A stretch of DNA of 64,000 bases from IMG/VR virus record IMGVR_UViG_3300036945_000745, one strand, 5' to 3'. Below are positions 1-64,000 of this stretch, piece after piece; positions within the stretch are counted from its first letter, which is position 1; every line of letters begins with the position of its first letter. Both the position numbers and the translations under genes were made by a program. The notes under the pieces are model-generated. The model ran no database searches. It was not told the DNA's origin and saw nothing but the letters and a program-made list of their open reading frames with translations. Origin of the DNA: a virus. Its lineage: Duplodnaviria > Heunggongvirae > Uroviricota > Caudoviricetes.

Positions 1-202
1 ATACATTTTTCTCACTAACCATAAATACTACATTATCTGCCAAATTTGAAATCATAATAGCTTCAATCATATCAAATTCACCTAAAATCAATTTTTCACA
101 ATACCTAATTAGTTCCGAATGTATTATGTATTTGTTAGCACTAGCCCAACTAACCAACGATTGATTTCCAATATCGATATGTAATAGCATTGGCTTTATC
201 AT
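1..202 (-). CDS. hypothetical protein, C-terminus cut by window edge
   Basis: ATG at 202 overlaps stop of the downstream ORF (ATGA); open to the window start. Confidence 0.3.
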   Translation of the reverse strand, partial: MIKPMLLHIDIGNQSLVSWASANKYIIHSELIRYCEKLILGEFDMIEAIMISNLADNVVFMVSEKNV

Positions 203-525
203 CCCTTATATGCTTTTATAGATATAATTCTGAAATCATCATCAAATTCAATTACATCCATTATTTCTATAATTTCACCATCAATTTTAATTACTATGGT
301 ATTAAATGTTTTGGTATCGGATTGAACGATATCTAAAACTTTTATTTCGAAATCATTTTCAAAAAGTTGTTTATTAGCATCTAATACATTATTCGGCTTA
401 AACCAACTACCATTCCAATCTACCAATGAAATCCTATCAGAATACATTTCGGATAATGTAGCTAAATCCTTTGAGGATATTGCTTCAAAATATTCATTTG
501 TTTTGATTATAAGATTTTTATACAT
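199..525 (-). CDS. hypothetical protein
   Basis: 108-aa ORF in the co-oriented minus-strand gene string; no recognisable motif. Confidence 0.5.
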   Translation of the reverse strand: MYKNLIIKTNEYFEAISSKDLATLSEMYSDRISLVDWNGSWFKPNNVLDANKQLFENDFEIKVLDIVQSDTKTFNTIVIKIDGEIIEIMDVIEFDDDFRIISIKAYKG

Positions 526-530
526 AAAAA

Positions 531-770
531 CTATTTTTCTATTTTATTTAATCGCTTCGTAAACCATATATAAAGTCCAAAAAACAATCCCGCTATACAA
601 TACAAAACGAAGTTCGCTTTCCATAAACTTCCTGTCAGTAGCAATAGGGAATATTGTACGGCATCGAAGCCAAATGGATTGAAGAATAGAGCCAGCATCA
701 GTGCCATATCTTTGTATAGCATCAATCTGTTTTTCCTGCTTTTCAGCTGTTTGATTGTTTTTACTATCAC
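531..770 (-). CDS. small membrane protein (alternative frame 544..813 overlaps)
   Basis: 79-aa ORF with two hydrophobic helices; competing 89-aa ORF in another frame cannot be excluded. Confidence 0.35.
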   Translation of the reverse strand: MIVKTIKQLKSRKNRLMLYKDMALMLALFFNPFGFDAVQYSLLLLTGSLWKANFVLYCIAGLFFGLYIWFTKRLNKIEK

Positions 771-813
771 CTTCGTCCATTTTATTAAGTTTAATTAAAC
801 AATATATAACCAC

Positions 814-1305
814 CTATAATAAGTATTCAAGTCCTTTAGTATTCGAACGTCTGAATTGAATATCTATTTCCGATTTGGTAGTACCTTCCTTAACTTGCTT
901 CTTATACCATAAATATAAATCTTCTAATGTACCCTTACCTCTTTGCCTTTCCATAGCTTTATCCCATAAATCCTTACCGAATTCCAATGTAAGTTCCTTA
1001 CGAAGTTTCCATAAAATAGATTTCTCATTTTTATCGGCTTCTATTTCTAATTTAAGAGCTTTAATTCGCTTCATCCTACCAGCTTCCAAAGAAGCCTCAA
1101 TACGATTTTGCTCATCCGTACCCCCATAATTCTTATAAGCATCCTCACCGGCTTTCTTGGCAGTTTCTCTAACTTGTATAGCTTCACTAAACATATAAGA
1201 ATAATCAAAGTCACCATTACGGATTTTTAATAAGAGTGGAGCATCTGCTTTAAGTGGCTTATTTGGTCTACCTTTAGTCCACCATCTGAATTTATTGTAC
1301 GCCAT
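814..1305 (-). CDS. hypothetical protein
   Basis: 163-aa ORF; no recognisable motif. Confidence 0.5.
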   Translation of the reverse strand: MAYNKFRWWTKGRPNKPLKADAPLLLKIRNGDFDYSYMFSEAIQVRETAKKAGEDAYKNYGGTDEQNRIEASLEAGRMKRIKALKLEIEADKNEKSILWKLRKELTLEFGKDLWDKAMERQRGKGTLEDLYLWYKKQVKEGTTKSEIDIQFRRSNTKGLEYLL

Positions 1306-1355
1306 AAGTTTTAAGATTTATGTAAAGATAGTAAAAAAAATTGGAGTATCCTAAT

Positions 1356-2501
1356 TTATTTACGATTTAATATTTTATCAAATTCCCATCTGATATTTAG
1401 AGATTTATTATTTACGAATACATCCACTTTACCATTACCATCTATATCAGCTATATTTATCATATCATTATATGCTATACTATTGGATGTATTATCGATG
1501 ATATCATTTGTATTTTCAACATAAGTAACATTATTAATGGTCTTAAACATATTTAGCTTCCATTTTCCATCTGACGAGTTTGTAGCTATTATAAGTTCTT
1601 TAAATCCATCTTTATCAAAATCATACACATCTACTTCCGATATAGTAGCAGATTTTGCTACATCTATACGAATTGAATTAGATTGTGTAAAATTTGCACC
1701 ATCGCCCCACAAAATTCTGAATCGGTTTGTGTAAGTCGGATTATTAATAACATCGTTAATAACCAAATCCAAATAGCCATCATTATTTACATCAATTAAT
1801 TCAGTTACATCAGCCCATTCAATTGAGTCTATATCACTTTTTCGTACAGTAAAATTTCCTTTACCATCATTTATTAATAACTTATTAGATAATCCTTTTG
1901 CATGATGTGTACTAAATATTAGTAAATCAACATCACCATCTTTATCGATATCGCCAGCGGATGCGGTTCTCCAAATTCCTTTCCAATCACTTAACTCCTT
2001 TACTTTAAATGATTTACCACCATCGTTAAACATAATGTTATTGGGTAATATAGGGTCGCAATACCAACAAGTACTCCAATCAGTTCCAGACGGGTCCATT
2101 CCTGATTGAACGAAAATATCTTTATATCCATCCCCATCGAAATCTGCAGCTATCAGTTTACTACCAAATATTTTTTTATTATCTATTGGTAAATTGGTTT
2201 TTGTTAATGGATTTCCAATATAAAATGTTGGTCCTGGCCAAGTATATGCTACATTTACATCGTACCCATCGAACATAACTACATCATCAACTTTATCATT
2301 ATTGAAATCGAATTGCACAAACGAAGCAAATCCATTTGGTATATTCAACCATTGAGGTAAATCTTCTTTAGCTACCGGTTTGGTTTCGGTTGTAGGTGCT
2401 AATGGTAATACATCTTCTTTCTGACAGCTAATTAAAGCTATTGATAAGATTAATATTATTGTTTTTAATATTCTCATACTCTTTTGTTTTATGTAACTCA
2501 T
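1356..2501 (-). CDS. FG-GAP/VCBS-repeat lipoprotein
   Basis: Signal peptide with lipobox (LISC). Five or more Dx(D/N)xDGxxD calcium-loop repeats (DFDGDGYKDIF, DIDKDGDVDLLIF, DVNNDGYLDLVIND, DFDKDGFKELIIAT, DIDGNGKVDVFVNN) typical of FG-GAP beta-propeller blades. Confidence 0.6.
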   Translation of the reverse strand: MSYIKQKSMRILKTIILILSIALISCQKEDVLPLAPTTETKPVAKEDLPQWLNIPNGFASFVQFDFNNDKVDDVVMFDGYDVNVAYTWPGPTFYIGNPLTKTNLPIDNKKIFGSKLIAADFDGDGYKDIFVQSGMDPSGTDWSTCWYCDPILPNNIMFNDGGKSFKVKELSDWKGIWRTASAGDIDKDGDVDLLIFSTHHAKGLSNKLLINDGKGNFTVRKSDIDSIEWADVTELIDVNNDGYLDLVINDVINNPTYTNRFRILWGDGANFTQSNSIRIDVAKSATISEVDVYDFDKDGFKELIIATNSSDGKWKLNMFKTINNVTYVENTNDIIDNTSNSIAYNDMINIADIDGNGKVDVFVNNKSLNIRWEFDKILNRK

Positions 2502-2658
2502 ATTCCATTATTTTTACTTCTAAAAATTCAAATGATTCGGATGAGCCAGTTAAAGAATCGTATTTTTGATAACGTTTTACAAATTCCTCTAATCCATTTT
2601 TATTCAACTCCTCATTTAAATCTTCAACACTTTTAAGATAACATTGATTAAATCCCAT
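2428..2658 (-). CDS. hypothetical protein
   Basis: 76-aa ORF; overlaps the 5' end of 1356..2501, so its start is uncertain. Confidence 0.35.
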   Translation of the reverse strand: MGFNQCYLKSVEDLNEELNKNGLEEFVKRYQKYDSLTGSSESFEFLEVKIMEYELHKTKEYENIKNNNINLINSFN

Positions 2659-3014
2659 TATTTCTTTTTATTTTTTCTACTACCATAATCATCAAATTCC
2701 TCTTCATTGATTTGCTGTTCTTGTAATTCTTGCAACACATTAACATACTCTTCAGCTGCTCTTCTCAATTCAGGTGATGGTTCATATAAACCCCTATCTA
2801 TTGCATTTTCCATCTCCTCTTCTTTGTATTCATATGCTCTTTCAGCAATCCATTCTCTCCAACCAGATTCGTGATACCCTAATCCAACTACCAATGTGTG
2901 GAATGCTTCCATTAATTCATCGATATCGGTATCACTATGGTCTAATTCAACTGATACTTTTGTACCATATTGCTGTGCCGTAATTATTGTTGGCTTCTTA
3001 AAATCTAAATTCAT
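2658..3014 (-). CDS. hypothetical acidic protein
   Basis: 118-aa ORF, Glu-rich. Confidence 0.5.
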   Translation of the reverse strand: MNLDFKKPTIITAQQYGTKVSVELDHSDTDIDELMEAFHTLVVGLGYHESGWREWIAERAYEYKEEEMENAIDRGLYEPSPELRRAAEEYVNVLQELQEQQINEEEFDDYGSRKNKKK

Positions 3015-3024
3015 ATTATTTGGT

Positions 3025-3357
3025 TTAATCGAACCATTGCGTTCGGTTTGTTTTAATATTTACGATACCATCATCTTTGAACTTCGGGTCTCCACCCTTT
3101 CTTTCCGCTGCTTCAGCTATCTTACGGGCTCTCTCATCATCACCAACCTTACCCAATTCTTTAGCTCTCTTTAGCTCTTCAGTTGTTAATGCTTCACCTT
3201 TTGTCATTGCGGCGAATTGCTTTGCGTGATATTGACCGATGGGTGTGGTGAATTGTTTTAAGTAAGCCGCTTTGCTATCTAAGTATTCAAAGAAATCAGC
3301 TTCACTTAATTTAGCCATTTGCTCATCGGTTAATTCGTTATTCGGATTGTAAATCAT
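3025..3357 (-). CDS. hypothetical protein
   Basis: 110-aa ORF. Confidence 0.5.
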   Translation of the reverse strand: MIYNPNNELTDEQMAKLSEADFFEYLDSKAAYLKQFTTPIGQYHAKQFAAMTKGEALTTEELKRAKELGKVGDDERARKIAEAAERKGGDPKFKDDGIVNIKTNRTQWFD

Positions 3358-3778
3358 CTATATCAATTTCAGGGTTTAATTTATAAAGAAGTTCTCCATC
3401 AGCGTTAACTGAATTCATTATAATAGTTCCATCCATTACCATTTCACCAAACGTTTTATGAATACCTTCGGTTGTAAGTCTTTCAACTATTTCTGCAAAT
3501 TGTTCATCCAATAAATGGATATCATTTAATTGTTCCCAATTACGTTGCATTTGTATTTCTAATTCTCTTCTAAGTTTGAATATGTCACAGAATATATATT
3601 GCTCATAGAATCCATTTGACTCCAATTCATACATTATATTATCAGCCGTTTCTATTATTTCGGTTAATATATCCACTTTACGATTTTTGTTCGTTAAACA
3701 ATTTAAATGCCTCATCCTCTTCTTCTTTGGTTGGATGATATGTGGAATTATGGTACTCATCATCATAAAATAATTCAT
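3338..3778 (-). CDS. hypothetical protein (start probably internal)
   Basis: 146-aa ORF; the 5' 100 nt overlap 3678..3941 in another frame. Confidence 0.45.
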   Translation of the reverse strand: MNYFMMMSTIIPHIIQPKKKRMRHLNCLTNKNRKVDILTEIIETADNIMYELESNGFYEQYIFCDIFKLRRELEIQMQRNWEQLNDIHLLDEQFAEIVERLTTEGIHKTFGEMVMDGTIIMNSVNADGELLYKLNPEIDIDDLQSE

Positions 3779-3941
3779 CTGGAATTATTGAACCATTTTT
3801 AATTTGATTCCAAAATTCTATCTCTTCATTGGCTTTTTGTTCACACCATTGTTGAAATTGATACTCATCATCAACCATATCAGAATTACTTCCAGTCATA
3901 TGTTGTTGATATTCCATAAATAACTCTTTCATTTTTCCCAT
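3678..3941 (-). CDS. hypothetical acidic protein
   Basis: 87-aa ORF. Confidence 0.4.
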   Translation of the reverse strand: MGKMKELFMEYQQHMTGSNSDMVDDEYQFQQWCEQKANEEIEFWNQIKNGSIIPDELFYDDEYHNSTYHPTKEEEDEAFKLFNEQKS

Positions 3942-3944
3942 AAC

Positions 3945-4313
3945 TTATTTATTTTTAATGTTACTAATAATATTCTCCAATAGTTCAACCTCATTTTGAA
4001 ATATAGTTTCTTCAAACTCATTTCTATCGGCTTCAATAAATAGGTTTACCATTTCAACTAGCTTTTTTTGGTATTCCGAATTGATTGTATTAGTTAATGT
4101 AAATTTATGATTGGTAATCGATATACTAAAATCTTCCACCTTTGCCCAATATGATAAACGCTTATTGACCATAAAGTATCTGCCAGTAAGAGGTGCGATT
4201 TTTAAATCAGTATCCGGTTGCTCACACAACATTTGAATAACATCGTATGTAAGTTGTTCCTTCTCATTCATTTTGTAAGGAGGAAAAAGTTTTCGTTTCA
4301 GTGCTTTTATCAT
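3945..4313 (-). CDS. hypothetical protein
   Basis: 122-aa ORF. Confidence 0.5.
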   Translation of the reverse strand: MIKALKRKLFPPYKMNEKEQLTYDVIQMLCEQPDTDLKIAPLTGRYFMVNKRLSYWAKVEDFSISITNHKFTLTNTINSEYQKKLVEMVNLFIEADRNEFEETIFQNEVELLENIISNIKNK

Positions 4314-4359
4314 ATCGTTTAAGTTTTAATTGTTACACAATATACAAAAAATATTTGAA

Positions 4360-4905
4360 TTAATCAAGTATTATTTTAACTATTTTTGCCAATCTATTTG
4401 ATTTAGCTACAATAGTTAACGTATCCCCTTTCATATTATACATCGGAGCTATTACTGTATTGATACTACCATCTGCCGAATTGTAACATATAGGGTTGAT
4501 AGTTGGTACTTGCGCAGATTTAAGATTAACTACCTTAATACTATCTACGATTTGCCATCCCAATCCTCGCCACGTCCTACGATATATTGTACCAATGGAC
4601 TCACCTTGCTTCAGTGTCCAATAATGAGAGCTTTCCCATTCCACTTTCTCTCTTGGATTATCTGGCACTCTTCCATTTATTCTAATTGAGCCTGATATTG
4701 TATGGATGTTTTGAGTTGTAGTTGAATACAACTTAAAATGAGAATACCCATTCACATCAATTGGTAAACGGGTATCGATATTCATTTCAATACTATTGTT
4801 TGGAAATATATCTTCTTTACTACATGATGAAAAAAATGTGATACATGCTAATAACAAAATATAAATTGCCATAAGTATCAATTTATCATATGATTTATTT
4901 TTCAT
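4360..4905 (-). CDS. putative lipoprotein
   Basis: N-terminal hydrophobic segment ending FFSSC (lipobox-like). Confidence 0.5.
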   Translation of the reverse strand: MKNKSYDKLILMAIYILLLACITFFSSCSKEDIFPNNSIEMNIDTRLPIDVNGYSHFKLYSTTTQNIHTISGSIRINGRVPDNPREKVEWESSHYWTLKQGESIGTIYRRTWRGLGWQIVDSIKVVNLKSAQVPTINPICYNSADGSINTVIAPMYNMKGDTLTIVAKSNRLAKIVKIILD

Positions 4906-4906
4906 A

Positions 4907-5206
4907 TTATTCAGTTTGAGTTGTGAGTATTAATTCAAATTCTTCAGCTGCTTTTTTATTTTTTTCTTTTAATAATTCCAAAGCAATTTCATATCTACCT
5001 AATTGTATTTGTAGTGGTAAATTTTCAGCACTAACTGAATCAATCATCGTTTCCAATGAATCGATAGTTTGTATAGTTTGAATGTTCCCTCGCATCGCAG
5101 GTGCTTTTTCTTTCAACTCTTTAATTTCATTATTCTGCATATAGATTACACTTAACAATGCAATTGCAGTACCCAATCTTAGTAATGGATTGATAAATTT
5201 TTTCAT
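4907..5206 (-). CDS. secreted coiled-coil protein
   Basis: Signal-peptide-like N-terminus; heptad-rich remainder. Confidence 0.45.
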   Translation of the reverse strand: MKKFINPLLRLGTAIALLSVIYMQNNEIKELKEKAPAMRGNIQTIQTIDSLETMIDSVSAENLPLQIQLGRYEIALELLKEKNKKAAEEFELILTTQTE

Positions 5207-5210
5207 ATAA

Positions 5211-5582
5211 CTAAACTTTTACTTCTATTTCGTATGCTTTTACAGATGGTAATCCACTATATTCACAATATAATTCTTCCTTCTTTTCAATTATCATTCG
5301 CTTAATATCATCATCAAAATATACACCATCAGATTCCATATCCGCAATTGTTCTAAACATTGCTTGATATACAGCTTTCTTTTCCTTTTTAGGAACTGTT
5401 TCACCATCAAATAAACGTTGCATTACAACAAATAATGCATCTCTGCCATACTTCTTAGCGTTTGGGTCGTGCTGGTAACCATTTTTTTCCATATTAGAAA
5501 ACTCTTTATACATCAGAATACCAAATACGATAAACAAAGTTGAAACGATGGTTGTTAGAATTATTATATCTAAATTTTCCAT
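5211..5582 (-). CDS. membrane-anchored hypothetical protein
   Basis: N-terminal transmembrane helix. Confidence 0.5.
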   Translation of the reverse strand: MENLDIIILTTIVSTLFIVFGILMYKEFSNMEKNGYQHDPNAKKYGRDALFVVMQRLFDGETVPKKEKKAVYQAMFRTIADMESDGVYFDDDIKRMIIEKKEELYCEYSGLPSVKAYEIEVKV

Positions 5583-5583
5583 T

Positions 5584-5757
5584 TTTACTTTCTTTTAATG
5601 TTAATAAAATTAATTAATCCCAATATTGTTGGAGGCCATAATCCAATAAAAATTGCCTTTAATACGTTATTCTGAACTAAGTAGATATATTCACTTACGA
5701 ATATACACACTACACAAACTGCTACTATAAGAATTTCACTTATGCTAAATTTTTTCA
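5584..5757 (-). CDS. small two-helix membrane protein (58 aa, below the ORF-track cut-off)
   Basis: Manual translation MKKFSISEILIVAVCVVCIFVSEYIYLVQNNVLKAIFIGLWPPTILGLINFINIKRK. Confidence 0.3.
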
Positions 5758-5759
5758 TA

Positions 5760-6020
5760 TTATAATTGTTGTATTTTGATTAAAACTTCAGTTACTTCAT
5801 TGGGTGATAGATACCCTAATACATCATCCGTAATCGGCGTATCGTATGTAATTCCATCGGATTTCAATACTGCTAATTCATATAATCCATCCTTACCTCC
5901 ATATGAATAATCATGCTTCACAATAGATGCACCATATCCATTTTCGAAATTAACAATACATTGAACTCCGTTATAGAACGAATCCAACTCTTTGAACTCT
6001 AAGTCTTTAAATGTTTTCAT
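5760..6020 (-). CDS. hypothetical protein
   Basis: 86-aa ORF. Confidence 0.5.
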   Translation of the reverse strand: MKTFKDLEFKELDSFYNGVQCIVNFENGYGASIVKHDYSYGGKDGLYELAVLKSDGITYDTPITDDVLGYLSPNEVTEVLIKIQQL

Positions 6021-6039
6021 TTGTTTTAAATTTTATGTT

Positions 6040-6076
6040 ATTGAAGATAGTAGGGGAATCGAACCCCTACTCCATT
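6040..6076 (-). other. tRNA T-arm-like hairpin in an intergenic region
   Basis: Minus-strand AGUAGGGG-UUCGAUU-CCCCUACU, an 8-bp stem with a canonical T-loop heptamer. Confidence 0.35.
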
Positions 6077-6086
6077 CCAAACTATC

Positions 6087-7010
6087 TTATTTAATGTTCT
6101 TAAACATTTGTGGTACTTCACCATAAACTGGCAACTTACCATCCCATTTGTTGATGTACTCCAATTGTAATAACAATGGTGTTAGGGTTTGTTGCTTCAT
6201 TCTATTTGATTCAGCTTCAGCTTTTGCTGATGTTAACATCGCCTGTGCATTACCTTCTGCGGTTGCTACTTTAATCTTCGCTTGTGCTTCAGCCGTTTTA
6301 ACTTCGTTCTCTGCTCTCAATGCTGCCTGAACTGCGTTGTTCTTAGCCTCAATAGATTTCTTAAAGGTTTCAGGGTAAATCAAATTCGATGTGAACTGAT
6401 TGATTACAAATCCCTCCTTTAATAACTGCCCATCTAATAATCTACGAACTTCGATTTCAAATACTGCTCTATTACTAATCAATTCATCAGCCGTATATTT
6501 GTTAGTTGCTAATCTGAATGCATCATACACTGCGGTCTTTAAGAATCCTTCTTCGATATCTTCCAAAGGTCTACGATACTTACTAAAGATTGCCGGTACT
6601 TTATCCCTTTGTACTGAATAGTTCATAATAGGTGATACATTAAATTCCGAACCATCCTTACTATTTACGATGAATGAATTCTCTCCTTTGTATTCCTTAT
6701 GTTGAATAAATGTAGGGAACTCATAAATGGCAGTTGTAAGTGGATTATAAAATACCATACCTGTAACTGCTACTACATCATCTACACCTTTATTATCACC
6801 ATACTGATTGACCTTAACACCAACGTGTCCTGCATCAATTCTTTCACACGAATTAAATAATACTACTAATCCGATAAATGCTCCAATACCTACTAAAATT
6901 TTCTTAATCATTTGTTTAATTTTTAATTGTTGTTCTACTTTTAATTGTTCTCGTTCTCTTTCGATTTCAGCCTGTCTTTGTGCCCAAACATCTTGCATAT
7001 CATACGCCAT
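6087..7010 (-). CDS. SPFH/band-7 (prohibitin/HflKC-like) membrane protein
   Basis: N-terminal TM helix followed by IDAGHVGVKV core. Ala/Gln/Glu-rich coiled-coil tail and a C-terminal W-DGKLP motif, as in stomatin/prohibitin-family proteins. Confidence 0.7.
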   Translation of the reverse strand: MAYDMQDVWAQRQAEIEREREQLKVEQQLKIKQMIKKILVGIGAFIGLVVLFNSCERIDAGHVGVKVNQYGDNKGVDDVVAVTGMVFYNPLTTAIYEFPTFIQHKEYKGENSFIVNSKDGSEFNVSPIMNYSVQRDKVPAIFSKYRRPLEDIEEGFLKTAVYDAFRLATNKYTADELISNRAVFEIEVRRLLDGQLLKEGFVINQFTSNLIYPETFKKSIEAKNNAVQAALRAENEVKTAEAQAKIKVATAEGNAQAMLTSAKAEAESNRMKQQTLTPLLLQLEYINKWDGKLPVYGEVPQMFKNIK

Positions 7011-7011
7011 A

Positions 7012-7290
7012 TTACTTTGTTTTTTTAGTGTACTTACGTTTTGGTTTTACAATTGGAGATTCTGTTATAGTTTCATCCACCTGCGATGGATATGGATTTC
7101 CATTTGAACTCTTAACATAATCATATAGAGATAATCCTCCCCATAATAAAAATAATAATGCTCCTATACCTCCTAATATATTTAGCAAGGTATTAGCGGC
7201 TGTTAATGCTGGGAATATACCATACGTTGCCAATAAAAATATTGTAATAAAGGTAACGATTTGTTTTTTGTATTGTTTAATTTTTTCCAT
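7012..7290 (-). CDS. membrane protein adjacent to the SPFH gene
   Basis: Two hydrophobic helices; Lys-rich tail. Confidence 0.5.
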   Translation of the reverse strand: MEKIKQYKKQIVTFITIFLLATYGIFPALTAANTLLNILGGIGALLFLLWGGLSLYDYVKSSNGNPYPSQVDETITESPIVKPKRKYTKKTK

Positions 7291-7578
7291 AATTCAAATA
7301 TACGAATTTATTTTTAATTTACCAATTAATTTAAATAGAATAATTCTAATCCGTTTGGCATTCCTACGATAACTTCCATAGGAATTTGACTACTATGCAT
7401 CATAATTTATGAGTTTAAAGTTCTTCAACAATTCCCAATATTTCAGCTACAATGAATAACACACCTGCTACCCAAATATCGGATTTACATAATGCAATAC
7501 CAGCGCAAATTCGTAATGCAGATTTAACTACACTAATTCGAAAATGCCAATTCGTTTTTGATTCTTTTAGTTGTGCCA

Positions 7579-7821
7579 TTATAGTATAATTTTTTTGGTT
7601 ATGTTTAAAATTGTTTGCTCATCTTCTTTGGATAATCTCCAACTATTACCTAATAATTTACGAACAGAGATATCAAAATCGTTAGCATCATCACTCTCAT
7701 CTAAATGCCCATCTTCTTTAAGGGCTTGAACTAAATCTTTAATTTCACTATTCGAACATGCTGATAAAAAGTCATTAACATCAACTTCAATTTCATCTGG
7801 GTTTGTTTCAAAATACGGCAT
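7579..7821 (-). CDS. hypothetical acidic protein
   Basis: 80-aa ORF. Confidence 0.45.
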   Translation of the reverse strand: MPYFETNPDEIEVDVNDFLSACSNSEIKDLVQALKEDGHLDESDDANDFDISVRKLLGNSWRLSKEDEQTILNITKKIIL

Positions 7822-7855
7822 AATTTATATTTTTAAATGTTATTAAATTTTTATA

Positions 7856-7890
7856 CTCAAAAAAACATAGAACCCCACTAAAAGTGGGGT
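7856..7890 (-). terminator. intrinsic terminator after the AAA+ ATPase gene
   Basis: Minus-strand ACCCCACU-UUU-AGUGGGGU hairpin followed by UCUAUGUUUUUUU. Confidence 0.55.
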
Positions 7891-7952
7891 CTATGCAACC
7901 GGGGTGGGAGAGTTATGAGTATGAGTTATGAGTAATACCACCCCTTATATTT

Positions 7953-9176
7953 TTACCAAACAATTTCATCCTTTTGTGGTTCTTCCACAACGTTATCATA
8001 TAAGCCTGAATTATCTTCAGCTCTTACATACTTTTGAACTAATTGTTTGATGTAAGTACGTTCTGAATCCATACCACCATCTTGCGAATACATTGGGAAG
8101 ATAGCAACTTCAGCTGCTTCGATTAAGTTGAACCCATCGTAAATCAATCCAGCCATCTCTACCGAAGTACGAGTCGATACTGCTGTGCTAATTTTACCCA
8201 CATCGGATTTGATTTGCTCACGAGTGTGATGAGTGATTTCGGCAATTGCTCTTAAGTCCTCAGCGTTTGTATCGGGATACAACATAGTAAGTAATTCAAG
8301 CTCTTGCTCAGCGTTCAACACATCAACCTCAATCGTTACGAAACGGTCAACCAATGCACGGTCAAGAACACGTGTCGATGTAAATTCATTACCGATGTTA
8401 GCGGTAGCGATAAAGGTAACACCTTCGGCTACTTTAACGATTGGTGAATCAACAGCCTCATCCAAACGTAAGTAACGTTGGGTTTGGTCTAACACAGTCA
8501 TTAAGATATTCCATGCTTCGGGATGTGAACGGGATAACTCATCCAATAAGATAACTGAATACGGAGTCTTAATAGCTTTAACGAATGCTGATTCGTTGAA
8601 GTAAGTACCATCAGCTTTACTGAAGTGAGTATTACCAATAAGTGATGCTCTGGGGTCTTGCGTTGCTCCTAAGTTAAAGTAGAAGAACGGGCGATTAAGA
8701 GCTTCAACTAATGCTTTAGCTGCCATAGTTTTACCACTACCTGCAGGTCCAGTCATCATAATATTTTTTGCTCTAACTGCTGAACGAAGTAAGTATTTCC
8801 ACTTCAATTCAGTCATAATAAGATTCTTAGGTTTAAGGGAGATACCATCTTTGTGGATAAAATCGATAACTGCCGTATGGTCGGTTGGATTTTCAACCAC
8901 AGTCTCAGCGATTGCGGTGTTGATTGGTTTAACCAACATTTCCGTATATTGATTCATATCAACCATACGAAACGATTTCTGTCCGTTTTTATTGATGTGG
9001 GAACGGATAGCTGAACCACTTTTGTTTGCTTTCTTTCTAAGGAAAGATGAAACGATTGTAGAATCGGTTTCTACTTCACCGGCCGTATTAACTAAGTTAA
9101 AACGATTACCAACATTCTCAACTTTGTAGATTTCATTAGTGTAACCTACTAACACTTCTTTTTTTGAATTTCTCAT
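7953..9176 (-). CDS. AAA+ ATPase, MoxR/CobS-like (AAA_5)
   Basis: Walker A MMTGPAGSGKTM; Walker B VILLDELSRSHPEAWNILMTVLDQ; sits next to a vWA partner gene. Confidence 0.7.
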   Translation of the reverse strand: MRNSKKEVLVGYTNEIYKVENVGNRFNLVNTAGEVETDSTIVSSFLRKKANKSGSAIRSHINKNGQKSFRMVDMNQYTEMLVKPINTAIAETVVENPTDHTAVIDFIHKDGISLKPKNLIMTELKWKYLLRSAVRAKNIMMTGPAGSGKTMAAKALVEALNRPFFYFNLGATQDPRASLIGNTHFSKADGTYFNESAFVKAIKTPYSVILLDELSRSHPEAWNILMTVLDQTQRYLRLDEAVDSPIVKVAEGVTFIATANIGNEFTSTRVLDRALVDRFVTIEVDVLNAEQELELLTMLYPDTNAEDLRAIAEITHHTREQIKSDVGKISTAVSTRTSVEMAGLIYDGFNLIEAAEVAIFPMYSQDGGMDSERTYIKQLVQKYVRAEDNSGLYDNVVEEPQKDEIVW

Positions 9177-9225
9177 AACTCTATTTTTTTAAAGGATTAA
9201 TAATAACTCTCATTGTTATTACATA

Positions 9226-9260
9226 GTAAATATACGAAATATAATCGGTATTGCCAAATA
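9226..9260 (-). promoter_or_regulatory. long-form promoter (TTGGCAATACCGATTATATTTCGTATATTTAC)
   Basis: TTTG ... TATATTTA -33/-7-like elements upstream of 7953..9176; near-identical copies at 11670, 28025, 29267 and 31591. Confidence 0.5.
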
Positions 9261-9405
9261 TATTATCAATTATTTTAAAAATATTTCAGAAATATACCAT
9301 AAATAAGGGGTCAAATTCTCACATAAACCCGGCAGGAATCGATTATAATTACCCAATAAGGTCAGTATTCCATTCTTCATATTAGTATAGTTTAGATGTG
9401 TAACT

Positions 9406-9445
9406 CATTGATAATCAATGGGTCATAACTTATTGATTATCAACA
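9406..9445. promoter_or_regulatory. pair of palindromic TTGATAATCAA / TTGATTATCAA sites (operator candidates)
   Basis: Perfect 11-bp palindromes 25 bp apart in a long intergenic region; further copies at 11729, 11778, 29476 and a half-site at 31724. Confidence 0.4.
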
Positions 9446-9468
9446 CGTTATGAACCCATTGTTTTTTA

Positions 9469-11643
9469 CTACTTAGTAAGGAATAATTCATTCAAAGTCT
9501 TAGTGATTGGCATGATATCGTTAATGTTAATAAAACGGCTATCTTCACCATACATCGTTTTGAATTTACGTTTTGATGAGTCGGAGTCGTAATCAGATAC
9601 GAAATAAGCCATCACTCTAACACCCTGCTCTTTAATTTTCTTAACCATCTTACGAGTATGTAGTACGGCAACATCACCATAATAGTTAGTACCATCTTCA
9701 CTAAAGTTTGGCTCACCATCACATATGTTTAAGAAGTATGAATCCACATCTTTGGTAGTAGGAACAAAGTATTTCATAGTTGCTTCGTAACATAAACCTT
9801 CAGGCGTTGTACCATTAGCTCTAAGTGCAGGGAACAAACGTTTCACTTTATCAAACTTATCAACTCTACTATCATATGCCTGGCAGATGTAAGCTTTCGT
9901 ACCCCATATACCTCTAATTGTAACCTGAACATCTAAGTTAGAAACCATCGATGCTGCTTTACAAATAGCGATTGTAGTTGTAAGTGCCTTATCCCAAGTA
10001 CCACCACTCATAGAACCACTACCATCTAAACTGATATGTAAGTTAGCTTTCTTAAATTTATCTACATCCTTAGTACTGAATACATTTACATAATCATAAC
10101 CAAGTCCGGCAATCAATCTACGGTCAATCTTACCACTCTTTTGGCGGGGATTATCAGTAACACGCTCTTCACTACGAATTGCCAAACGTTTACCTAACAA
10201 CGTACCCAATTGAATACCCTTTCTTAAAGTTGCCTCATTGTATGAGTAGAACTTACCTTCGCCACCATATGTACTCCAATCAGCGAATGGGAAAGCGTAA
10301 TCTTTCATCAACTCTTCGGTCATACGTTTTGATACAATACATTGTGTACCTTTAAGGAACACACCATTAGTTTGAACTTCTCCACCCACACTAACCATTT
10401 CAGTACCACTTTTTTCAACAGAATCAAGCAACTGATTATCTTTCTTAGTAATTGCTTTCTTTTTGATTTGGTTATTGATAAAGTCTTTCTGATTCTGAAT
10501 CTTTTTGTCAAGTTGCTTCTTAACATTATCAGATAATGTTTCTTTAGCTTTACCATTGGCATCATCTTTATCACCATCAGCTTCAGAATTACTATCTTCA
10601 TCCGATTCACTACCATTCATATTTGGTTGATTTTTCATAGAACCACCGCCTGTTGAAGGAGATTGTTCATCATCTGAAGCATCATTGTCAATCTCATTTT
10701 GCTCACTTTCACCACCTTCACCACCACTACCTTCGGTTTGTTGTGGTTCACCATCTTTATCTTGCTCACCTTGTCCACCATCTTGTGGTTTTGGTTGTGA
10801 TTGTGGAAGCGGGTCAATTGCTAAACCAATGATTTCAGCGATTTGCTCAGCTACCAATAAACTATCATAAGTTGATTTTAATCTACTAATGTTTTTAAGT
10901 TCAACCAATGAATAAATCTTAGCCAAACCTTTAAGTTTGTTTAAAACAGTGTTAGGGTTTGTAAGATTGATAACACGGAACATATATGAATCAATTGTTT
11001 CATCAGTAAATTCATCGGAAACAATACCCTTATCAATTACTTTATCATTAAAGTATTCATCGTATAAAGCACGATAGTAATCTCTATAACCTGGACAAGT
11101 ATTGAAGATGTATTGGTCAATACGTCTATCTTCAATCCAATTGGTAAGGTTCTTAATTAACTGCCAAACCTCCCCATTGTAAACTCCCTTTACTTCAAAC
11201 AATTCTCTCAAACTTTGAGGAACTGAATAATTACTAAAGGTATCGAAATTTGTTAAATTAATGTGAGATGCTTCGTGCAATGCTAATCCAACCGCCACAT
11301 CAAATTTCTCTGGCTTAACTTCGGCTGATAATACTACCGATTTACCATCAGTATAAGAATCACCTTTTTTGTAAAACTTAACAGGGATATTTTTGTTGGT
11401 TAAGATATTAACAAAGTTACCAATTGCTCTTCGGTGAGCCGATAACCTTAACATTTCCACAGTCGATGATTGTGAAGATGATAACTTTTTTGTTTGAAAT
11501 GAATCCGTTTCAGCATCATAGTAAGATTCGGTAAACATTTCGTCATCATAGTTACTCCATTCATCAGCCCAAAAGGATGATGCGGATGATACTTTAGATT
11601 TTTTGTTGGAACTAAATTTGGATAGATAACTCATATTACTCAT
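9469..11643 (-). CDS. vWA-domain protein, CobT-like partner of the AAA+ ATPase
   Basis: C-terminal MIDAS motif DGSGSMSGGT; long acidic low-complexity linker (DDASDDEQS...SESDEDSNSEADGDKDD), as in CobT. Confidence 0.65.
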   Translation of the reverse strand: MSNMSYLSKFSSNKKSKVSSASSFWADEWSNYDDEMFTESYYDAETDSFQTKKLSSSQSSTVEMLRLSAHRRAIGNFVNILTNKNIPVKFYKKGDSYTDGKSVVLSAEVKPEKFDVAVGLALHEASHINLTNFDTFSNYSVPQSLRELFEVKGVYNGEVWQLIKNLTNWIEDRRIDQYIFNTCPGYRDYYRALYDEYFNDKVIDKGIVSDEFTDETIDSYMFRVINLTNPNTVLNKLKGLAKIYSLVELKNISRLKSTYDSLLVAEQIAEIIGLAIDPLPQSQPKPQDGGQGEQDKDGEPQQTEGSGGEGGESEQNEIDNDASDDEQSPSTGGGSMKNQPNMNGSESDEDSNSEADGDKDDANGKAKETLSDNVKKQLDKKIQNQKDFINNQIKKKAITKKDNQLLDSVEKSGTEMVSVGGEVQTNGVFLKGTQCIVSKRMTEELMKDYAFPFADWSTYGGEGKFYSYNEATLRKGIQLGTLLGKRLAIRSEERVTDNPRQKSGKIDRRLIAGLGYDYVNVFSTKDVDKFKKANLHISLDGSGSMSGGTWDKALTTTIAICKAASMVSNLDVQVTIRGIWGTKAYICQAYDSRVDKFDKVKRLFPALRANGTTPEGLCYEATMKYFVPTTKDVDSYFLNICDGEPNFSEDGTNYYGDVAVLHTRKMVKKIKEQGVRVMAYFVSDYDSDSSKRKFKTMYGEDSRFININDIMPITKTLNELFLTK

Positions 11644-11669
11644 TTTTATAGTTTAACTCTCAATTGTTA

Positions 11670-11704
11670 TACAATATACGAAAAATAATCGGTATTGCCA
11701 AACA
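11670..11704 (-). promoter_or_regulatory. long-form promoter copy
   Basis: Plus-strand caatatacgaaaaataatcggtattgccaaaca upstream of 9469..11643. Confidence 0.5.
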
Positions 11705-11802
11705 TTTATTAAAATATTTTTTAATGTATTGATTATCAACACATTAGGCATAAAAAAAGACCTACATATGTAAGTCTTTGATTATCAATTAGTTATGAAA
11801 TA

Positions 11803-12552
11803 CTACTTTTTTGAAGCCTGTTTAACCATAGCAACAGTTGCTTTATATACTGGCGATTCTTTATCATACTTCAAAGCGGATTTTACTTTAATCATTTTGC
11901 CCGTTTCAGGGTTCTTAACCATCTTATCAGCTATACCTTTTGGTAAAAGTGATTTCAATTGTGTCGGATTTGCTACCATCTTTTGAGAACCCGGCTCAGC
12001 TTTTGTTTGAACTTTTGGTTCATCAACTTTTTGTGGTTCATCTTTTGGTTCAAATGTAAATACTTGCCCACCTTTCAATTTACTATATCCTTGTGCTACT
12101 TTTCCAGGTGAGAACTTTCCAATATTAAATGCTTCACCTGATTTTGAATCGATGAATGTTGCCTCACCTTTTGCTTTAGTTTCTTCATCTGCAAATAATA
12201 CACTATCTTGCTCATACTTCTTACCCAATGATTGAACATCTTCTTTTGATATATTAGGTATGAATAACGATTTCTCTTGCGTTGGAACTTTCATATCATC
12301 CGGACAATCCTTATATTCGGTATCAGGCTTTCTACATTCTTGCCACATACCATCTACGTGAACAAATCCATATCCCATTTTACGCAAATCAGCTTCTAAT
12401 TCTTTGTTTCGTTGCTTATTTTCAGCAGATGTTAATTCACCTCTACTTGCTGTTACGACTCCCCAATTTTTCATTTTAGGATTAGAAACAACGTGCTGAT
12501 ATATTCTACCTAACGATGCTTCGTTTAAATCGTATCTTCCTGCTTTTATCAT
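11803..12552 (-). CDS. hypothetical protein with Lys-rich C-terminal tail shared with 54340..55173
   Basis: C-terminal KSLLPKGIADKMVKNPETGKMIKVKSALKYD matches SLKSLLPKDLEKTIKNPETGRMIKIKSALGYD in the other gene. Confidence 0.5.
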   Translation of the reverse strand: MIKAGRYDLNEASLGRIYQHVVSNPKMKNWGVVTASRGELTSAENKQRNKELEADLRKMGYGFVHVDGMWQECRKPDTEYKDCPDDMKVPTQEKSLFIPNISKEDVQSLGKKYEQDSVLFADEETKAKGEATFIDSKSGEAFNIGKFSPGKVAQGYSKLKGGQVFTFEPKDEPQKVDEPKVQTKAEPGSQKMVANPTQLKSLLPKGIADKMVKNPETGKMIKVKSALKYDKESPVYKATVAMVKQASKK

Positions 12553-12582
12553 TTGTATATTATCTTTGGTATAAATATAAAT

Positions 12583-12762
12583 TAAAACTCAAAATCTTCA
12601 GTTGGATTGAATCCTTTTGCTTTAATTGGTGAATTAGTTTGTGGTTTATTACCAACCACTGTAATCTTAGTCGTTGGTTGCTGATTGGATTGTTGCTCTT
12701 TTATAGCATCTCTAATCTCTTCCAATAAGTTTTTAATGATTGTAAATTGTTCAACTTCCATA
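12583..12762 (-). CDS. small hypothetical protein (59 aa, below the ORF-track cut-off)
   Basis: Manual translation MEVEQFTIIKNLLEEIRDAIKEQQSNQQ... Confidence 0.25.
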
Positions 12763-12770
12763 TATTATAT

Positions 12771-13028
12771 TTATAACGTTTCATGTGGATACCAATCTTC
12801 ATCCCATCCATCTCTACCTGCTGCCGCTCGTTTATGAGCATCTTCTTCCCAATTTAGAAAAGTATCTACTTTATTGTAAGTAGGATATTTTTTTTTCTTA
12901 TTAAAAATTGATTTAGTTAAAATATTAGCTATAAATACAGCTACTAAAGATTTCCGGCTATTCGGTGAGCGGCGTCCCATAATGATGATAAGATAAAGAT
13001 TTAGCTGTAATGGGAGGATTCGAACCAT
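12771..13028 (-). CDS. hypothetical protein (5' end overlaps a tRNA-like fragment, so the start is doubtful)
   Basis: 85-aa ORF. Confidence 0.3.
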   Translation of the reverse strand: MVRILPLQLNLYLIIIMGRRSPNSRKSLVAVFIANILTKSIFNKKKKYPTYNKVDTFLNWEEDAHKRAAAGRDGWDEDWYPHETL

Positions 13029-13090
13029 CCACGATGCGATTCAGTTAGTAACATCCGCCGGCCGGCTTGGTGGTCTACCCCATATTACTA
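13008..13090 (-). other. tRNA-like fragment next to tRNA-Ser
   Basis: GGAUGG-UUCGAAU-CCUCC T-arm and a GCCGGCCGGC palindrome; no cloverleaf can be built. Confidence 0.25.
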
Positions 13091-13186
13091 ACCTATTTCG
13101 TACTCATCACCCCCGAGACAGGAGGGCTTGTCTGCCAGATTTGCACACGTACAAATCATTTTCCAACACACTACAATTTATTTTTG

Positions 13187-13272
13187 CGGAAGGAGTAGGA
13201 TTCGAACCCACGGTACCTTTCAGTACACTTGATTTCAAGTCAAGCGCGATAGACCAACTCTGCCATCCTTCC
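13187..13272 (-). tRNA. tRNA-Ser (anticodon UGA), type II
   Basis: Acceptor GGAAGGA/UCCUUCC; anticodon arm CUUGA-CUUGAAA-UCAAG; long variable arm; T-arm GUGGG-UUCGAAU-CCUAC. Confidence 0.8.
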
Positions 13273-13296
13273 GTTATATACAACTATATGTATATA

Positions 13297-13578
13297 TTAT
13301 AATATTTTTTTATCATTTCTTCTACGAGCTTCTTCAGCTTCTTTATACCAACGAATCCAAGTTAGGGATACATCGATAGGCGCTAATACCCAAGCCATCA
13401 TCACCACCATAATAGAATCTAAGCCAGGTGATAATCCAATCATACCTTCATTATATCTATTTTGATATTTTGTGAATAGTTGATAGAAACAATAGATAAC
13501 GCAAATTGCGTAATAAGTCCAAAACATAACTTTTAATTTTACTTTTAATAAAAATGAGTTTATGGGGAATGATTCCAA
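13297..13578 (-). CDS. membrane protein
   Basis: Two TM helices. Confidence 0.45.
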   Translation of the reverse strand: MESFPINSFLLKVKLKVMFWTYYAICVIYCFYQLFTKYQNRYNEGMIGLSPGLDSIMVVMMAWVLAPIDVSLTWIRWYKEAEEARRRNDKKIL

Positions 13579-13761
13579 ATATAAAGGTTATCCAGGTTCA
13601 GCGAGGTTTGAATTTATTGATATCACGCGACAAGAGACCCTAATATTTTTGAAGTTTGTTAATTATTCATTATCTTATTCGTTCATCCGCTATTTGGTGT
13701 CATAGTAGAATTGTAAGAATAAACTAAATAAATGGTTTCAAACCCCACTCACTCAATATTT

Positions 13762-14220
13762 TTAGATTTGAGTTGTTGCGTTATGAACATCCAATTCATC
13801 TTGCAACTGCTCAATTTTTACATTTAGAATATCCACTTTTTTTTGGATATCTACAATTGATAATTCTACTTCTTTTACTGAAACAACACTTCCATATCGG
13901 GAGTCTTGCTTTCCTTCATCCGTTGGAACTTTCTTTAATTCCTTTACCAAACCTTTCAATTCAGCCAATGCGAAGATTTTATCATACACCGGTTGGTTTG
14001 CTCTATGCAATTCGGCTTTCAATTGAACCAACTCATTTGTCAATTCAGTAACCTTATCCAATGCTTCTGCCATTGAATATCTACGAGGATTTCCTTCTTC
14101 TATTGAATTATACTTTTTCAAAATCTCATATTGAGCTTTCAAATCTGCAACCAATTTGTTTTTTGCCTTTAAGGCCTGCTTTACGTTCATATCTTTAAGT
14201 TTTATCGTTTTGTTTTTCAA
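13762..14220 (-). CDS. coiled-coil protein
   Basis: Heptad-rich 152-aa ORF. Confidence 0.5.
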   Translation of the reverse strand: MKNKTIKLKDMNVKQALKAKNKLVADLKAQYEILKKYNSIEEGNPRRYSMAEALDKVTELTNELVQLKAELHRANQPVYDKIFALAELKGLVKELKKVPTDEGKQDSRYGSVVSVKEVELSIVDIQKKVDILNVKIEQLQDELDVHNATTQI

Positions 14221-14255
14221 ATATACTATATTAATTTGGATTTTCCAAATTTATT

Positions 14256-15401
14256 TTAATGAGAATCGCCAACATTGTGTTTTTCAGCGAAAATTAAATA
14301 ATCAGGATTTATTACCTTTGCTATCTTCTCTCTACCTTTAGATTGGTGTTTGATTACAATACCCTCCTCCGGCACTTTAGTACCTTCAATGAAATTATTG
14401 AATACATACTTATCTTGTACTTCTTGTGACCACCTACCAAAGTGTAAAATCTCTACATATGGTAATTCCAAAATATCTTTGATTAAAAGTTTAGAGTTGA
14501 TTGGGTCTAAATACTCACCATCCTCCTTTACATCGAATCCTACGAACTCAATCTCACTCAACCCATAATCGTATCCCTTTTGGATTCCAGCTCCGTAAAT
14601 CTCACCATATAAAGTGATACCATCTCCGATAACTACATCCATATCTTCATTCTTAACATAATCCCATAACTTTTGTTTGATACCATATTTCTTATCGATT
14701 TCATACCATACGTTTGTATCGTAGAATCCATTAGAATCTGAACCTTTCTCAACATTATGCGAACCAACTACGAATTCGAACTCATCCCATTTGTTACCAA
14801 ATCCAAAGAACTTCTTAATATTATGCCAAACTGATAATTTAAGTTTCCTAACAATACCATATCTGGCATTTGTTCCGTGAATTTTACGAGTGATTTCAAC
14901 CGTATCTTCTTCAGTAAACATTCCAGGTACATTCTTTAAGTTTGGAAACTTATAATATACGTGAAAGTTTGGATTATCTTGGTATCTGATTTTCTTACCA
15001 CTTGCCAATTGAACCATTTTTACGGGTGGTTCAAATTTAACAATACCAAAAATATGCATACAATCACTACCTTCTTTCAAATCCCAATCTCCGATAGTAC
15101 TTCTACCATGTAAGAATTTATTTGGAATGATTAAACATTCTGAATATACACCTCTTAATTTCACAGTCCTAACTCTACCACCTTTACGAAGATAGCTAGT
15201 AACTCCCATCTCATCCGATAATGATTCCGGAATTACGGCATCGGTTGTAGCGATGATAACTTCATCACCTATTTTTTGCTCACCTTTTTTAGTGATACAA
15301 TTCCAACCACCAACTACTGCTAACTCAATGTTATCAGCTCCTTCAATTGGTTTGATTTCATTAATTGTTGCTACATAGCAAACTGAATTATTATTTTCCA
15401 T
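14256..15401 (-). CDS. ATP-dependent RNA ligase, Rnl2-like, with N-terminal extension
   Basis: Nucleotidyltransferase motif I RKIHGTNARYG (T4 Rnl2 has KIHGTN). Motif IV EEGIVIK about 165 residues downstream, followed by conserved lysines. Confidence 0.65.
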   Translation of the reverse strand: MENNNSVCYVATINEIKPIEGADNIELAVVGGWNCITKKGEQKIGDEVIIATTDAVIPESLSDEMGVTSYLRKGGRVRTVKLRGVYSECLIIPNKFLHGRSTIGDWDLKEGSDCMHIFGIVKFEPPVKMVQLASGKKIRYQDNPNFHVYYKFPNLKNVPGMFTEEDTVEITRKIHGTNARYGIVRKLKLSVWHNIKKFFGFGNKWDEFEFVVGSHNVEKGSDSNGFYDTNVWYEIDKKYGIKQKLWDYVKNEDMDVVIGDGITLYGEIYGAGIQKGYDYGLSEIEFVGFDVKEDGEYLDPINSKLLIKDILELPYVEILHFGRWSQEVQDKYVFNNFIEGTKVPEEGIVIKHQSKGREKIAKVINPDYLIFAEKHNVGDSH

Positions 15402-15406
15402 TTCTT

Positions 15407-15823
15407 TTATAATTGAATTTCAAATCTATTAGCCATTTGTTTTATTTTTTCTTCTGGCACATTATGTACATTATCACCATCGTGTCTATTTTCAACAATG
15501 ATTGAATGAACTCTATATCCATATTGCTTTGCTAATCCAAAATATGTATCCATTTCCCATCGTTTGGTGAATGTATTGGATACTACAATATGCGGATAGA
15601 ATTGTTCATTAAGTTGATTATCTTTCATTCGCATTTCTACCTCATCTCTACACCATTTATGTGCAGCAGTTAATTTATTACTATCAAAGTTATAGTTTCC
15701 CTCCTTATCATAGAAAAACTTATCAGCTTCACATACTGAAAATTCATTTGTGATAGTATTTGCGAATGTCGTTTTACCACTTCCTGGCAACCCTCTTACT
15801 AATGTTAATATTTTTGGTATCAT
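15407..15823 (-). CDS. P-loop polynucleotide-kinase-like protein (AAA_33)
   Basis: Walker A LVRGLPGSGKTTFA; about 140 aa; adjacent to the ligase and two phosphatases. Confidence 0.6.
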   Translation of the reverse strand: MIPKILTLVRGLPGSGKTTFANTITNEFSVCEADKFFYDKEGNYNFDSNKLTAAHKWCRDEVEMRMKDNQLNEQFYPHIVVSNTFTKRWEMDTYFGLAKQYGYRVHSIIVENRHDGDNVHNVPEEKIKQMANRFEIQL

Positions 15824-15829
15824 AATTTA

Positions 15830-16048
15830 TTATTTATCTTCTATCCAAATATGCATATCGGTTATTAATGGATTTGATTCACCCGGTATGTAATATGGGT
15901 TACTAATGCTTTTCCATTTCATACCACACCTATTACATATACACTTATTGGGCATCCACCCAAAATTATATGAGTATTTGTGACCTATTATTTTACAAAT
16001 CCACTTTTTCATTTTACTTATAATTCTCCACAATCTCGTGATGGTCAA
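15830..16048 (-). CDS. small Cys-rich (zinc-ribbon-like) protein
   Basis: CKIIGHKY...CICNRCG; overlaps the start of the next ORF. Confidence 0.3.
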   Translation of the reverse strand: MTITRLWRIISKMKKWICKIIGHKYSYNFGWMPNKCICNRCGMKWKSISNPYYIPGESNPLITDMHIWIEDK

Positions 16049-16667
16049 ATATGAACATACTTTTGATTGGTTGGTTTCTCATTAATCTCAATACTTCACT
16101 CATTTGAATTGGGTACAATCCGTTTCCATCCACACCCACATCCATCATTTTTCCAGCACCAATTCGTAACCTAGGTTCAAAGTGAACGTGCCCATGCAAA
16201 TGGATAGCGCCTCTCGCCATATTATCCCAACTTGCTATTGGAAAGTGCATTAGAGCAAATCGTATATCATCATATCCACCACTTCCATTTGGAAATTTCA
16301 CATTTAAGTTTAGGTATTTGTTTACCGAAGCAAAAAGCGATTGACAACCTTCTCTGTTGTTTTCAATGTGATGGTCGTGGTTGCCTGTAATGATGTGAAT
16401 GTTTTTACAAACAATTTGATTTCTGAATTGTTCGATACTTTCAAATCCACCAAAACTCCAATCACCTAAGTGAAATAGAATATCATCCTGTCCGACCATT
16501 TCGTTGATGTTACCAACGAGGTGAGCGTTCATATGTTCTAATGTTTTGAATTCTCTACAAGTCACCGGGTCTGTCCACTTTGTTGTAGCGGAACAAATAT
16601 TAGCATGGTTGTAGTGTGTATCACTTGTAAACCATAACTTCTGTCCTTTTTCTAATACTATTTTCAT
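16014..16667 (-). CDS. calcineurin-type metallophosphoesterase
   Basis: FTSDTHYNH (DxH), LGDWSFGG (GDxx) and ITGNHDHH (GNHD/E) motifs. Confidence 0.7.
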   Translation of the reverse strand: MKIVLEKGQKLWFTSDTHYNHANICSATTKWTDPVTCREFKTLEHMNAHLVGNINEMVGQDDILFHLGDWSFGGFESIEQFRNQIVCKNIHIITGNHDHHIENNREGCQSLFASVNKYLNLNVKFPNGSGGYDDIRFALMHFPIASWDNMARGAIHLHGHVHFEPRLRIGAGKMMDVGVDGNGLYPIQMSEVLRLMRNQPIKSMFIFDHHEIVENYK

Positions 16668-16672
16668 AACTC

Positions 16673-17236
16673 TTATTTTAAGAATTCTATAATCTTTTCT
16701 TTTATTCCACTTTGTTTAATACCTTCTCTACTTTTAGGCGTTAATACGAAGTTATCTAACCCCCAGTTTTTCCAATCCTCACCATTCTTACCCATATCCA
16801 AATCATCAATAGAAACCCAATGTGTTATATCATTGTTATCTCTAAGATATTGAAGTATCTCCAATGAGCGAGATTGTTCTAAATCCCATTGTCGTGACCA
16901 TATGAAGTTTTCGGGTACATCACAATCACCTAAGTTTTTCGTAAAGGCGATTGGTTTCTTTTTGATTCCCTGTGATTCATAATATTCACCCATCTCCTCA
17001 ACACTTGCCCATCGTTTCCAATCAGATGAGATAACAATTTCAGCGTTAGTTTCTTCCAATATTTCATTTAGTATATTGATTGCTTTCTTATTAAAATTAT
17101 CAAATCGAGAAAGAACTGGCAATGAACCAACTGATTGACTTAGTTTACGTCCTGCTTCTCTTTGTTTCTTAAATCTACCTCCCCACTCTGTGGATAAACA
17201 TATAACACCATCGTGGTCTAAAAATATTACTTTCAT
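16673..17236 (-). CDS. HAD-superfamily phosphatase
   Basis: Motif I FLDHDGVI (DxDG) at the N-terminus. Confidence 0.55.
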   Translation of the reverse strand: MKVIFLDHDGVICLSTEWGGRFKKQREAGRKLSQSVGSLPVLSRFDNFNKKAINILNEILEETNAEIVISSDWKRWASVEEMGEYYESQGIKKKPIAFTKNLGDCDVPENFIWSRQWDLEQSRSLEILQYLRDNNDITHWVSIDDLDMGKNGEDWKNWGLDNFVLTPKSREGIKQSGIKEKIIEFLK

Positions 17237-17892
17237 TATTCTTCTTTTAAAGTATCTCTTAATTTTTTAATAGTTTCCAAATTATTATTTTCTAAATCCA
17301 ATGAATTTGGATAATATAATAATGTTGGATTCTTTTTCTGAATATCGATGTTTGGATATTTTTTTTTAAATTCCATTACATCAAATTTCTTAGTAATCAA
17401 ATGATGACCACTTTTTGTTGGAATTATTGATTCAATTTTAGAACCGTATGGTTTACATTCATTATCAATATACGCCATCATAATTGGACTTGCATCTTTT
17501 ATATCATCTACATCAATAATCCATCTCTTCTCTTGCGTTTTGATTTGACCAACTACTGAATCGAATAAACCTTTTTGATTTGTGTTACCATCTTGTATTC
17601 GTTGTGCGAGAGTAACCATCATATTCAAACTTACATCAAAATGATTTTGTTTCTGAATGTGTATATATGCTCTTGCTTTAAACATCTCACACATCTGAAT
17701 TACTTCATCCCATCTACGTTCTAAATGGTCAATACTCTCAATACAATAAGTTTTAATAGTTCTTACCGATTGATGATTATCCCTTTCACCTTCAGGCTGG
17801 TCCTTCTTACGTTTAAAAACATATAGCATATAGAAGTCACCCTTCGTTTCGAAGTTTAGTAACGGCTTTATTAACTTTAAATTGTTTATCAT
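17236..17892 (-). CDS. hypothetical protein, possibly AEP (primase-polymerase-like) fold
   Basis: WIIDVDD fits the hhhDhD motif and PTKSGHHLIT fits sGxGxH; the match is loose. Confidence 0.3.
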   Translation of the reverse strand: MINNLKLIKPLLNFETKGDFYMLYVFKRKKDQPEGERDNHQSVRTIKTYCIESIDHLERRWDEVIQMCEMFKARAYIHIQKQNHFDVSLNMMVTLAQRIQDGNTNQKGLFDSVVGQIKTQEKRWIIDVDDIKDASPIMMAYIDNECKPYGSKIESIIPTKSGHHLITKKFDVMEFKKKYPNIDIQKKNPTLLYYPNSLDLENNNLETIKKLRDTLKEE

Positions 17893-17920
17893 AACTTACA
17901 TTTTACTCCGTAAATATACG

Positions 17921-17954
17921 AAAAAAACCCCACATTGCCAAATAATTGTGAGGT
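17921..17954 (-). terminator. intrinsic terminator after the tRNA array
   Basis: Minus-strand hairpin CCUCACA...UGUGGGG followed by a U7 run. Confidence 0.5.
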
Positions 17955-17963
17955 TTTTTGTTG

Positions 17964-18034
17964 TTACCCGAGCAGGATTCGAACCTACCCTAACTGCACC
18001 AAAAACAGTTGTGCTACCGCTACACCATCAGGCA
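17964..18034 (-). tRNA. tRNA-Gln (UUG)
   Basis: Cloverleaf UGCCUGA...UCGGGUA; anticodon loop UUUUGGU; T-loop UUCGAAU. Confidence 0.75.
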
Positions 18035-18115
18035 AAATTCTCAAGCATTCTACTCCCCGCAATACGGAATTGTATCTAACTTAGCCCATCGTTGGCGGTA
18101 TGGGTACTTGAGTTG

Positions 18116-18187
18116 AGCGAGTATTCGGACTCGAACCGAAATCTCCGACTTGGAAGGCCGGAACACTAACCATTGTGCTATACTCGC
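18116..18187 (-). tRNA. tRNA-Gly (UCC)
   Basis: GCGAGUA acceptor; anticodon loop CUUCCAA; T-arm UUCGG-UUCGAGU-CCGAA. Confidence 0.85.
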
Positions 18188-18243
18188 ATTTAGTGGATGA
18201 ACAACATCTATCGTTCTTGCGGCTTCCCACTAAAGCCCATTTG

Positions 18244-18316
18244 AGCGAAAGACCGGGCTCGAACCGGCTACCCTCACCTTGGCAAGGTGATGCTCTACCA
18301 AATGAGCTACTTTCGC
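18244..18316 (-). tRNA. tRNA-Gly (GCC)
   Basis: GCGAAAG acceptor; anticodon loop UUGCCAA; T-loop UUCGAGC. Confidence 0.85.
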
Positions 18317-18708
18317 TTGTGACCCCTACCATTCTTTCTAGCGGATTCAGCCATTTTCTTTTTACCTTCGGCTGAAACATTTCTACTAGCGAATGTTGGA
18401 GTTTGTGAATGGCAATTAGGACAAAGTATTCTTAAATTATCATAAGTATTATTTGTTCTATCACCATCAATATGGTCTACATGCATACTAATTTCATGTC
18501 CCAACCACTCTGTGATTCCACAATCCTCACATTTATTTCCTCTAATTCGTTTAAGATAGATTGCCATATTATGATGCCAAACACTACCCTTTACAAATCT
18601 TTGTTTTACAGAGTACTCACCCTGACATTTGTTTGAACAATACTTACCATTTTTTTGAGATGGCATATAATCAAACTCTTTGTCACAATTTATACAATTA
18701 CCTTTCAT
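18307..18708 (-). CDS. HNH homing-type endonuclease
   Basis: HVDHIDGDRTNNTYDNLRILCPNCHSQ (HNH plus zinc knuckle); lies inside the tRNA array. Confidence 0.7.
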   Translation of the reverse strand: MKGNCINCDKEFDYMPSQKNGKYCSNKCQGEYSVKQRFVKGSVWHHNMAIYLKRIRGNKCEDCGITEWLGHEISMHVDHIDGDRTNNTYDNLRILCPNCHSQTPTFASRNVSAEGKKKMAESARKNGRGHKRK

Positions 18709-18766
18709 AGTTTTTTTCTTTTATATAAATATTAGAATACTTAAAAAAGATAAACTATTCTAACTA

Positions 18767-18843
18767 TGGTGGACCAGATAGGGCTCGAACCTATGACCTA
18801 CGCATTATGAGTGCGGCGCTCTAACCGACTGAGCTACAAGTCC
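18767..18843 (-). tRNA. tRNA-Met or tRNA-Ile2 (CAU), CCA encoded
   Basis: GGACUUG acceptor; loop CUCAUAA; 3' ACCA encoded. Confidence 0.8.
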
Positions 18844-18895
18844 AATTATCGTTTAATCTAACGATAAAATCTAATATCGTTTATTTCAACGATAG

Positions 18896-18969
18896 TGGAG
18901 ATAGAGGGATTCGAACCCACGACCCTCTACGTGCAAGGCAGATGCTCTAGCCAACTGAGCTATATCCCC
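18896..18969 (-). tRNA. tRNA-Ala (UGC)
   Basis: GGGGAUA acceptor with the G3:U70 alanine determinant; loop CUUGCAC. Confidence 0.8.
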
Positions 18970-19081
18970 ATTAATGTAATGTCTGTGCGGTTTGTTTCGA
19001 ATCCACTCCTTTGTACGAGTTTCAAAAGTTTCCATTTCATTCTTAGCATCTGTTCCGCTATTCTTTCGAATCATTACATTG

Positions 19082-19166
19082 TACCTCGGGCCAGACTCGA
19101 ACTGGCACGAACCTTTCGGTTCAAAGGATTTTAAGTCCTTCGTGGCTACCATTACACCACCGAGGC
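19082..19166 (-). tRNA. tRNA-Leu (UAA), type II
   Basis: GCCUCGG acceptor; anticodon arm AAGGA-CUUAAAA-UCCUU; long variable arm. Confidence 0.8.
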
Positions 19167-19169
19167 AAC

Positions 19170-19607
19170 TTATAATATGTAAAGTTTAACTTTATGAAAC
19201 TTAGTTTGTTTATCTTTCGGATTGATTAAAATATCAATTTTCTTTCTCCACCTACTATGCATCAAATCTCTAACTACATATACACCACTTAGTTTTCCAA
19301 TTCCGGTAACTCTTACCTTATCTCCAAATCTAAGTTTCTTTTTTAAATCTCTACTCACAGCTATTACCCTGTGCTTTTTAGGATTTGTTTTACTTAACCT
19401 AAATCCACTAGCCGTTATGGTTGGTGAACTATCGGTTTCTGATTCACTTACAGTATAGGTTGTTGCCGTTACTATAAGTGCATTTTGTTTCTTTACAACA
19501 ACTTCCTCTTTTTCCTTTTCAACCTCAAACTTTCTACCATCAAATTTACTAACACTTGCTGGCATCATTACAAAGATACAAAATAAAGTTCTGATTAATA
19601 TGCTCAT
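19170..19607 (-). CDS. secreted 3D-domain (MltA/YuiC-like) protein
   Basis: Signal peptide; C-terminal IAVSRDLKK-LRFGDKVRV...GVYVVRDLMHSRWRKKIDI fits the 3D-domain pattern. Confidence 0.45.
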   Translation of the reverse strand: MSILIRTLFCIFVMMPASVSKFDGRKFEVEKEKEEVVVKKQNALIVTATTYTVSESETDSSPTITASGFRLSKTNPKKHRVIAVSRDLKKKLRFGDKVRVTGIGKLSGVYVVRDLMHSRWRKKIDILINPKDKQTKFHKVKLYIL

Positions 19608-19625
19608 ACGCTTTTCTTTTGTTAG

Positions 19626-19699
<74 letters not shown>

Positions 19700-19704
19700 A
19701 TATG

Positions 19705-19778
19705 CGGGATGTACGGGACTCGAACCCGTGACCTTCGCCGTGACAGGGCGACATTGTAACCAACTCTACTAACATCCC
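19705..19778 (-). tRNA. tRNA-Asp (GUC)
   Basis: GGGAUGU acceptor; loop CUGUCAC. Confidence 0.8.
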
Positions 19779-19782
19779 ATTG

Positions 19783-19855
19783 AGCCTCCGGTCGGGCTCG
19801 AACCAACCACCTGCTGATTACAAATCAGCTGCTCTACCAAATGAGCTACGGAGGC
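19783..19855 (-). tRNA. tRNA-Thr (UGU)
   Basis: GCCUCCG/CGGAGGC acceptor; loop UUUGUAA. Confidence 0.85.
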
Positions 19856-19953
19856 AATTAAAGATTAACTACACCTATTAAAGAAATCACATCTTCTTTT
19901 CCCCAAACGAGGAATTAGTTTCACCCACATAGGCGATTTACATTAATCTTTTG

Positions 19954-20027
19954 TACTCCGTACGGGGCTCGAACCCGTAAGCTCTCCCGTGAAAGGGGAG
20001 TGTCCTAACCAATTAGACGAACGGAGC
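19954..20027 (-). tRNA. tRNA-Glu (UUC)
   Basis: Anticodon arm CUCCC-CUUUCAC-GGGAG. Confidence 0.8.
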
Positions 20028-20062
20028 GTTTGCTTTTTAAATACCTATCTATCAAAGAACTT

Positions 20063-20100
20063 ATACAAATATACAGAAAGTTTTTCAAATTTCCTAATAT
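20063..20100 (-). promoter_or_regulatory. RNA-gene-class promoter repeat (AGGAAnTTTGAAAAACTTTCTGTATATTTG)
   Basis: About 40-nt repeat shared with copies at 23463, 23584 and 24232; exact TATATTTG -7 box. Confidence 0.45.
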
Positions 20101-20104
20101 TTTT

Positions 20105-20578
20105 TTACATTTTTACTAAATGGTCAGCCGCATATGTTGCGATTGGACCTAATGTTTTATATCTAACTTCATATCCCATACCTTCAACCATACCAACCGC
20201 CTGTCTGAATACTTCGTTAGATTTATATCTAGGGTCTGGGTTCAAATCCACATCAATCCAACGAGGTTTCGGAATACCTGCTTCCTTCATCATCTCTGCC
20301 GTTTCAATAGCGTACCATACTTCATTTAACAAACGAGTAGAACGAGTCCATTCTTTTTTAGTTTGCCATCTTCTGAATAATACGTGTGCTCCTTTACCTC
20401 TATGATACAAAGCAACTACTACGGCGTATGTCGTTTTATCAGCACGATTTTGTGAATCACATCCAATAAGTATATCAACATCATCATACATATCTATATA
20501 ATTTGTAATATATTCTTCCAATTCTACACTTTCACCTGTTAGTTTTTTGTAAACCATAGTTATAAATTTTGTACCCAT
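20105..20578 (-). CDS. hypothetical protein, possible RNase H-like nuclease
   Basis: D...E...D...D spacing (ILIGCDSQ, YAIETAE, WIDVDLNPD, AADHLV); weak. Confidence 0.3.
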   Translation of the reverse strand: MGTKFITMVYKKLTGESVELEEYITNYIDMYDDVDILIGCDSQNRADKTTYAVVVALYHRGKGAHVLFRRWQTKKEWTRSTRLLNEVWYAIETAEMMKEAGIPKPRWIDVDLNPDPRYKSNEVFRQAVGMVEGMGYEVRYKTLGPIATYAADHLVKM

Positions 20579-20646
20579 AGAAGGACTCGAACCTTCAATT
20601 GTGTGGTGTCTAAAGCCACTGCGTATTCCAATTCCGCCATACGGGC
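20572..20646 (-). tRNA. atypical tRNA, anticodon UAG (Leu by anticodon) but type-I architecture
   Basis: GCCCGUA/UAUGGGU acceptor; T-arm GAAGG-UUCGAGU-CCUUC; anticodon stem GUGGC/ACCAC with a C-A at the loop end; 6-nt variable region. Confidence 0.5.
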
Positions 20647-20655
20647 AATTTTAAG

Positions 20656-20741
20656 TAGAGAGTAAGGGGCTCGAACCCTTGCGACTTTAACATCCTACCT
20701 GTTTAGCAAACAGGCCCCTTCACCAACTTGGGTAACTCTCT
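20656..20741 (-). tRNA. tRNA-Ser (GCU), type II
   Basis: AGAGAGU/ACUCUCU acceptor; loop UUGCUAA; long variable arm. Confidence 0.85.
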
Positions 20742-20743
20742 AT

Positions 20744-20820
20744 TGGGGTGATTAATGGGATTCGAACCCATACTATCAGTACCACAAACTGACGTGCTAA
20801 CCATTAACACTATAAACACC
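20744..20820 (-). tRNA. tRNA-His (GUG) with G-1 and encoded CCA
   Basis: Extra 5' G pairs with C73 (histidine identity element); loop UUGUGGU; 3' CCCA. Confidence 0.8.
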
Positions 20821-20888
20821 ATATTTCGTATAATATATTATACATTTACCCCTAAATACCAGGTTTTTGTATAGTATAATATACATTG

Positions 20889-20958
20889 TTGCATGTATGA
20901 GGTTCGAACTCATTTGGTCATCCTTATGAGAGATAACTCTTTTCCACTAAGCCATGCA
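20889..20958 (-). tRNA. tRNA-like gene, anticodon CAU, with a degenerate D-arm (possible Met/Ile2 or pseudo-tRNA)
   Basis: Loop CUCAUAA; T-arm AUGAG-UUCGAAC-CUCAU; acceptor has 6 bp plus a G-A; no convincing D-stem; 70 nt. Confidence 0.4.
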
Positions 20959-21025
20959 GTTTGTGGAATCGAACCACTTTCCCAACTCCACGTCGGGCGA
21001 TATATCCAATATCCTTCACCGGTTG
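20959..21025 (-). ncRNA. tRNA-sized element with a T-arm but no foldable acceptor or anticodon stem (tRNA remnant?)
   Basis: GUGG-UUCGAUU-CCAC T-arm; exactly fills the gap between two tRNAs. Confidence 0.25.
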
Positions 21026-21095
21026 AGGTCAATGTTGGAATCGAACCAACTCCGTAAGTTTTGCAGACCCACCGGCCTCCACGACCAAACTGACC
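21026..21095 (-). tRNA. tRNA-Cys (GCA)
   Basis: GGUCAGU/AUUGACC acceptor; loop CUGCAAA; short D-arm. Confidence 0.75.
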
Positions 21096-21101
21096 ATTAT
21101 G

Positions 21102-21173
21102 TAGTTCTATTAGGATTCGAACCCAAACTTCTTCATCCGTAGTGAAGGGTGCTATCCGTTACACCATAGAACT
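21102..21173 (-). tRNA. tRNA-Arg (ACG)
   Basis: Anticodon arm CUUCA-CUACGGA-UGAAG. Confidence 0.85.
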
Positions 21174-21178
21174 ATTAG

Positions 21179-21249
21179 CACGGATAGAAAGATTCGAACT
21201 TCCATCAAAGGTTTTGGAGACCCGTATGCTACCATTGCACCATACCCGT
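21179..21249 (-). tRNA. tRNA-Trp (CCA)
   Basis: GGUCUCCAAAACC anticodon region. Confidence 0.8.
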
Positions 21250-21340
21250 AATTAATAAGGCGTTACGCATCCATCTGTAACTTTACTTTTTTTGAGTCCG
21301 GATGTGGCCACATCAACTCTGGGAACTATTACCTTATTTG

Positions 21341-21414
21341 TTGGTAATGCGGGATTCGAACCTGCCACCTTCTCGGTATCAGCGAGATGCTCTAACCAAA
21401 TGAGCTAATTACCA
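21341..21414 (-). tRNA. tRNA-Ile (GAU)
   Basis: UGGUAAU/AUUACCA acceptor; loop CUGAUAC. Confidence 0.85.
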
Positions 21415-21420
21415 ATATTG

Positions 21421-21496
21421 TCGGATAGGCAGGATTCGAACCTGCGTGCTCTGCTTCCCAAAAGCAGCGAGATAGACCTGACTCCTCTACTATCCG
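21421..21496 (-). tRNA. tRNA-Pro (UGG)
   Basis: CGGAUAG/CUAUCCG acceptor; loop UUUGGGA. Confidence 0.85.
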
Positions 21497-21502
21497 TTAT
21501 TG

Positions 21503-21576
21503 TGAACCCGAATGGACTCGAACCATTGACTCCCTCATTAAAAGTGAGGTGCTCTAACCAACTGAGCTACGGATTC
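21503..21576 (-). tRNA. tRNA-Lys (UUU)
   Basis: Anticodon arm CCUCA-CUUUUAA-UGAGG. Confidence 0.85.
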
Positions 21577-21581
21577 AATTG

Positions 21582-21654
21582 TGGGACCTAATGGAATCGA
21601 ACCATTTCCTTTGGATTTTCAGTCCAACGTACGCACCAGCTATACGAAAGCCCC
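21582..21654 (-). tRNA. tRNA-Phe (GAA)
   Basis: Anticodon arm UUGGA-CUGAAAA-UCCAA. Confidence 0.8.
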
Positions 21655-21660
21655 AATTGG

Positions 21661-21740
21661 TGGGAGTAGACGGACTCGAACCGCCGAACCCGAAGGAGAG
21701 CATTTACAGTGCCCCGCAATTGCCGCTATGCGATACTCCC
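21661..21740 (-). tRNA. tRNA-Tyr (GUA), type II
   Basis: GGGAGUA/UACUCCC acceptor; loop CUGUAAA; long variable arm. Confidence 0.85.
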
Positions 21741-21808
21741 AATTTCCAATTTTGTTATCACCATTTCCCCTCTAAACGAGCGGCGTGTTCCGGATTGGTA
21801 ACCGTTAG

Positions 21809-21882
21809 TAGGAGATATAGGATTCGAACCTATGACCCTTTGGATGTAAACCAAATGCTCTAACCAACTGAGCTAATCTTCT
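21809..21882 (-). tRNA. tRNA-Val (UAC)
   Basis: Anticodon arm UUUGG-UUUACAU-CCAAA. Confidence 0.8.
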
Positions 21883-21885
21883 ATT

Positions 21886-21960
21886 TGGCGGGGGAAGATG
21901 GATTCGAACCAACAACCTTTGAATTAACAGTTCACTGCTCTACCGTTGAGCTATACCCCC
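21886..21960 (-). tRNA. tRNA-Asn (GUU), CCA encoded
   Basis: ACUGUUAAU anticodon region; 3' GCCA. Confidence 0.8.
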
Positions 21961-21994
21961 AAAACAAAAAACCCCTAACTTTGTGAGTTAGAGG
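21961..21994 (-). terminator. intrinsic terminator abutting the 5' end of tRNA-Asn
   Basis: Minus-strand CCUCUAAC-UCACAAA-GUUAGGGG hairpin followed by UUUUUUGUUUU. Confidence 0.5.
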
Positions 21995-23462
21995 TTTAAA
22001 TATTCTTATAAAATTTTTACACTTTATCCTAATATGATGTCCTCTAACTTTGTACTAATATAATCCACTTTGCCTAAATTCAAGACTGCCGGATTTGCTA
22101 TCGTACTAAACATACCATTCCCTGTCCACTCATTTCTTTGCGGTTGCAGGTTACAAATTGTATGTTGCGTTAAAGTTTTCATCGTTAATATATATCTAAT
22201 TATTTTAATTTATTCATTTTTTTAAAAAAAGAGTTTTGGAAGGCGGAACTCTTAATATTGTACTTCTATCTGAACCGGCAATATTTTATCGTGTCTTATT
22301 GCGTTTTTGTTGAAAACCCTTCCGAAAAACAGCTACCCTTACTTACTTTTTAGTTTATGCTTTTAGGTCATTTAAACTAAGTTGCCTTATTAGCCAAGCA
22401 CAATCTTAAATGTGGACCACGAGAATCTTAATTGAGCGGTGAAAGGTGCTGCCCCCCTCCTCCTATCTGGAATGATAGGCGTGCTACTGTTACACTAACA
22501 CCGCTTATAAAAAAAGGATGAGAATACTCCTTTTGGCGAACCAGCTTTAGAAAGATTATTTGATTCCTTCCGTTTCCACACCCTTTTGAGGTGTACCAAT
22601 TCAATGTGGGTTAGTAATGCCAACCACTCATAGAGTTTCAAACTACTCTCTTCCTACTTATTTTCTTCAAGCCTCGCAGCCTGATTAGTTCTTGCGGAAT
22701 TAGAAACCTTTCAAAAGAATCACAGACCTCTTGCGGAGGTATCGTGGCAGGGAACAACTCCCTACTATGTACACACCTTTCATCTGAAACTGGTAAACAC
22801 TTTTGCTTAATTTGATTTATAAGTTTGCACTTCATACGGCAAATTGAGTTTTGGTTTGTAGATGGATTCGAGTAGTGGTTTACCACCAGCTCCGTTATCT
22901 TTTGAACAACAGAATACTATACTACTCAATGTGTTATCCCTAACACCATACATCAAGTCATCTTCAATAGAAGGGGTTGGTGCCCCACTCTAAAGGATAG
23001 TAACGCCACCACGCGTACACAGTCTTATCTTACGTCCTTTCGGATAGCTTGATTCTCAAGACCACTTTGGTATTGAATCACGCAATGATAAGGAGAGATT
23101 AAGTCCTTACTTCTCGCAATAATTCTATGAGTTATTCTTATTGATGTTCCCATCTCAACTGAACAATCTACGTTTGCCCAGTCATTTCGGCTCTTCGATG
23201 ATAGTGTTACCCCCATCTACAAAGTCAAAATGATATCTCACTTGCCTACTCAAGCTTATCTCCCTTACGGGGGAGTAGCCGCAGTTACATTAACCAATGT
23301 ACCCACTTTATCCTACTTTCGTAGTTTATTTCACGACCATAGGCGGCCGTTGTTACACTATGTAGAACGAATCTACTATGTGTAATCTTTTCAGTATTTT
23401 AAAGAACATTTTTGAAGTTGAATACCGAGTATCTTTCATTACCTATAAGTTTCAAACTTATT

Positions 23463-23503
23463 ATAAAGATACGAAAAGTTTTTCAAACTTCCTAATTTAT
23501 TTT
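23463..23503 (-). promoter_or_regulatory. RNA-gene-class promoter repeat, reading into the ORF-free region
   Basis: Plus-strand ataaagatacgaaaagtttttcaaacttcctaatttatttt. Confidence 0.4.
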
Positions 23504-23583
23504 ACTTTTTTTGTTGAACATTTTCGGCTATCCTGCTAATGTGTGTTTAGACTATACTGCCTTCCTACTTCTGAACAACTTTA

Positions 23584-23622
23584 CAAATATACGAAAACAT
23601 TTTCACATTTCCTAATTTATTT
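23584..23622 (-). promoter_or_regulatory. RNA-gene-class promoter repeat, reading into the ORF-free region
   Basis: Plus-strand caaatatacgaaaacattttcacatttcctaatttattt. Confidence 0.45.
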
Positions 23623-23638
23623 GTAAATATTTTTTTAG

Positions 23639-23710
23639 TTGCGGATGAAGGATTCGAACCTCCGACCTTATGGTTATGAGCCACACGAGCTACCACTGCT
23701 CTAATCCGCG
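23639..23710 (-). tRNA. initiator tRNA-fMet (CAU)
   Basis: C1xA72 mismatch, A11:U24 pair, loop CUCAUAA, GG/CC at the base of the anticodon stem: all bacterial initiator hallmarks. Confidence 0.7.
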
Positions 23711-23754
23711 ATATAATTTTAAAGAACTTCTATATTGTTGTATTTATATATATA

Positions 23755-23768
23755 CAAATATACGGAAA
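23755..23768 (-). promoter_or_regulatory. promoter for initiator tRNA-fMet
   Basis: TATATTTG -7 box about 40 nt upstream of the tRNA 5' end. Confidence 0.45.
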
Positions 23769-23806
23769 AAAATAAAAAATACAAAATAATTTTTACTTTT
23801 TTTTTG

Positions 23807-24211
23807 TGGAGGTGGAGGGAGTCGAACCCTCGTCCAAATACGGAGTTAATAACCATCGTTCACAAGCTTATTTAGTTTTTCTTAACTAACAAAATAAATA
23901 GTTTCTAATTCCCCGTTGCTACTATTAAACTTAGATGGTTCTATTGTTAAGGATAATTACCAAAAACACTTCCTATTTCTTTTCGGATAGAAATCACACC
24001 TGGTTTCACATTCTTTTTTACCTCACGATGTGTGCGAGGAAGGATTAGGCTGCTACAGCGTAATCGGCACCTACGAAAGACATTGCATCTTCGAAGGTCA
24101 TTGTAGATAATTCTACTGCGTTTATTGTTCGATAGGTATTTACGGATTTCCATCTAACCCGGCTTGCATCAACTTACCAATTCATCGTACCTGTCAAATC
24201 CAGGCACCCCC
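23807..24211 (-). ncRNA. ssrA: tmRNA (SsrA)
   Basis: 5' GGGGGUGCCUGGAUUUGACAGG and 3' GAGGGUUCGACUCCCUCCACCUCCA form a tRNA-Ala-like acceptor with G3:U70. Internal reading frame ...GCCGAUUACGCUGUAGCAGCCUAA encodes ...GADYAVAA followed by a stop. Confidence 0.8.
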
Positions 24212-24231
24212 TTATTTCAAATAACTTATTA

Positions 24232-24271
24232 CAAATATACAGAAAGTTTTTTAAACTTCCAAATTTATTTT
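24232..24271 (-). promoter_or_regulatory. promoter for tmRNA
   Basis: RNA-gene-class repeat; -7 box TATATTTG about 20 nt upstream of the mature tmRNA 5' end. Confidence 0.5.
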
Positions 24272-24999
24272 ATAATATTTGCGTTTTTCAACATTAATTG
24301 TGTGGTTACCCACTTCTTACCAATTGGATTCTTTATGCCAGAAGTAATAAAATTACTAACATTCTTTTTAATATCTCCGGTAACATTATTACCATCATTA
24401 CTATTATCCACAATACGGAAATTACCGCTGAACATTGTTTGGAATTTACCCAAATTGTTTTGGCAATCTTTCCAAATTGGAATCAATAGGTTTTCTGGCA
24501 ATACTCTATCTCTCTTAGAGTTTCTATGTTTAGCAACTTCCAAAGATGTGTTTACAAATACCATAAAGGTATCGTATCCCAATGCTTCAGCTCTTTGCTT
24601 TTGTTTTTGAATCTTAGCTACATCATCACCCGTTCCATCGATAACCATTCCTAATCTACCCTCTTCATAAAATGATTTAATCTTTTGAGTAGTTTGCTTA
24701 GCCAATTCTCTTACACCATGTGGGTCTTTAGTAATCTTATCCCATAATTCGGGTTGCTCTTTTTCTATCTTAGCTAAATCCTTTGGGTCAATTCCATTCT
24801 TTTTTAATTGAGCTTCAAATGCCGTATCTGAATTTACAGACTTCAAACCACTAGCTGAAAAAGATGCAATACCTTGTATTCCAAATATCTCTTTTGATAC
24901 TTTTGATTTACCACTACCAGGTCCTCCTGCTAAAAATATACATTTTAGAATGCCTGGGTCATATACACCCTCCTTTAACAAATCAGTTAATCGCATCAT
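24265..24999 (-). CDS. P-loop nucleotide/nucleoside kinase-like protein
   Basis: Walker A IFLAGGPGSGKSKV; substrate unknown. Confidence 0.5.
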   Translation of the reverse strand: MMRLTDLLKEGVYDPGILKCIFLAGGPGSGKSKVSKEIFGIQGIASFSASGLKSVNSDTAFEAQLKKNGIDPKDLAKIEKEQPELWDKITKDPHGVRELAKQTTQKIKSFYEEGRLGMVIDGTGDDVAKIQKQKQRAEALGYDTFMVFVNTSLEVAKHRNSKRDRVLPENLLIPIWKDCQNNLGKFQTMFSGNFRIVDNSNDGNNVTGDIKKNVSNFITSGIKNPIGKKWVTTQLMLKNANIIK

Positions 25000-25304
25000 T
25001 ATAGTATTTTTTTAATTATATTATCCATATTTAAATCAAATGCATATCCTGCGCCTGGATATCTCATATTAGATTGAAATTTCAATCCAGTCTTTTTTTC
25101 TAAACGGATTATAACTAAATCTCTAAAATCTTTATCGGTTGCATTCTTTTTACTTTTAATCAATTCAATTGCATCCAATCCCTTACTATCGGGTATTAAT
25201 ATGAGTGTATTTTCTTTAGATGTAATAGTAAAGTTTACATCAGCTATTGCGAAAAAATCCAACTTAGTTTTAGCCTCTGCTAATAATGTTTTTAATTTTA
25301 TCAT
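24999..25304 (-). CDS. hypothetical protein
   Basis: 101-aa ORF. Confidence 0.45.
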   Translation of the reverse strand: MIKLKTLLAEAKTKLDFFAIADVNFTITSKENTLILIPDSKGLDAIELIKSKKNATDKDFRDLVIIRLEKKTGLKFQSNMRYPGAGYAFDLNMDNIIKKIL

Positions 25305-25684
25305 CTTACATCAAATTTTTCTATGATTGCAATAGCAGCTTCCATATGTTTAACTGCTTCCTTACTATATGGTCTAATATTGTGAATAACGTGCTTCAAA
25401 TCATCCAATGCTTTTTCTCTTGTCATATTATGCATTGTTGCTTCTGAAATGGTTTCTCTTAATTTTCCTAAATGGTTAAGAGCATCCTTTTCGTTCTTCT
25501 TAAAGTAATCTACAACTTCTCTTTTAGTATCAAATGATAATTGACCCTTTCCTTTCTTTACATCATCAACCCAAAATGAATCAGAATCTCTATTGTATTC
25601 GTAGTATCCTACAAGTTTTCCGTTTGATAATACCTTACCATCTTTAACATCCCAATTCTCTCTTAATAAGTCTTTTAATTTCAT
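25301..25684 (-). CDS. hypothetical protein
   Basis: 127-aa ORF. Confidence 0.45.
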   Translation of the reverse strand: MKLKDLLRENWDVKDGKVLSNGKLVGYYEYNRDSDSFWVDDVKKGKGQLSFDTKREVVDYFKKNEKDALNHLGKLRETISEATMHNMTREKALDDLKHVIHNIRPYSKEAVKHMEAAIAIIEKFDVR

Positions 25685-26001
25685 TAGTTGATATAGCAGT
25701 TTAGTTCGTATTTGGATTTCATTCCATATACTTGGATGTGTAATTGCTTTCTTTGAACTTTACCATCTTTGGATAATTCAATACTGAATCTATTAGTCTT
25801 ACCTTCGGATGGTTTCTTTGGCCCCATTCCTATTTTTCTGAACGAATCATCATCATTTATTTCATATCCTTGCTTCTCTGCATATTCTTTGGCCGCATTG
25901 ATAGCTGATGTATATGTATTATGATAAGTTTCAATCTTAGCAGCTTCTTTTAGAACTGATTTGATTTTTGACTCAGCTATAATTGATTTTAATGTTATCA
26001 T
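25684..26001 (-). CDS. hypothetical protein
   Basis: 105-aa ORF. Confidence 0.45.
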   Translation of the reverse strand: MITLKSIIAESKIKSVLKEAAKIETYHNTYTSAINAAKEYAEKQGYEINDDDSFRKIGMGPKKPSEGKTNRFSIELSKDGKVQRKQLHIQVYGMKSKYELNCYIN

Positions 26002-26035
26002 TTGTTTAAAAGTTTATTATAAATATAAGATAATA

Positions 26036-26419
26036 TTATAATCCTACTTCTTCCCAATTAGAATTGTTGAATCCAGCATCTCTTTTAACTGATACGGATA
26101 GTGCTCTATTACGTTCTTCATCTTTTGAAGAGTTGTTATTGATTAGGATACGTTCCTCTCTACCAATACCCATTACTAATTGATGGAATTGAAATCCTGC
26201 GTTTCCTAATTGTCTAACGGTTACTCCTCTCAAAGAATCAGGTCGTGCGGTAGTGATTACAATGTGATGTCCGGCATCAATCCACTCTCTAAATTTCTCT
26301 GCAGCGCCTGGTAGAACTTCAAAGTTATTTTCATTTAGTTCATTAAAATCTACTTGTCTTAAAAGAGTTCCATCGATATCACAAAAGATAGTTTTTACAT
26401 TTTTCTGGCTCATACTCAT
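26036..26419 (-). CDS. small HAD-family phosphatase (nucleotidase-like)
   Basis: Motif I IFCDIDGTLL. Confidence 0.5.
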   Translation of the reverse strand: MSMSQKNVKTIFCDIDGTLLRQVDFNELNENNFEVLPGAAEKFREWIDAGHHIVITTARPDSLRGVTVRQLGNAGFQFHQLVMGIGREERILINNNSSKDEERNRALSVSVKRDAGFNNSNWEEVGL

Positions 26420-26477
26420 TACGTTTTTATTGACAACAAATATACAAAATATATCCGATATATCAAAGCTTTTTTAC

Positions 26478-26699
26478 TTATTTTTTATTACCAAATCCAA
26501 TTATTTGGGGTTTATCGGCAGATTCCATATATTGTTTCAATACATCTTCTCTATTATGAATTAGGGTTGCGGTCATCATTAATAATTCCATATCCCACTC
26601 ATCCTCAACCCACTCTTTAAATAATTTTGTTAGTAATTTTGATTTTAATTTTCTAATCATATTACCAACTTGATGAATAAAGATACTCACCTCTTTCAT
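26478..26699 (-). CDS. hypothetical protein
   Basis: 73-aa ORF. Confidence 0.35.
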   Translation of the reverse strand: MKEVSIFIHQVGNMIRKLKSKLLTKLFKEWVEDEWDMELLMMTATLIHNREDVLKQYMESADKPQIIGFGNKK

Positions 26700-27111
26700 C
26701 TTCTAACGCTTCTTTAAGAATCTCAATTGTATTATCGATACCATTGAAATACCACTCATCATATTCAGTACCTCCAAAGAAGAAACCACTTGCTGACGGT
26801 AATAACTCATCAGCTAATGAATTATCTGCTTTAACTTTTTCACATAATTCCAATAGAGTTTCCAAAGTGGATTTACTTACATAGTATTCACCACAATCAT
26901 CATTACCATTCTGAACATTCTCTACGAACCAGCGATGGATTTGATTTTGCTTTCGCCAATATCCAGCCTCTTCAATAATATACTTAACCTTTTTAGGGTC
27001 AATCTTTGTAGGTTCACCACCTTTGGTTACTTTTACCTCATAGTTGTCAGCACCATTGTGTTCCCAATATTGAACATAAGTGTGTTTGTTTAAATACATG
27101 TCTAATCCCAT
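26662..27111 (-). CDS. hypothetical protein
   Basis: 149-aa ORF. Confidence 0.45.
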   Translation of the reverse strand: MGLDMYLNKHTYVQYWEHNGADNYEVKVTKGGEPTKIDPKKVKYIIEEAGYWRKQNQIHRWFVENVQNGNDDCGEYYVSKSTLETLLELCEKVKADNSLADELLPSASGFFFGGTEYDEWYFNGIDNTIEILKEALEDERGEYLYSSSW

Positions 27112-27145
27112 AATTTTAAATTTTAAAGTTTATATAATTAATTTT

Positions 27146-27400
27146 TTAAAGATGGCAATTCATATTACACATTGCCAATAAATAAATGTTGTTTCTACAA
27201 TCTGAATCTGCTCTATTAAGTGCTAAGTATAAGTTATTAGCAACTACGGCTTCAACGAACCCACCACCGGCGTAAGAACTCTTATCACGTGTACACATAA
27301 TAGAAACCATGATATCCAAAATATGTTCACTTACATTTGTGAATCCATACTCAATAGCAAACTTCGTTGCTCTTTCATAACATTGTTCTCTGATATCCAT
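27146..27400 (-). CDS. hypothetical protein
   Basis: 84-aa ORF. Confidence 0.4.
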   Translation of the reverse strand: MDIREQCYERATKFAIEYGFTNVSEHILDIMVSIMCTRDKSSYAGGGFVEAVVANNLYLALNRADSDCRNNIYLLAMCNMNCHL

Positions 27401-27425
27401 ATTTTAAGTTTTAAGTTTTAAGAAA

Positions 27426-28013
27426 TTATAAACAAGCAATTGCTTTTTCAATATTAGATTCCGAATAACCATACGTTTTAGCTTTCTCAATAGCTTTCTC
27501 TAAGGATAACACACCAAACACATATTCACCAGCGATTAACCCTCTAAGAGTTTTGATTGCCGATGGCCAACTTCCATGCGGAGCGGCGTTGTTACAACTA
27601 ACATACTTAGCGTAAGATTCTATCTTAGTACCATTTTCGGTTACATTACCCTCACCATATTCGTAGATATCTTCCATACCATTGTATTTACCACCTGAAA
27701 GAGAATTAACGAAACCAGCGATTGATTTCCATTCTTTACTATCGTAATCCACATCAGAACCATCAGCGTTACATACATAAACCGAAACCGAATTACCATT
27801 AGCGAATGTTTCTGAACTAGCCCATACCAATAAGTTAGGGAAGTTTTTCTTAACGAATTGTTTTGAGATGGAAGCAACTTCTTTACGTCCGATACGGATG
27901 AAAGGAGTTTCGATTGGCTCACCCCAATAATTTGTAGTGATTAAACAATTAGATGGTACTTCACAAACCATTCCAGCGTAGTTGAATTTCATTTTAGTTT
28001 TCATATCTCTCAT
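27426..28013 (-). CDS. hypothetical protein
   Basis: 195-aa ORF. Confidence 0.5.
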   Translation of the reverse strand: MRDMKTKMKFNYAGMVCEVPSNCLITTNYWGEPIETPFIRIGRKEVASISKQFVKKNFPNLLVWASSETFANGNSVSVYVCNADGSDVDYDSKEWKSIAGFVNSLSGGKYNGMEDIYEYGEGNVTENGTKIESYAKYVSCNNAAPHGSWPSAIKTLRGLIAGEYVFGVLSLEKAIEKAKTYGYSESNIEKAIACL

Positions 28014-28024
28014 TTTTTATTACA

Positions 28025-28062
28025 TAGTAAATATACGAAATAAATTTGGAATTGCCAAATAT
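28025..28062 (-). promoter_or_regulatory. long-form promoter copy
   Basis: Plus-strand gtaaatatacgaaataaatttggaattgccaaata upstream of 27426..28013. Confidence 0.45.
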
Positions 28063-28063
28063 T

Positions 28064-28408
28064 TTACAGAGTATTTTTAATATTTTTTATATGTTTACAC
28101 TCTTTTCCTCTACCCCACCCATATGCCGGGCAACTACAATTCCAAATTCCACCATCATTTAATACATTATATACATTACCCCTACTACCATCTACTTTAT
28201 ATGCTTTTCTAATATAAACTTTTTTAGGTGCACGTCTTACAATAGATGTACTATATGTAGCTTTACGCCACATCCTATTAAGCTCTTCCCATTCGTATTT
28301 CCTATCCACCTTAACCCATCCTAATTTAGAATCGGTAGTTGCTATATACCATTGCCCATCTACTACGGATTGAAAGGAAACTGGTGGTAATAATGAATTT
28401 ATAATCAT
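28064..28408 (-). CDS. SWIM-type zinc-finger protein
   Basis: CSCPAYGWGRGKECKH (CxC-x10-CxH). Confidence 0.45.
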   Translation of the reverse strand: MIINSLLPPVSFQSVVDGQWYIATTDSKLGWVKVDRKYEWEELNRMWRKATYSTSIVRRAPKKVYIRKAYKVDGSRGNVYNVLNDGGIWNCSCPAYGWGRGKECKHIKNIKNTL

Positions 28409-28411
28409 TGT

Positions 28412-28627
28412 TTATCTATATAAGGTTACAAATGAACCAAAGTTTTTATCAAAGACATTTACTGCATTTTCATAATCACCACTCATCATTTCTTTTTGAA
28501 TTTCTGCACTATCCAATCCCAATTGTTTGGCCAAATTTCTAGCAGTTCCAATTAAGAAAAATACATTACCTTGTGGACCTGTAAGGTCGATTTCGATGCC
28601 AGATTTTGTTGATTTAGATTTTATCAT
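28412..28627 (-). CDS. hypothetical protein
   Basis: 71-aa ORF. Confidence 0.4.
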   Translation of the reverse strand: MIKSKSTKSGIEIDLTGPQGNVFFLIGTARNLAKQLGLDSAEIQKEMMSGDYENAVNVFDKNFGSFVTLYR

Positions 28628-28641
28628 TGTTTAAGTTTTAA

Positions 28642-28851
28642 TTAAAAGAAAAATGCGTTCCAAACATACGAAATTGGTACTAAATACCTCTCCCCAATCC
28701 TACTTTCATCGCCTGAACGATATGGAGATTGAACCACTTCAAATGTGCAGGTCTTTTTATTAACCTTTACTAATTTACCACGTAAAGTTGGCGATTGATT
28801 TTGTGATGTATCCCAACCAATTTTTGTTTTTAATTCCTCTATTTTAGTCAT
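28642..28851 (-). CDS. hypothetical protein
   Basis: 69-aa ORF. Confidence 0.4.
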   Translation of the reverse strand: MTKIEELKTKIGWDTSQNQSPTLRGKLVKVNKKTCTFEVVQSPYRSGDESRIGERYLVPISYVWNAFFF

Positions 28852-28870
28852 AACTTTTATTTTTTAAAGA

Positions 28871-29251
28871 TTAAAGATATTCAGGACCATAAACACCAAA
28901 GCGGGCACTACCATCGATAATGTTTCCTCTCGCATGCTTTGCCGGAGCTTTCCAAGTTGCCGGTTTTAATAAATCACCTTTCTTAATTGGAGCACCTTTT
29001 AGTACATCATCAACTCTACTGATGAATCCCCAACACATTGTACCATCCCATAAACGAATGAATTTGTTTCCGATTTCAACCGTCAACTCTTTCCATTGAC
29101 TTAACGTATCAGATTTAACGTAATAATCTTTACGTTCAGCGTTTACTTTTTCAACGAATGTTTTAACGATTGGGTTAGCTTCTAAATAATCGATAGCTTT
29201 TTGATTTGTAGTTCTCATAACTAATTTGGTTTTATTATTAATGTCTCTCAT
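28871..29251 (-). CDS. hypothetical protein
   Basis: 126-aa ORF. Confidence 0.45.
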   Translation of the reverse strand: MRDINNKTKLVMRTTNQKAIDYLEANPIVKTFVEKVNAERKDYYVKSDTLSQWKELTVEIGNKFIRLWDGTMCWGFISRVDDVLKGAPIKKGDLLKPATWKAPAKHARGNIIDGSARFGVYGPEYL

Positions 29252-29266
29252 TTACTTAGTAAATAT

Positions 29267-29293
29267 ACGAAGAATAATCGGTATTGCCAAATA
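29267..29293 (-). promoter_or_regulatory. long-form promoter copy (about 35 nt shared with the 31569 copy)
   Basis: Plus-strand taatgtctctcatttacttagtaaatatacgaagaataatcggtattgccaaata. Confidence 0.45.
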
Positions 29294-29507
29294 TTTTATC
29301 AATTATTTTTGGAAAATTGAAAATATTTTCATAGGCTGTTTAGATATAAGGGGTCTAAAACGTACATAAACCCCCCAAATTACCCCTAAAATGCCCCAAT
29401 AAGGTACTAACTCCGCCTAACGTATTATAGCGGTTTATATACACAAAGTGTTGAAAACCAATAAGTTATAACTCATTGATAATCAACGGGTTACATATTA
29501 TAATATT

Positions 29508-29972
29508 TTAATAGTATTTTTCTACCCAATTATGAATATTAGCAATTCTAACCACATACTTACCATTGGTAGTTTTTGCTAAATACCTTTGTGTTATACG
29601 ATTCTTATAAGGTATAATTAAGTTCCTCAAACAATAAGCGAAAGTATTAGAACCATTTAGAGATTTATAGTATTCCTGTATCTCTTTATGAGTTGCCGAA
29701 ACATTTTCTTCTACATAATCTAAAATCGATTGAGCTGTTCCTTCTCCTAATTTTTTAGGAGCTGATGGAGTATGTTTCAAATTTTTGATGATGATTCCAT
29801 TAATATTTGCATCAACTTCCTCAACAACTTCGGATACAATTTTACGACTTAATTCATCATATAATCTATCCAATAAAGAAGCGTTTAATTCCTTATCACA
29901 TAGCATACCTTTAGTGGCGGTAGTACCTAACGAATAGATGAGTTCGTTTAACTCTTTGATAGTAAAATTCAT
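29508..29972 (-). CDS. hypothetical protein
   Basis: 154-aa ORF. Confidence 0.45.
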   Translation of the reverse strand: MNFTIKELNELIYSLGTTATKGMLCDKELNASLLDRLYDELSRKIVSEVVEEVDANINGIIIKNLKHTPSAPKKLGEGTAQSILDYVEENVSATHKEIQEYYKSLNGSNTFAYCLRNLIIPYKNRITQRYLAKTTNGKYVVRIANIHNWVEKYY

Positions 29973-29973
29973 A

Positions 29974-30444
29974 TTAATATTGATTTATTGGGTGATAAAT
30001 GGTTTCTCCGTTACTGAATCGAGCGGTTACTCCTAATGGTTGCGAATATTGTTCAAAGATATCTTCAATGAACTCTATATAATCATTTGAAATTCGTAAT
30101 ACATTAGCATCATCGGCATATTCATCATCTTGGTATCCATTAACATACAAACTAACGTGCCAATCTAAATTACAACCTTCATAGTAACCACTACGAATAA
30201 CAGGCGTAACGTATATCTCAACCTCATCATCGTCAATCGTTACCGAATTACTGAATGAACCTAATGATTTGGATGGAAACGACCTCAATTCGTTTGGGTC
30301 GGTTTTACCATAATCGGAAAAATCTTTGTGAGTATTGAACTCACTTTCTAAGTTATCTACTAAATCATCGTAAGCCCATTCATCTTCTAATTGAACGGCG
30401 AATATGTTAGTAGCATTTACATTGTGGAAATTTGAAGTAGCCAT
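29974..30444 (-). CDS. highly acidic protein (possible DNA mimic)
   Basis: 156 aa, dense Asp/Glu patches (DDDEVEIY, DDEYADDAN). Confidence 0.4.
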   Translation of the reverse strand: MATSNFHNVNATNIFAVQLEDEWAYDDLVDNLESEFNTHKDFSDYGKTDPNELRSFPSKSLGSFSNSVTIDDDEVEIYVTPVIRSGYYEGCNLDWHVSLYVNGYQDDEYADDANVLRISNDYIEFIEDIFEQYSQPLGVTARFSNGETIYHPINQY

Positions 30445-30597
30445 AGTTATTTTGTTTTAGATTTGATTGAATAAAATTTATCAGTTTCAGCTTTAGCCTT
30501 TGTAAGTTTCTTTTTAAATTCAGCTTTCTTACCGCTGAATAACAATTCTAATGATTCCATCATTAAAATACGATGTTTAGGTAATTTACTCATATGT

Positions 30598-30825
30598 TTA
30601 GTTTAACCATAAATTGTAAATATAATCATAACTCACATTTAGGGTCTCTGCCAGTTTTTCAAACAATCGTTCTCTAACAATACTATCACTAACACCAATG
30701 TATCTATACACATCACCATCAACAATCAGTTGATTTAATAAACCAGGAAACGTTGGGGTTTCGTTAAGTTCTAATCCCAATTCATCGGTTGGGTAAGCCT
30801 CTAAATAAAATTCTCTAATTTTCAT
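30598..30825 (-). CDS. hypothetical protein
   Basis: 75-aa ORF. Confidence 0.4.
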   Translation of the reverse strand: MKIREFYLEAYPTDELGLELNETPTFPGLLNQLIVDGDVYRYIGVSDSIVRERLFEKLAETLNVSYDYIYNLWLN

Positions 30826-30850
30826 ATCTTTTAAGTTTTAAGTTTAATAA

Positions 30851-31210
30851 TTACAATCCCTGCTCTCTGCGTAAATCGTATTCTTCTTTCTCATACTCCG
30901 AATACTCTACCACTTTAAGGTAAGGTTTAAAATCGGTTTGGTAGTAACCATTAAGGTTAGCCAAACTAATCATTGAATCAACGAATGATTTACGAACGTA
31001 AGTCATATCAGATGAACCAAATCCCTGGTCTTCGGGCCAATCTGAATAATCTTCGGCTACATCATTCAATGCCTCATATACGGCATCCGAATAAGTGATA
31101 ACACGTTTAGTAAAACGTCCCTCAACAGGGAAGGCGTTTCTAACTACATCGAACCCTTCTATTAAAGAAGCGGTTGCTAATACTGAATTAAGGTTAAATG
31201 GTAAACTCAT
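30851..31210 (-). CDS. hypothetical protein
   Basis: 119-aa ORF. Confidence 0.45.
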   Translation of the reverse strand: MSLPFNLNSVLATASLIEGFDVVRNAFPVEGRFTKRVITYSDAVYEALNDVAEDYSDWPEDQGFGSSDMTYVRKSFVDSMISLANLNGYYQTDFKPYLKVVEYSEYEKEEYDLRREQGL

Positions 31211-31232
31211 ATCTTTTAAATTTTAAGGTTAA

Positions 31233-31583
31233 TTATTTGTTATCGTTGATATTTCCGTAATGATTCATTATCATCATTAACACATTAAGATAGTGTAAGA
31301 ATTGTTCACTCTTTGTACCATCTATCATTTTAATAGTACATACATTCCATATTTCCATTCCACTACCTCTATCTACATCAAATGGAACTTCACCATCGGT
31401 TTCCCAATTTGGGGTAGCTAATATAGTAATATCGTTTTTCTCATCTCTCCATTCCAACGTACCACTCATACTATCTATACTCCCTTTAAAACTACCGATT
31501 TCTGAAATTTCACTTAGAATTTCCTCCGAACTAATGTAACTTTTACTCATTTTTGATTGATTTTGATTATTAATGTCTCTCAT
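31233..31583 (-). CDS. hypothetical protein
   Basis: 116-aa ORF. Confidence 0.45.
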   Translation of the reverse strand: MRDINNQNQSKMSKSYISSEEILSEISEIGSFKGSIDSMSGTLEWRDEKNDITILATPNWETDGEVPFDVDRGSGMEIWNVCTIKMIDGTKSEQFLHYLNVLMMIMNHYGNINDNK

Positions 31584-31590
31584 TTACTTA

Positions 31591-31620
31591 GTAAATATAC
31601 GAAAAAAGATTGGATTGCAC
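31591..31620 (-). promoter_or_regulatory. long-form promoter variant
   Basis: Plus-strand taatgtctctcatttacttagtaaatatacgaaaaaagattgg. Confidence 0.4.
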
Positions 31621-31774
31621 AAGCTTTTTACCAAAATATTTGTAAAATTCAAAAATTTTTTATAGAAAACCAACCCGTTACATATAGAAAAAACCTTAAT
31701 ATAAGGCAAAAAAATAACCCATTGGTTATCAATGAGTTATAATGCGTTAAAAATCAATAAGTTAGCGAGATACC

Positions 31775-32335
31775 CTATTTCCAATGGTTATTATCCCTTT
31801 CCCACCAAAAAGTAAGGTCCTGAATCGAATCATCATAGAAGTTGCCCACAAAATCGGATTTGAACTCACTTCCCAAATTCTCATATACAGTCAATGTAAA
31901 TATCTTACCGTCGTAACCTAAAATGTTTTTCATCCATTCGGTAACGTATTTATAATTACTTCCCCTTATTACCCCAGCTTCCACCAATATAGGGATTTTT
32001 CCTTTTAGGAGGTGTTTGTGGGTTTGAAAGGCGGTTCTCATTTCGAATTCATATCTATCATCCCATTTCTCATCGGGGTAAGGAACATCGATACCAAACC
32101 CATCACATATTTCACCACCCGATGTGAGATGATGTCGTAGGATTTGAGCGGCAATAGATGAATAATCCGTAGATACCGTTATAATGATAGAATTCGAAGA
32201 ATCCAATCCGGCCTCCAACAACTCATCACCCAATGTATCGATAAGCTCGAACTCTTCGGTACGAGATACAAATCTTATTTCTCTTTTCATATCACTATTG
32301 GTTTCGTTCCAACATACATTTCCAACATATCCCAT
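31775..32335 (-). CDS. hypothetical protein
   Basis: 186-aa ORF. Confidence 0.45.
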   Translation of the reverse strand: MGYVGNVCWNETNSDMKREIRFVSRTEEFELIDTLGDELLEAGLDSSNSIIITVSTDYSSIAAQILRHHLTSGGEICDGFGIDVPYPDEKWDDRYEFEMRTAFQTHKHLLKGKIPILVEAGVIRGSNYKYVTEWMKNILGYDGKIFTLTVYENLGSEFKSDFVGNFYDDSIQDLTFWWERDNNHWK

Positions 32336-32389
32336 CCGCTCCGATTATCGAAGCGCACTTAGGGCAAATATCTCCTTGCTGCATAACTA

Positions 32390-32821
32390 TCAAAAATTTT
32401 TGGGTTTACGACTGCGTTTCCCCCAGCCCCCCGTCCATTGTCCGGCTCCTGCTGAAACGAAATCTTCACCATTTCTATCTAACATAATCCAATTAGCTGA
32501 TTCCAACTGAAACCAACTATTTAATTCTTCTAATACTTCTTCTGCCGTAAAACACGAACAACTATATAAATCAAACTGAAACATCGATGGATTTTGTGCA
32601 TCCCAAACGTGTATCGATGAGTGCGATGTTGCCAACGTTACTGTTCCCGTAATTCCTTCATTACCTACCTCATTCACATACACCGATGTGGGGCCGGCAA
32701 CTACTACCATTCTAACTTTATTTACTAAACTTTTGAAAAATTCATTCAAACGAGCCTCTTCTTTTGGTGGGTTGCTCATATACCCCTTTACTAATAGATG
32801 CAGATGATTTGGTACAAACAC
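32390..32821 (-). CDS. S-adenosylmethionine decarboxylase-like proenzyme (SpeD/SpeH class)
   Basis: HLHLLVKGY...GITGTVTLATSHSSIHVWD...FDLYSC parallels the GxHhhhEhYGC...SESHhTIHTWPE...VDVFTC pattern, with the processing Ser in TSH. Confidence 0.55.
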   Translation of the reverse strand: MFVPNHLHLLVKGYMSNPPKEEARLNEFFKSLVNKVRMVVVAGPTSVYVNEVGNEGITGTVTLATSHSSIHVWDAQNPSMFQFDLYSCSCFTAEEVLEELNSWFQLESANWIMLDRNGEDFVSAGAGQWTGGWGKRSRKPKNF

Positions 32822-32837
32822 TACTTTTAATTTTATT

Positions 32838-33437
32838 TTATTGGTGGTCGGATGGTGGGCAAACCATTTCTAGCTCATCCCACTTATATTTAGGTTTTTC
32901 ATTTAAGAATACATAACACTTCCATTTCTTTTGTGTTTCGAAATAGATATGCTTTTGTAATACCAATGGAATTGCTGCTCCGGATGGTACTCTCTTTGGA
33001 TTTTTATCGAATATAGTTTTAATGATTACTGTTAAGTTTTCAGTATCATCCCATTTTCTTTCTTGCTCTTCTAATAATCTCCATTCACCTCTATTAAGAT
33101 ATTGGTCTTGCATTATACAATTCAAATACGAAAACGTTTGTTTAAGGTTTTCCATATTATCAGAAAATGATGCAGCAGGTGCTCCATGTCCTTTATCGTA
33201 TATGTTTGATTTGTAATCAGCCGCATCCGATGTTTTAATATTTACTTCTTTGTAAAAATCCATAGAACCTCTATTTACTTTTGTAGGTCTATTTATATCT
33301 CTATATAGTATTCGTAATGGTTGCTCCAATTGTTGAGAATACAATACCTCAAATACATTGTTTTTAACTTTGATATCTTGTCCGAATCCTGATAACGTTA
33401 CACTTATAAAAGTAATAACCGATAATAATTGTTTCAT
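32838..33437 (-). CDS. secreted non-specific DNA/RNA endonuclease (Serratia/EndoG family)
   Basis: Signal peptide; active-site-like NIYDKGHGAPAASF (DRGH motif). Confidence 0.55.
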   Translation of the reverse strand: MKQLLSVITFISVTLSGFGQDIKVKNNVFEVLYSQQLEQPLRILYRDINRPTKVNRGSMDFYKEVNIKTSDAADYKSNIYDKGHGAPAASFSDNMENLKQTFSYLNCIMQDQYLNRGEWRLLEEQERKWDDTENLTVIIKTIFDKNPKRVPSGAAIPLVLQKHIYFETQKKWKCYVFLNEKPKYKWDELEMVCPPSDHQ

Positions 33438-33691
33438 TTAATAGTTGCTTATTTTAAGTATATATATAATTTTGTATAATTTAAAGGACTTTCATCAAAT
33501 TATTGGGAAAGTACTATTTTTCTTTCTTTTTTAACATTTAAGTCGATATATATATTAAAATAATATAATATGATAAACTTAATAATAGCAATCCTTTTAA
33601 TGTGTGGCTCTTTAGGAGCAGTAATTTCAAAAACAACAAAAGAGTATGGTTTCAGAAAACAAAGAGAACATACTGAACCTTTAAAATTAGA

Positions 33692-35104
33692 TTAAAGCAC
33701 CATTCTACTTCCTATTAAGAAGTTACTTAGAAATTGAGAATTAGGTGTCGTATTTCCACTTAGTTTATAATTGAAACTGAATCCAAATCTTCTACTTATT
33801 TTATAATCAAATGATGCACCTAATAAGAAACCCATATGTCTATTTACAGTTGACATTCCGGTTACACTATTCCAACCAATTGGTGCAAACATTGTAAATA
33901 TTTGTGGAGATATTGTTAGCTTTTTAGAATACTGATATGGTTTAGTCCAAAATGCTACCATTGATGATGACATATTGTAATCATATTTAGTATCGGATGA
34001 TTTTAAGAATAAATTAATTACTGCCAAATTATAGCCAAATACACCTCTCTTTGGAGTAGGCTTAATCCAAGTGTAACCCAATAAATTCATATAATTACCA
34101 TTCAGATATGCAAATGCGGATGAATATGAATGTATGGCATTTAGTTTACCTTCTGAAAAGTCCATTTGAGTATATCCACCACTTACTATGAATGTTTTCA
34201 AATCACTCATAATAACAGCATTTGCCGAATAACTTTCATCTCCAGCCATTGATGATTTAGATACCCCAATTGTTGCTGATTGTAAAAATCTACCATCGGG
34301 TGATTCTATTGTAGATAAGTCGGATGATAATAGCATTGGATTAGCTACCACTGCTTTTTCTTTTTTCTTTTCTTCCTTCTTCTCCTCTTTCTTTTCTTCT
34401 TTTTTCTCTTCAGATTTGCTTTCCTCTTTCTTTTCTTCTTTTGATTCAGATTTAGCTTCTTCTTTCTTTTCTTCACTCTTACTTTCAGATTTACTTTCTG
34501 ATTTTGATTCGGATTTGGATTCAGTTTTAGCTTCAGTCTTTGCTTCGGTTTTGCTTTCCGAAGATGATGATGAGCTAGAAGATGAACTACTATTCGATGA
34601 TGAGGATGATGATGAACTATTACTCGCCGGTGGCGGGGATGATGCCGGCGGAGGTGTTGTTGGCGGTGGTGTTGATGCGGCTGAACTCGCAGCTGCTGAA
34701 CTAGCTGAACTACTTGCTGCCGAACTAGCCGATGATGATGCCGCTGAACTAGCTGCAGATGATGCCGCTGTTGCTGCCGCATTACTAGCGGCTGTTGCTG
34801 CCGCATTTGCTACCGCTTGTTGTACAATTGGATTATTTATTACGGGACAAGTTAATGATTCGTATGTAGCCTTTGTTGTTATTAACCAAGTTTGTACTAT
34901 ACCCGTCTGAACTTCTAATGGAGAAAATACTCGTGTTTGATTATAAAAGGATACAGTTGCATATCCATTAATCATTGTAGTTGTAGCTATTTTAGTTTCA
35001 CCTGTACACTTATCTACGAAAGTTTGTGTATAGGTTTGCCCATTCGCATTTTCAGCAAATAATGTAGTAACAATTATCGTTAAAAATACTAGCCATTTAT
35101 TCAT
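33692..35104 (-). CDS. secreted repeat protein: Ser/Ala and SESK/EEKK low-complexity arrays plus a C-terminal beta-barrel-like domain paralogous to 40345..41112
   Basis: Signal peptide MNKWLVFLTIIVTTLFAENANGQ. Poly-(SSAA), PPPTTPPPASSPPPAS, (SESK)n and (EEKK)n runs. C-terminal ...GASFDYKISRRFGFSFNYKLSGNTTPNSQFLSNFLIGSRMVL. Confidence 0.5.
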   Translation of the reverse strand: MNKWLVFLTIIVTTLFAENANGQTYTQTFVDKCTGETKIATTTMINGYATVSFYNQTRVFSPLEVQTGIVQTWLITTKATYESLTCPVINNPIVQQAVANAAATAASNAAATAASSAASSAASSSASSAASSSASSAAASSAASTPPPTTPPPASSPPPASNSSSSSSSSNSSSSSSSSSSSESKTEAKTEAKTESKSESKSESKSESKSEEKKEEAKSESKEEKKEESKSEEKKEEKKEEKKEEKKKEKAVVANPMLLSSDLSTIESPDGRFLQSATIGVSKSSMAGDESYSANAVIMSDLKTFIVSGGYTQMDFSEGKLNAIHSYSSAFAYLNGNYMNLLGYTWIKPTPKRGVFGYNLAVINLFLKSSDTKYDYNMSSSMVAFWTKPYQYSKKLTISPQIFTMFAPIGWNSVTGMSTVNRHMGFLLGASFDYKISRRFGFSFNYKLSGNTTPNSQFLSNFLIGSRMVL

Positions 35105-35286
35105 TATACATTTCCATCCAATACATTAGATACCGCAACATATGTATGTCTTACGAACATCAAACATATAATGCCTATTATTACCGATAATGTTTCGTTT
35201 GGAAACTTATAAAGTATATATCCAAATCCACTTACTATTAATAGTATAACGATTGTCAATAAAACCGATGATAATTTTTTATTCAT
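35104..35286 (-). CDS. small membrane protein
   Basis: Two hydrophobic helices in 60 aa. Confidence 0.4.
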   Translation of the reverse strand: MNKKLSSVLLTIVILLIVSGFGYILYKFPNETLSVIIGIICLMFVRHTYVAVSNVLDGNV

Positions 35287-35312
35287 AATTTAGTTTTATA
35301 TAAATATATCAT

Positions 35313-36128
35313 TTATTCAATCTCCGATAATTTAAATTGTATTTTTGGAATATATTCAGTTGGTAACATATTAACATATCCGATAAATTCTGAAAATTCT
35401 TTATCAAATCTATAATGCATATACAATTTATCTAAATTAACTAAAATTTGTCCGGTTGTAAATATATCATATTCACTCTTTCTTCTGTATGGATTTAGAA
35501 AATTATTAGTAGTATATTGAGTTGATAACGTATTTAGAGCATCATTTACCTTTTCCACTTTTTCCAATTCTCGTTTAGAAATATCCAATCTACTTATTGA
35601 TGATTTCTTCTTTATACCATTACGATATCCTGCTTCTGGATGGAATATTCCGTGATTGGTTCTAACTATTAATTCGGATTTGTTTAATTCCTTTACAAAT
35701 GGTTGATGTTTACGAGTTCCTTCATATACATATTTTTTTTCCGAATTAGCTATAATAGTAATTCCTTTTAATCCATCATGTAATTTGTTTTTGGAAGTAT
35801 AGTTAGTTAAGTAACTCAATGTATCATCGATGTTTTTGATTGTCAATGCATGTCTTATCTTTACACCATCATTTGATATTGTATTTTTTCTTTTTTTAAC
35901 AACAACGCCTTCCGTTTCATCTTGCGCCACCATCAAAGTTGCATTGGTTATTCCAATACCAAATTCATTTAATCCTTCAGACCAGTCGGTGCCGGTATCA
36001 TGCATATAAAGAACTTCAACACCATCTCGTATCTCGTGAACTACTCTAACAAATGCTTTATACTTTCTATCTCTATTTTTAATTAAAACGGATTCATTCT
36101 CTAAATATAGAGATGCTATTACACACAT
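35313..36128 (-). CDS. Ntn-hydrolase-like protein (N-terminal Cys nucleophile)
   Basis: Begins MCVIASLY...NRDRK, as in choloylglycine-hydrolase/C59-type amidases; weak. Confidence 0.35.
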   Translation of the reverse strand: MCVIASLYLENESVLIKNRDRKYKAFVRVVHEIRDGVEVLYMHDTGTDWSEGLNEFGIGITNATLMVAQDETEGVVVKKRKNTISNDGVKIRHALTIKNIDDTLSYLTNYTSKNKLHDGLKGITIIANSEKKYVYEGTRKHQPFVKELNKSELIVRTNHGIFHPEAGYRNGIKKKSSISRLDISKRELEKVEKVNDALNTLSTQYTTNNFLNPYRRKSEYDIFTTGQILVNLDKLYMHYRFDKEFSEFIGYVNMLPTEYIPKIQFKLSEIE

Positions 36129-36134
36129 TATTTT

Positions 36135-36914
36135 TTATTTTTTATATAAACTAATTTTACTATCGGAATCAATTAAAATAGAACTCATATTCTCTACCCA
36201 ATCCCCACTATTAAGATATCTCTTACCATTAATCATTCTATCGGATGGTTGGTGAATATGTCCACAAATTACACCATTGCATCCTTTTTTGGTTGCCATC
36301 GATAACGCAGTTACTTCAAAATCATTTACATAATTAGTTGCAACCTTAACACTTTCCTTAATCTTTTGGGATATAGATATATATGGCAATTTTCGCCATT
36401 TACGATAAGTATTATAAATTCTATTTAACCACAATGCGAAATCGTATCCTACTGAACCTATTTTCGATAGCCATTTGTATTTTGTTATAAAAACATCAAT
36501 AACATCTCCGTGGAAAATATAGTAACTCTCCATAGTATTATCGATATCCAACTTATAATCTTCTCTAATTTCAATTGCTCCCAAATGGGTGCCAATGAAT
36601 TCTTGTATAAACTCATCGTGATTTCCTCTTATCCAGATGATTTTGGTTTTCTTTGATAATTTTAATAATTTGGATATAACTTTTGTATGTTGTTTTTTCC
36701 ATTTAGTTCCTCTACTCAAAGCCCATCCATCTACAATATCTCCATTTAGAATTAGTAAATCAGTTGGATGTGAATCTAAGAATTCAATAAACTCTTCTGC
36801 TTTAGAATCTTTAGTTCCTAAATGTAAATCGGATACGATTATTGTTTGATATTTCATATCCAATAATTTTGATGGTTTTTGAAGAAGTCTGTGTTGTTTC
36901 GGTTGATGTAGCAT
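36135..36914 (-). CDS. LpxH-like calcineurin-type phosphoesterase
   Basis: IIVSDLHLG, LNGDIVDGW, RGNHDEF and IFHGD motifs. Confidence 0.55.
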   Translation of the reverse strand: MLHQPKQHRLLQKPSKLLDMKYQTIIVSDLHLGTKDSKAEEFIEFLDSHPTDLLILNGDIVDGWALSRGTKWKKQHTKVISKLLKLSKKTKIIWIRGNHDEFIQEFIGTHLGAIEIREDYKLDIDNTMESYYIFHGDVIDVFITKYKWLSKIGSVGYDFALWLNRIYNTYRKWRKLPYISISQKIKESVKVATNYVNDFEVTALSMATKKGCNGVICGHIHQPSDRMINGKRYLNSGDWVENMSSILIDSDSKISLYKK

Positions 36915-37549
36915 TTGATACTTAATATAAACATATAAAAAAATCCTTTATTCTTAAATCTTCTCGCAGATGTCCATACGCCGTTTGTTTTGTGTATTTT
37001 CATTACCTCTGCTTTTTGTGATACCCAATAATCTTCTGCAAATAAATGTGTTTCATCATAACCACCTGCTTTCCAATATGATTCAGTTTTCCACAATTGA
37101 AATCCACCAACTGCAAATGGAGTTCCTACCCAATTACTCATCCGTTGTTGAATATCGAATAATCTGAATATCCAATTGAATCCCTTTTCGGTTTGGAATG
37201 GAACAGTCGCCAAATCCGTATCATATGATAAACAATCACCTAATAAGAATCTATCTTCTAACATTATATCCGCATCTAAAAAAAGAATATAAGGAGTGGT
37301 TACTAATTTACTACCATCCAATCTAGCCTTCGCAGGAAATCCACCTTCTATTATTTGAATATCTAATTTATTTCTAAAATGTAATTGAGTTTTATACAAC
37401 CATTTTAAACTTTCAGCTGTATCCGAAGTGTCTGCTATAATAACTTTAGTTTCATTTATACCAATTTGTTTGGCTATAAGTGAAATACATTTATAAATGT
37501 TATCCTCTTCATTTTTGCAAGGAATAACGATAGTTATTTTTTCTTTCAT
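36854..37549 (-). CDS. family-2 glycosyltransferase
   Basis: ITIVIPCKNEEDNI ... ILFLDADIML (DxD). Confidence 0.6.
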   Translation of the reverse strand: MKEKITIVIPCKNEEDNIYKCISLIAKQIGINETKVIIADTSDTAESLKWLYKTQLHFRNKLDIQIIEGGFPAKARLDGSKLVTTPYILFLDADIMLEDRFLLGDCLSYDTDLATVPFQTEKGFNWIFRLFDIQQRMSNWVGTPFAVGGFQLWKTESYWKAGGYDETHLFAEDYWVSQKAEVMKIHKTNGVWTSARRFKNKGFFYMFILSIKCYINRNNTDFFKNHQNYWI

Positions 37550-37554
37550 ACCAA

Positions 37555-37584
37555 TAAATAAAAAACCCTCATATAATGTGAGGG
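37555..37584 (-). terminator. intrinsic terminator after the CsgG-like gene
   Basis: Minus-strand CCCUCACAUUAUAUGAGGG followed by UUUUUUAUU. Confidence 0.5.
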
Positions 37585-37611
37585 TTTCAATGTTAATAAA
37601 TCATTAACATA

Positions 37612-38334
37612 TTATTTTTCAAATATTTGCTTATCAATCATTCTTTTTAAAATTCTAGCACATGCGATATCTAATGCTTTTTTAGTTGCTATACTAATAG
37701 TTGATTGATTGAATTTAATTGGGTCTATTGTAGCATCTGATAATAAGGTTAATTGTCTGTTTGTAGTTGCTTCACCCAAACCACTTGCACCAAATACTAC
37801 GCCGGTTTCTGCATTTGTGAAACGAACCTGTAATCCCAAACGAGTTACCATATTATCTTTAATACCATCTTTTAAATTGATTGATTCATCTTCTGATATG
37901 GAATAATCATATACTTCGATAGCAACAAAATACTCTGCTAAATTAATTTTACCACGACCATCCAATTTGTTTTCGGAAATTCCAGCTTGCGATGCTTGGA
38001 ATTGCTTTACCATACGATTTTTGATTTCCGTTTTATCTTCTGTGAATTTGAATCGATTGAGATTTTCTAAATATTCCATTGTAATATTCGCAACCCCCAA
38101 TCCTACTCTCTTTTCTTTCAATTCGGGATACATTTCATATACCTCATCCGATATGCCACATTTTAATATTTGAATTGGTATTTGCTTACCACTATAATCC
38201 AAATATTGCTCAATATCAATAGCACGTTCGAATGATGCTTTATATTGTTCGGTTTGCGTTTTTCCTATTGTTTGTGCAACAACCACATTGCTGCTTAATA
38301 AAAAGAAACTTAATAATACTAATAAATTTTTCAT
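37612..38334 (-). CDS. CsgG/HfaB-like secreted protein
   Basis: Signal peptide; RVGLGVANITMEYLENLNRFKFTED and later VAIEVYD...LGLQVRFTNAETGVVFGASGLGEAT resemble the CsgG core. Confidence 0.4.
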   Translation of the reverse strand: MKNLLVLLSFFLLSSNVVVAQTIGKTQTEQYKASFERAIDIEQYLDYSGKQIPIQILKCGISDEVYEMYPELKEKRVGLGVANITMEYLENLNRFKFTEDKTEIKNRMVKQFQASQAGISENKLDGRGKINLAEYFVAIEVYDYSISEDESINLKDGIKDNMVTRLGLQVRFTNAETGVVFGASGLGEATTNRQLTLLSDATIDPIKFNQSTISIATKKALDIACARILKRMIDKQIFEK

Positions 38335-38357
38335 ACATAAATTGTTTAGTATAAATA

Positions 38358-38382
38358 TAAAAAAAGGGAGAATAAATCTCCC
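38358..38382 (-). terminator. bidirectional hairpin terminator
   Basis: GGGAG-AUAAAU-CUCCC flanked by an A-run and a T-run. Confidence 0.45.
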
Positions 38383-38391
38383 TTTTAATTA

Positions 38392-38646
38392 TTATCCTAA
38401 TTCATCTTCTTTAGGTTCTTTTTTAGCCGTAAACTTATCTAATGTATCAGCTCCCATTCCGATTGCTGTTATTACCATTACCGCGTTTACTAATTCTGCT
38501 GATGGTTTGATATCACCATGTGAGAAAGAGTTTACTAACATAGTTCCACAAAGGAATAATGCTCCGAAGAATGCAATTACAGGTTTTACTGATATTGCTC
38601 CTCTCTCATCTTTGAATAAATCAATTACCCATTCTTTAAATGTCAT
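38392..38646 (-). CDS. small membrane protein
   Basis: 84 aa, two TM helices. Confidence 0.45.
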   Translation of the reverse strand: MTFKEWVIDLFKDERGAISVKPVIAFFGALFLCGTMLVNSFSHGDIKPSAELVNAVMVITAIGMGADTLDKFTAKKEPKEDELG

Positions 38647-38684
38647 AGTTTTACATTTTAATTGTTAATACTATGTAACTTATT

Positions 38685-39290
38685 TTATCCTACCATTTCG
38701 GCATCATCATCTCTGATTTTACCACATTTCAAACACTCTTCTTCACCATCGCCATCTAAATCACCCCAAACGTGTTCACATTGTCTATGGTCAAAATATT
38801 CATCAATATCACCATCGCCATCGGTATCAATACCATCCATTATACCATCACCATCTTCATCAATTTCAATTCCTTTTTTCTCTTCTTTTGGTAGTGATAC
38901 TACGGATTCTTCACTATTTTTAAACTCCGAATTTGGTAATACTAATGGTTTTATATCCATTGGAACTATTGGATTGTTTGGCATATCGGCAGTATTACTG
39001 ATTGATGTACCATCTTCCTCATCCATTTTTTGAACTAACATTTTATCCTTATCAGTATCACTAAACCAATAGTCAATGATTTTACCATAAGAACCAATGA
39101 AAGCTCCTAATAATAGCAAAAGAAGTTCTTTCCATTCTCCTGCTATTTCATTTTTATTAATAATAGCGGCAAACATACCACCGATTATTAACATAAATCC
39201 ACCCAATACTAACGCAGTGATGTACCATCTACGTTTCATCATAGCATTTAGTAATTGTTTGAATCCATCCGGCGTTTGTTGATTATTCAT
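38685..39290 (-). CDS. membrane protein with Asp-rich calcium-binding-like tail
   Basis: TM helix; IDEDGDGIMDGIDTDGDGDIDEYF...GDLDGDGEEECLKCG. Confidence 0.45.
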   Translation of the reverse strand: MNNQQTPDGFKQLLNAMMKRRWYITALVLGGFMLIIGGMFAAIINKNEIAGEWKELLLLLLGAFIGSYGKIIDYWFSDTDKDKMLVQKMDEEDGTSISNTADMPNNPIVPMDIKPLVLPNSEFKNSEESVVSLPKEEKKGIEIDEDGDGIMDGIDTDGDGDIDEYFDHRQCEHVWGDLDGDGEEECLKCGKIRDDDAEMVG

Positions 39291-39296
39291 ATTTTA

Positions 39297-39617
39297 TTAC
39301 CATTTAGGTGCTTCTTCTTTAAACTCATCACCTTCCTTTTTCTTAGGCTTAGGTGCGGGCGCAGGTTGAGTGTTTCCGCCTACTGCTTTCTCTTTAATGA
39401 TTACAGTCTTACCACCTGCCGATTGTTGTTGAGCTTGTTGGTTAGAGTTTGTAATATTAATAACCGGTGCCGCTTGTACTGCTGCTGGCTTTTCTTCTTC
39501 ACCACCCGTCAATTTATTTGTAATGAAACCACCTACACCCAATGTGATAGTACTCACTAAACCAATAAGGATACTTTTAATCGAAGTACCACCCTTTTCT
39601 TCTTGTTCTTCTGCCAT
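39297..39617 (-). CDS. membrane-anchored Ala/Gln/Pro-rich protein
   Basis: TM helix followed by low-complexity sequence. Confidence 0.4.
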   Translation of the reverse strand: MAEEQEEKGGTSIKSILIGLVSTITLGVGGFITNKLTGGEEEKPAAVQAAPVINITNSNQQAQQQSAGGKTVIIKEKAVGGNTQPAPAPKPKKKEGDEFKEEAPKW

Positions 39618-39630
39618 AATTGTTTATTTG

Positions 39631-40002
39631 TTATAATTTATTAAAATCTGTTATTCCTAATTCGTTACCAACTGAATCATACAATCCAATTCTATATGCC
39701 GATGATGGTAATGCTGATGTATATACTTTTAAAATATTATCACCTGCTTTTACATTTACCACTTCCTTTGATATTACTTTGTTTGCGATATCAAATATCT
39801 TAATAGTTGCCGTTTGAGCAACTTCACTTTTAACATTCATAGCAACTTCTGATGTTACAAATGCTGTTTCTAATTTGATACCAACTTTATTTGCAATTTG
39901 CAATTCAGTCTTAATTTGTTGTGCCGGTTCAATGAATACATCATCTTTTGTACATCCTACAAATCCAATGATTATCAATCCTAATGTAATTACTTTTTTC
40001 AT
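39631..40002 (-). CDS. small lipoprotein with T9SS-CTD-like beta-sandwich tail
   Basis: Lipobox GFVGC; tail KIFDIANKVISKEVVNVKAGDNILKVYTSALPSSAYRIGLYDSVGNE. Confidence 0.4.
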   Translation of the reverse strand: MKKVITLGLIIIGFVGCTKDDVFIEPAQQIKTELQIANKVGIKLETAFVTSEVAMNVKSEVAQTATIKIFDIANKVISKEVVNVKAGDNILKVYTSALPSSAYRIGLYDSVGNELGITDFNKL

Positions 40003-40003
40003 T

Positions 40004-40345
40004 TTATTTTATTATTATTACTGTTTTTGCTATTTCTTTTTTAGTAACATCTTCTAATAACAGATATAAATATGTAGATTGTATTGATTTCGTATAAATC
40101 TTTTTTACATTTTCACCACGCTGTCCAATAAACCTTTCTCTACTGATTACTTGTCCACTTTCTTTATCAATTAAAGTTAAAGTATATGTTCCTGCTGATG
40201 GTAAATCGAAATGAATAGATTGACCATTTTCTACTTTACTTTCAGTTACATTGAATATCTTTTCAATTGGCATAGTTGGTGTTGGTAAATCTGGTTTACT
40301 ACATCCTACCAATAAAATCAACGATATCAATATTATTTTTTTCAT
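40004..40345 (-). CDS. small lipoprotein with T9SS-CTD-like tail ending in Lys
   Basis: Lipobox LLVGC; GTYTLTLIDKESGQVISRERF...TYLYLLLED...TVIIIK. Confidence 0.4.
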   Translation of the reverse strand: MKKIILISLILLVGCSKPDLPTPTMPIEKIFNVTESKVENGQSIHFDLPSAGTYTLTLIDKESGQVISRERFIGQRGENVKKIYTKSIQSTYLYLLLEDVTKKEIAKTVIIIK

Positions 40346-41112
40346 TAGAAATTAAATTTATTTCCTATGGATATATTATTCATCAATCCAAACTTAGGGT
40401 TAGTATTTATGTTTCCTCTATAAGCAACTAATAAAATAAATCTTTTTGAAATCTTATATCCAAACGAAGTTCCTACTAATGCGTTAAATGTTGGGTCTAT
40501 TGTTTTATTACTTAATCCCAAATCCCAATACATATGCGAATAACTTAAAAGTAAGTCGGGAGTAATTGTAAATCTACCATTTTCATATGTTCTATTAAGA
40601 AATATCATAGCCGATGGTGCACCTGTGTGCATTGGTGGTAAACTATCAGTTATTTGGCTGAAAGTATTCGATAAATTAATACCAAATCCTTTATTCCACT
40701 TTCCTTTATATAACTTTACATAAGTTAATGTTGTTGTTCTATTTGTGCTTATTTCGGTAAATGAAAGGAATAGGTTATTATTGCCTTTACTTACAAATGC
40801 CGATACTCCATATTGAGAGCCATCCGTTGTAAGAAAACCATTACCACCATACGAATAAACACCATTTAACGATTGTCTACCACCCCCTAATGAAAGGGCT
40901 TTTAACCATCCACCTACATAAGTTGGTTTTTGCAAAAATACAAAATCAGATGATGTTAGGAATGCATTTGTCTTAACTATTGAACCTTTTTGACCAGATG
41001 GCGGTGGAGGTGGTTGCAAATTATTTACCTGCATTTGCATTTCCCTATTCTTTGCATCTTGTGAGAATACAAAAATAGGAAATAATAACAATATTAATAT
41101 TATCTTTTTCAT
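40345..41112 (-). CDS. predicted outer-membrane beta-barrel protein (PorP/SprF-like?)
   Basis: Signal peptide; alternating beta-strand pattern; C-terminal ...GTSFGYKISKRFILLVAYRGNINTNPKFGLMNNISIGNKFNF ends in Phe and is homologous to the tail of 33692..35104. Confidence 0.5.
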   Translation of the reverse strand: MKKIILILLLFPIFVFSQDAKNREMQMQVNNLQPPPPPSGQKGSIVKTNAFLTSSDFVFLQKPTYVGGWLKALSLGGGRQSLNGVYSYGGNGFLTTDGSQYGVSAFVSKGNNNLFLSFTEISTNRTTTLTYVKLYKGKWNKGFGINLSNTFSQITDSLPPMHTGAPSAMIFLNRTYENGRFTITPDLLLSYSHMYWDLGLSNKTIDPTFNALVGTSFGYKISKRFILLVAYRGNINTNPKFGLMNNISIGNKFNF

Positions 41113-43418
41113 TAATTTACCTTTACTTTTAATTGTATTCCACTCTTACTTACTGCATCGGTATTTGAAACTGAAGTCAATCCTAATGTACTACTCAATC
41201 CCATTAAAGGTAAGAATGTTATTTTATATTCGGTTGTTTTATCTAATGTAGTTGAGCCATCTGTTATTAATGAACCCAATGTTATGTATGTATTTCTATC
41301 AGTTCCAAAATTGATAGGTGTTCCCTTTGTAGTGAATTCTACCTTTTCAAATTTTAGAGCGGTATTATCATAGTTTAAATTAAATTGAGTTCCTACCAAT
41401 TCTTGCTGTAATGGGTCTACTGAAATAGTTACTATCAATTTACCACCAACATTTTCACCCATTAGATATGCGTTGATTTGATTAGAAACCGATTGAGTTG
41501 ATAAACTCATAGTTCTATATGAATTGGTAGCAATACTACTTTGTGTTTGTTTTGCTGAATGTGATAAATTCACATCACCCACCCAAGTTACATTTACATT
41601 ATATGTGTTATTTAATACTCCACTATTCAAATTAAATGGATATAAACTTCTAGTTGCGTTAAATTGAGTATTCCAATTTGATTTTGTTATAGCATCGTAT
41701 TCGGTTTTACCATACAGTTTCATCAAATAGGTTAATGCTGAATATTGTGTTAGTGGTGCGGCTCCCGTCAAATGTTGTAATAATTTGTATGTATCTGCTT
41801 CATTAAATATACCATTACCATCTACATCAGCGTTCATATATTGAATACCCGATGTAAACTCATTTCCACTTTCATTTCCAAATAATCCACCCAATGATAA
41901 TTCTTTAAATGCCAAATAAACATCCGATACTCCAACTATATTGCTATAAAGAGTATTCAAATCGGTTTGATTGGTATATGATAAATCAATACCATGCTGT
42001 TTGTAAGATTGTATTGGTGAAAATGTAAAATTTGTACCGGCAGTTACCGCAAACCCATCCCCCATATTTCTTATTGAACTTTGATAAGTACTATTTGCTA
42101 TTTGTGTTGTTAAGTTAGTTGATATTAAATACGTTTTCCACCAACCATTTACATTATATACTTGCATCCCACCTTCGTATATATCTAAAAATTTAACGGA
42201 TGTTATGTTTGCAAATGCGGGTGATGATGAATTAAAAACCCTTTCATCTATTTGTAATCTATGTCCTCCCAAATTAGCATCGTAATTAGATATTATTAAA
42301 GATTCCCAATTGGATGCTCCAATTATAATTTTGTAATTACCTGTTTGCGTTTTAGCAGTATCTAAATCGTTTGTTAAATCAACTTTACCCAATCCACTTA
42401 TTGTTCTTGATGTATTGGTTATTGTACCCCATACATTATTTACATATGAGTTTGCTTTTGCTGAAAATTTTGTTTCATCCACATTACCACCAAAGTCAAA
42501 ATTGAATCTTGCGGTTAAAACTTCTCCATTTGAGTGAGTTACCGAATTAGTGTAAAATTCCGTAAAGGTTGCATCATCAGGATTAGACCAAGTTCCATAT
42601 TCAATTACATAAGGACAATTAAAATGATTGGGTAAATCATTCCATTGTGTCCCATTCCACTTTGTTACTGCATAATCTTCATTACCACTATTGTTTGGTT
42701 CGCCACCTGCCCAGTTATTATATTGACCAGGGATATTTCCGTTTGTTTGTCCGTTGTTGATTTTAATTAAAGTTCCTTTTTCAGGACCAGCATCAATTAC
42801 CCATCTGGCTTCACTCGCTTCATCGGTTAACGCAAACCATATTTGAGATTGGGGAACATTATTATAAATAAAAGCATCTTCATCAGCCGAAGTAATTGTT
42901 ACCAAATATCCCGTTTGTCCTTTGAATGTTGTTAATTCAGATGCTGCTCTTGCGTTCGTATAAGTTGTACCCGTTGATATTGGTTTATAAAAGTGTCCGT
43001 TCACACCATTGTAGAAATATCCCGCGGGATTGACTGTTGCTGCTACCGATAATGCCACATTACCTTTTATTGAACCTGTGTTTATTTTTAGAGATGCTAA
43101 TGCTGTATTAACATCAGCCATAGTTCCCATTACTACTAAACGAGTTTTATTACCCGTTAGAGTAAATCCACTTGCTGCAATTAAACCTCTTGTTTCATTT
43201 AAATAAAATGTTGTACCAGATGGTGGATTTACTAAACTTATTGATGTTAATAAAGTTGATGTTGTACTAAACCCACTCAATACAAATCCACTAGCATCTT
43301 GTCCGGTTGTGGATGGTATAAACGATTTAGAGTCCGGCGCAGATACACTCTGACCGAACCCTAAAAATGATGTTAATAGAAATAATAATGTAACTATTAA
43401 ATTTTTCATATTATTCAA
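41112..43418 (-). CDS. large secreted protein with C-type lectin domain (EPN type)
   Basis: Signal peptide MNNMKNLIVTLLFLLTSFLGFGQ. CTLD signature WFALTDEASEARWV...YNNWAGGEPNNSGNEDYAVTKWNGTQWNDLPNHFNCPYVIEY. Confidence 0.7.
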   Translation of the reverse strand: MNNMKNLIVTLLFLLTSFLGFGQSVSAPDSKSFIPSTTGQDASGFVLSGFSTTSTLLTSISLVNPPSGTTFYLNETRGLIAASGFTLTGNKTRLVVMGTMADVNTALASLKINTGSIKGNVALSVAATVNPAGYFYNGVNGHFYKPISTGTTYTNARAASELTTFKGQTGYLVTITSADEDAFIYNNVPQSQIWFALTDEASEARWVIDAGPEKGTLIKINNGQTNGNIPGQYNNWAGGEPNNSGNEDYAVTKWNGTQWNDLPNHFNCPYVIEYGTWSNPDDATFTEFYTNSVTHSNGEVLTARFNFDFGGNVDETKFSAKANSYVNNVWGTITNTSRTISGLGKVDLTNDLDTAKTQTGNYKIIIGASNWESLIISNYDANLGGHRLQIDERVFNSSSPAFANITSVKFLDIYEGGMQVYNVNGWWKTYLISTNLTTQIANSTYQSSIRNMGDGFAVTAGTNFTFSPIQSYKQHGIDLSYTNQTDLNTLYSNIVGVSDVYLAFKELSLGGLFGNESGNEFTSGIQYMNADVDGNGIFNEADTYKLLQHLTGAAPLTQYSALTYLMKLYGKTEYDAITKSNWNTQFNATRSLYPFNLNSGVLNNTYNVNVTWVGDVNLSHSAKQTQSSIATNSYRTMSLSTQSVSNQINAYLMGENVGGKLIVTISVDPLQQELVGTQFNLNYDNTALKFEKVEFTTKGTPINFGTDRNTYITLGSLITDGSTTLDKTTEYKITFLPLMGLSSTLGLTSVSNTDAVSKSGIQLKVKVN

Positions 43419-45078
43419 CTATTAGGTCAATTTTATTACCTTTTGAATCTACTGCATCTGATAATACAAAGTAGAATAATCCCGCAGTATTTGTTAAAGT
43501 TGTCTTTGGTGTAAATATTAATTTATATGGAGTTCCTACTTTAATTCTTGCAGTTTTTAATTGGTCAATCGAACCAAATGTCAATCTACCATTATTATGT
43601 GTAGAGAAATTTGTAATCGTAGAGCCAGAATCAAATATCACATTATCCAAAGTTAATTTAGATTCATCATAATTCATAATAACTTGCAAACCTGCTAATT
43701 CAGCTTTTGTCAAAGTTGTAGTTAATATTACTTTACCACCTTCTAAGGTAGATGCAATACCCAATGTTGCTTTTTCAGCTGCCAAAGTTTGATAAGCCAT
43801 TGGAGCGGTACTCATAGATTTAATTGAACTAGTAGCTTTATCACTTAGCGAATTTGTATATTGTCCCGCAGTTATCTTAGTAGCAATTACTGCCGGGTCC
43901 GATGAATGTGACCAGTTCAAATCACCACCCCAAGCAAATACTGCATAAACTTCTTTTATAGGAGTATCGATTAATACTCTATTCTTTACAACTCCATCTA
44001 ACCAACTTTGATTTAATAAACCACTATACCATCTTACTGATGTTGATGTTGGTGTTGGAATCATTGCATTTGAATCCATATTTTGCCCCATTACGTGTGC
44101 AAATAATGCGTATGAATCTCCTTCACCGAATGCGTTCATATTGTTAGTAACTTTACCAACTTTCTTTTCCAATGCAGGTAAAGTAAAGAAGTTTGAAGTT
44201 CCACTAATATCAGTTTGTGAGTGTCCTAAGAATGCTTTATATGCATCGGATACTGTCACAATGTTATTCATCCAACTCTTTTGAAATGCTGCTCCTACGA
44301 ATACACCAACCGAATCACCAACTTTAATTTGTGTTGTGAAAAGAGCTTCACCACTTGCATCCAATGGTAATTGAGCAATTGGGGCTTGTGTCCAATCAAT
44401 ATTACCACTACCATCCGATTTCAATTTCATCAATTGAACACTATGGTCAGTAATAGTGTATCCTTCTGGATATAATACTTTTACTTTGAATTGAGATGTG
44501 TTACCCGTTACACCCGTTATAGATGATGAGCCACCCCCATATATAGTTCCAACGTTTGCACCATCGGTATCGGTACCAGTTGCTAAATCTATTTTGAATA
44601 TATTTGAATAAGTATTTTGGTCTTTTAAGATATATTTTTGAGTAGCAATTACACCACTAATAGATGCGTCTGCTCTCTGAACAGTTAATTGTCCAACATT
44701 CCAATCTGCGTTTGCAGTATAAGCCCAAGGAGTCAATCCATATTGAACATCTAAATCATTATCACCACCTCTACTATTGAAAGTAAACTTATAGTTACTC
44801 CAACCCGTATAAAATGTTTGTGCGGATGTTCCTTGATTAAACGTAGTAGATACATACGCCAATGATTTATTACTATACTGATATCTAAACCAAAGGTAAC
44901 GTGGATTTTTAATTACTTGTCCTTTTGATAAAGTATATTTGACTGTAATTGTATCACCAACTTTCAACCCCGTTGAGGGTGTCAACGATTGACTGATTGT
45001 TAATTGTCCATAAGATGATAGAGATATTAGAAGTATCCCTAAAAATGCGATTAGTTTTTTCATTTTATTTTTCCTCAA
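43411..45078 (-). CDS. large secreted protein, C-terminal domain homologous to 41112..43418
   Basis: Signal peptide MRKNKMKKLIAFLGILLISLSSYGQ. C-terminal QVIMNYDESKLTLDNVIFDSGSTITNF...RLTFGS matches QFNLNYDNTALKFEKVEFTTKGTPINF...ITLGS. Confidence 0.55.
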   Translation of the reverse strand: MRKNKMKKLIAFLGILLISLSSYGQLTISQSLTPSTGLKVGDTITVKYTLSKGQVIKNPRYLWFRYQYSNKSLAYVSTTFNQGTSAQTFYTGWSNYKFTFNSRGGDNDLDVQYGLTPWAYTANADWNVGQLTVQRADASISGVIATQKYILKDQNTYSNIFKIDLATGTDTDGANVGTIYGGGSSSITGVTGNTSQFKVKVLYPEGYTITDHSVQLMKLKSDGSGNIDWTQAPIAQLPLDASGEALFTTQIKVGDSVGVFVGAAFQKSWMNNIVTVSDAYKAFLGHSQTDISGTSNFFTLPALEKKVGKVTNNMNAFGEGDSYALFAHVMGQNMDSNAMIPTPTSTSVRWYSGLLNQSWLDGVVKNRVLIDTPIKEVYAVFAWGGDLNWSHSSDPAVIATKITAGQYTNSLSDKATSSIKSMSTAPMAYQTLAAEKATLGIASTLEGGKVILTTTLTKAELAGLQVIMNYDESKLTLDNVIFDSGSTITNFSTHNNGRLTFGSIDQLKTARIKVGTPYKLIFTPKTTLTNTAGLFYFVLSDAVDSKGNKIDLIVE

Positions 45079-45727
45079 GTATTTTGGTTATAAGTTTTTC
45101 AGAAGCTTTCTTTAAAGCATTACTTAAAGATGTTTGGTTAAACTTACCACCTTCATCTACTATGAGAGTTGACATAGAAATTTCTGATGATGATTCTTCA
45201 ACCATAACCTCTTTTGTCTTTTTACCATCTTTATAAAGGATACCCTTCATTCGGATGACAACTTCTTCTTCATTTTTGTGAAATACGGAAACGTTTTTCT
45301 TTGTTGTTAAAACGTCCAAATACACGATTTGTACTTGTAATTTATTTGATGCGGATGACGTTAAATTGTATCCCTTTTCTTGTATGAATTCTTCTAATAC
45401 ATTTTTAACACCAAATTCCAATTGTCTGTTTCCAGCCAATTTTCCAATTTTAACATTATTTGTTACAGATTCAACCCAAATATGTTCATCGGCATTATAC
45501 ATAATATTGCCTGGAGTATTTTTGTATGTACCATCAAATTTTTGATTGAATGCGTCTGTTGCCTTTTGTATTAATTCATTTTTATCCAAAAAATGTAAAA
45601 CTACAAAAGTAATTTGTGTAATTAGTGCTAACGTTATGAACGCTGCTACCGAATAAACAAAAAACCCTAATAACTTTTCTTTTAACTTTTCTACAAAGTT
45701 TACTGAATAAACATCTTGTGTGACCAT
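45065..45727 (-). CDS. membrane-anchored hypothetical protein
   Basis: N-terminal TM helix. Confidence 0.5.
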   Translation of the reverse strand: MVTQDVYSVNFVEKLKEKLLGFFVYSVAAFITLALITQITFVVLHFLDKNELIQKATDAFNQKFDGTYKNTPGNIMYNADEHIWVESVTNNVKIGKLAGNRQLEFGVKNVLEEFIQEKGYNLTSSASNKLQVQIVYLDVLTTKKNVSVFHKNEEEVVIRMKGILYKDGKKTKEVMVEESSSEISMSTLIVDEGGKFNQTSLSNALKKASEKLITKILEEK

Positions 45728-45805
45728 TGGTTATGATAATTTTTAATTAACTTATACATAACCAATTTAATTTATTTACTATTTACTCATATAAATATAA
45801 AATTT

Positions 45806-46198
45806 TTATTTAACCATAAGGTCCTCTACATTATTTCTATAAACTCTATAAGAATCGTCATCGAAGTGCTCCGTTGATACTTCAAATATAGTCGATTCAT
45901 TTACCATTGCTTCCAATTGATGTGGTAATCCTCTTTCTATCAAAACACTATCTCCTGCAGCCAATACTTTTGTATTCAGCTTTCCGTTTTCAACATCTAT
46001 CCAATTGAATATAAATCCACCTTTCTGAACATACCAACTTTCTTTCTTTTTAAGATGGTAGTGCATTGAGAACTTATCTCCAATTTTATTAAATACTAAT
46101 AATTTTCCACAATACTCTTCATCATTGTGAATCCACAATTCATACCCCCATTTTTTATCTACTCTATGGGGTGCTTTAATATCTACATTTATTTCCAT
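45806..46198 (-). CDS. cupin-fold protein
   Basis: GYELWIHNDEEYCGKLL...SMHYH...GDSVLIERGLPHQ, a two-His cupin pattern. Confidence 0.45.
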   Translation of the reverse strand: MEINVDIKAPHRVDKKWGYELWIHNDEEYCGKLLVFNKIGDKFSMHYHLKKKESWYVQKGGFIFNWIDVENGKLNTKVLAAGDSVLIERGLPHQLEAMVNESTIFEVSTEHFDDDSYRVYRNNVEDLMVK

Positions 46199-46200
46199 AA

Positions 46201-47424
46201 TTAATTACTTAGTGGTGCTTTTATAGGTGAGTGTGATTGATAATTTTCAATTTGGAAATCGGAAATTTCAAATCCTTTTAAATTTGTTTTTAATGGTCCA
46301 ATTCCACATTCACCACCTTCGGTTTGCCAGAATTCAGTATTAATGTTCAATTTGGGCAATTTGAAAGGTTCTCTCGTTGAATATGGTATTTTATATGAAT
46401 CGTAATACTCACTCATCCCACCACCAAACGGCATTAATTCATCAACAGCTTTATTGTAATTTTCTTTACCCATTGATTGCTTTAATAATTCAACTCGTTC
46501 TTCATTGGTGTACTTTCTTCCAATTTGTTCTTTTGCTTGCTCAATATGATTTGAATATAAATGAGTATCGCCTAAGTTACCAATTAATTCATCGGGTATC
46601 ATATCTACTTCATTTGCTATAATGTGAAGTAGTAATCCATATGAAGCAATATTAAAAGGTAATCCTAAAAATGTATCTACACTTCGTTGATTCCACATTA
46701 GAGAAATTGCTCTTTTAGGTATATTTTCTTCATCTAAATCTTTGTTGGTAATCTTTTCTAAAAATCTTTCAACTTTTTTACCTTGCATAAATAAATTAAC
46801 TCTTTCGCCTATACTCAACTCTCTTGTATATAATTGGAATCCATAGTGGCAAGGTGGTAATACCATTTGGTTTAACTCTGCTACATTCCAAGCCGATACC
46901 ATTAATCTTCTACTATCGGGATTTGTTTTAAGTTCTTTTACCAAATCATCTATTTGGTCAGTTCCTCTACCATTCCAATTTCTCCACTGCGCACCATAAA
47001 TTGGTCCTAATTCTCCCCATTGTTTTGCAAATTCAGGAACTGTCTTAATTAGATTTTCAAACTCCTTAACATCAGGATATGATTTTTCTAATTGTTCGGG
47101 AGTCATTTTATCACTCCATTCCTTTTTATGCGCTTCAACATATCTTTTGTAAGCATCACCAGTCCAAATGTGGCAATCATTATCAACTAAATACTTAATA
47201 TTAGTATCTCCTCGTAAAAACCATAGCAATTCGGTTACAATTGATTTCCATGCCATTTTCTTTGTAGTAAGTAATGGAAACCCTTCGCTCATTTTATGGC
47301 GAATTTGTCTACCAAATACTGAAGTTGTTCCGGTACCGGTTCTATCCTCTTTCTTTACTCCATTATCCAAAATATCTTGCAATAAGTTCTGATATTTCTC
47401 ATCTAATGTATTCATAAATCCCAT
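46201..47424 (-). CDS. thyA: thymidylate synthase (ThyA family) with internal insertions
   Basis: DRTGTGT; catalytic MVLPPCHYGFQLY; FLGLPFNIASYGLLLHIIA (Asn-type specificity loop); GDTHLYSNH. Confidence 0.9.
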   Translation of the reverse strand: MGFMNTLDEKYQNLLQDILDNGVKKEDRTGTGTTSVFGRQIRHKMSEGFPLLTTKKMAWKSIVTELLWFLRGDTNIKYLVDNDCHIWTGDAYKRYVEAHKKEWSDKMTPEQLEKSYPDVKEFENLIKTVPEFAKQWGELGPIYGAQWRNWNGRGTDQIDDLVKELKTNPDSRRLMVSAWNVAELNQMVLPPCHYGFQLYTRELSIGERVNLFMQGKKVERFLEKITNKDLDEENIPKRAISLMWNQRSVDTFLGLPFNIASYGLLLHIIANEVDMIPDELIGNLGDTHLYSNHIEQAKEQIGRKYTNEERVELLKQSMGKENYNKAVDELMPFGGGMSEYYDSYKIPYSTREPFKLPKLNINTEFWQTEGGECGIGPLKTNLKGFEISDFQIENYQSHSPIKAPLSN

Positions 47425-47499
47425 TTACTTTTCTTTTTTCTTTTAAATCTATCCAATATCAATTCTATTAAGAACGAAATTATCTTTAACATATATTAT

Positions 47500-47676
47500 T
47501 CATCTCGCTTCATTAATAGGTTATGGATTGGTGTCCAAATACAATATACACCTATTGCTTCCAAAAAGTTTAATTTTGGGAAATTTGGAACTATTTGTGT
47601 AACATATGATAATGCCAATCCAATTACACAGGTTACGATTGTAACGTTAGTGACTAATTTTAGTTTTTCGTTCATT
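47500..47676 (-). CDS. small single-TM protein directly downstream of the endolysin (holin candidate; 59 aa, below the ORF-track cut-off)
   Basis: Manual translation MNEKLKLVTNVTIVTCVIGLALSYVTQIV...; position only. Confidence 0.3.
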
Positions 47677-47697
47677 TATTTGTAGTTTATATTGTAA

Positions 47698-47712
47698 CAA
47701 ATATACGAAAAG
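47698..47712 (-). promoter_or_regulatory. promoter between the endolysin terminator and the holin-candidate/thyA genes
   Basis: Plus-strand caaatatacgaaaag, i.e. CTTTTCGTATATTTG on the minus strand. Confidence 0.45.
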
Positions 47713-47728
47713 TTTGTTACAAATCCAA

Positions 47729-47756
47729 ATAAAAAAGGGAAAACTTTCGTTCTCCC
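47729..47756 (-). terminator. terminator after the endolysin gene (hairpin is also T-flanked on the plus strand)
   Basis: GGGAAAAC-UUUC-GUUCUCCC with A/T runs on both sides. Confidence 0.45.
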
Positions 47757-47763
47757 TTTTCTT

Positions 47764-48606
47764 TTATGCTAATAAATGATAATATTCTTTAAAGTGTTTA
47801 ATTCTATCGGCTAATCCGATAGTTCCACCATTTACTCTTTTTGTGATTGATGTTACTGCCGTATCACTTGCCCCACCATCTGCTAATTTGTTTAATCCGT
47901 TTTTTGACCAGAACCAAGCTGCCGATGCTAATGCGTATTTAGATGATACCAAATCTGGGTTAGATGGAATATCTACTCCAATTGCTTTACCAAATTGAGT
48001 GTAATTATCTCTACCTGTCAATTGGATATATCCTCTTCCTCTGAATTTATAGCCATCTCCACTTGCTTCAGAACCATTAGCCATACGATTTGCATAAACT
48101 TTGTTTGCAATCTTTTGTGGTTGTCTAGCATATGGAGTTGCTGCTGCTTCCGTTGGGAAATATTTCTTAAATATACCATTCAATCCTTTTGCTGAATAGT
48201 TTAAGTTTTCTTGCGTTACTCTGAATCCACCGCTTTCGTGTCCACATTGTGCTAAAAAGTGTGCTACTCTCAATGGAGTATTAATTCCAAATTTAGAAGC
48301 AACTTCTGGTATTGAATCGATTACAACTTGAGGAACGTGTCCTTTAAGTTTATCTAATTTTAATCCTGCAACTTGTGGCGCCGGAGTTGTAGCTATTGGT
48401 TGTGGCGTTGGTGTAGTTGAACCTACATTCATAACCTTTGCCCAAGTTCCATCACCTACTATACCATCTGCTGTTAATCCATGTTTTGATTGAAAAGCTT
48501 TCACAGCTTCTTCGGTTTTTGGACCAAAGTTACCAATTGGCTCTATTCCTAATTTTGTTTGTAATAATTTAACGTTTTCGTTGTTGTCACCTTTTTTAAG
48601 TAGCAT
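47764..48606 (-). CDS. endolysin: PG_binding_1 domain plus GH19 muramidase/chitinase-like domain
   Basis: N-terminal LLQTKLGIEPIGNFGPKTEEAVKAFQSKHGLTADGIVG; GH19 signatures AQCGHESGGF and YKFRGRGYIQLTGRDNY. Confidence 0.8.
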   Translation of the reverse strand: MLLKKGDNNENVKLLQTKLGIEPIGNFGPKTEEAVKAFQSKHGLTADGIVGDGTWAKVMNVGSTTPTPQPIATTPAPQVAGLKLDKLKGHVPQVVIDSIPEVASKFGINTPLRVAHFLAQCGHESGGFRVTQENLNYSAKGLNGIFKKYFPTEAAATPYARQPQKIANKVYANRMANGSEASGDGYKFRGRGYIQLTGRDNYTQFGKAIGVDIPSNPDLVSSKYALASAAWFWSKNGLNKLADGGASDTAVTSITKRVNGGTIGLADRIKHFKEYYHLLA

Positions 48607-48618
48607 AGTTCTCTGAAT

Positions 48619-49389
48619 TTAATATTTGGTTACTATTTTATAATCAAGTATAGATATTGGTTGAACGATGATTTCGTTCCATAAAGATGTTTTATTTTCT
48701 TTACACTCTGCCCAATTTCTACAAAGATTGTTCTCATTATCAGGATAAGAGAATCTAAATAAATTAGCTGCTCTATTTCCTTTATCAGTTGCGAAAGATT
48801 TCACATCCGATTGAAATGCGGCTACCAACCTACCTTTTAGTTTTACCAAAACATTACTTTCAGGTCTAAAAAACTCCTTTTGTTGTACAGTAAAAGTTGA
48901 TAACGAATATGTGTAACCTGATTGTAAACTATCTACTAAGTTTTTCATACCTTCGGGCGATGTCCAATGCATCGTTTCTACTTCAACGTTTGCATCGCCA
49001 TATGTATCTTGTGTAAATTGTTTATCCAATAAGATGTAGGGTTCTATTGCCCCTCTACTTTGAAAAAATGCTATCTTATCATTTTGTATATTAACAATGT
49101 ATTCTGCAAATTCATCAGCCAATGCCCAAACTCTATGGTTTATGAAATCTTCGATAAAATCTAATACATTCTTTTTTGTAAGGTCTGAATATAATTCCGT
49201 TTCAATGTACAATTGATATCCGAAGTATTTGTTTATTAAACCAACTAATTCGGCATTATCATCGACCATACCACCCCTAACATCATATCCCTTTTTTTGT
49301 AATATCAAAAATTCTTTCGCAATTTCTTCCCACTCACTTATTGTGTGAAAGGTTGTTTCTGGTTTTTGATATCCTCTAACTGGGTACAT
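48619..49389 (-). CDS. hypothetical protein
   Basis: 256-aa ORF. Confidence 0.5.
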   Translation of the reverse strand: MYPVRGYQKPETTFHTISEWEEIAKEFLILQKKGYDVRGGMVDDNAELVGLINKYFGYQLYIETELYSDLTKKNVLDFIEDFINHRVWALADEFAEYIVNIQNDKIAFFQSRGAIEPYILLDKQFTQDTYGDANVEVETMHWTSPEGMKNLVDSLQSGYTYSLSTFTVQQKEFFRPESNVLVKLKGRLVAAFQSDVKSFATDKGNRAANLFRFSYPDNENNLCRNWAECKENKTSLWNEIIVQPISILDYKIVTKY

Positions 49390-49392
49390 AGT

Positions 49393-50439
49393 TTATCCTT
49401 TAGCGCCGGTATCAGCGGCTTTTGCTTTAATACCAATTGCTTCTGCAAATTTATTTGAACGATGTACTAATGGTACAATTGGTTCATCAATAACTCTAAC
49501 TTGCATTGGAATTTGTTCCTTTGGGTGAGATGCGTTATATGCTACAATTGCTGCCCATCTATGGTGTCCATCTAATACATATCCGTCATTCGAAACATAT
49601 ATAGGTGCGGTAATAGATGGATGCTTTGGATTTTCTTCCAATGCTTTTTCCATACCAGCTACTTTTACACCAACTAATTCAGATTGAGTTGCTTTTAATC
49701 TATCCGGTGGAACTGCCGCCGGCTGCGATACGTTTATACCTTGCTTCTCCAACATTTGTTTAAAGAACTCTTCGGTATCAGCTTCTCCACTTTTATCTTT
49801 TGGTAACTTATCGGCAGGAGAACCTGGTTCAGGCGTTCCTTTGAATTGTGGCATATCCTCACGAGGAATACCTTTGTTACCATCACAATATAAGTTGGTA
49901 CCTGGAATTGAAACCTGGCATAAATTAAAGTTTGGTGCTTTTTCACCACTTGCTTTTGCCTGATTACCTAACTCTGCCAACTTATCTATAATAGTAGATA
50001 TTTGTTGTCTTTCTACGGGAGTTACTTTGGATAATGGTTTGTTTGAAAAATCTGCACCTGGCATCAAATCTTTCAATTTGGGAATACCATTACTTTTTTC
50101 AGCAGATGTTTTTAAATCACTACCGCTCAATTTTTGTCCAGGTTTAGTGGGTGCAGTATTTTGTGGAGTTTGTTTTGGCTGAGGTTCGCCTTTTGGTAGT
50201 ACTCCATTATTAGCTTGCTTAGTTTTTTCAATTTCAGCAGGAGATGGTTTATCGTGTTTGGATGGGTCAAAGGTTTGAACCACATAAACGTTACCCGTCT
50301 TTTTGTTCTTTACAACATCTTCCTCCGTTAATAATGATTTAAGTTTTATCATTTTATCTACCTTGTCCTCTATATTTCTTTGGCTTTTGTTCTTTAGGGC
50401 CGAAATTCTTTTTAAATTTACCAGTTCCTTTTTTTCCAA
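49393..50439 (-). CDS. ParB-like nuclease-domain protein with low-complexity N-terminal half
   Basis: C-terminal SNDGYVLDGHHRWAAIVAYN (DGHHR ParB/Srx motif). Confidence 0.5.
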   Translation of the reverse strand: MEKKELVNLKRISALKNKSQRNIEDKVDKMIKLKSLLTEEDVVKNKKTGNVYVVQTFDPSKHDKPSPAEIEKTKQANNGVLPKGEPQPKQTPQNTAPTKPGQKLSGSDLKTSAEKSNGIPKLKDLMPGADFSNKPLSKVTPVERQQISTIIDKLAELGNQAKASGEKAPNFNLCQVSIPGTNLYCDGNKGIPREDMPQFKGTPEPGSPADKLPKDKSGEADTEEFFKQMLEKQGINVSQPAAVPPDRLKATQSELVGVKVAGMEKALEENPKHPSITAPIYVSNDGYVLDGHHRWAAIVAYNASHPKEQIPMQVRVIDEPIVPLVHRSNKFAEAIGIKAKAADTGAKG

Positions 50440-50518
50440 AGGAAGCCTTTTGTGCGGTATTCGCAGATTTTGCTTTTGCCATCTAAAAATTAAGTTATTC
50501 TCTGATTGATTTGATTGA

Positions 50519-50785
50519 TTACTTTACTTTTGGTGTAGAAGCCTTTTTAGCCTTTACAGTTTTAGCAACTGTTTCTACAACATTGATTGCTGCTTCATTT
50601 TCGGAAACGATTTCTGCGGCTTGTTTAGTAGCCTTTTTTGCCTTTGAAATTCCCGATTTAACTTTTTGAGTTACTTTCTTTGTTTCAGGTGCAATTACTT
50701 CCACTTGATTTACAAATATTTCAGCAGCGTTTTCAATCTGTTCTGCTTTTGCAAAAAGATTTTTAATAAATGCGAATAATCCCAT
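50519..50785 (-). CDS. Ala/Lys-rich small protein
   Basis: 88 aa, AKKA repeats. Confidence 0.4.
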   Translation of the reverse strand: MGLFAFIKNLFAKAEQIENAAEIFVNQVEVIAPETKKVTQKVKSGISKAKKATKQAAEIVSENEAAINVVETVAKTVKAKKASTPKVK

Positions 50786-50849
50786 TGTTTTTGTTTTTAG
50801 TTAAAGATTTATTTTAAATATAAATATAAAAAATTTTTAGATTAAATTA

Positions 50850-51278
50850 TTATAGTTGATTTTTTAATTCTGATGAAGATTGTATTTTATCGCCTAATCC
50901 ATCTACTAATGATATTCCCAATTCATTACATAAATCTTTCTCCAAAATAGTATCTCCAAATTGGTCTCCGCCATTTGTAAATATGTATTTATCAGCTTTT
51001 ATGAATTTATGAATGAAATCTATACTACGTTTTACACTTCTATCCTCATCTATGGATATTAAAGTGTAATTTACACATTTTAATTCATCTATAATATCTT
51101 TTCTTTCTAATTCATTTTGAAATGGTTTAGAGCCTTTTAATCCAACTTGCATATCATTGTTAATAATGACTATAAGTGAATCTCCCAACTCTCTACTTCT
51201 TTTAAGATATTCGATGTGTCCTTTGTGTAATGGATTAAAATATCCACTTGCTATTACTAATGTTTTAATCTTCGCCAT
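50850..51278 (-). CDS. cytidylyltransferase-like nucleotidyltransferase (TagD/RfaE-domain-II type)
   Basis: IASGYFNPLHKGHIEYLK (HxGH motif); 142 aa. Confidence 0.6.
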   Translation of the reverse strand: MAKIKTLVIASGYFNPLHKGHIEYLKRSRELGDSLIVIINNDMQVGLKGSKPFQNELERKDIIDELKCVNYTLISIDEDRSVKRSIDFIHKFIKADKYIFTNGGDQFGDTILEKDLCNELGISLVDGLGDKIQSSSELKNQL

Positions 51279-51513
51279 ATAGTGAGAATCGTTTTACTTC
51301 TTTTTCTACTTCTTTAGATTTTATTATTTCTACCGTTCCCTTTCTTGCTTCAATATAAAAATTGGTATCTTCATTAATTTGAAACCAACCTTCTAGAGCA
51401 TCAGTAAGAGATGGATAAATGCCTTTCTGACTACCATCGGCAAATATCCATCTATCTCCTGGAGGAACTCGTTTAAGAACTAATATTTTTTCTTCTTTGA
51501 GTTCTTTTTCCAT
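51265..51513 (-). CDS. hypothetical protein
   Basis: 82-aa ORF. Confidence 0.4.
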   Translation of the reverse strand: MEKELKEEKILVLKRVPPGDRWIFADGSQKGIYPSLTDALEGWFQINEDTNFYIEARKGTVEIIKSKEVEKEVKRFSLYGED

Positions 51514-51515
51514 AA

Positions 51516-51722
51516 TTAAAATACTTCTAAGATTTTAGTATCGGATACCTTAACTACTTCATATTCCAAATTCACACCTTCAGATACGAATTTTTGAACC
51601 AATTTAGCTTCCGCTTCGGTTACCGATAAGGCATCAACTAAATAGTTTTCTCTGTTCTTTTTAATTTTACCTTTTGCATCTTCCACTTCGACTGCTACCA
51701 TTACTGAATAATACTTTGCCAT
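51516..51722 (-). CDS. hypothetical protein
   Basis: 68-aa ORF. Confidence 0.4.
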   Translation of the reverse strand: MAKYYSVMVAVEVEDAKGKIKKNRENYLVDALSVTEAEAKLVQKFVSEGVNLEYEVVKVSDTKILEVF

Positions 51723-51792
51723 AATTTTGTTTTTTGTTAATTATTTATTTTATTTAATGTTTCAAATATACAATTATTTTTGGAAATTACCA

Positions 51793-51818
51793 AATAAAAA
51801 AGGGAGAATTTATCTCCC
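51793..51818 (-). terminator. intrinsic terminator
   Basis: Minus-strand GGGAGAUAAAUUCUCCC followed by UUUUUU. Confidence 0.5.
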
Positions 51819-51824
51819 TTTAAT

Positions 51825-52007
51825 TTAATTACCACTCTTAGTTTCTTCAACCGATGCTTGTCTATAATCGGTAACCAATTTCTTTAAGTCACCAATTGCA
51901 GTTCTTGCATTTTTTTTAGATACTTTAGTTGTCTTGTTGTGTTCTTCTTCAAATTTTGTAAACAACGATTTCATTGTTTCGAAAATTTCCTGCGTCTTAC
52001 TAGCCAT
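51825..52007 (-). CDS. hypothetical protein
   Basis: 60-aa ORF. Confidence 0.35.
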   Translation of the reverse strand: MASKTQEIFETMKSLFTKFEEEHNKTTKVSKKNARTAIGDLKKLVTDYRQASVEETKSGN

Positions 52008-52060
52008 AATTTTAATTTTTAATTAAACAAATATAAGGAGATTATTTTAAATTAACAAAT

Positions 52061-52261
52061 TTATCTTCCCCTTTTTCTTTTCAGCTCCATTTCTTTTAGA
52101 TATTTTGCTGTGTATTTATTTTCAACGGATATTGGTCCGAATGGTTGCTTATTTAAATCGTATTTCCAAATCGATGTACAATCCTCATCTTCGAATATGT
52201 ATTCAAATTTGCGAGGTTTTTCGGTTTTACTATTATTCTCTTTAATTACTTTCATACTCAA
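52061..52261 (-). CDS. hypothetical protein
   Basis: 66-aa ORF. Confidence 0.35.
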   Translation of the reverse strand: MSMKVIKENNSKTEKPRKFEYIFEDEDCTSIWKYDLNKQPFGPISVENKYTAKYLKEMELKRKRGR

Positions 52262-52273
52262 ATATACGGAAAA
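52259..52273 (-). promoter_or_regulatory. promoter upstream of 52061..52261
   Basis: Plus-strand caaatatacggaaaa. Confidence 0.4.
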
Positions 52274-53326
52274 TTATCCAATTTGCCAAGTTCTAAGACC
52301 AAATTGTGTCCAAGTAAATGGTTGATAGTATCCTATTTTTAATTTATCCAATGCATTTATAACGTTATACTTTGTATTGTTTGGACAATAAAAAATCATA
52401 AAACCTCCTCCACCTGCTCCACTTATCTTACCACCAGTTGCGCCTGATTGTATAGCGGTTTCATAAATCTTATTAATCTCGGGATTGGTAATATTACTTG
52501 CTAATTGAGATTTTTGTTTGAATCCATAATCTAATATCTCACCCAAACCATCTATGTTACCTTTGATTAAACAATCTTTAATCATCTTTGCTTGCTCAAC
52601 CAATGCGTGTAAAGAAAGTATTGATGTTTTACTATTGTTTTCAATTCGGCTTATTTGCTCTTCTAATATATCCGTACTTTTACGAGATGAATTTGTATAA
52701 TATAAAACTATATTATTTGCTAATTCATTTTGAATTTTATCTTTTATTCGTAATGGGTTTACTATAACATCATTACCTTTAAATTCCATATAATTCCATC
52801 CTCCAAACGCAGCTGCATATTGGTCTTGCTTTCCACCATTCTCTTTCAATTCATTTCTTTCGATTTGAACTGCCATATCTGCTATATCATATTCACCTAA
52901 TGGTAAATTAAATAATTCCTGATAAACTCCTATCAATGAAACTATGAGAGTAGATGATGTCCCCAATCCACTTCCCGTTGGTACGTCTTGATATGTAACT
53001 ATATCATAACCAATTGGTTCTAAATTAAAACGCTTGAATATGTGATTGTGGGTTGCTTTAAACAGCTTTAAACCATCGGAACAATCTAACTCATTTGAAA
53101 ACGAATGCTGCTCTCTTTCATCCTTATTTACCCATTCAAACGTAACAACATTATCATCTCTTAATTGAAGGGACGTATGTGTAAATAAATGTAAAGTTAC
53201 ATTGATGACGGCTCCGGTGTGGTTTTTTGAAAATGATAATATATCAGTTCCACCACCACCTAAACTAATCCTGAACGGGACTTTGCTCCTGTATATTTTC
53301 TTCATCTGCATATCCGTTTTCTTCAT
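52274..53326 (-). CDS. GHMP-family sugar kinase
   Basis: Motif 2 PTGSGLGTSS; C-terminal GATGGKISGAGGGGFMIFY (motif 3). Confidence 0.7.
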   Translation of the reverse strand: MKKTDMQMKKIYRSKVPFRISLGGGGTDILSFSKNHTGAVINVTLHLFTHTSLQLRDDNVVTFEWVNKDEREQHSFSNELDCSDGLKLFKATHNHIFKRFNLEPIGYDIVTYQDVPTGSGLGTSSTLIVSLIGVYQELFNLPLGEYDIADMAVQIERNELKENGGKQDQYAAAFGGWNYMEFKGNDVIVNPLRIKDKIQNELANNIVLYYTNSSRKSTDILEEQISRIENNSKTSILSLHALVEQAKMIKDCLIKGNIDGLGEILDYGFKQKSQLASNITNPEINKIYETAIQSGATGGKISGAGGGGFMIFYCPNNTKYNVINALDKLKIGYYQPFTWTQFGLRTWQIG

Positions 53327-53855
53327 ACCAATGTTTTACATTTCTATCACCTACCAATAAGAAGAAGCAATTATAACATAATGGTCTGATATTTTCTAAT
53401 TTACGATTATTAAGATTACCATCTAAAAAATCTATAAGTAATGGCATCTTACCATCGGTAATTCTTTCTTCTCCAAATCCACAGCTACCACATACTTTTG
53501 GAACATATCCACTATCAAATAATTTATTTTTAAATTTATGTAATGGATATCTAATATGCTTACCTGCGATTAAATCATCTATGTGATATTTTTTGTTTTT
53601 TATTTTCTTAGCTTTCTCAATTCCGATACCATATGGATTTTTTAAGTTTTCGAATAATCCATATAATTTAGCATATTTTTTATAGGTGTTGTATGATACA
53701 CCCAATGTTCTTGCTGCTTCAAACGCAGAGCGTGATTTTTCTTGTGCTGCTTTAATTTGAGATTCCAATAAAGGTTTTGCGCCTAATCCTCTTTTTGTAG
53801 TTCTACTATTGGGTTCTATATTTGGAAAAAATTCTTCTACTTCTTGGTTTTCCAT
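53265..53855 (-). CDS. HNH/zinc-finger endonuclease-like protein
   Basis: CGSCGFGEE...NLNNRKLENIRPLCYNCF. Confidence 0.4.
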   Translation of the reverse strand: MENQEVEEFFPNIEPNSRTTKRGLGAKPLLESQIKAAQEKSRSAFEAARTLGVSYNTYKKYAKLYGLFENLKNPYGIGIEKAKKIKNKKYHIDDLIAGKHIRYPLHKFKNKLFDSGYVPKVCGSCGFGEERITDGKMPLLIDFLDGNLNNRKLENIRPLCYNCFFLLVGDRNVKHWYEENGYADEENIQEQSPVQD

Positions 53856-53889
53856 ACTAATAACATTTAATTTTATACTAATAAGTATA

Positions 53890-54336
53890 TCAAATCAAAA
53901 TTTTTATTAACTTATTAAATGTATTATCGGGAGAATCGGATGTATCCATATCCATATAAAATTCAATTGGTGGTTCATAATCCAATGCAAAGAAGTTTTC
54001 TCTACCTCTCATTTTTTTAGTATGACAATATATTTCCTGAACATTACATTCGGATTTTAACTTTTCTCGCAATTCTCTATAAGGAGCAACCAATGATATT
54101 ACAACATCGGTATTGTTACTATCCAAATATTTAGCAATATCAAATGCTTTTTGAATATTACGTTCTCTTCCTTCTTTGGAATAATCTGTGTTTGGGAATA
54201 ATTCTCTTAATTGGTCACCATCAATGTGGAATACGGATTTTCTCCAATTCTTTTTATCAGTTTGAAGAAAGTATTGTAATTTTTTTGCCAAAGTAGTTTT
54301 ACCACTACCTGGCTGACCTGTGAAAAGGTATATCAT
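53890..54336 (-). CDS. P-loop kinase (AAA_33/APS-kinase-like)
   Basis: Walker A MIYLFTGQPGSGKTTLAKKL. Confidence 0.5.
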   Translation of the reverse strand: MIYLFTGQPGSGKTTLAKKLQYFLQTDKKNWRKSVFHIDGDQLRELFPNTDYSKEGRERNIQKAFDIAKYLDSNNTDVVISLVAPYRELREKLKSECNVQEIYCHTKKMRGRENFFALDYEPPIEFYMDMDTSDSPDNTFNKLIKILI

Positions 54337-54339
54337 AAC

Positions 54340-55173
54340 TTATTTTTTTAAACTACGTTGGGCTGCTTGATATGCTTTCGATTTTTCATCATATCCCAAT
54401 GCAGATTTTATTTTAATCATTCTACCCGTTTCAGGGTTTTTAATAGTTTTTTCTAAATCTTTTGGTAATAGTGATTTTAAACTTATATTATTACCTTTAA
54501 TATTATTTGATTTAGTTGGTTCGTTTTTAGTTTTCTTTACCGTTGTATCATTTTTAGGTAAGGATGGTATATTATGTTGAACATGCTTAACCTTCAAAGA
54601 TACATTTGGATATTTTTTAGATAATTCCTTTACTGCTGAAACATTTTTATGCGAATCATCTATAAAGAATACATCATTAACTCCATCTTTAATTTTACTT
54701 TCTATCCAATCTGCTTTCTTTTGTGGATTCGCATCTGCCAATGCTATTACATATATGTTATCCAATCCGATATCCGAAAGATATTGTTTTACCGGCTTAT
54801 ATGCGGCTCTTGCAGTCAATATAACAACTTCAGAACCGCCAACTCTTACTACATTTTTAAGTAATCTAGTAACACCTTTAATTTCTTGTGGTTGTTTTAC
54901 TTTTTCAAAATCGGAAAAATCAAACTTATCATCATCCTTTGGCTCATACACTGCGTATTCGCCGGGGGTTAGTTTTGATTTTTTACCATCACCATGTGTT
55001 ATGTATATATTCGAATTAGTCTGAACTAACGTATCATCAAAATCAAATACTCTTAATTTTTTACTATCAGCTTCGTTTAATGGATTAAATGCGAAAGCGT
55101 TTAAGTTTGAATATACTTTTCCAAACTCAACCTTCATACCATTCCACATACCTGATGTAAAGTTATTAACCAT
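54340..55173 (-). CDS. HAD-family hydrolase with Lys-rich C-terminal tail
   Basis: Motif I RVFDFDDTLV; tail shared with 11803..12552. Confidence 0.5.
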   Translation of the reverse strand: MVNNFTSGMWNGMKVEFGKVYSNLNAFAFNPLNEADSKKLRVFDFDDTLVQTNSNIYITHGDGKKSKLTPGEYAVYEPKDDDKFDFSDFEKVKQPQEIKGVTRLLKNVVRVGGSEVVILTARAAYKPVKQYLSDIGLDNIYVIALADANPQKKADWIESKIKDGVNDVFFIDDSHKNVSAVKELSKKYPNVSLKVKHVQHNIPSLPKNDTTVKKTKNEPTKSNNIKGNNISLKSLLPKDLEKTIKNPETGRMIKIKSALGYDEKSKAYQAAQRSLKK

Positions 55174-55483
55174 TTAATGTTTGCTTCTTTGTCTTTGGAA
55201 GTGCTTTTTCTAATTTATCATTTTCTTTGGTAAGGAACTCTACCTTAACGCTTAATGCTGCAACTTCTTTTGTAAGAGCTAAAACCATATTACGAAGGTC
55301 ATCTTTTTCTTTTCCAGCTGCAATTAATAGTGCTTCCAATTTTGCAATTCTATCTTTACAATCGTGTCTGATAAATTCTTCGTCTTTTTCTTTATTTATC
55401 GCTCGCTTTTCGTAATATCTCCAAGCTCCTGTCCCACCTAATACGGTTATTGCCGTAATTAATACCGAATACATATTCTCCAT
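55166..55483 (-). CDS. membrane-anchored coiled-coil protein
   Basis: TM helix plus heptads. Confidence 0.45.
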   Translation of the reverse strand: MENMYSVLITAITVLGGTGAWRYYEKRAINKEKDEEFIRHDCKDRIAKLEALLIAAGKEKDDLRNMVLALTKEVAALSVKVEFLTKENDKLEKALPKTKKQTLNG

Positions 55484-55498
55484 AATTAATTCTTTTTC

Positions 55499-56188
55499 TT
55501 ATACAAATAATCTAAATGAAAGAATAACATCATTATCTATTTTTAAATTTCTTACTACATGCTTTTCAAAATCGTAAGCCGGATTGATTACAGTTGCTTT
55601 AGCTATTACTCCGTTTTTAATAAAGTGTGGTTGTAATCCAGAAAAGTTATCTTGTCTGAACATAAACACATCTTTAGGAGAATCTTTTGATATTTTAATT
55701 ATCTTCATCAAACCACTCTTACCAACAAAGCATCCACCTTTACAACTACTTCCACCATAAGTTTGACCTTTGGTAAATGATTCTTTTAACATTGGCTCTC
55801 TTTCACCATCATCACCATCCATTGCATCATGTACTGAATTCAAATTCTCTAAAGCGATTGTAAGTTGAGAATACATCCAAGAATCCAATTCCTGTCCTTC
55901 TTTCATTCGGGTCTCAATCATATTTGCATAATCAGCAATTCTTTCCAAATTCCCCATTGCCATATCCTTTAATCCTGCTAAAGTTTCTTCTGGCGAAGAA
56001 TTATCATCACCTTCTTGCATTTTATGTTTAAGCAATTCGGTCATTTTATTAAATACTTGCTCTCCCCCATTTTCTCCTAAACGATACGCTCCACCTAATT
56101 TCTCATATACTTTTATTTTATGAGACATTGGAATTTGCTTTTCATTTACAGCTTTCCAAGCTTTTGGGTTTGTTACTTCGAATTTCAT
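55499..56188 (-). CDS. hypothetical protein
   Basis: 229-aa ORF. Confidence 0.5.
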   Translation of the reverse strand: MKFEVTNPKAWKAVNEKQIPMSHKIKVYEKLGGAYRLGENGGEQVFNKMTELLKHKMQEGDDNSSPEETLAGLKDMAMGNLERIADYANMIETRMKEGQELDSWMYSQLTIALENLNSVHDAMDGDDGEREPMLKESFTKGQTYGGSSCKGGCFVGKSGLMKIIKISKDSPKDVFMFRQDNFSGLQPHFIKNGVIAKATVINPAYDFEKHVVRNLKIDNDVILSFRLFV

Positions 56189-56252
56189 ATTACTATTAAT
56201 TATGTATATACGGATATAAATATTGAAAAAAATAAAGAAGTGTTAATAAATA

Positions 56253-57152
56253 CTATACTATTTTATTAATTTCCATTTCAAATGATTGATTTGCTTGATT
56301 CCTAAAATCATCTTTTCTATCAATTCGTTTTATTAATGTATCATAATGGGTTCTATCTCTATAAACATAGTTTTCACATACAACATAATTTTTTAATTTA
56401 AATTGATACATCTGCTCACCATTTTGATTTAATTTCTCAGATGCCCACATAATAAACGTATCATCCGGCCCATAGTGTCCCATCGATTCAGGCAAAGGTG
56501 CTCTATCTAATAGTGGTTTTGATAAACAATTAAACCAACCTCCACCGAATTTCATTTTAGGTTGACCCGGCACATTATTTAAAACAGTTTCCAATGTAAC
56601 ATCGCCAATTTCTCCACTATCTATAAATGGATTATTTATTTTACAATATCCAACTTCCTTATTAAGAAAATTTTCATTCACTAAACAATCCCAAGTCGTA
56701 TCCCATATCTTTACACATTCTGGACTGATTATATATTTTTGTAAATTATCAGTTTCAGCTATTCTATCAATACTTGCTTCAATATAATATAAGATTCTGT
56801 CATCAAAACATATATCTGTATCCAACCAAATAAAATGAGTTGCATCCTTACATTCATTATGAGCTATTCTTCTCAATGATGTACATCCCATAATATCCTC
56901 TCTGATATGGAATGAAGTTTTCCCAGCCCATTCAGTTAATGGTTTCAATTTATTAAATCTATCGATAAAATATTGCTTATCCAATTTAGAATTACTCCAA
57001 TCAACCAAAAAGTCATCTACCGTAAGTGCTAAATATAATTCATAATTTTCACCTTTAATGTACTTAGATGCTTTATTTAAATCCATTAAAATTCTTTCCA
57101 AATCATCAATTTCATTTGGCATTATAAAAGTTGTAATAACTATTTTTTTCAT
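56253..57152 (-). CDS. putative glycosyltransferase-like protein
   Basis: HFIWLDTDICFDD (DxD-like); in the sugar cluster. Confidence 0.35.
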   Translation of the reverse strand: MKKIVITTFIMPNEIDDLERILMDLNKASKYIKGENYELYLALTVDDFLVDWSNSKLDKQYFIDRFNKLKPLTEWAGKTSFHIREDIMGCTSLRRIAHNECKDATHFIWLDTDICFDDRILYYIEASIDRIAETDNLQKYIISPECVKIWDTTWDCLVNENFLNKEVGYCKINNPFIDSGEIGDVTLETVLNNVPGQPKMKFGGGWFNCLSKPLLDRAPLPESMGHYGPDDTFIMWASEKLNQNGEQMYQFKLKNYVVCENYVYRDRTHYDTLIKRIDRKDDFRNQANQSFEMEINKIV

Positions 57153-57925
57153 TTGTATTTGTTTATAACTAAATTATTTAATTTTGTATTTCTATCGTAT
57201 TGATGAACTAACACATATGGCGTTTCACCATTCATAATTATATCATCTTTTATTTTCAAATCCTTTGTAGTAGTCCCAACTTGTAATGCAAAATCCGAAC
57301 TAATGGATATTCTATCTCGTATAAGTTCATTGTGTATAATAAAATTAAATGAGCTCTGGTCGGTGAAATGTCTTGTATCTCCCGATTGAGATACTAACCA
57401 ATTTAACATCAATAATTCTTTTACAAATTTTCCCTTTCCAGCTATAACACCTACATTACCAATTGTGTTAGGTTTAATCCAATCCCAAAACATTGGTCCA
57501 TATCCTTCGTGAATATTTTTGTGTCCCCATGCTTCATTTTCATATGCAACACATTCGGATGCACAAATGATTTCAGTTTTAAGATTTTCTTTTAACCATT
57601 CCGATGGATTTGTTTGCCATACAATATCTCTAACATCTGTTGTGATTATATGATTCCACTCTCTATTATCGTTTTGTAAGAACCACCACATATCTACCAA
57701 TCGTTTCATATGAGGATGTCCTACTAATTCTGCACCATAACACTCCCATCCAAATGAAGAAAGATATTCAATCGTTTCGGTTGGTATGTTGTAGCATATC
57801 ATTACTTTATCACCATCAAATCCACAATCTTTTAGGGATTCAACATATACTTTAATCTTTTCTGGCAAATAGTTTGCAATTGCCGATATAACTAAATCTT
57901 TCATTATCTTCCGTATTTTTGCCAA
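57149..57925 (-). CDS. hypothetical protein in the sugar cluster
   Basis: 258-aa ORF. Confidence 0.4.
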   Translation of the reverse strand: MAKIRKIMKDLVISAIANYLPEKIKVYVESLKDCGFDGDKVMICYNIPTETIEYLSSFGWECYGAELVGHPHMKRLVDMWWFLQNDNREWNHIITTDVRDIVWQTNPSEWLKENLKTEIICASECVAYENEAWGHKNIHEGYGPMFWDWIKPNTIGNVGVIAGKGKFVKELLMLNWLVSQSGDTRHFTDQSSFNFIIHNELIRDRISISSDFALQVGTTTKDLKIKDDIIMNGETPYVLVHQYDRNTKLNNLVINKYK

Positions 57926-58644
57926 TCGTTATGTTTGAATAATCCCTCACCATGCGCAACTGAATAGTTTTGTTGTGCCCACCATTTACTGATGTTTCCT
58001 TCCAATCCAATACCCTCACCTGCGAATGGTTTAACGGTATCTAAGTAAAATTGCTTTTTATACATACACGGATTATTTGTCCAATTACCATATCGAGATG
58101 ATGTTAAAAAGTATTCACCAAACTGCCCTATGTATTCGGGAAATTCTTTTTTAGGGTCTAACCAATGTAACGAATCTAAAAGGTGCGGAGATGTACATCC
58201 AATCTCATCATCATAATAAGTAAGTTCTTTACCTTTATGTCTAAATGAGAAATGTGGATTACCAGGTTGCTCTCTGTGTCTATATCTTACAACATCAACA
58301 CTACCACCCAATAGTTCTAATCCCGATTCCAATCTTTGATAAGTGGTTTCTTTATTCTCTATTAGATTCCAATCGTGTTCTAATATTAGTACATTTTCGG
58401 ATTCGGCATTTTCAGTTAATTTTATAAATGCTTTACCAATACCAACATTTTGAGTTAAACCTATAAAATCTAATCCAAAGTGTTTTGCTATTTGGTAATC
58501 TTGCTCCGAAAACTCTTGGAATAAAATAGTAGTATCATTTACCATATTAAACAATCCATTCTGATGGTAAGTACTCAATGTATCCACTAATACTTGCCCA
58601 CTATTCCAAGCTAATATTCCAATACTAATTGGTAATTTTTGCAT
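57904..58644 (-). CDS. hypothetical protein in the sugar cluster (GT-A-like?)
   Basis: ISIGILAWNSGQ ... NVLILEHDWNL. Confidence 0.35.
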   Translation of the reverse strand: MQKLPISIGILAWNSGQVLVDTLSTYHQNGLFNMVNDTTILFQEFSEQDYQIAKHFGLDFIGLTQNVGIGKAFIKLTENAESENVLILEHDWNLIENKETTYQRLESGLELLGGSVDVVRYRHREQPGNPHFSFRHKGKELTYYDDEIGCTSPHLLDSLHWLDPKKEFPEYIGQFGEYFLTSSRYGNWTNNPCMYKKQFYLDTVKPFAGEGIGLEGNISKWWAQQNYSVAHGEGLFKHNDWQKYGR

Positions 58645-59311
58645 TTCTTAAATAATTTATAAAGTTATTGTAATCTTCTTTCTTTCTATCATTCCAAATA
58701 GGTTCATCCGATGTTGTACTCATTTCAGTATCAACTCTAAAATTTCTTAATACCGCTTTAGGTGTTGGGTTTACATCTTTTATAATATTATCCCCATACC
58801 ATATTTTTATGTCGTTTGGAATATCTATCCAATGGGTTTTATTCAACATAATAAAACAACCCCAACCCCAATCATTTACACCAGGTTGCCATACTTCTAA
58901 TATGGGGTCACCATCTATGTTTAGGGATTTATAATTACCTTCGCCCATTCCGATGATACCGAATTGATTTAATACATTTTCGGTTATTACTTCAAATATA
59001 TTTGGGTTAAAATTTATATCATCATTTATCAATGCTATTGATGTATTTTTGGCATTATGTATTCCCCAATTCCATGCTGGATTAACAAATATGTTTTCAC
59101 CAAATGAAACTATTCTCATTTTACCTTCTTGAGTATCACTAATAGATGTTAAAGTATTATCTATAACGATGATTTCATCCACATACTCACACTCATTTAA
59201 ATCTGAAAGTAGTCTTTTTGTTCTATTGGATTTCCAAAGTGTTGGTATTACTATACTATATTTATCCATTGTATAAATTGTTCGGGTGATATAATATTTA
59301 ACATATTCCAT
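58625..59311 (-). CDS. family-2 glycosyltransferase
   Basis: YSIVIPTLWKS...VDEIIVIDN. Confidence 0.5.
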   Translation of the reverse strand: MEYVKYYITRTIYTMDKYSIVIPTLWKSNRTKRLLSDLNECEYVDEIIVIDNTLTSISDTQEGKMRIVSFGENIFVNPAWNWGIHNAKNTSIALINDDINFNPNIFEVITENVLNQFGIIGMGEGNYKSLNIDGDPILEVWQPGVNDWGWGCFIMLNKTHWIDIPNDIKIWYGDNIIKDVNPTPKAVLRNFRVDTEMSTTSDEPIWNDRKKEDYNNFINYLRNAKITN

Positions 59312-59844
59312 TTATTCATAGAGTAGTGAGAATATGTTTTATAATTAGTAGTTGTTTCGTACGGAATATTAGTTCCTCTACGAATAATTCCGCAACCATA
59401 ATCAGTATCAACTACTTTAATATCTAAATCAATTGTTTCAACTCTTAATTCAGCAATTGCTTTCCACACATCGCCAGTCCATTCTCCACCATGGTCATCT
59501 CTTTCTTGCATCTTTTCAGTTGTTGGTAAACAATCGTGACAAACAATAGTTCCATTATCTGATAAATGATTTAAGGAATTTTCGATATCCTTCAATACTT
59601 GGTCTGAATGATGCAATCCATCTATAAAGATTATATCAAATTTTGCATTTTCATCTATTGATTCAAAATATTCATCCGATGTTCCAATAAATGTAACCTC
59701 TCCTCGTGGAAATGGGTCAATAGACACTTTACATTCCGCATTTATCAAATCGAAATTGGATGTTGGGTCTTGCGTTCCAATCTCTAAATAAGATTTATAT
59801 CCAAATTTTTGGATTAAAGTATTGATTATATCTGTTCTTTTCAT
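59251..59844 (-). CDS. class I SAM-dependent methyltransferase (CmcI/TylF-like)
   Basis: SYLEIGTQDP ... IIFIDGLHHSDQVLKDI ... NGTIVCHDC. Confidence 0.5.
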   Translation of the reverse strand: MKRTDIINTLIQKFGYKSYLEIGTQDPTSNFDLINAECKVSIDPFPRGEVTFIGTSDEYFESIDENAKFDIIFIDGLHHSDQVLKDIENSLNHLSDNGTIVCHDCLPTTEKMQERDDHGGEWTGDVWKAIAELRVETIDLDIKVVDTDYGCGIIRRGTNIPYETTTNYKTYSHYSMNKWNMLNIISPEQFIQWINIV

Positions 59845-60371
59845 TATATATTATTTAATCTTTCTAAATCATTTGAGCAAAGTATATCCGATATTTCATT
59901 TATTTTACTCTCTTCCATATCCCACCATTTTAATTCCAAAAGTTTATTGATTATATCATCATTAAATCTTTTACGAATTTGTTTAGCAGGATTTCCACCT
60001 ACTATTGTATAGGGTGGAACATCTTTCGTTACTACACTATATGCCGCAACAACCGCACCATCTCCAATCGTAACACCGCTCATTATGGATACATTCGTTG
60101 CAATCCATACATCATTCCCAATTGTAATATCACCATTCGATGTTGGGTGTCCCATACCTTTCTTCATTTTTGGGAATTTGGTATCATATATATGCCCAAA
60201 TGGATATGTGCTAAACCAATCTAATCTATGATTTGCTCCTAGAAACATAGTAACACCTTCTGCAATAGAGCAAAATTTACCTATTCTAATTTTTTCAGGT
60301 CCTTCGGTATGTATTATTCTTATACCATCGTGCCCGTATGTATTACTTCCTACTTCTTTCATATTCTCCAA
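59844..60371 (-). CDS. hexapeptide-repeat (LbH) O-acetyltransferase
   Basis: IGKFCSIAEGV ... ITIGNDVWIATNVSIMSGVTIGDGAVVAAYSVV ... GGNPAKQIRKRF. Confidence 0.75.
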   Translation of the reverse strand: MENMKEVGSNTYGHDGIRIIHTEGPEKIRIGKFCSIAEGVTMFLGANHRLDWFSTYPFGHIYDTKFPKMKKGMGHPTSNGDITIGNDVWIATNVSIMSGVTIGDGAVVAAYSVVTKDVPPYTIVGGNPAKQIRKRFNDDIINKLLELKWWDMEESKINEISDILCSNDLERLNNI

Positions 60372-61230
60372 TTAATGTATCTACAACTTGTATTTGTGTG
60401 TAATTATGCAATACTTTCATCATACCATTATGTGCGATTCTCTCCCTTTCTTCTTCGTTTTCGTTATAATAGTTCATCTTCTCTATACAATCAAACATAT
60501 CATTGTAGAAAACTATTTCCTCACCTTCTTTGAATATGGATTGTAATTCAGTTGTGATATTCAATCTATCAGTTAATACCAATTTGCCACAAGCCATTCC
60601 TTCGAATATTCTGCGAGTTATTTCACCCCATCTACTATTCTGAATAACCATCAAACCACTATTCAAAAATTCAGTATGTTCTTTTGGCCCCATACCATTT
60701 TTATTACCAACGGCACCTTCTGCCCATCTCGTAAGATGGTCTAAAAATTCCGAACTACCATATCCACGCGTAGTAACTGCTACATACTTCGGCTCAATAT
60801 TCATTGGATATTGAACTGCTGTATCGGCGAAGTGATTTACCCATATAGCATTAATACCTCTCCTAATATATTCTTTACAACTTTCGGATGCGGGTGTGAT
60901 TGTTAAATGGAATCGATTTGCTTTAGGATAGTTTCTTTCAAAGTTTTGAGGGTCATCTCCACTTTCTTGTATCCAAAAGGCAGGAACTAAATCTTTATTA
61001 AGATATTGTGAATCAAATCTACCCCAATCCATAAACAATACGATATCAGTTTGTGGTTTGGAATCTACCCAATTCTTTAAGTCGGTATCGTTTGTTTTAA
61101 TTATTTGTGTTTCCCATCCTCTCTCTTTAAATTCATTTATAAGAGCCATTGGTGTAGACCACGCCTCCCCATCTTTGTAATCGTATATGAATGTTATTTT
61201 ATTTTGCATATTCTTCTCTTTTAAATTCAA
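60343..61230 (-). CDS. GT-B (GT1/GT4-like) glycosyltransferase
   Basis: C-terminal ...IFEGMACGKLVLTDR... motif. Confidence 0.5.
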   Translation of the reverse strand: MNLKEKNMQNKITFIYDYKDGEAWSTPMALINEFKERGWETQIIKTNDTDLKNWVDSKPQTDIVLFMDWGRFDSQYLNKDLVPAFWIQESGDDPQNFERNYPKANRFHLTITPASESCKEYIRRGINAIWVNHFADTAVQYPMNIEPKYVAVTTRGYGSSEFLDHLTRWAEGAVGNKNGMGPKEHTEFLNSGLMVIQNSRWGEITRRIFEGMACGKLVLTDRLNITTELQSIFKEGEEIVFYNDMFDCIEKMNYYNENEEERERIAHNGMMKVLHNYTQIQVVDTLIGEYERSRK

Positions 61231-61837
61231 TTAGATAATGATTTTCTCCATCTTTATTATATGGAGAATATGGTTTCCAATCTATCCCATTTTGAATAAA
61301 ATTCGTTTCGGCTTTTGTTCTACTTTTACGAATACTATCCAATTTCAAGCTCTTAGCATATTTGCCGGTCATCCACCAAAAATTACCAGAATATATTCTC
61401 CAATTTGCAACAGATGTAAACAATACACCATATGTGTTGTAATTTGTTTTTTCAAAAATATTAAATACTTTCTTATTTAATTCTATATTATAATAATTCA
61501 TAAGATGTCTCCAACTTATTATATTATTATATGCTTCGGTACTTTGCTTAGATGCTCCCTTTGTGTGAAGATACAAAATATAATCCAAATCACCAAATTT
61601 ATGCTTATCGTTTTCTATCAAATCCAATGTAACAAACTCATTTGCATTAACTCTAACATCTCTAACATCTTTAACTTTATCAAAAATATGTGCTATGGAT
61701 TGATTTTGATTTACCAATACAATTCCAACGTTTAAGATATAAGGAAAATCAAAGTGCTTTTTAATTAAAGATAATTGTTCATCTATTATGGACTCAACGC
61801 CATCTATTGCATATATGTGATAATAGATGTGTACCAT
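61199..61837 (-). CDS. hypothetical protein in the sugar cluster
   Basis: 212-aa ORF. Confidence 0.4.
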   Translation of the reverse strand: MVHIYYHIYAIDGVESIIDEQLSLIKKHFDFPYILNVGIVLVNQNQSIAHIFDKVKDVRDVRVNANEFVTLDLIENDKHKFGDLDYILYLHTKGASKQSTEAYNNIISWRHLMNYYNIELNKKVFNIFEKTNYNTYGVLFTSVANWRIYSGNFWWMTGKYAKSLKLDSIRKSRTKAETNFIQNGIDWKPYSPYNKDGENHYLIEFKREEYAK

Positions 61838-62463
61838 TATAGAGTATCGTAATAGTTATTTTGCTTTTCTTGTCTTTCTATATTCTTTGGATGTATAATA
61901 CAATATATTTCTTCTAATGGAAAATTTGTATAATTTTCAAATCCACCGATTCTTTCGTGTACGTTACCATTCCATCCAATCTGCTCTGGCTTATTTTTAT
62001 ATATACGAGTCTGAACATCGGGAAAGTTTACCCATCCCTTTTCATTTACATTCCAACCCCATTTTTGAATATGTTCATCGGTTAATCCCTCGACTGTATT
62101 AATACGAGGAACTAAAATAAGGTCCTTATCTACATTAGCTTCCAATAGTGCTTCCAAATTTACAATCAAATCTGGTGTAAGATATTCATCTGCATCCAAT
62201 TGAAATATCCACTCACCTTTACATTGTGAGTTTAAAAAGTTTTTCCATTGTGCAAAATCGTTATTGAATTCGGATTCAATAAGTGTAATATGGTCGGCGT
62301 TTGCTTGAAGTTCTAAATATTCTATCAGTTCGGTAGGAGCTTTGGGTGTATCTAATAGAACTACTATTTCAGAATTCTCTTCTTTGTAGTTTAATAACTG
62401 ATTAACCAAACGAATGGTTTCTTCGACTTCATTACAAGCCGTTATTGCGTAACTTAATTTCAT
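61837..62463 (-). CDS. family-2 glycosyltransferase
   Basis: LSYAITACNE ... IVVLLDTP ... FQLDADEYL. Confidence 0.55.
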   Translation of the reverse strand: MKLSYAITACNEVEETIRLVNQLLNYKEENSEIVVLLDTPKAPTELIEYLELQANADHITLIESEFNNDFAQWKNFLNSQCKGEWIFQLDADEYLTPDLIVNLEALLEANVDKDLILVPRINTVEGLTDEHIQKWGWNVNEKGWVNFPDVQTRIYKNKPEQIGWNGNVHERIGGFENYTNFPLEEIYCIIHPKNIERQEKQNNYYDTL

Positions 62464-63295
62464 TTAAATATTCTTTTAATTGGTCTTTTGGTTGCCATCC
62501 CAATCTATTTAAGGCATCATCATTAATTCTAATGGTTTCTCTATAATTGCCTTTTACATCATCAACATATTGTATAGGATGTGGTGCAAATAAACTAGCT
62601 ACTTCATTCAAAGAGTAATTATGGCCTGTACCTAATTCCCAAGCATCTTCATGCGTTTCATTACTTTCAGCTATTCTAATTAACCCATCTACGATATCAT
62701 CTATATGCGTAAAATCTCTCTTTTGCTTACCATCTCCGTGAATTAAAATAGGAGTATTATTTTTTACAGCTGCCCTCCATAATCCAATTACAGCGGCCAT
62801 ATGAGAGTCTACCAATTCACCAGGCCCATATACATTATAGAATCTAACTATTTCAGCACTCATTCCAAATACTTTCTTTTCCATTTTAATCCACTCCTCA
62901 CCCATATGTTTACTCATTGCATATGGTGAAAGTTCTGGATTATGATGACGAGATGATGAACCTGCGTATATTAATTTTGAATTATTTCTATGTGCATAGC
63001 TAACAACTTCTTTAGTTCCATCGACATTAACTGAAAATGTTGTATATGGATTTTTAAAGGAGGGTTGTATTCTACTTAATGCTGCTAAATGAAAAATGTA
63101 ATCATATGGAGTATCTTTAATATTATCCATAGCCCTAATATCTCCAGCTAAAAACTTTACATATGGGGAAATCTTAGCTTCAGAACCGATTGATAGATTA
63201 TCAATCACATGGACTTTATAGCCTCTTTTAAGTAATTCAGATGATAGAGCGTATCCAACAAATCCTGCTCCTCCCGTAACTAATACTTTCTTCAT
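62432..63295 (-). CDS. NAD-dependent sugar epimerase/dehydratase (SDR)
   Basis: VLVTGGAGFVGYAL Rossmann motif; catalytic SPYAMSK (YxxxK). Confidence 0.8.
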   Translation of the reverse strand: MKKVLVTGGAGFVGYALSSELLKRGYKVHVIDNLSIGSEAKISPYVKFLAGDIRAMDNIKDTPYDYIFHLAALSRIQPSFKNPYTTFSVNVDGTKEVVSYAHRNNSKLIYAGSSSRHHNPELSPYAMSKHMGEEWIKMEKKVFGMSAEIVRFYNVYGPGELVDSHMAAVIGLWRAAVKNNTPILIHGDGKQKRDFTHIDDIVDGLIRIAESNETHEDAWELGTGHNYSLNEVASLFAPHPIQYVDDVKGNYRETIRINDDALNRLGWQPKDQLKEYLNEIKLRNNGL

Positions 63296-63531
63296 TAATC
63301 TTCGTTATGATATTTTTTAATCTCATCATCTCCACCCGTTGTATATGGTGGATTGTATGTTGAATTTGTATAATTCCAATTAGAAGTAATTGGTGATTTG
63401 AGAATTAATGGTTTATCCTCTACTTCTGCTAATTTATCTTTTAAAATATCCCATTGTTTTGGAGTAATATTAAATTCGTGTACTCCTTCTGAAAATCCTT
63501 TTAACCAAAGGACAAATTCGTTTGATGTCAT
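63295..63531 (-). CDS. hypothetical protein
   Basis: 78-aa ORF. Confidence 0.4.
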   Translation of the reverse strand: MTSNEFVLWLKGFSEGVHEFNITPKQWDILKDKLAEVEDKPLILKSPITSNWNYTNSTYNPPYTTGGDDEIKKYHNED

Positions 63532-63977
63532 TATGTATTTCTTTTTGGTGTTTTGTTAGGCGTAAGTTGATTGATATCCATATTTAATTCTATAACTTTA
63601 CCAAATCCACTAATCTTATAAGTTCGATAAGCATCGTTAGTTATTATTGGAATTCTGGATACAACATTTGTATAAAATTTCTTAGCTCCACCTTTCATTT
63701 GTAAAGTCTCTTCTTCTTCATCAACAAATTTACCAAAAAACTTTTTTATTAAATTTGGATTAACATTGGATACTTTAACTGCGTGAACTAAATTTTTAGC
63801 TTTAGATACAAACAATGTATAAATTATAGGAGCATTCGTTTCTGAATATTTCCCTTTAGTACCATCCACATATTCATATTCTTTTATAAGATAGAATTTA
63901 GCTCTAACCATTCTAGCTGGTTGAACTAAATTTCTATCATCTATAAATTTACGATATATTGGATTGTAATTAAGCAT
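63531..63977 (-). CDS. hypothetical protein
   Basis: 148-aa ORF. Confidence 0.45.
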   Translation of the reverse strand: MLNYNPIYRKFIDDRNLVQPARMVRAKFYLIKEYEYVDGTKGKYSETNAPIIYTLFVSKAKNLVHAVKVSNVNPNLIKKFFGKFVDEEEETLQMKGGAKKFYTNVVSRIPIITNDAYRTYKISGFGKVIELNMDINQLTPNKTPKRNT

Positions 63978-64000
63978 TACTTATTTAAACTTTTTAATTT

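Follow-up and report, generated by a model that had tools for sequence, protein, structure and literature searches.

tmRNAs encoded by phages are an established category. A tmRNA is present in 402 of 18,146 isolate phage genomes, about 2.3%, and the OM43 phage Melnitz has a two-piece tmRNA (PMC9004378), while huge phages carry a tmRNA together with SmpB (PMC7162821). Here we describe a tmRNA locus in a window of 64,000 nucleotides, the whole stretch of DNA that was analysed, from the IMG/VR virus record IMGVR_UViG_3300036945_000745. It has in common with the reported phage tmRNAs a complete gene in a lytic-looking phage genome, the vicinity of tRNA genes, an early-type promoter and a proposed role in the upkeep of the hijacked translation apparatus (PMC9004378, PMC7162821). 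In contrast to them, the tmRNA of the window is a one-piece molecule, neither permuted nor accompanied by a riboswitch, the tmRNA region gave no blastn match among 50,697 INPHARED phage records, and the family to which it belongs is known only from metagenomic viral contigs and has a conserved, virus-specific tag.

With the one-piece tmRNAs of bacteria (Rfam family RF00023; E. coli, Bacteroides) the locus shares the G3:U70 pair, the discriminator A, the T-arm, a long helix 2, a first pseudoknot (PK1) before the resume codon, U(-5)A(-4) upstream of this codon, a stop codon inside helix 5, later pseudoknots and a tag ending in YAxAA. It differs from these in being phage-encoded, in a tag of 24 codons instead of about 9-10, in a tag end AVAA instead of ALAA, and in an extra hairpin between PK2 and PK3; an adjacent smpB gene was not found. 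The native Bacteroides tag GETNYALAA is a strong degron in vivo (bioRxiv 10.1101/2025.03.18.644028), and compared with it the phage tag has 16 more conserved upstream residues and a valine for the leucine at position -3. Islands of GOLLD RNA, a tRNA cluster and an HNH endonuclease are already described (PMC6582537, which cites the original account of GOLLD). The window likewise has its GOLLD, 25 tRNA genes and an HNH gene in one co-oriented island; in this phage lineage 8 of 11 loci have, in addition, a tmRNA gene 1-3.5 kb upstream of GOLLD. The tmRNA of the window is canonical in mechanism and architecture, and its less ordinary features are a tag family that is abundant and virus-only, with an extension under selection, and the conserved linkage of tmRNA and GOLLD.

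Both ARAGORN and RF00023 identify a one-piece tmRNA gene of 405 nt at 23807..24211 on the minus strand, which extends from G1 (24211) to the discriminator A (23807). The ARAGORN call comprises 23806..24211(-) and gives the tag AVELSTMTFEDAMSFVGADYAVAA followed by a stop. The RF00023 match, from 24211 to 23804, covers model positions 1-374 of 374 with 108.5 bits at a gathering score of 47 and an E value of 1.8e-41, the posterior probability being low in the middle of the alignment. This E value is sufficient on its own to place the tmRNA far beyond chance, as do the helices that are kept paired by compensatory substitutions among the relatives on at least 119 viral contigs. A preliminary description of the locus had claimed a virus-encoded tmRNA and had named a covariance-model search and an ARAGORN run as checks. 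The covariance-model match is highly significant and ARAGORN calls the gene, and the phage-like co-oriented neighbours, the related viral contigs and the lack of the tag in bacterial species genomes (with one exception, a short binned contig) bear out the viral assignment. By inspection of the sequence, all elements it described were found in place on the minus strand.

The order of the molecule is standard and not permuted: the 5' acceptor strand opens it at position 1, the 3' strand occupies 398-404, and a circularly permuted (two-piece) layout was not flagged by ARAGORN. A 3' CCA is absent from the gene, where CAA follows the discriminator. At the same place the family tmRNAs among the matches listed have CCA (47), CAA (43) or CTA (20), and an encoded CCA is also missing from most of the 25 tRNA genes of the window. 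Without an encoded CCA, the triplet would have to be added post-transcriptionally.

The acceptor stem consists of the 5' strand GGGGGUG (24205..24211; tmRNA positions 1-7), which holds G3 of the G3:U70 alanine identity pair, and the 3' strand CACCUCC (23808..23814; 398-404), followed inwards by the T-arm GAGGG-UUCGACU-CCCUC (23815..23831; 381-397). The 7-bp acceptor with G3:U70 and the T-loop UUCGACU of the preliminary description are thus both present, and the loop agrees with the tmRNA consensus UUCRAnY. Helix 2 is built from 5' strands at 24162..24193 (H2a 19-26, H2b 32-38, H2c 39-42, H2d 45-50) and 3' strands at 23835..23867 (345-377). PK1 is located directly upstream of the resume codon at 24131..24161, with the stems H3 (51-55/65-69) and H4 (58-62/77-81). 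The helix 5 hairpin, GAUUA-C-GCUG-UAG-CAGC-C-UAAUC (24043..24065), contains the stop codon within its 3' strand. PK2 at 24007..24039 comprises H6 (173-178/186-191) and H7 (180-184/201-205), and the extra hairpin AUUUCU/AGAAAU (23975..23994; 218-237) separates it from PK3 and PK4 (23897..23974; 238-276 and 277-315), which are hand-built models and tentative. A final hairpin at 23872..23889 (323-328/335-340) lies ahead of the closure of helix 2. All these features are on the minus strand.

The fold was tested in an anchored alignment of 83 distinct sequences (among the matches listed). The acceptor stem is 99.3% paired with an invariant G3:U, while pair 5:400 occurs as AU (46), GC (27), CG (4) or UA (2). 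Pairing reaches 100% in the T-arm, with both-side changes in 4 of 5 pairs, 98-100% in helix 5, and 84.9% in H2a, with double changes at all 8 pairs. Shifted registers of the same alignment were 0-72% paired, except for the repetitive inner stem of helix 5, which at a shift of -3 was still 94% paired. From the full family, RNAalifold retrieved no more than the acceptor stem, H2a, a portion of H5 and the T-arm. For H2b-d and PK1 the family-wide MAFFT columns showed 39-76% pairing and a shifted register scored better, an alignment artefact due to indels between sub-clades; these columns were rejected and replaced by a sub-clade alignment and an alignment-free pseudoknot finder. The MFE fold of the single window sequence (z = -1.85) is uninformative because pseudoknots are not modelled in it.

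In the 29 sequences of the window's own sub-clade (alignment A2) the full hand-built model including the pseudoknots has 81.4% of cells paired vs 37-44% in slid registers, and a covariation score of 0.268 vs 0.06-0.08; the observed values were reached by 0 of 500 shuffles. H2d and helix 5 are 100% paired in this sub-clade, H2b and H2c about 75%, and the final hairpin is 90.8% paired with both-side changes in 5 of its 6 pairs. The preliminary description had made its reading depend on the folding of pseudoknots around the tag frame, and those flanking the frame, PK1 and PK2, do fold. For PK1, stem H3 is 100% paired with compensated changes at two pairs (AU19/CG10 and GC22/AU7), while H4 does not vary within the sub-clade and is therefore uninformative there in either direction. 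The same architecture recurs with other sequences in other sub-clades, where the alignment-free finder gave GAUGG/CUAUC, GUAAG/CUUAC, UGAUAC/GUAUCG and GGUUCU/GGAAUC, and in 29 of 44 distinct regions PK1 scored above shuffles of the same sequence at p<=0.05. For PK2, pairing is 85% at the inner pairs of H6, where double changes occur, and H6 is present in the MFE and centroid folds of the window sequence; H7 is 63% paired in an indel-rich alignment. Besides the window, the finder recovered PK2 in L005 and L116, two of four relatives displayed, and not in the L007 or L062 sub-types. The PK3/PK4 region is 39-80% paired on indel-rich MAFFT columns. Per sequence, the finder detected 2.55 pseudoknots vs 1.71 in shuffles (median z 2.1), a modest excess. 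An insertion of about 30 nt that holds the extra hairpin occurs only in the window, L109 and L154 (alignment A2), and in these three sequences the hairpin is 100% paired, one of its pairs changing from U:A to U:G.

A decaying, non-functional tmRNA relic might lack the encoded CCA, align with low posterior probability in the middle of RF00023 and carry a lineage-specific insertion of about 30 nt, all of which is seen here. However, the helices are kept by compensatory substitutions, the identity elements do not vary among more than 80 distinct sequences, the frame is under coding-type selection and the gene has its own conserved promoter; moreover, the phage tRNA genes are mostly without CCA, too. 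We regard decay as extremely unlikely.

The tag reading frame is located at 24045..24119(-) and comprises the initial GCA at 24119-24117, 24 codons in all (AVELSTMTFEDAMSFVGADYAVAA), and the stop codon UAA at 24047-24045. The preliminary description had considered the first GCA, and with it a tag of 24 residues, without settling the resume position. Three lines of evidence now agree on this GCA (tmRNA positions 93-95; window 24119-24117), namely the ARAGORN call, the consensus GCA in the Rfam alignment and the upstream context, in which a conserved AAUAA plus 2 nt precedes the resume codon and places a U at -5 and an A at -4. In the E. coli tmRNA the resume frame is set by U85 and A86, and U(-5) and A(-4) of the window occupy the same positions. 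The tag end GADYAVAA had been read correctly. In about ten family members the tag given by ARAGORN was wrong (VNKPEHYLSAP and similar), and the frame was re-parsed from the conserved context.

An exact search for the DNA of the tag end in IMG/VR gave 103 viral loci and a codon-degenerate search (GAYTAYGCNGTNGCNGCNTAA) at least 119, with a tmRNA found by ARAGORN in most of these loci; eleven relatives scored with RF00023 reached 73-116 bits. From the matches listed, 116 tmRNAs were parsed, which contain 57 distinct tag frames; the encoded peptides, 23-26 residues long, fall into 37 distinct sequences, such as DEMSTMTFEDLMAFVGADYAVAA, AEELSSFTFEDAMAFVGADYAVAA, GEEKSSFTWEDAMAFIGADYAVAA and ANVELSTMTFEDAMAWMNSFDYAVAA. 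Exactly the tag of the window is found in L116, a contig of 271 kb (IMGVR_UViG_3300034050_000451). The resume codon in the 57 distinct frames (among the matches listed) is GAC in 36, GCA in 16, GGC and GCT in 2 each, and GAT in 1.

The last six codons of the tag are fixed by the sequence selection, and the entropy analysis covers the 16 codons that precede the part set by the search pattern, in 48 distinct frames (among the matches listed). The summed entropies at codon positions 1, 2 and 3 were 7.63, 4.87 and 13.65, respectively. At the E, S, T and F positions of the tag the amino acid is invariant and synonymous codons are used, the serine being kept by both TCN and AGT and the leucine by both CTT and TTA. 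As the variation is mostly at third codon positions, the peptide itself is under selection; judged by these substitutions, the tag frame varies in the manner of a translated sequence and not of an RNA helix. In helix 5, pair 155:161 is UA in 64 and AU in 19 sequences, a switch that proceeds via synonymous alanine codons (GCU...GCA to GCA...GCU), and hence this region meets peptide and RNA constraints together.

Cellular tags were covered by a degenerate tag-end scan of one genome per species from 185,579 bacterial and archaeal species, which sees only tags ending in DYAVAA. The tmRNAs among the 109 loci found have short tags of 9-13 residues, with one exception of 22 residues, a two-piece Rickettsiales tag (ANDNFAKAANDNFVAEDYAVAA) of unrelated sequence. 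Among the short tags are ADNYDYAVAA in Geobacter and other delta-proteobacterial lineages, ANDYDYAVAA in Nitrospina and Nitrospirae, ADYDYAVAA in Selenomonadaceae, ANNDYAVAA in Lachnospiraceae and AENNDSVDYAVAA in Treponema. The long tag was found in this collection only on L196, a contig of 2 kb that binning had assigned to an 'uncultured Bacteroidetes' MAG. With its other occurrences all on viral contigs, the long tag is specific to viruses to the extent that a scan for DYAVAA ends can show. A comparison of the peptide with the PDB gave chance matches only, and the searchable literature contained nothing relevant on the tag sequence. As to the comparison with Bacteroidetes tags suggested in the preliminary description, GADYAVAA resembles the Bacteroides tag GETNYALAA and fits the pattern G-x-x-[N/D]-Y-A-[L/V]-A-A, and by analogy it may be recognised by host proteases. 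The tag reads as a putative host-type degron preceded by a conserved virus-specific extension of 16 residues.

Upstream of the gene, in its orientation, the sequence is AAATTTGG-N19-TATATTTG-N20-G1. This corresponds to a Bacteroidota-type promoter at 24232..24263(-), with the -33 element TTTG at 24260-24263, a 20-nt spacer and the -7 box TATATTTG at 24232-24239. It is the promoter that the preliminary description had placed about 20 nt upstream; the box ends 20 nt before G1, and TTTG stands at the Bacteroidota -33/-7 spacing. Promoters for the Bacteroidetes sigma-A are of the -33/-7 type, with a -7 box spanning -12 to -5 (PMC6847099, PMC9723704). From this box geometry (PMC6847099), transcription is predicted to start about 15 nt before G1, and a short leader of about 15 nt is predicted to be left for RNase P. 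In the window the motif TTTG-N19-21-TAnnTTTG occurs 8 times vs 2.37 expected, a number reached in 1 of 100 shuffles. Seven of the eight motifs lie on the coding strand, and all seven of these read TATATTTG; those of the motifs that were compared with the gene map stand directly in front of genes, among them the tmRNA and the next tRNA-Met. Related tmRNAs have TATATTTG or TATATTTA upstream, usually ending 13-20 nt before G1. A scan of the window for sigma-70 promoters showed no enrichment, and a scan for terminators found none. A leader-like motif, AGTTnTTTnAAAT, adjoins the 5' ends of the tmRNA and tRNA-Met; it is not enriched across the window.

The Shine-Dalgarno core GGAG/GAGG/AGGA was found at -20..-4 of 3 of 66 ATG-start ORFs, compared with 8.8% of random windows; such a lack of Shine-Dalgarno sequences is, beside the promoter, another Bacteroidetes signature. 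Owing to the promoter type, the starts without Shine-Dalgarno sequence and the one binned contig, the genomic evidence points to Bacteroidota as the likely phylum of the host.

ORFs of at least 100 aa are nearly all on the minus strand of the window, which has a G+C content of about 32%. Its recognisable genes are of kinds typical for phages and encode an RNA ligase, a thymidylate synthase, an AAA_5 ATPase and a GHMP kinase with a match to a phage-only PHROG. The GOLLD RNA is located at 22515-22929, and the array of tRNA genes contains RNase H-like genes and the HNH gene (18307-18708). The island is flanked by the RNA ligase (14256-15401), two AAA_33 kinases (15407-15823 and 24265-24999), a metallophosphoesterase (16014-16667), a 'Swiss-army-knife RNA repair' HAD domain (16673-17236) and a HAD phosphatase (26036-26419), with a non-specific DNA/RNA endonuclease (32838-33437) farther out. 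Eight of 11 related viral loci share the order tmRNA, GOLLD, tRNA array on one strand; no report of an association of tmRNA with GOLLD was found in the literature searched.

Integration into ssrA is frequent among phages, and a prophage call may take in the host tmRNA. The gene might accordingly be a bacterial ssrA at a prophage-chromosome junction, or passively captured, rather than a working phage gene, and ssrA fragments in prophages are discussed in PMC9004378. However, the gene of the window is full-length, phage-like co-oriented genes extend for 24 kb on one side of it and 40 kb on the other, and no integrase was detected among the 40 window ORFs scanned. The conserved order of the island in the related loci and the lack of the tag in the bacterial species genomes scanned, bar the one 2-kb binned contig, are likewise difficult to reconcile with a junction. 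This origin is barely credible and, for practical purposes, already refuted.

Among the matches listed, IMG/VR contigs are 72-84% identical to the window in nucleotide sequence over several kb around the tmRNA, with L062 as the best flank match (83.8% over 13 kb), and related contigs of the lineage reach 180-578 kb. Megablast of 24 kb of flanking DNA against annotated phages gave tRNA matches only, and tblastn of two conserved window proteins gave 24-40% identity to phages of mixed hosts and no near cultured relative. Given this flank identity and the lack of a near annotated phage, the window represents a new member of an uncultured phage lineage, and the genome of which it is a part is probably larger than 200 kb.

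The best explanation for the locus, and in our view a very likely one, is a functional phage-encoded one-piece tmRNA. At the level of sequence comparison, the analysis shows a Bacteroidota-type promoter of its own, an intact tRNA-like domain with alanine identity, a standard layout of helix 2, PK1, frame and helix 5 that selection has kept in more than 100 related viral contigs, and a tag frame selected at the level of the peptide. In the infected Bacteroidota cell the RNA would be transcribed with a leader of about 15 nt, its 5' end would be cut by RNase P, and its 3' end would be trimmed before the addition of CCA. Charged with alanine by the host alanyl-tRNA synthetase, it would be delivered by SmpB to ribosomes stalled on broken or stop-less mRNAs. 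As no SmpB domain was detected by Pfam in the 40 ORFs of the window, which is part of a genome probably exceeding 200 kb, this partner is assumed; it could be the host's or a copy encoded outside the window. Translation would resume at GCA, so that the product gains an alanine plus 24 encoded residues, and the C-terminal GADYAVAA, by analogy with GETNYALAA, would send it to host proteases while the ribosome is released. From the genomic context, the benefit for the phage may be a continued supply of free ribosomes at a time when RNA is being cut by nucleases of host and phage and by anti-phage RNases. Such a role fits the island, with its 25 tRNAs, GOLLD, RNA ligase, kinase and phosphatase genes and non-specific endonuclease, and a similar one has already been proposed for phage tmRNAs (PMC9004378, PMC7162821).

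The lack of an SmpB gene among the 40 ORFs of the window, together with the known interaction of phages with host trans-translation (PMC7162821), would also be compatible with an RNA that acts mainly as a decoy or competitor, which titrates host SmpB, AlaRS or proteases and thereby disables trans-translation or a defence that depends on it, instead of rescuing ribosomes for the phage. Yet a decoy needs neither a peptide-selected frame nor a conserved resume context or helix 5, and we consider it very unlikely.

Within the preferred explanation of a functional tmRNA, the extension leaves room for a refinement, in which it gives the tagged proteins a phage-specific fate through an adaptor of phage or host, another protease, or a factor for sorting or sensing; the system would then go beyond a replica of host quality control. 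About 9 residues would be enough for a host-like degron by itself, and the 16 residues in front of it are selected as a peptide. They were found only on viral contigs and the one binned contig, the bacterial DYAVAA tags having 9-13 residues apart from the unrelated 22-residue Rickettsiales tag, and a second viral tmRNA, L002, has an identical 5' 22-mer and also a 24-residue tag, but one that is unrelated in sequence. On the other hand, no partner protein for the extension was identified and nothing meaningful in the PDB matches the peptide; the 16 residues could serve as a spacer, their conservation could partly reflect RNA-level constraints on the frame, and the genome scan is blind to tags that do not end in DYAVAA. 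Long tags also exist in some bacteria. A phage-specific fate is thus a tentative possibility. The more specific proposal, that the tag is bipartite and that a peptide-selected extension of about 16 residues, (A/D)(V/E)ELS(T/S)(M/W/F)TFEDAM(A/S)F(V/I), in front of the degron GADYAVAA is read by a second factor, is more speculative and rather doubtful. If true, proteins tagged by the phage tmRNA could be told apart from those tagged by the host, and the phage could re-route them or time their fate; the conserved island of tmRNA, GOLLD, tRNA and RNA-repair genes would then form a module dedicated to maintaining translation and to counter-defence.

The locus adds a well-supported and abundant family of tmRNAs, from uncultured phages that probably infect Bacteroidota, and its more than 80 distinct sequences suffice for comparative work on structure. 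The placement of the tmRNA beside GOLLD, an RNA of unknown function, is another tie of GOLLD to translation-related genes, and the tag provides a simple, testable handle on what a phage gains from its own ribosome-rescue RNA.

The window tmRNA carries an extra hairpin (AUUUCU/AGAAAU; 23975-23994, minus strand) between pseudoknots 2 and 3. It is formed by a lineage-specific insertion of ~30 nt that is also present in the viral loci L109 and L154 and that lengthens the window tmRNA by about 20-30 nt in comparison with most related tmRNAs. For the sub-family with tags ending in GAYDYAVAA (L010, L016, L020, L050, L063, L126, L127, L131, L148, L159 and L162), ARAGORN reported tags such as VNKPEHYLSAP and EQPQLYLSAV; these are spurious and stem from elsewhere in the RNA. 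The conserved frame is present and intact. A second viral tmRNA (IMGVR_UViG_2684623221_000002, positions 327-656, minus strand) has its first 22 nt and its 3' end in common with the window tmRNA, while it differs in its length of 330 nt and in its 24-residue tag, VRQIEAKVVSMAKSRVGSSVSLAA, which is unrelated in sequence. It may be that phage tmRNAs often carry long tags.

On the downstream side of the tmRNA, at a distance of 0.9 kb, a GOLLD RNA was identified by its Rfam match (RF02032; 22515-22929, minus strand; 292 bits, E 1.6e-82). The RNA probably extends to about 23395: the ~465 nt between the match and a promoter- or leader-like motif at 23396-23408 hold no credible ORF, look structured and probably represent the variable 5' half of GOLLD, outside the reach of the 416-position model. 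The 20 amino acids are all represented by 25 co-oriented tRNA genes (13186-23710, minus strand), two apiece for Met, Gly, Leu, Ser and Arg; most of the genes do not encode CCA. Among them lie an HNH ORF (18307-18708) and an RNase H-like ORF (20105-20578), both on the minus strand. The gene order tmRNA, GOLLD, tRNA array is kept in 8 of 11 related viral loci.

The motif AGTT(C/A)TTT(A/G)AAAT, at 24214-24226 and 23716-23728, immediately abuts the 5' termini of the mature tmRNA and tRNA-Met, respectively, and a copy with one mismatch (23396-23408) is found upstream of the presumed GOLLD 5' region, all on the minus strand. Similar sequences, GTTCTTTAAAATAT and GTTCATTGAAATAAT, adjoin many related tmRNAs. 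The motif shows no window-wide enrichment and could serve as a leader or processing element.

Bacteroidota-type promoters, TTTG-N19-21-TATATTTG, occur in seven copies on the coding (minus) strand (14218-14249, 23755-23785, 24232-24263, 26437-26467, 47698-47729, 51763-51794 and 52028-52059) and once on the plus strand (53794-53824), i.e. eight in all versus 2.4 expected. Shine-Dalgarno cores are rare in the start regions (3/66 ORFs). Taken together, these sequence features point to a Bacteroidota host. A family tmRNA with the tag DEKSTMTYNDLMAFVGMDYAVAA was also found on a 2092 bp contig (CAIJZG010000155.1) of the MAG 'uncultured Bacteroidetes bacterium YR_bin-4742'. Most likely, this contig is a piece of phage DNA that was binned together with its host, and hence it both flags contamination of the MAG and provides a weak host link.

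RNA-repair-type genes lie on both sides of the RNA island (14256-17236, 24265-24999 and 26036-26419, all minus strand): an RNA ligase (PF09414 and PF21189), two AAA_33 P-loop kinases, a metallophosphoesterase, a HAD_SAK_2 protein ('Swiss Army Knife RNA repair', 2e-22) and a HAD phosphatase. These genes suggest a tRNA/RNA repair pathway countering host anticodon or RNA nucleases.

Follow-up and report, generated by a model that had tools for sequence, protein, structure and literature searches.

The moron envelope proteins of phages, such as Lom and Bor of lambda, Llp of T5 and Cor, include outer-membrane barrels and lipoproteins that the infected cell produces, often for superinfection exclusion or receptor masking. 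In cellulosomes, dockerins are found on modular exported enzymes with variable functional heads, while anchoring scaffoldins present cohesins at the cell surface through SLH or sortase signals. In the SprB-SprF and PG1035-PorP pairs, the gene directly upstream of the outer-membrane barrel gene encodes a large exported adhesin-like protein, the PorP/SprF barrels being of the 14-stranded FadL type with a cysteine tail (PMC9143113, PMC12635249). Phage-encoded T9SS cargo also has a precedent, in 'Cryophage' (PMC7468147).

The window, meaning the whole 64,000-nt stretch that was analysed, belongs to an uncultivated jumbo phage with a Bacteroidota host, probably of the Flavobacteriia, and contains 25 tRNAs and a tmRNA, an endolysin and an RNA ligase. 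The region of interest forms the variable core within a conserved operon running from g220 to g84 (45727 to 38392, minus strand), and all six genes examined there are genuine, closely packed ORFs. We give an even chance to the explanation that it encodes a cohesin/dockerin lectin display module aimed at the host envelope, ancestrally linked to the T9SS, whose C-terminal domain (CTD) has split off as a lipoprotein. The features are as follows.

45065 to 45727, minus strand: g220, first gene of the operon, an N-terminal TM anchor and a domain distantly paralogous to g240.
43411 to 45063, minus strand: g550, predicted Sec-exported protein with a variable N-terminal part, a degenerate dockerin-like segment and a C-terminal cohesin (about 43414 to 43758).
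41112 to 43409, minus strand: g765, predicted Sec-exported C-type lectin protein with a dockerin-like segment and a cohesin domain.
42594 to 43001, minus strand: C-type lectin domain (CTLD) in g765, with a complete Ca/sugar-site motif, EPN...E...WND.
41760 to 41942, minus strand: dockerin-like loop-helix pair of g765, with the canonical loop DVDGNGIFNEAD.
41115 to 41462, minus strand: cohesin domain (PF00963) at the extreme C-terminus of g765.
40345 to 41112, minus strand: g255, a signal peptide, a conserved N-terminal peptide with PPPPP linker and a predicted 12-stranded barrel ending in Phe.
40004 to 40345, minus strand: g113, lipoprotein (lipobox LLVGC, C-S-K-P-D), its mature part a CTD-like beta-sandwich ending ...TVIIIK.
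39631 to 40002, minus strand: g123, lipoprotein (C-T-K-D-D-V), its mature part a putative remote homolog of the T9SS type-A CTD.
39297 to 39617, minus strand: g106, small bitopic membrane protein with the conserved C-terminus ...KKKEGDEFKEEAPKW.
38685 to 39290, minus strand: g201, at least one strong N-terminal TM segment and an acidic, DGDGD-rich, Cys-containing C-terminal tail.
38392 to 38646, minus strand: g84, small membrane protein, last gene ahead of a terminator-like hairpin.
37612 to 38334, minus strand: g240, exported and highly conserved, with terminator-like hairpins on both flanks; marker gene of the module.
33692 to 35104, minus strand: g470, barrel paralog with a signal peptide, a two-Cys domain of about 65 aa, a linker and the barrel at residues 255-470.
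32838 to 33437, minus strand: Endonuclease_NS nuclease (PF01223, E 4e-18) with a signal peptide ...GFGQ, adjoining the g470 barrel.

From g220/g550 through g113/g123, start and stop codons overlap or lie a few bases apart, and the following gaps measure 13 nt (g123-g106), 6 nt (g106-g201) and 38 nt (g201-g84). The sole strong terminator-like hairpin of the operon (10 pairs) lies 3′ of g84, at 38362-38386, and two weak hairpin matches (6-7 pairs) fall within g201, around 39165-39183. The TM segment of g220 spans residues ~17-48 in a hydropathy scan; the protein is weakly YajG/Lipoprotein_16-like (PF03923, E 1.4e-4, under the cut-off), can be aligned with the g240 family and is retained by related loci as the 5′ edge of the cassette. 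On its 3′ side the variable cassette has a constant limit in g106 (TM ~13-35), which is found in almost all related loci and has gp016 of the cultured Flavobacterium phage immuto as a homolog. In g201, which is 50-82% identical across related loci, the scan scores residues ~22-46 as hydrophobic, and another possible segment was read from the sequence by eye, unscored. One relative, L009, encodes a g84 homolog of 45% identity and a g240 that is a lipoprotein; g240 is 78-91% identical over 80 IMG/VR loci and 53% identical to immuto gp017.

The large proteins likely start at ATG 45063 (g550, 550 aa) and ATG 43409 (g765, 765 aa), which replace the upstream TTG starts used previously. Signal peptides were judged by eye and with a crude script, and a K/R n-region, a hydrophobic core and a Gln at +1 are found in g550 (...SSYGQ, cleavage-site residues YGQ), g765 (GFGQ), g255 (FSQ), g240 (VAQ), g470 (NGQ) and the nuclease (GFGQ). 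This pattern is consistent with the Bacteroidetes Q-rule, a Gln at +1 after the signal peptide (PMC5837995). GFG/Q is retained in 108 of 120 g765 homologs. The observation of Sec signal peptides on both large proteins holds. No signal for outer-membrane crossing was recognisable in g550 or g765, hence both may remain periplasmic.

The CTLD of g765 scores 23.3 bits against Pfam Lectin_C (cut-off 22.6) and matches mannose-binding protein and mincle in the PDB, with the alignment covering EPN...WND. EPN is kept in about all of the 120 homologs and WND in 118, in agreement with the canonical CTLD described initially. Residues 266-550 of g550 are homologous to residues 490-765 of g765 (E 3e-15); the C-terminal homology noticed earlier is thus real but covers about 280-300 aa and not about 90. 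The shared region of about 280 aa comprises a dockerin-like Ca loop followed by a cohesin domain in the last ~115 aa. The C-terminal 140 aa of g765 match PF00963 at 25.4 bits (cut-off 24.1), with the scaffoldin cohesin 4UMS as top PDB match (E 0.023), and PF00963 was detected in 8 out of 8 C-terminal fragments scanned. A cohesin occupies the extreme C-terminus in 99 of 101 related proteins. Relatives keep the C-terminal module and vary in their N-terminal parts. A type-B CTD, the candidate put forward for the shared domain, is accordingly ruled out, and with no HMM support for such a CTD the large proteins do not qualify as type-B cargo. The dockerin-like loop of g765 is kept in 118/120 homologs and can be aligned with segments at the C-termini of immuto gp013, immuto gp014 and the L009 lectin (DVNNDSRFTVSD etc.); because the segment has no Pfam Dockerin match, the dockerin call is based on motif and alignment.

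The lipobox Cys is invariant across 29 aligned sequences, confirming that the two small proteins are lipoproteins. They are paralogous (E 1e-6), g113 belonging to an HMM-found family of 108 lipoproteins. In Bacteroidota, C-X-K-(D/E)2-X directs lipoproteins to the surface (PMC5080379); the x-K-(D/E)2 motif follows the Cys in 26/26 members of the g123 family, and the C-T-K-D-D-V of g123 is, by its sequence, a perfect export signal of this type. Within the window, the PF18962 match has an E of 0.096 (family best 2e-3), with sub-threshold matches in 26/26 members, all of which also match DUF3244 below threshold with slightly higher scores. Neither TIGR04183 nor TIGR04131/CHU_C matched any window protein, lipoproteins included, and a scan of the C-termini of 74 window ORFs gave no bona fide CTD. 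Over its full length, the profile of the lipoprotein family can be aligned with the CTD of immuto gp015 (hhalign E 2.1e-4, a value for the whole family, of which g123 is a member, and not for g123 alone), and among 1899 ORFs this CTD used as a query retrieves little besides these lipoproteins. The PNP motif that CTDs carry in their N-terminal strand is missing from the lipoproteins. The sub-threshold matches and the profile alignment support a remote relationship with the T9SS type-A CTD. The type-A pattern reported in the lipoprotein tails holds to that extent, but stays under every curated threshold, and the proteins cannot be described as CTD-bearing cargo since the CTD-like domain is the entire mature protein, with no passenger, behind a lipoprotein signal peptide.

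Fold prediction models g255 (255 aa) as a 12-stranded outer-membrane beta-barrel, nearest to the autotransporter, NanC and FapF barrels, in line with the signal-peptide beta-barrel ending in Phe first suggested. Its assignment as PorP/SprF-like fails, as the protein has neither cysteines nor a C-tail, the prediction gives 12 strands, and the PorP/SprF HMM matched no window protein, none of 13 barrel family members and no related barrel. The paralog g470, with its low-complexity A/S/P/KE linker of ~170 aa, is organized like a type Va autotransporter: signal peptide, N-terminal domain, long linker, C-terminal barrel. The window barrels differ from autotransporters, NanC, KdgM, Tsx and FapF in resembling no Pfam barrel family in sequence, in the N-terminal extension of g255, only ~50 residues, and in their restriction to this phage lineage (23 representatives among 1.84 billion proteins). 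The g255 type is rare (244 vs 3682 clusters at 90% identity), many relatives dispense with it, and it is not essential, since it is missing from the 636-kb relative L004; in about 20 loci its slot is filled by a 297-aa relative, and it is an accessory member of the cassette. Most related loci have a g470 ortholog downstream of g240, and g470 is also matched by immuto gp018.

The architecture was compared in 51 related phage loci with a complete interval. One cohesin-terminated protein with one lipoprotein was found in 16, two of each in 12, two of each with a barrel between them in 22, and a lone cohesin-terminated protein in 1, so that both numbers are equal (1:1 or 2:2) in 50/51 loci. The linkage of lectin, barrel and lipoprotein genes pointed out for the window therefore recurs across related phages. 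In L043, the sole lipoprotein-free locus, a CTD-like tail (FPNP...VYDFDG...GSYFVSL...KKLLIL), identified from the PNP motif and from weak similarity in hhalign and not by an HMM, is fused after the cohesin. Similarly, immuto encodes a lectin with a dockerin-like segment (gp013), a second protein with such a segment (gp014) and a cohesin followed by a T9SS type-A CTD (gp015; PF18962 34.6 bits, TIGR04183 44.8 bits). Some relatives add a TonB-dependent-receptor-like gene.

Like cellulosome components, the window proteins combine a cohesin that exceeds the Pfam cut-off with a dockerin-like Ca-loop/helix pair and variable heads on modular exported proteins, and immuto follows the logic of anchoring scaffoldins, with the cohesin on a separate protein that bears a surface-anchoring signal. 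However, the module is phage-encoded in a Bacteroidota host, its heads are lectins or unknown domains and not enzymes, cohesin and dockerin-like parts share one polypeptide, and anchoring would be of the T9SS CTD or lipoprotein type. Type-A cargo, including that of 'Cryophage', shares the host phylum and Sec signal peptides, but the CTD-like domain of the window stands alone as a lipoprotein instead of forming a C-terminal tag, and the large proteins end in a cohesin. Compared with moron barrels and lipoproteins, the cassette is multi-gene and modular, has lectin/cohesin proteins in strict stoichiometry and resides in a lytic-type jumbo phage.

Several other explanations were weighed. The proposal of g765 and g550 as type-B cargo of the T9SS, held by a PorP/SprF-like g255 dedicated to them, with the lipoproteins as type-A cargo, draws on the cargo-beside-barrel gene order, which recurs in relatives, on the genuine CTD in immuto and on the remotely CTD-like lipoproteins; its specifics are nonetheless refuted by the HMM nulls, the 12-strand prediction, the missing Cys tail, the cohesin C-terminus and the CTD-like domain without a passenger, and we hold it to be highly improbable. 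Unlikely, but deserving more credit, is a split signal, in which the CTD-like lipoprotein would bind its cohesin-terminated partner in the periplasm for recognition by the T9SS in trans, or act as a decoy blocking the system. The fused arrangement in L043 and gp015, the 50 split loci with matched numbers and the distant homology, in register up to the C-terminus, with a verified CTD speak for it. Among the known phage-resistance loci of Flavobacterium are T9SS and gliding proteins, which would make T9SS interference a plausible aim, and under this explanation the host T9SS would remain a requirement or a target of the module. On the other hand, known T9SS substrates include no lipoprotein and none acting in trans, the PNP motif is lacking, scores lie under curated cut-offs, and the g123 export signal provides a T9SS-independent route to the surface.

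It is quite unlikely that the secreted nuclease, the glycan-binding proteins and Tsx/KdgM/NanC-like barrels harvest nucleotides or sugars for replication in a Sus-like manner. The barrel-nuclease adjacency, also present in L006 and L009, the nuclease of the immuto module, the added TonB-dependent-receptor-like gene and a nearby ThyA would fit, but the long linker and N-terminal domain of g470 are atypical of a plain porin, the lectin has no catalytic domain and the cohesin:lipoprotein stoichiometry is left unexplained. A Bacteroidota-type lysis system, in which the cassette with g106, g201 and g84 disrupts the outer membrane in a spanin- or holin-like way, is very unlikely. An endolysin lies 2.7 kb upstream, the placement of lipoproteins beside a bitopic membrane protein recalls the layout of o-spanin and i-spanin, and a PHROG spanin match covers the signal peptide only. 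The endolysin-like gene that L036 and L013 carry between the lipoprotein and the g106 homolog is a hint of a lysis connection. Against this, lectin/cohesin proteins of 550-765 aa and barrels are without precedent in lysis, lipoprotein copy number follows the cohesin proteins and not g106, and the lipoproteins are beta-sandwich domains and not short Pro-rich o-spanins. Finally, tail fibres or receptor-binding proteins with uncleaved hydrophobic N-termini would agree with the CTLD and Ig-like folds common in such proteins, a weak match of g550 to the TP901-1 baseplate protein BppU (E 0.01) and the variable N-terminal parts, but this has an extremely low probability given the conserved Q-rule signal peptides, the operon shared with a barrel and lipoproteins, the non-structural neighbours (ThyA, cupin, glycosyltransferase, nuclease) and the secretion CTD on a homolog. 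The earlier view of exported host-envelope proteins, as opposed to virion components, is supported. Overall, the sequence observations of the original prediction were confirmed in part and its interpretation is partly supported.

In the cohesin/dockerin lectin display that we favour, the operon products would reach the host envelope through host pathways. Export of g550 and g765 across the inner membrane would use Sec and signal peptidase I, and each protein presents a variable N-terminal binding part (in g765 a putative Ca-dependent EPN-type C-type lectin), a conserved dockerin-like segment and a terminal cohesin. BAM would insert g255 into the outer membrane as a 12-stranded barrel, and g123 may use the Bacteroidota lipoprotein surface-export signal. 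Each cohesin-terminated protein would have one cognate small lipoprotein, g113 or g123, whose mature part may be a detached descendant of the type-A CTD; the two would pair physically. The lipoproteins, with the barrel where present, would tether the large proteins at the outer membrane, presumably at the surface rather than in the periplasm, and a small cellulosome-like lectin display may thus have replaced an ancestral state in which the cohesin protein was itself T9SS cargo. The biological role would be receptor masking, adhesion or scavenging. Most likely, the module redecorates the envelope of the infected cell, and masking or binding of surface glycans would probably serve superinfection exclusion, keep progeny off debris or alter adhesion.

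The window comes from a large phage that has not been cultivated. Every gene in it lies on the minus strand, GC content is about 32% and the exported proteins cluster at 32.8-45.7 kb. The six ORFs at the centre of this analysis are genuine and nearly abutting, and from g220/g550 through g113/g123 start and stop codons overlap or lie a few bases apart. The genes most concerned here are the following.

43411..45063, minus strand: g550, large exported protein with a predicted C-terminal cohesin
41112..43409, minus strand: g765, large exported protein with a predicted C-type lectin domain and C-terminal cohesin
40345..41112, minus strand: g255, predicted barrel
40004..40345, minus strand: g113, small lipoprotein
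39631..40002, minus strand: g123, small lipoprotein
37612..38334, minus strand: g240, module marker
33692-35104, minus strand: g470, second member of the barrel family, with a signal peptide, a two-Cys domain, a low-complexity stretch (A/S/P/KE) of ~170 residues and a barrel

Further downstream, the intergenic gaps are 13 nt (g123-g106), 6 nt (g106-g201) and 38 nt (g201-g84). Terminator-like hairpins on the coding strand are located 3' of the endolysin gene, 3' of g84 and 3' of g240, hence g220 to g84 probably form one transcription unit, with g240 separate.

The likely start of g550 is the ATG at 45063, giving MKKLIAFLGILLISLSSYGQ..., and that of g765 the ATG at 43409, giving MKNLIVTLLFLLTSFLGFGQ.... 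By sequence, a Gln follows every SPI-type signal of the region (g550, g765, g255, g240, g470 and the nuclease), and GFG|Q is kept in 108 of 120 g765 homologs, in support of the signal peptides originally predicted on the large proteins. Gln at +1 is the Q-rule of Bacteroidetes (PMC5837995), previously noted for Porphyromonas prophages (PMC10367356).

The C-type lectin domain with EPN and WND motifs proposed for g765 was recovered with Lectin_C (PF00059) at 23.3 bits, barely over the gathering score of 22.6. The protein aligns to mannose-binding protein across GEPNN...QWNDxP, and the predicted Ca/sugar-site residues (EPN, the next Glu and WND) are kept in essentially all of 120 close homologs. 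The canonical C-type lectin disulfides are missing, with 0-3 Cys per protein among the g765 homologs. The C-terminal domain that g550 and g765 were thought to share is indeed homologous, but extends over about 280-300 residues (E 3e-15) rather than ~90 aa. Profile matches identify its last ~115 residues as a cohesin domain: all 8 C-terminal fragments taken from the two families match PF00963 (best E 2.9e-7), that of g765 reaching 25.4 bits (cut-off 24.1), and the best PDB match to the C-terminal region is the scaffoldin cohesin 4UMS. Searches of g765 and g550 with Pfam and NCBIfam HMMs gave no match to TIGR04131, CHU_C, TIGR04183 or PF18962. The proposed type-B CTD (TIGR04131 / CHU_C) is thus not supported, the shared C-terminal domain being a cohesin instead. 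Upstream of the cohesin lies a dockerin-like segment with two loop-helix motifs, one having a canonical loop (DVDGNGIFNEAD) and the other a degenerate one; the canonical loop DVDGNG[IV]FNExD is kept in 118 of 120 g765 homologs, and the segment aligns with C-terminal segments of the lectins of phage immuto and of the related locus L009. Because dockerin PF00404 has no Pfam match in the window proteins, the dockerin identity is a motif-level call. Residues ~138-207 of g550 also match weakly (E 0.01-0.02) the baseplate protein ORF48 (BppU) of the lactococcal phage TP901-1, probably by chance or through a shared Ig-like fold.

A homologous module is carried by vB_FspM_immuto, a cultured Flavobacterium phage of 160 kb whose host is Flavobacterium sp. 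LMO8.

Table. Proteins of the immuto module, sequence features and window counterparts.
gp012: signal-peptide Endonuclease_NS; window nuclease 32838-33437, E 2e-47
gp013: signal peptide, Lectin_C (57 bits) and dockerin-like tail; g765 523-607
gp014: signal peptide and dockerin-like tail; no window counterpart
gp015: signal peptide, cohesin (36.7 bits) and full-length T9SS type-A CTD; g765/g550 cohesin and the CTD-like lipoproteins
gp016: small membrane protein; g106
gp017: exported protein; g240, E 5e-74
gp018: two-Cys domain and barrel; g470-like

The gp015 CTD, which served as positive control, scores 34.6 bits with PF18962 and 44.8 bits with TIGR04183 (cut-off 23). Judged from these domains, the lectin of immuto is of the dockerin type, whereas its cohesin belongs to a predicted T9SS-secreted anchor.

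g113 and g123, the two small lipoproteins, are paralogous, and their lipobox Cys is invariant. The optimal surface-export signal of Bacteroidota lipoproteins is C-X-K-(D/E)2-X (PMC5080379). g123 starts C-T-K-D-D-V, with C-x-K-(D/E)(D/E) kept in 26/26 homologs, and by this LES motif it is predicted to be surface-exposed; g113 starts C-S-K-P-D, a partial match. Type-A CTDs have an Ig-like 3+4 beta-sandwich fold (PMC11285876). A CTD-like domain constitutes the entire mature part of the 113-123-aa lipoproteins, and there is no passenger with a signal peptidase I signal. On g123, PF18962 (Por_Secre_tail) reaches 13.4 bits against a cut-off of 27 (best family member E 2e-3), g113 and g123 have no TIGR04183 match, and none of 120 g123 homologs has a precomputed Pfam domain. 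Sub-threshold matches to DUF3244 (best 4e-4) and Por_Secre_tail (best 2e-3), often also to FlgD_ig, recur in 26/26 family members. Since all of these are sub-threshold, the lipoproteins are not T9SS CTDs by curated criteria. The claim that their tails are type-A CTDs therefore fails on both cut-offs and on the missing passenger, although the CTD-like pattern itself recurs below threshold. A 108-member lipoprotein profile aligns with the gp015 CTD end to end and in register to the C-terminus (hhalign E 2.1e-4), and phmmer with the gp015 CTD against 1899 ORFs matches almost exclusively these lipoproteins, in register. These alignments are suggestive of an evolutionary relationship with bona fide CTDs, but DUF3244 scores similarly. 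The lipoprotein profile found nothing in the PDB, and no hidden T9SS CTD turned up when the C-termini of 74 window ORFs were concatenated and scanned with Pfam, an approach that weak matches would escape. Four homologs of 39631-40002 (P0314, P0335, P0339 and P0340) bear the JGI name 'phosphopantetheine adenylyltransferase', which looks like a mis-annotation of 123-aa g123-type lipoproteins.

The relation between cohesin proteins and lipoproteins was surveyed in 80 loci retrieved from IMG/VR with the g240 family. Of 101 cohesin proteins, 99 end in the cohesin; the exceptions are immuto gp015 and a 636-aa protein of locus L043. In the latter, the cohesin is followed by ...KVFPNPSNG...VYDFDGNLIK...GGSYFVSLQSPDGQAVTKKLLIL, a tail that tentatively fits the classic type-A CTD pattern by its PNP, YDxxG and GxYF motifs and by aligning weakly with gp015 in hhalign (E 2.6e-3). 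Architectures were counted in the 51 loci with a complete interval between the g220 and g106 homologs.

Table. Architectures between g220 and g106 homologs (C, cohesin protein; L, lipoprotein).
C-C-barrel-L-L: 22 of 51 loci
C-L: 16 of 51 loci
C-C-L-L: 12 of 51 loci
C alone: 1 of 51 loci (L043, fused CTD-like tail)

By these counts, cohesin proteins and lipoproteins occur 1:1 in 50 of the 51 loci, and the sole locus without a lipoprotein is precisely the one in which the CTD-like tail is fused. This distribution is a Rosetta-stone pattern, which suggests that the lipoprotein corresponds to a cargo CTD that became detached, and that it acts together with the cohesin protein.

The barrel g255 was originally described as PorP/SprF-like. 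It has zero Pfam or NCBIfam matches, with PorP/SprF (PF11751) absent at E<=1; 13 diverse members of its family, distant ones included, match no Pfam barrel family, PorP/SprF included, at E<=10, and related barrels have no PorP-SprF match in NCBIfam. An AF2 model built on a diverse alignment (pLDDT 70-87 for residues 70-255) predicts 11-12 antiparallel strands, in agreement with the beta-barrel originally suspected; it replaces an unusable model from a shallow alignment (pLDDT 42.8). PorP-like proteins are 14-stranded outer-membrane barrels of the FadL family (PMC9143113), whereas g255 has fewer predicted strands. The C-tail of SprF bonds to GldK through a Cys-X-Cys (PMC12635249), and a periplasmic C-tail with this conserved motif is a trait of close SprF homologs (PMC12635249). 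In contrast, g255 has no cysteine and no such tail, ending at the last barrel strand (...IGNKFNF). By HMM searches, predicted strand count and the missing Cys-X-Cys tail, g255 is not PorP/SprF. Only 23 relatives of g255 emerged when 1.84 billion representatives were searched exhaustively with HMMER, and none when 185,579 species genomes were scanned with a barrel profile. True orthologs are rare (244 clusters versus 3682 for g123), with one among the 80 IMG/VR loci, and the gene is missing from the 636-kb relative L004. A third barrel subfamily of 297 aa (hhalign probability 98%) fills the g255 slot in about 20 related loci. g470 resembles autotransporters in its layout and has orthologs in most related loci as well as in immuto (gp018). 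Phage outer-membrane barrels in general are common in annotation, and BFVD holds many phage 'porin' or 'autotransporter' barrels, none of them close to g255 (best E 1.9e-3). With g255, the cassette introduces a new, phage-specific barrel family of the outer membrane, predicted to have 12 strands.

The wider window has two further features of note.

13186-24211, minus strand: 25 tRNA genes in a dense array together with a tmRNA (tag AVELSTMTFEDAMSFVGADYAVAA)
46201-47424, minus strand: ThyA-like ORF, 407 aa

Such an array is a typical jumbo-phage trait, supplementing translation with the phage's own components. Thymidylate synthases are usually well under 407 aa, and the unusual length of the ThyA-like ORF suggests insertions or an extra domain. 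RNA ligase and endolysin are also encoded. Among 50,697 phage records, megablast found no close isolate of the region at the DNA level and tblastn no match to the barrel; among isolates, the lectin, g240 and cohesin genes are common to immuto phages only. Metagenomic contigs of 93 to 636 kb encode identical or near-identical proteins.

A hairpin (47731-47762) directly follows the endolysin gene and is succeeded by a 59-aa ORF (47496-47675) with hydrophobic, possibly membrane-spanning stretches, a holin candidate by sequence. Some related loci have, inside the cassette, an endolysin-like gene of ~200 aa flanked by the lipoprotein gene and the g106 homolog (L036 4729-5331; L013 8103-8702); its C-terminus (...TKRVNGGTIGLxDRIKHFKEYY) matches the window endolysin (47764-48606), which suggests that the cassette is linked to the lysis region. 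Between g240 and g470, positions 35313-37549 contain genes for a GT2 glycosyltransferase and a calcineurin-like phosphoesterase, plus an ORF of 271 aa that weakly resembles C45 acyltransferases. As this slot differs among related loci, its genes may be surface-glycan-modifying cargo. In L007 (1425-5095), L008 and L071, two genes are inserted between the g240 homolog and the g470-type barrel, encoding an 825-aa TonB-dependent-receptor-like protein (CarbopepD_reg_2, Plug and OMP_b-brl_3) and a lipoprotein of ~400 aa. A signal-peptide Endonuclease_NS nuclease, then an S-adenosylmethionine decarboxylase-like gene, occupy 32390-33437; the nuclease/AdoMet_dc pair likewise comes after the barrel in L006, and the nuclease adjoins barrels or lectins in L009 and immuto. 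Two more lipoproteins (1356-2501, with weak FG-GAP repeats, and 4360-4905) have export-signal-like starts, C-Q-K-E-D and C-S-K-E-D respectively, and the ORF at 6087-7010 matches a PHROG 'lipoprotein' family, indicating several further putative surface lipoproteins in the phage. Profile and PDB searches returned nothing usable for g240 and g220, and a CsgG/LpoB-like fold, an impression that these searches did not support, was dropped. PHROG matches to 'spanin', 'Cor' and 'Zot' were rejected, covering only signal peptides or being insignificant.

Domain content, sequence-level targeting signals, the predicted barrel fold, co-variation, the fusion and the verified CTD of immuto form the data on which a function can be proposed. 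In the preferred reading, the lipoproteins, plus the barrel where present, would tether cohesin-terminated lectins at the outer membrane, and the tethered assembly would bind surface glycans, resulting in receptor masking, superinfection exclusion or adhesion. At 550-765 aa, g550 and g765 could stay in the periplasm, be carried along by the lipoprotein, or pass through the T9SS via the CTD-like partner.

The last option borders on a bolder reading, in which a type-A CTD was split from its cargo and reissued as a lipoprotein paired 1:1 with a cohesin lectin. Acting in trans, it would serve as a lipid-anchored adaptor for secretion or attachment, carrying its partner or tethering it at the cell surface; alternatively, it would be a decoy jamming the host T9SS. 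The 1:1 pairing and the L043 fusion fit such a split, the sub-threshold CTD scores count against it, and overall it is unlikely, if worth considering. The secreted nuclease, with the barrels as channels, could instead serve nucleotide or sugar scavenging, which we regard as quite improbable. A role in lysis is very unlikely. That the large proteins are virion fibres, despite their predicted signal peptides, seems highly improbable.

Most elements of the module belong to known kinds, namely phage envelope morons and T9SS cargo, and the split CTD is potentially the new one. A phage-encoded T9SS type-A cargo was already reported in 'Cryophage' (PMC7468147). Neither this phage lineage nor a cohesin/dockerin lectin module in phages is described in the literature searched, and the same holds for the g255 barrel family and for CTD-like domains serving as stoichiometric lipoprotein partners.

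Bacteroidota dominate many aquatic and gut habitats, and phage remodelling of the host surface, well studied in enterobacteria, has barely been studied in this phylum. The module is abundant, the g123-type lipoprotein forming >3600 clusters at 90% identity on contigs of up to 636 kb, and modular, with variable heads on constant dockerin-like and cohesin parts. Its link to the T9SS is testable, as some relatives, a cultured Flavobacterium phage among them, have the CTD fused and most have it detached as a CTD-like lipoprotein. A split CTD, if true, would be an undescribed way for viruses to exploit or undermine type IX secretion. Should the pairing prove real, the module would offer a natural system for studying what the CTD fold recognises, how large proteins get to the Bacteroidota surface, and how jumbo phages exclude competitors or alter host adhesion.
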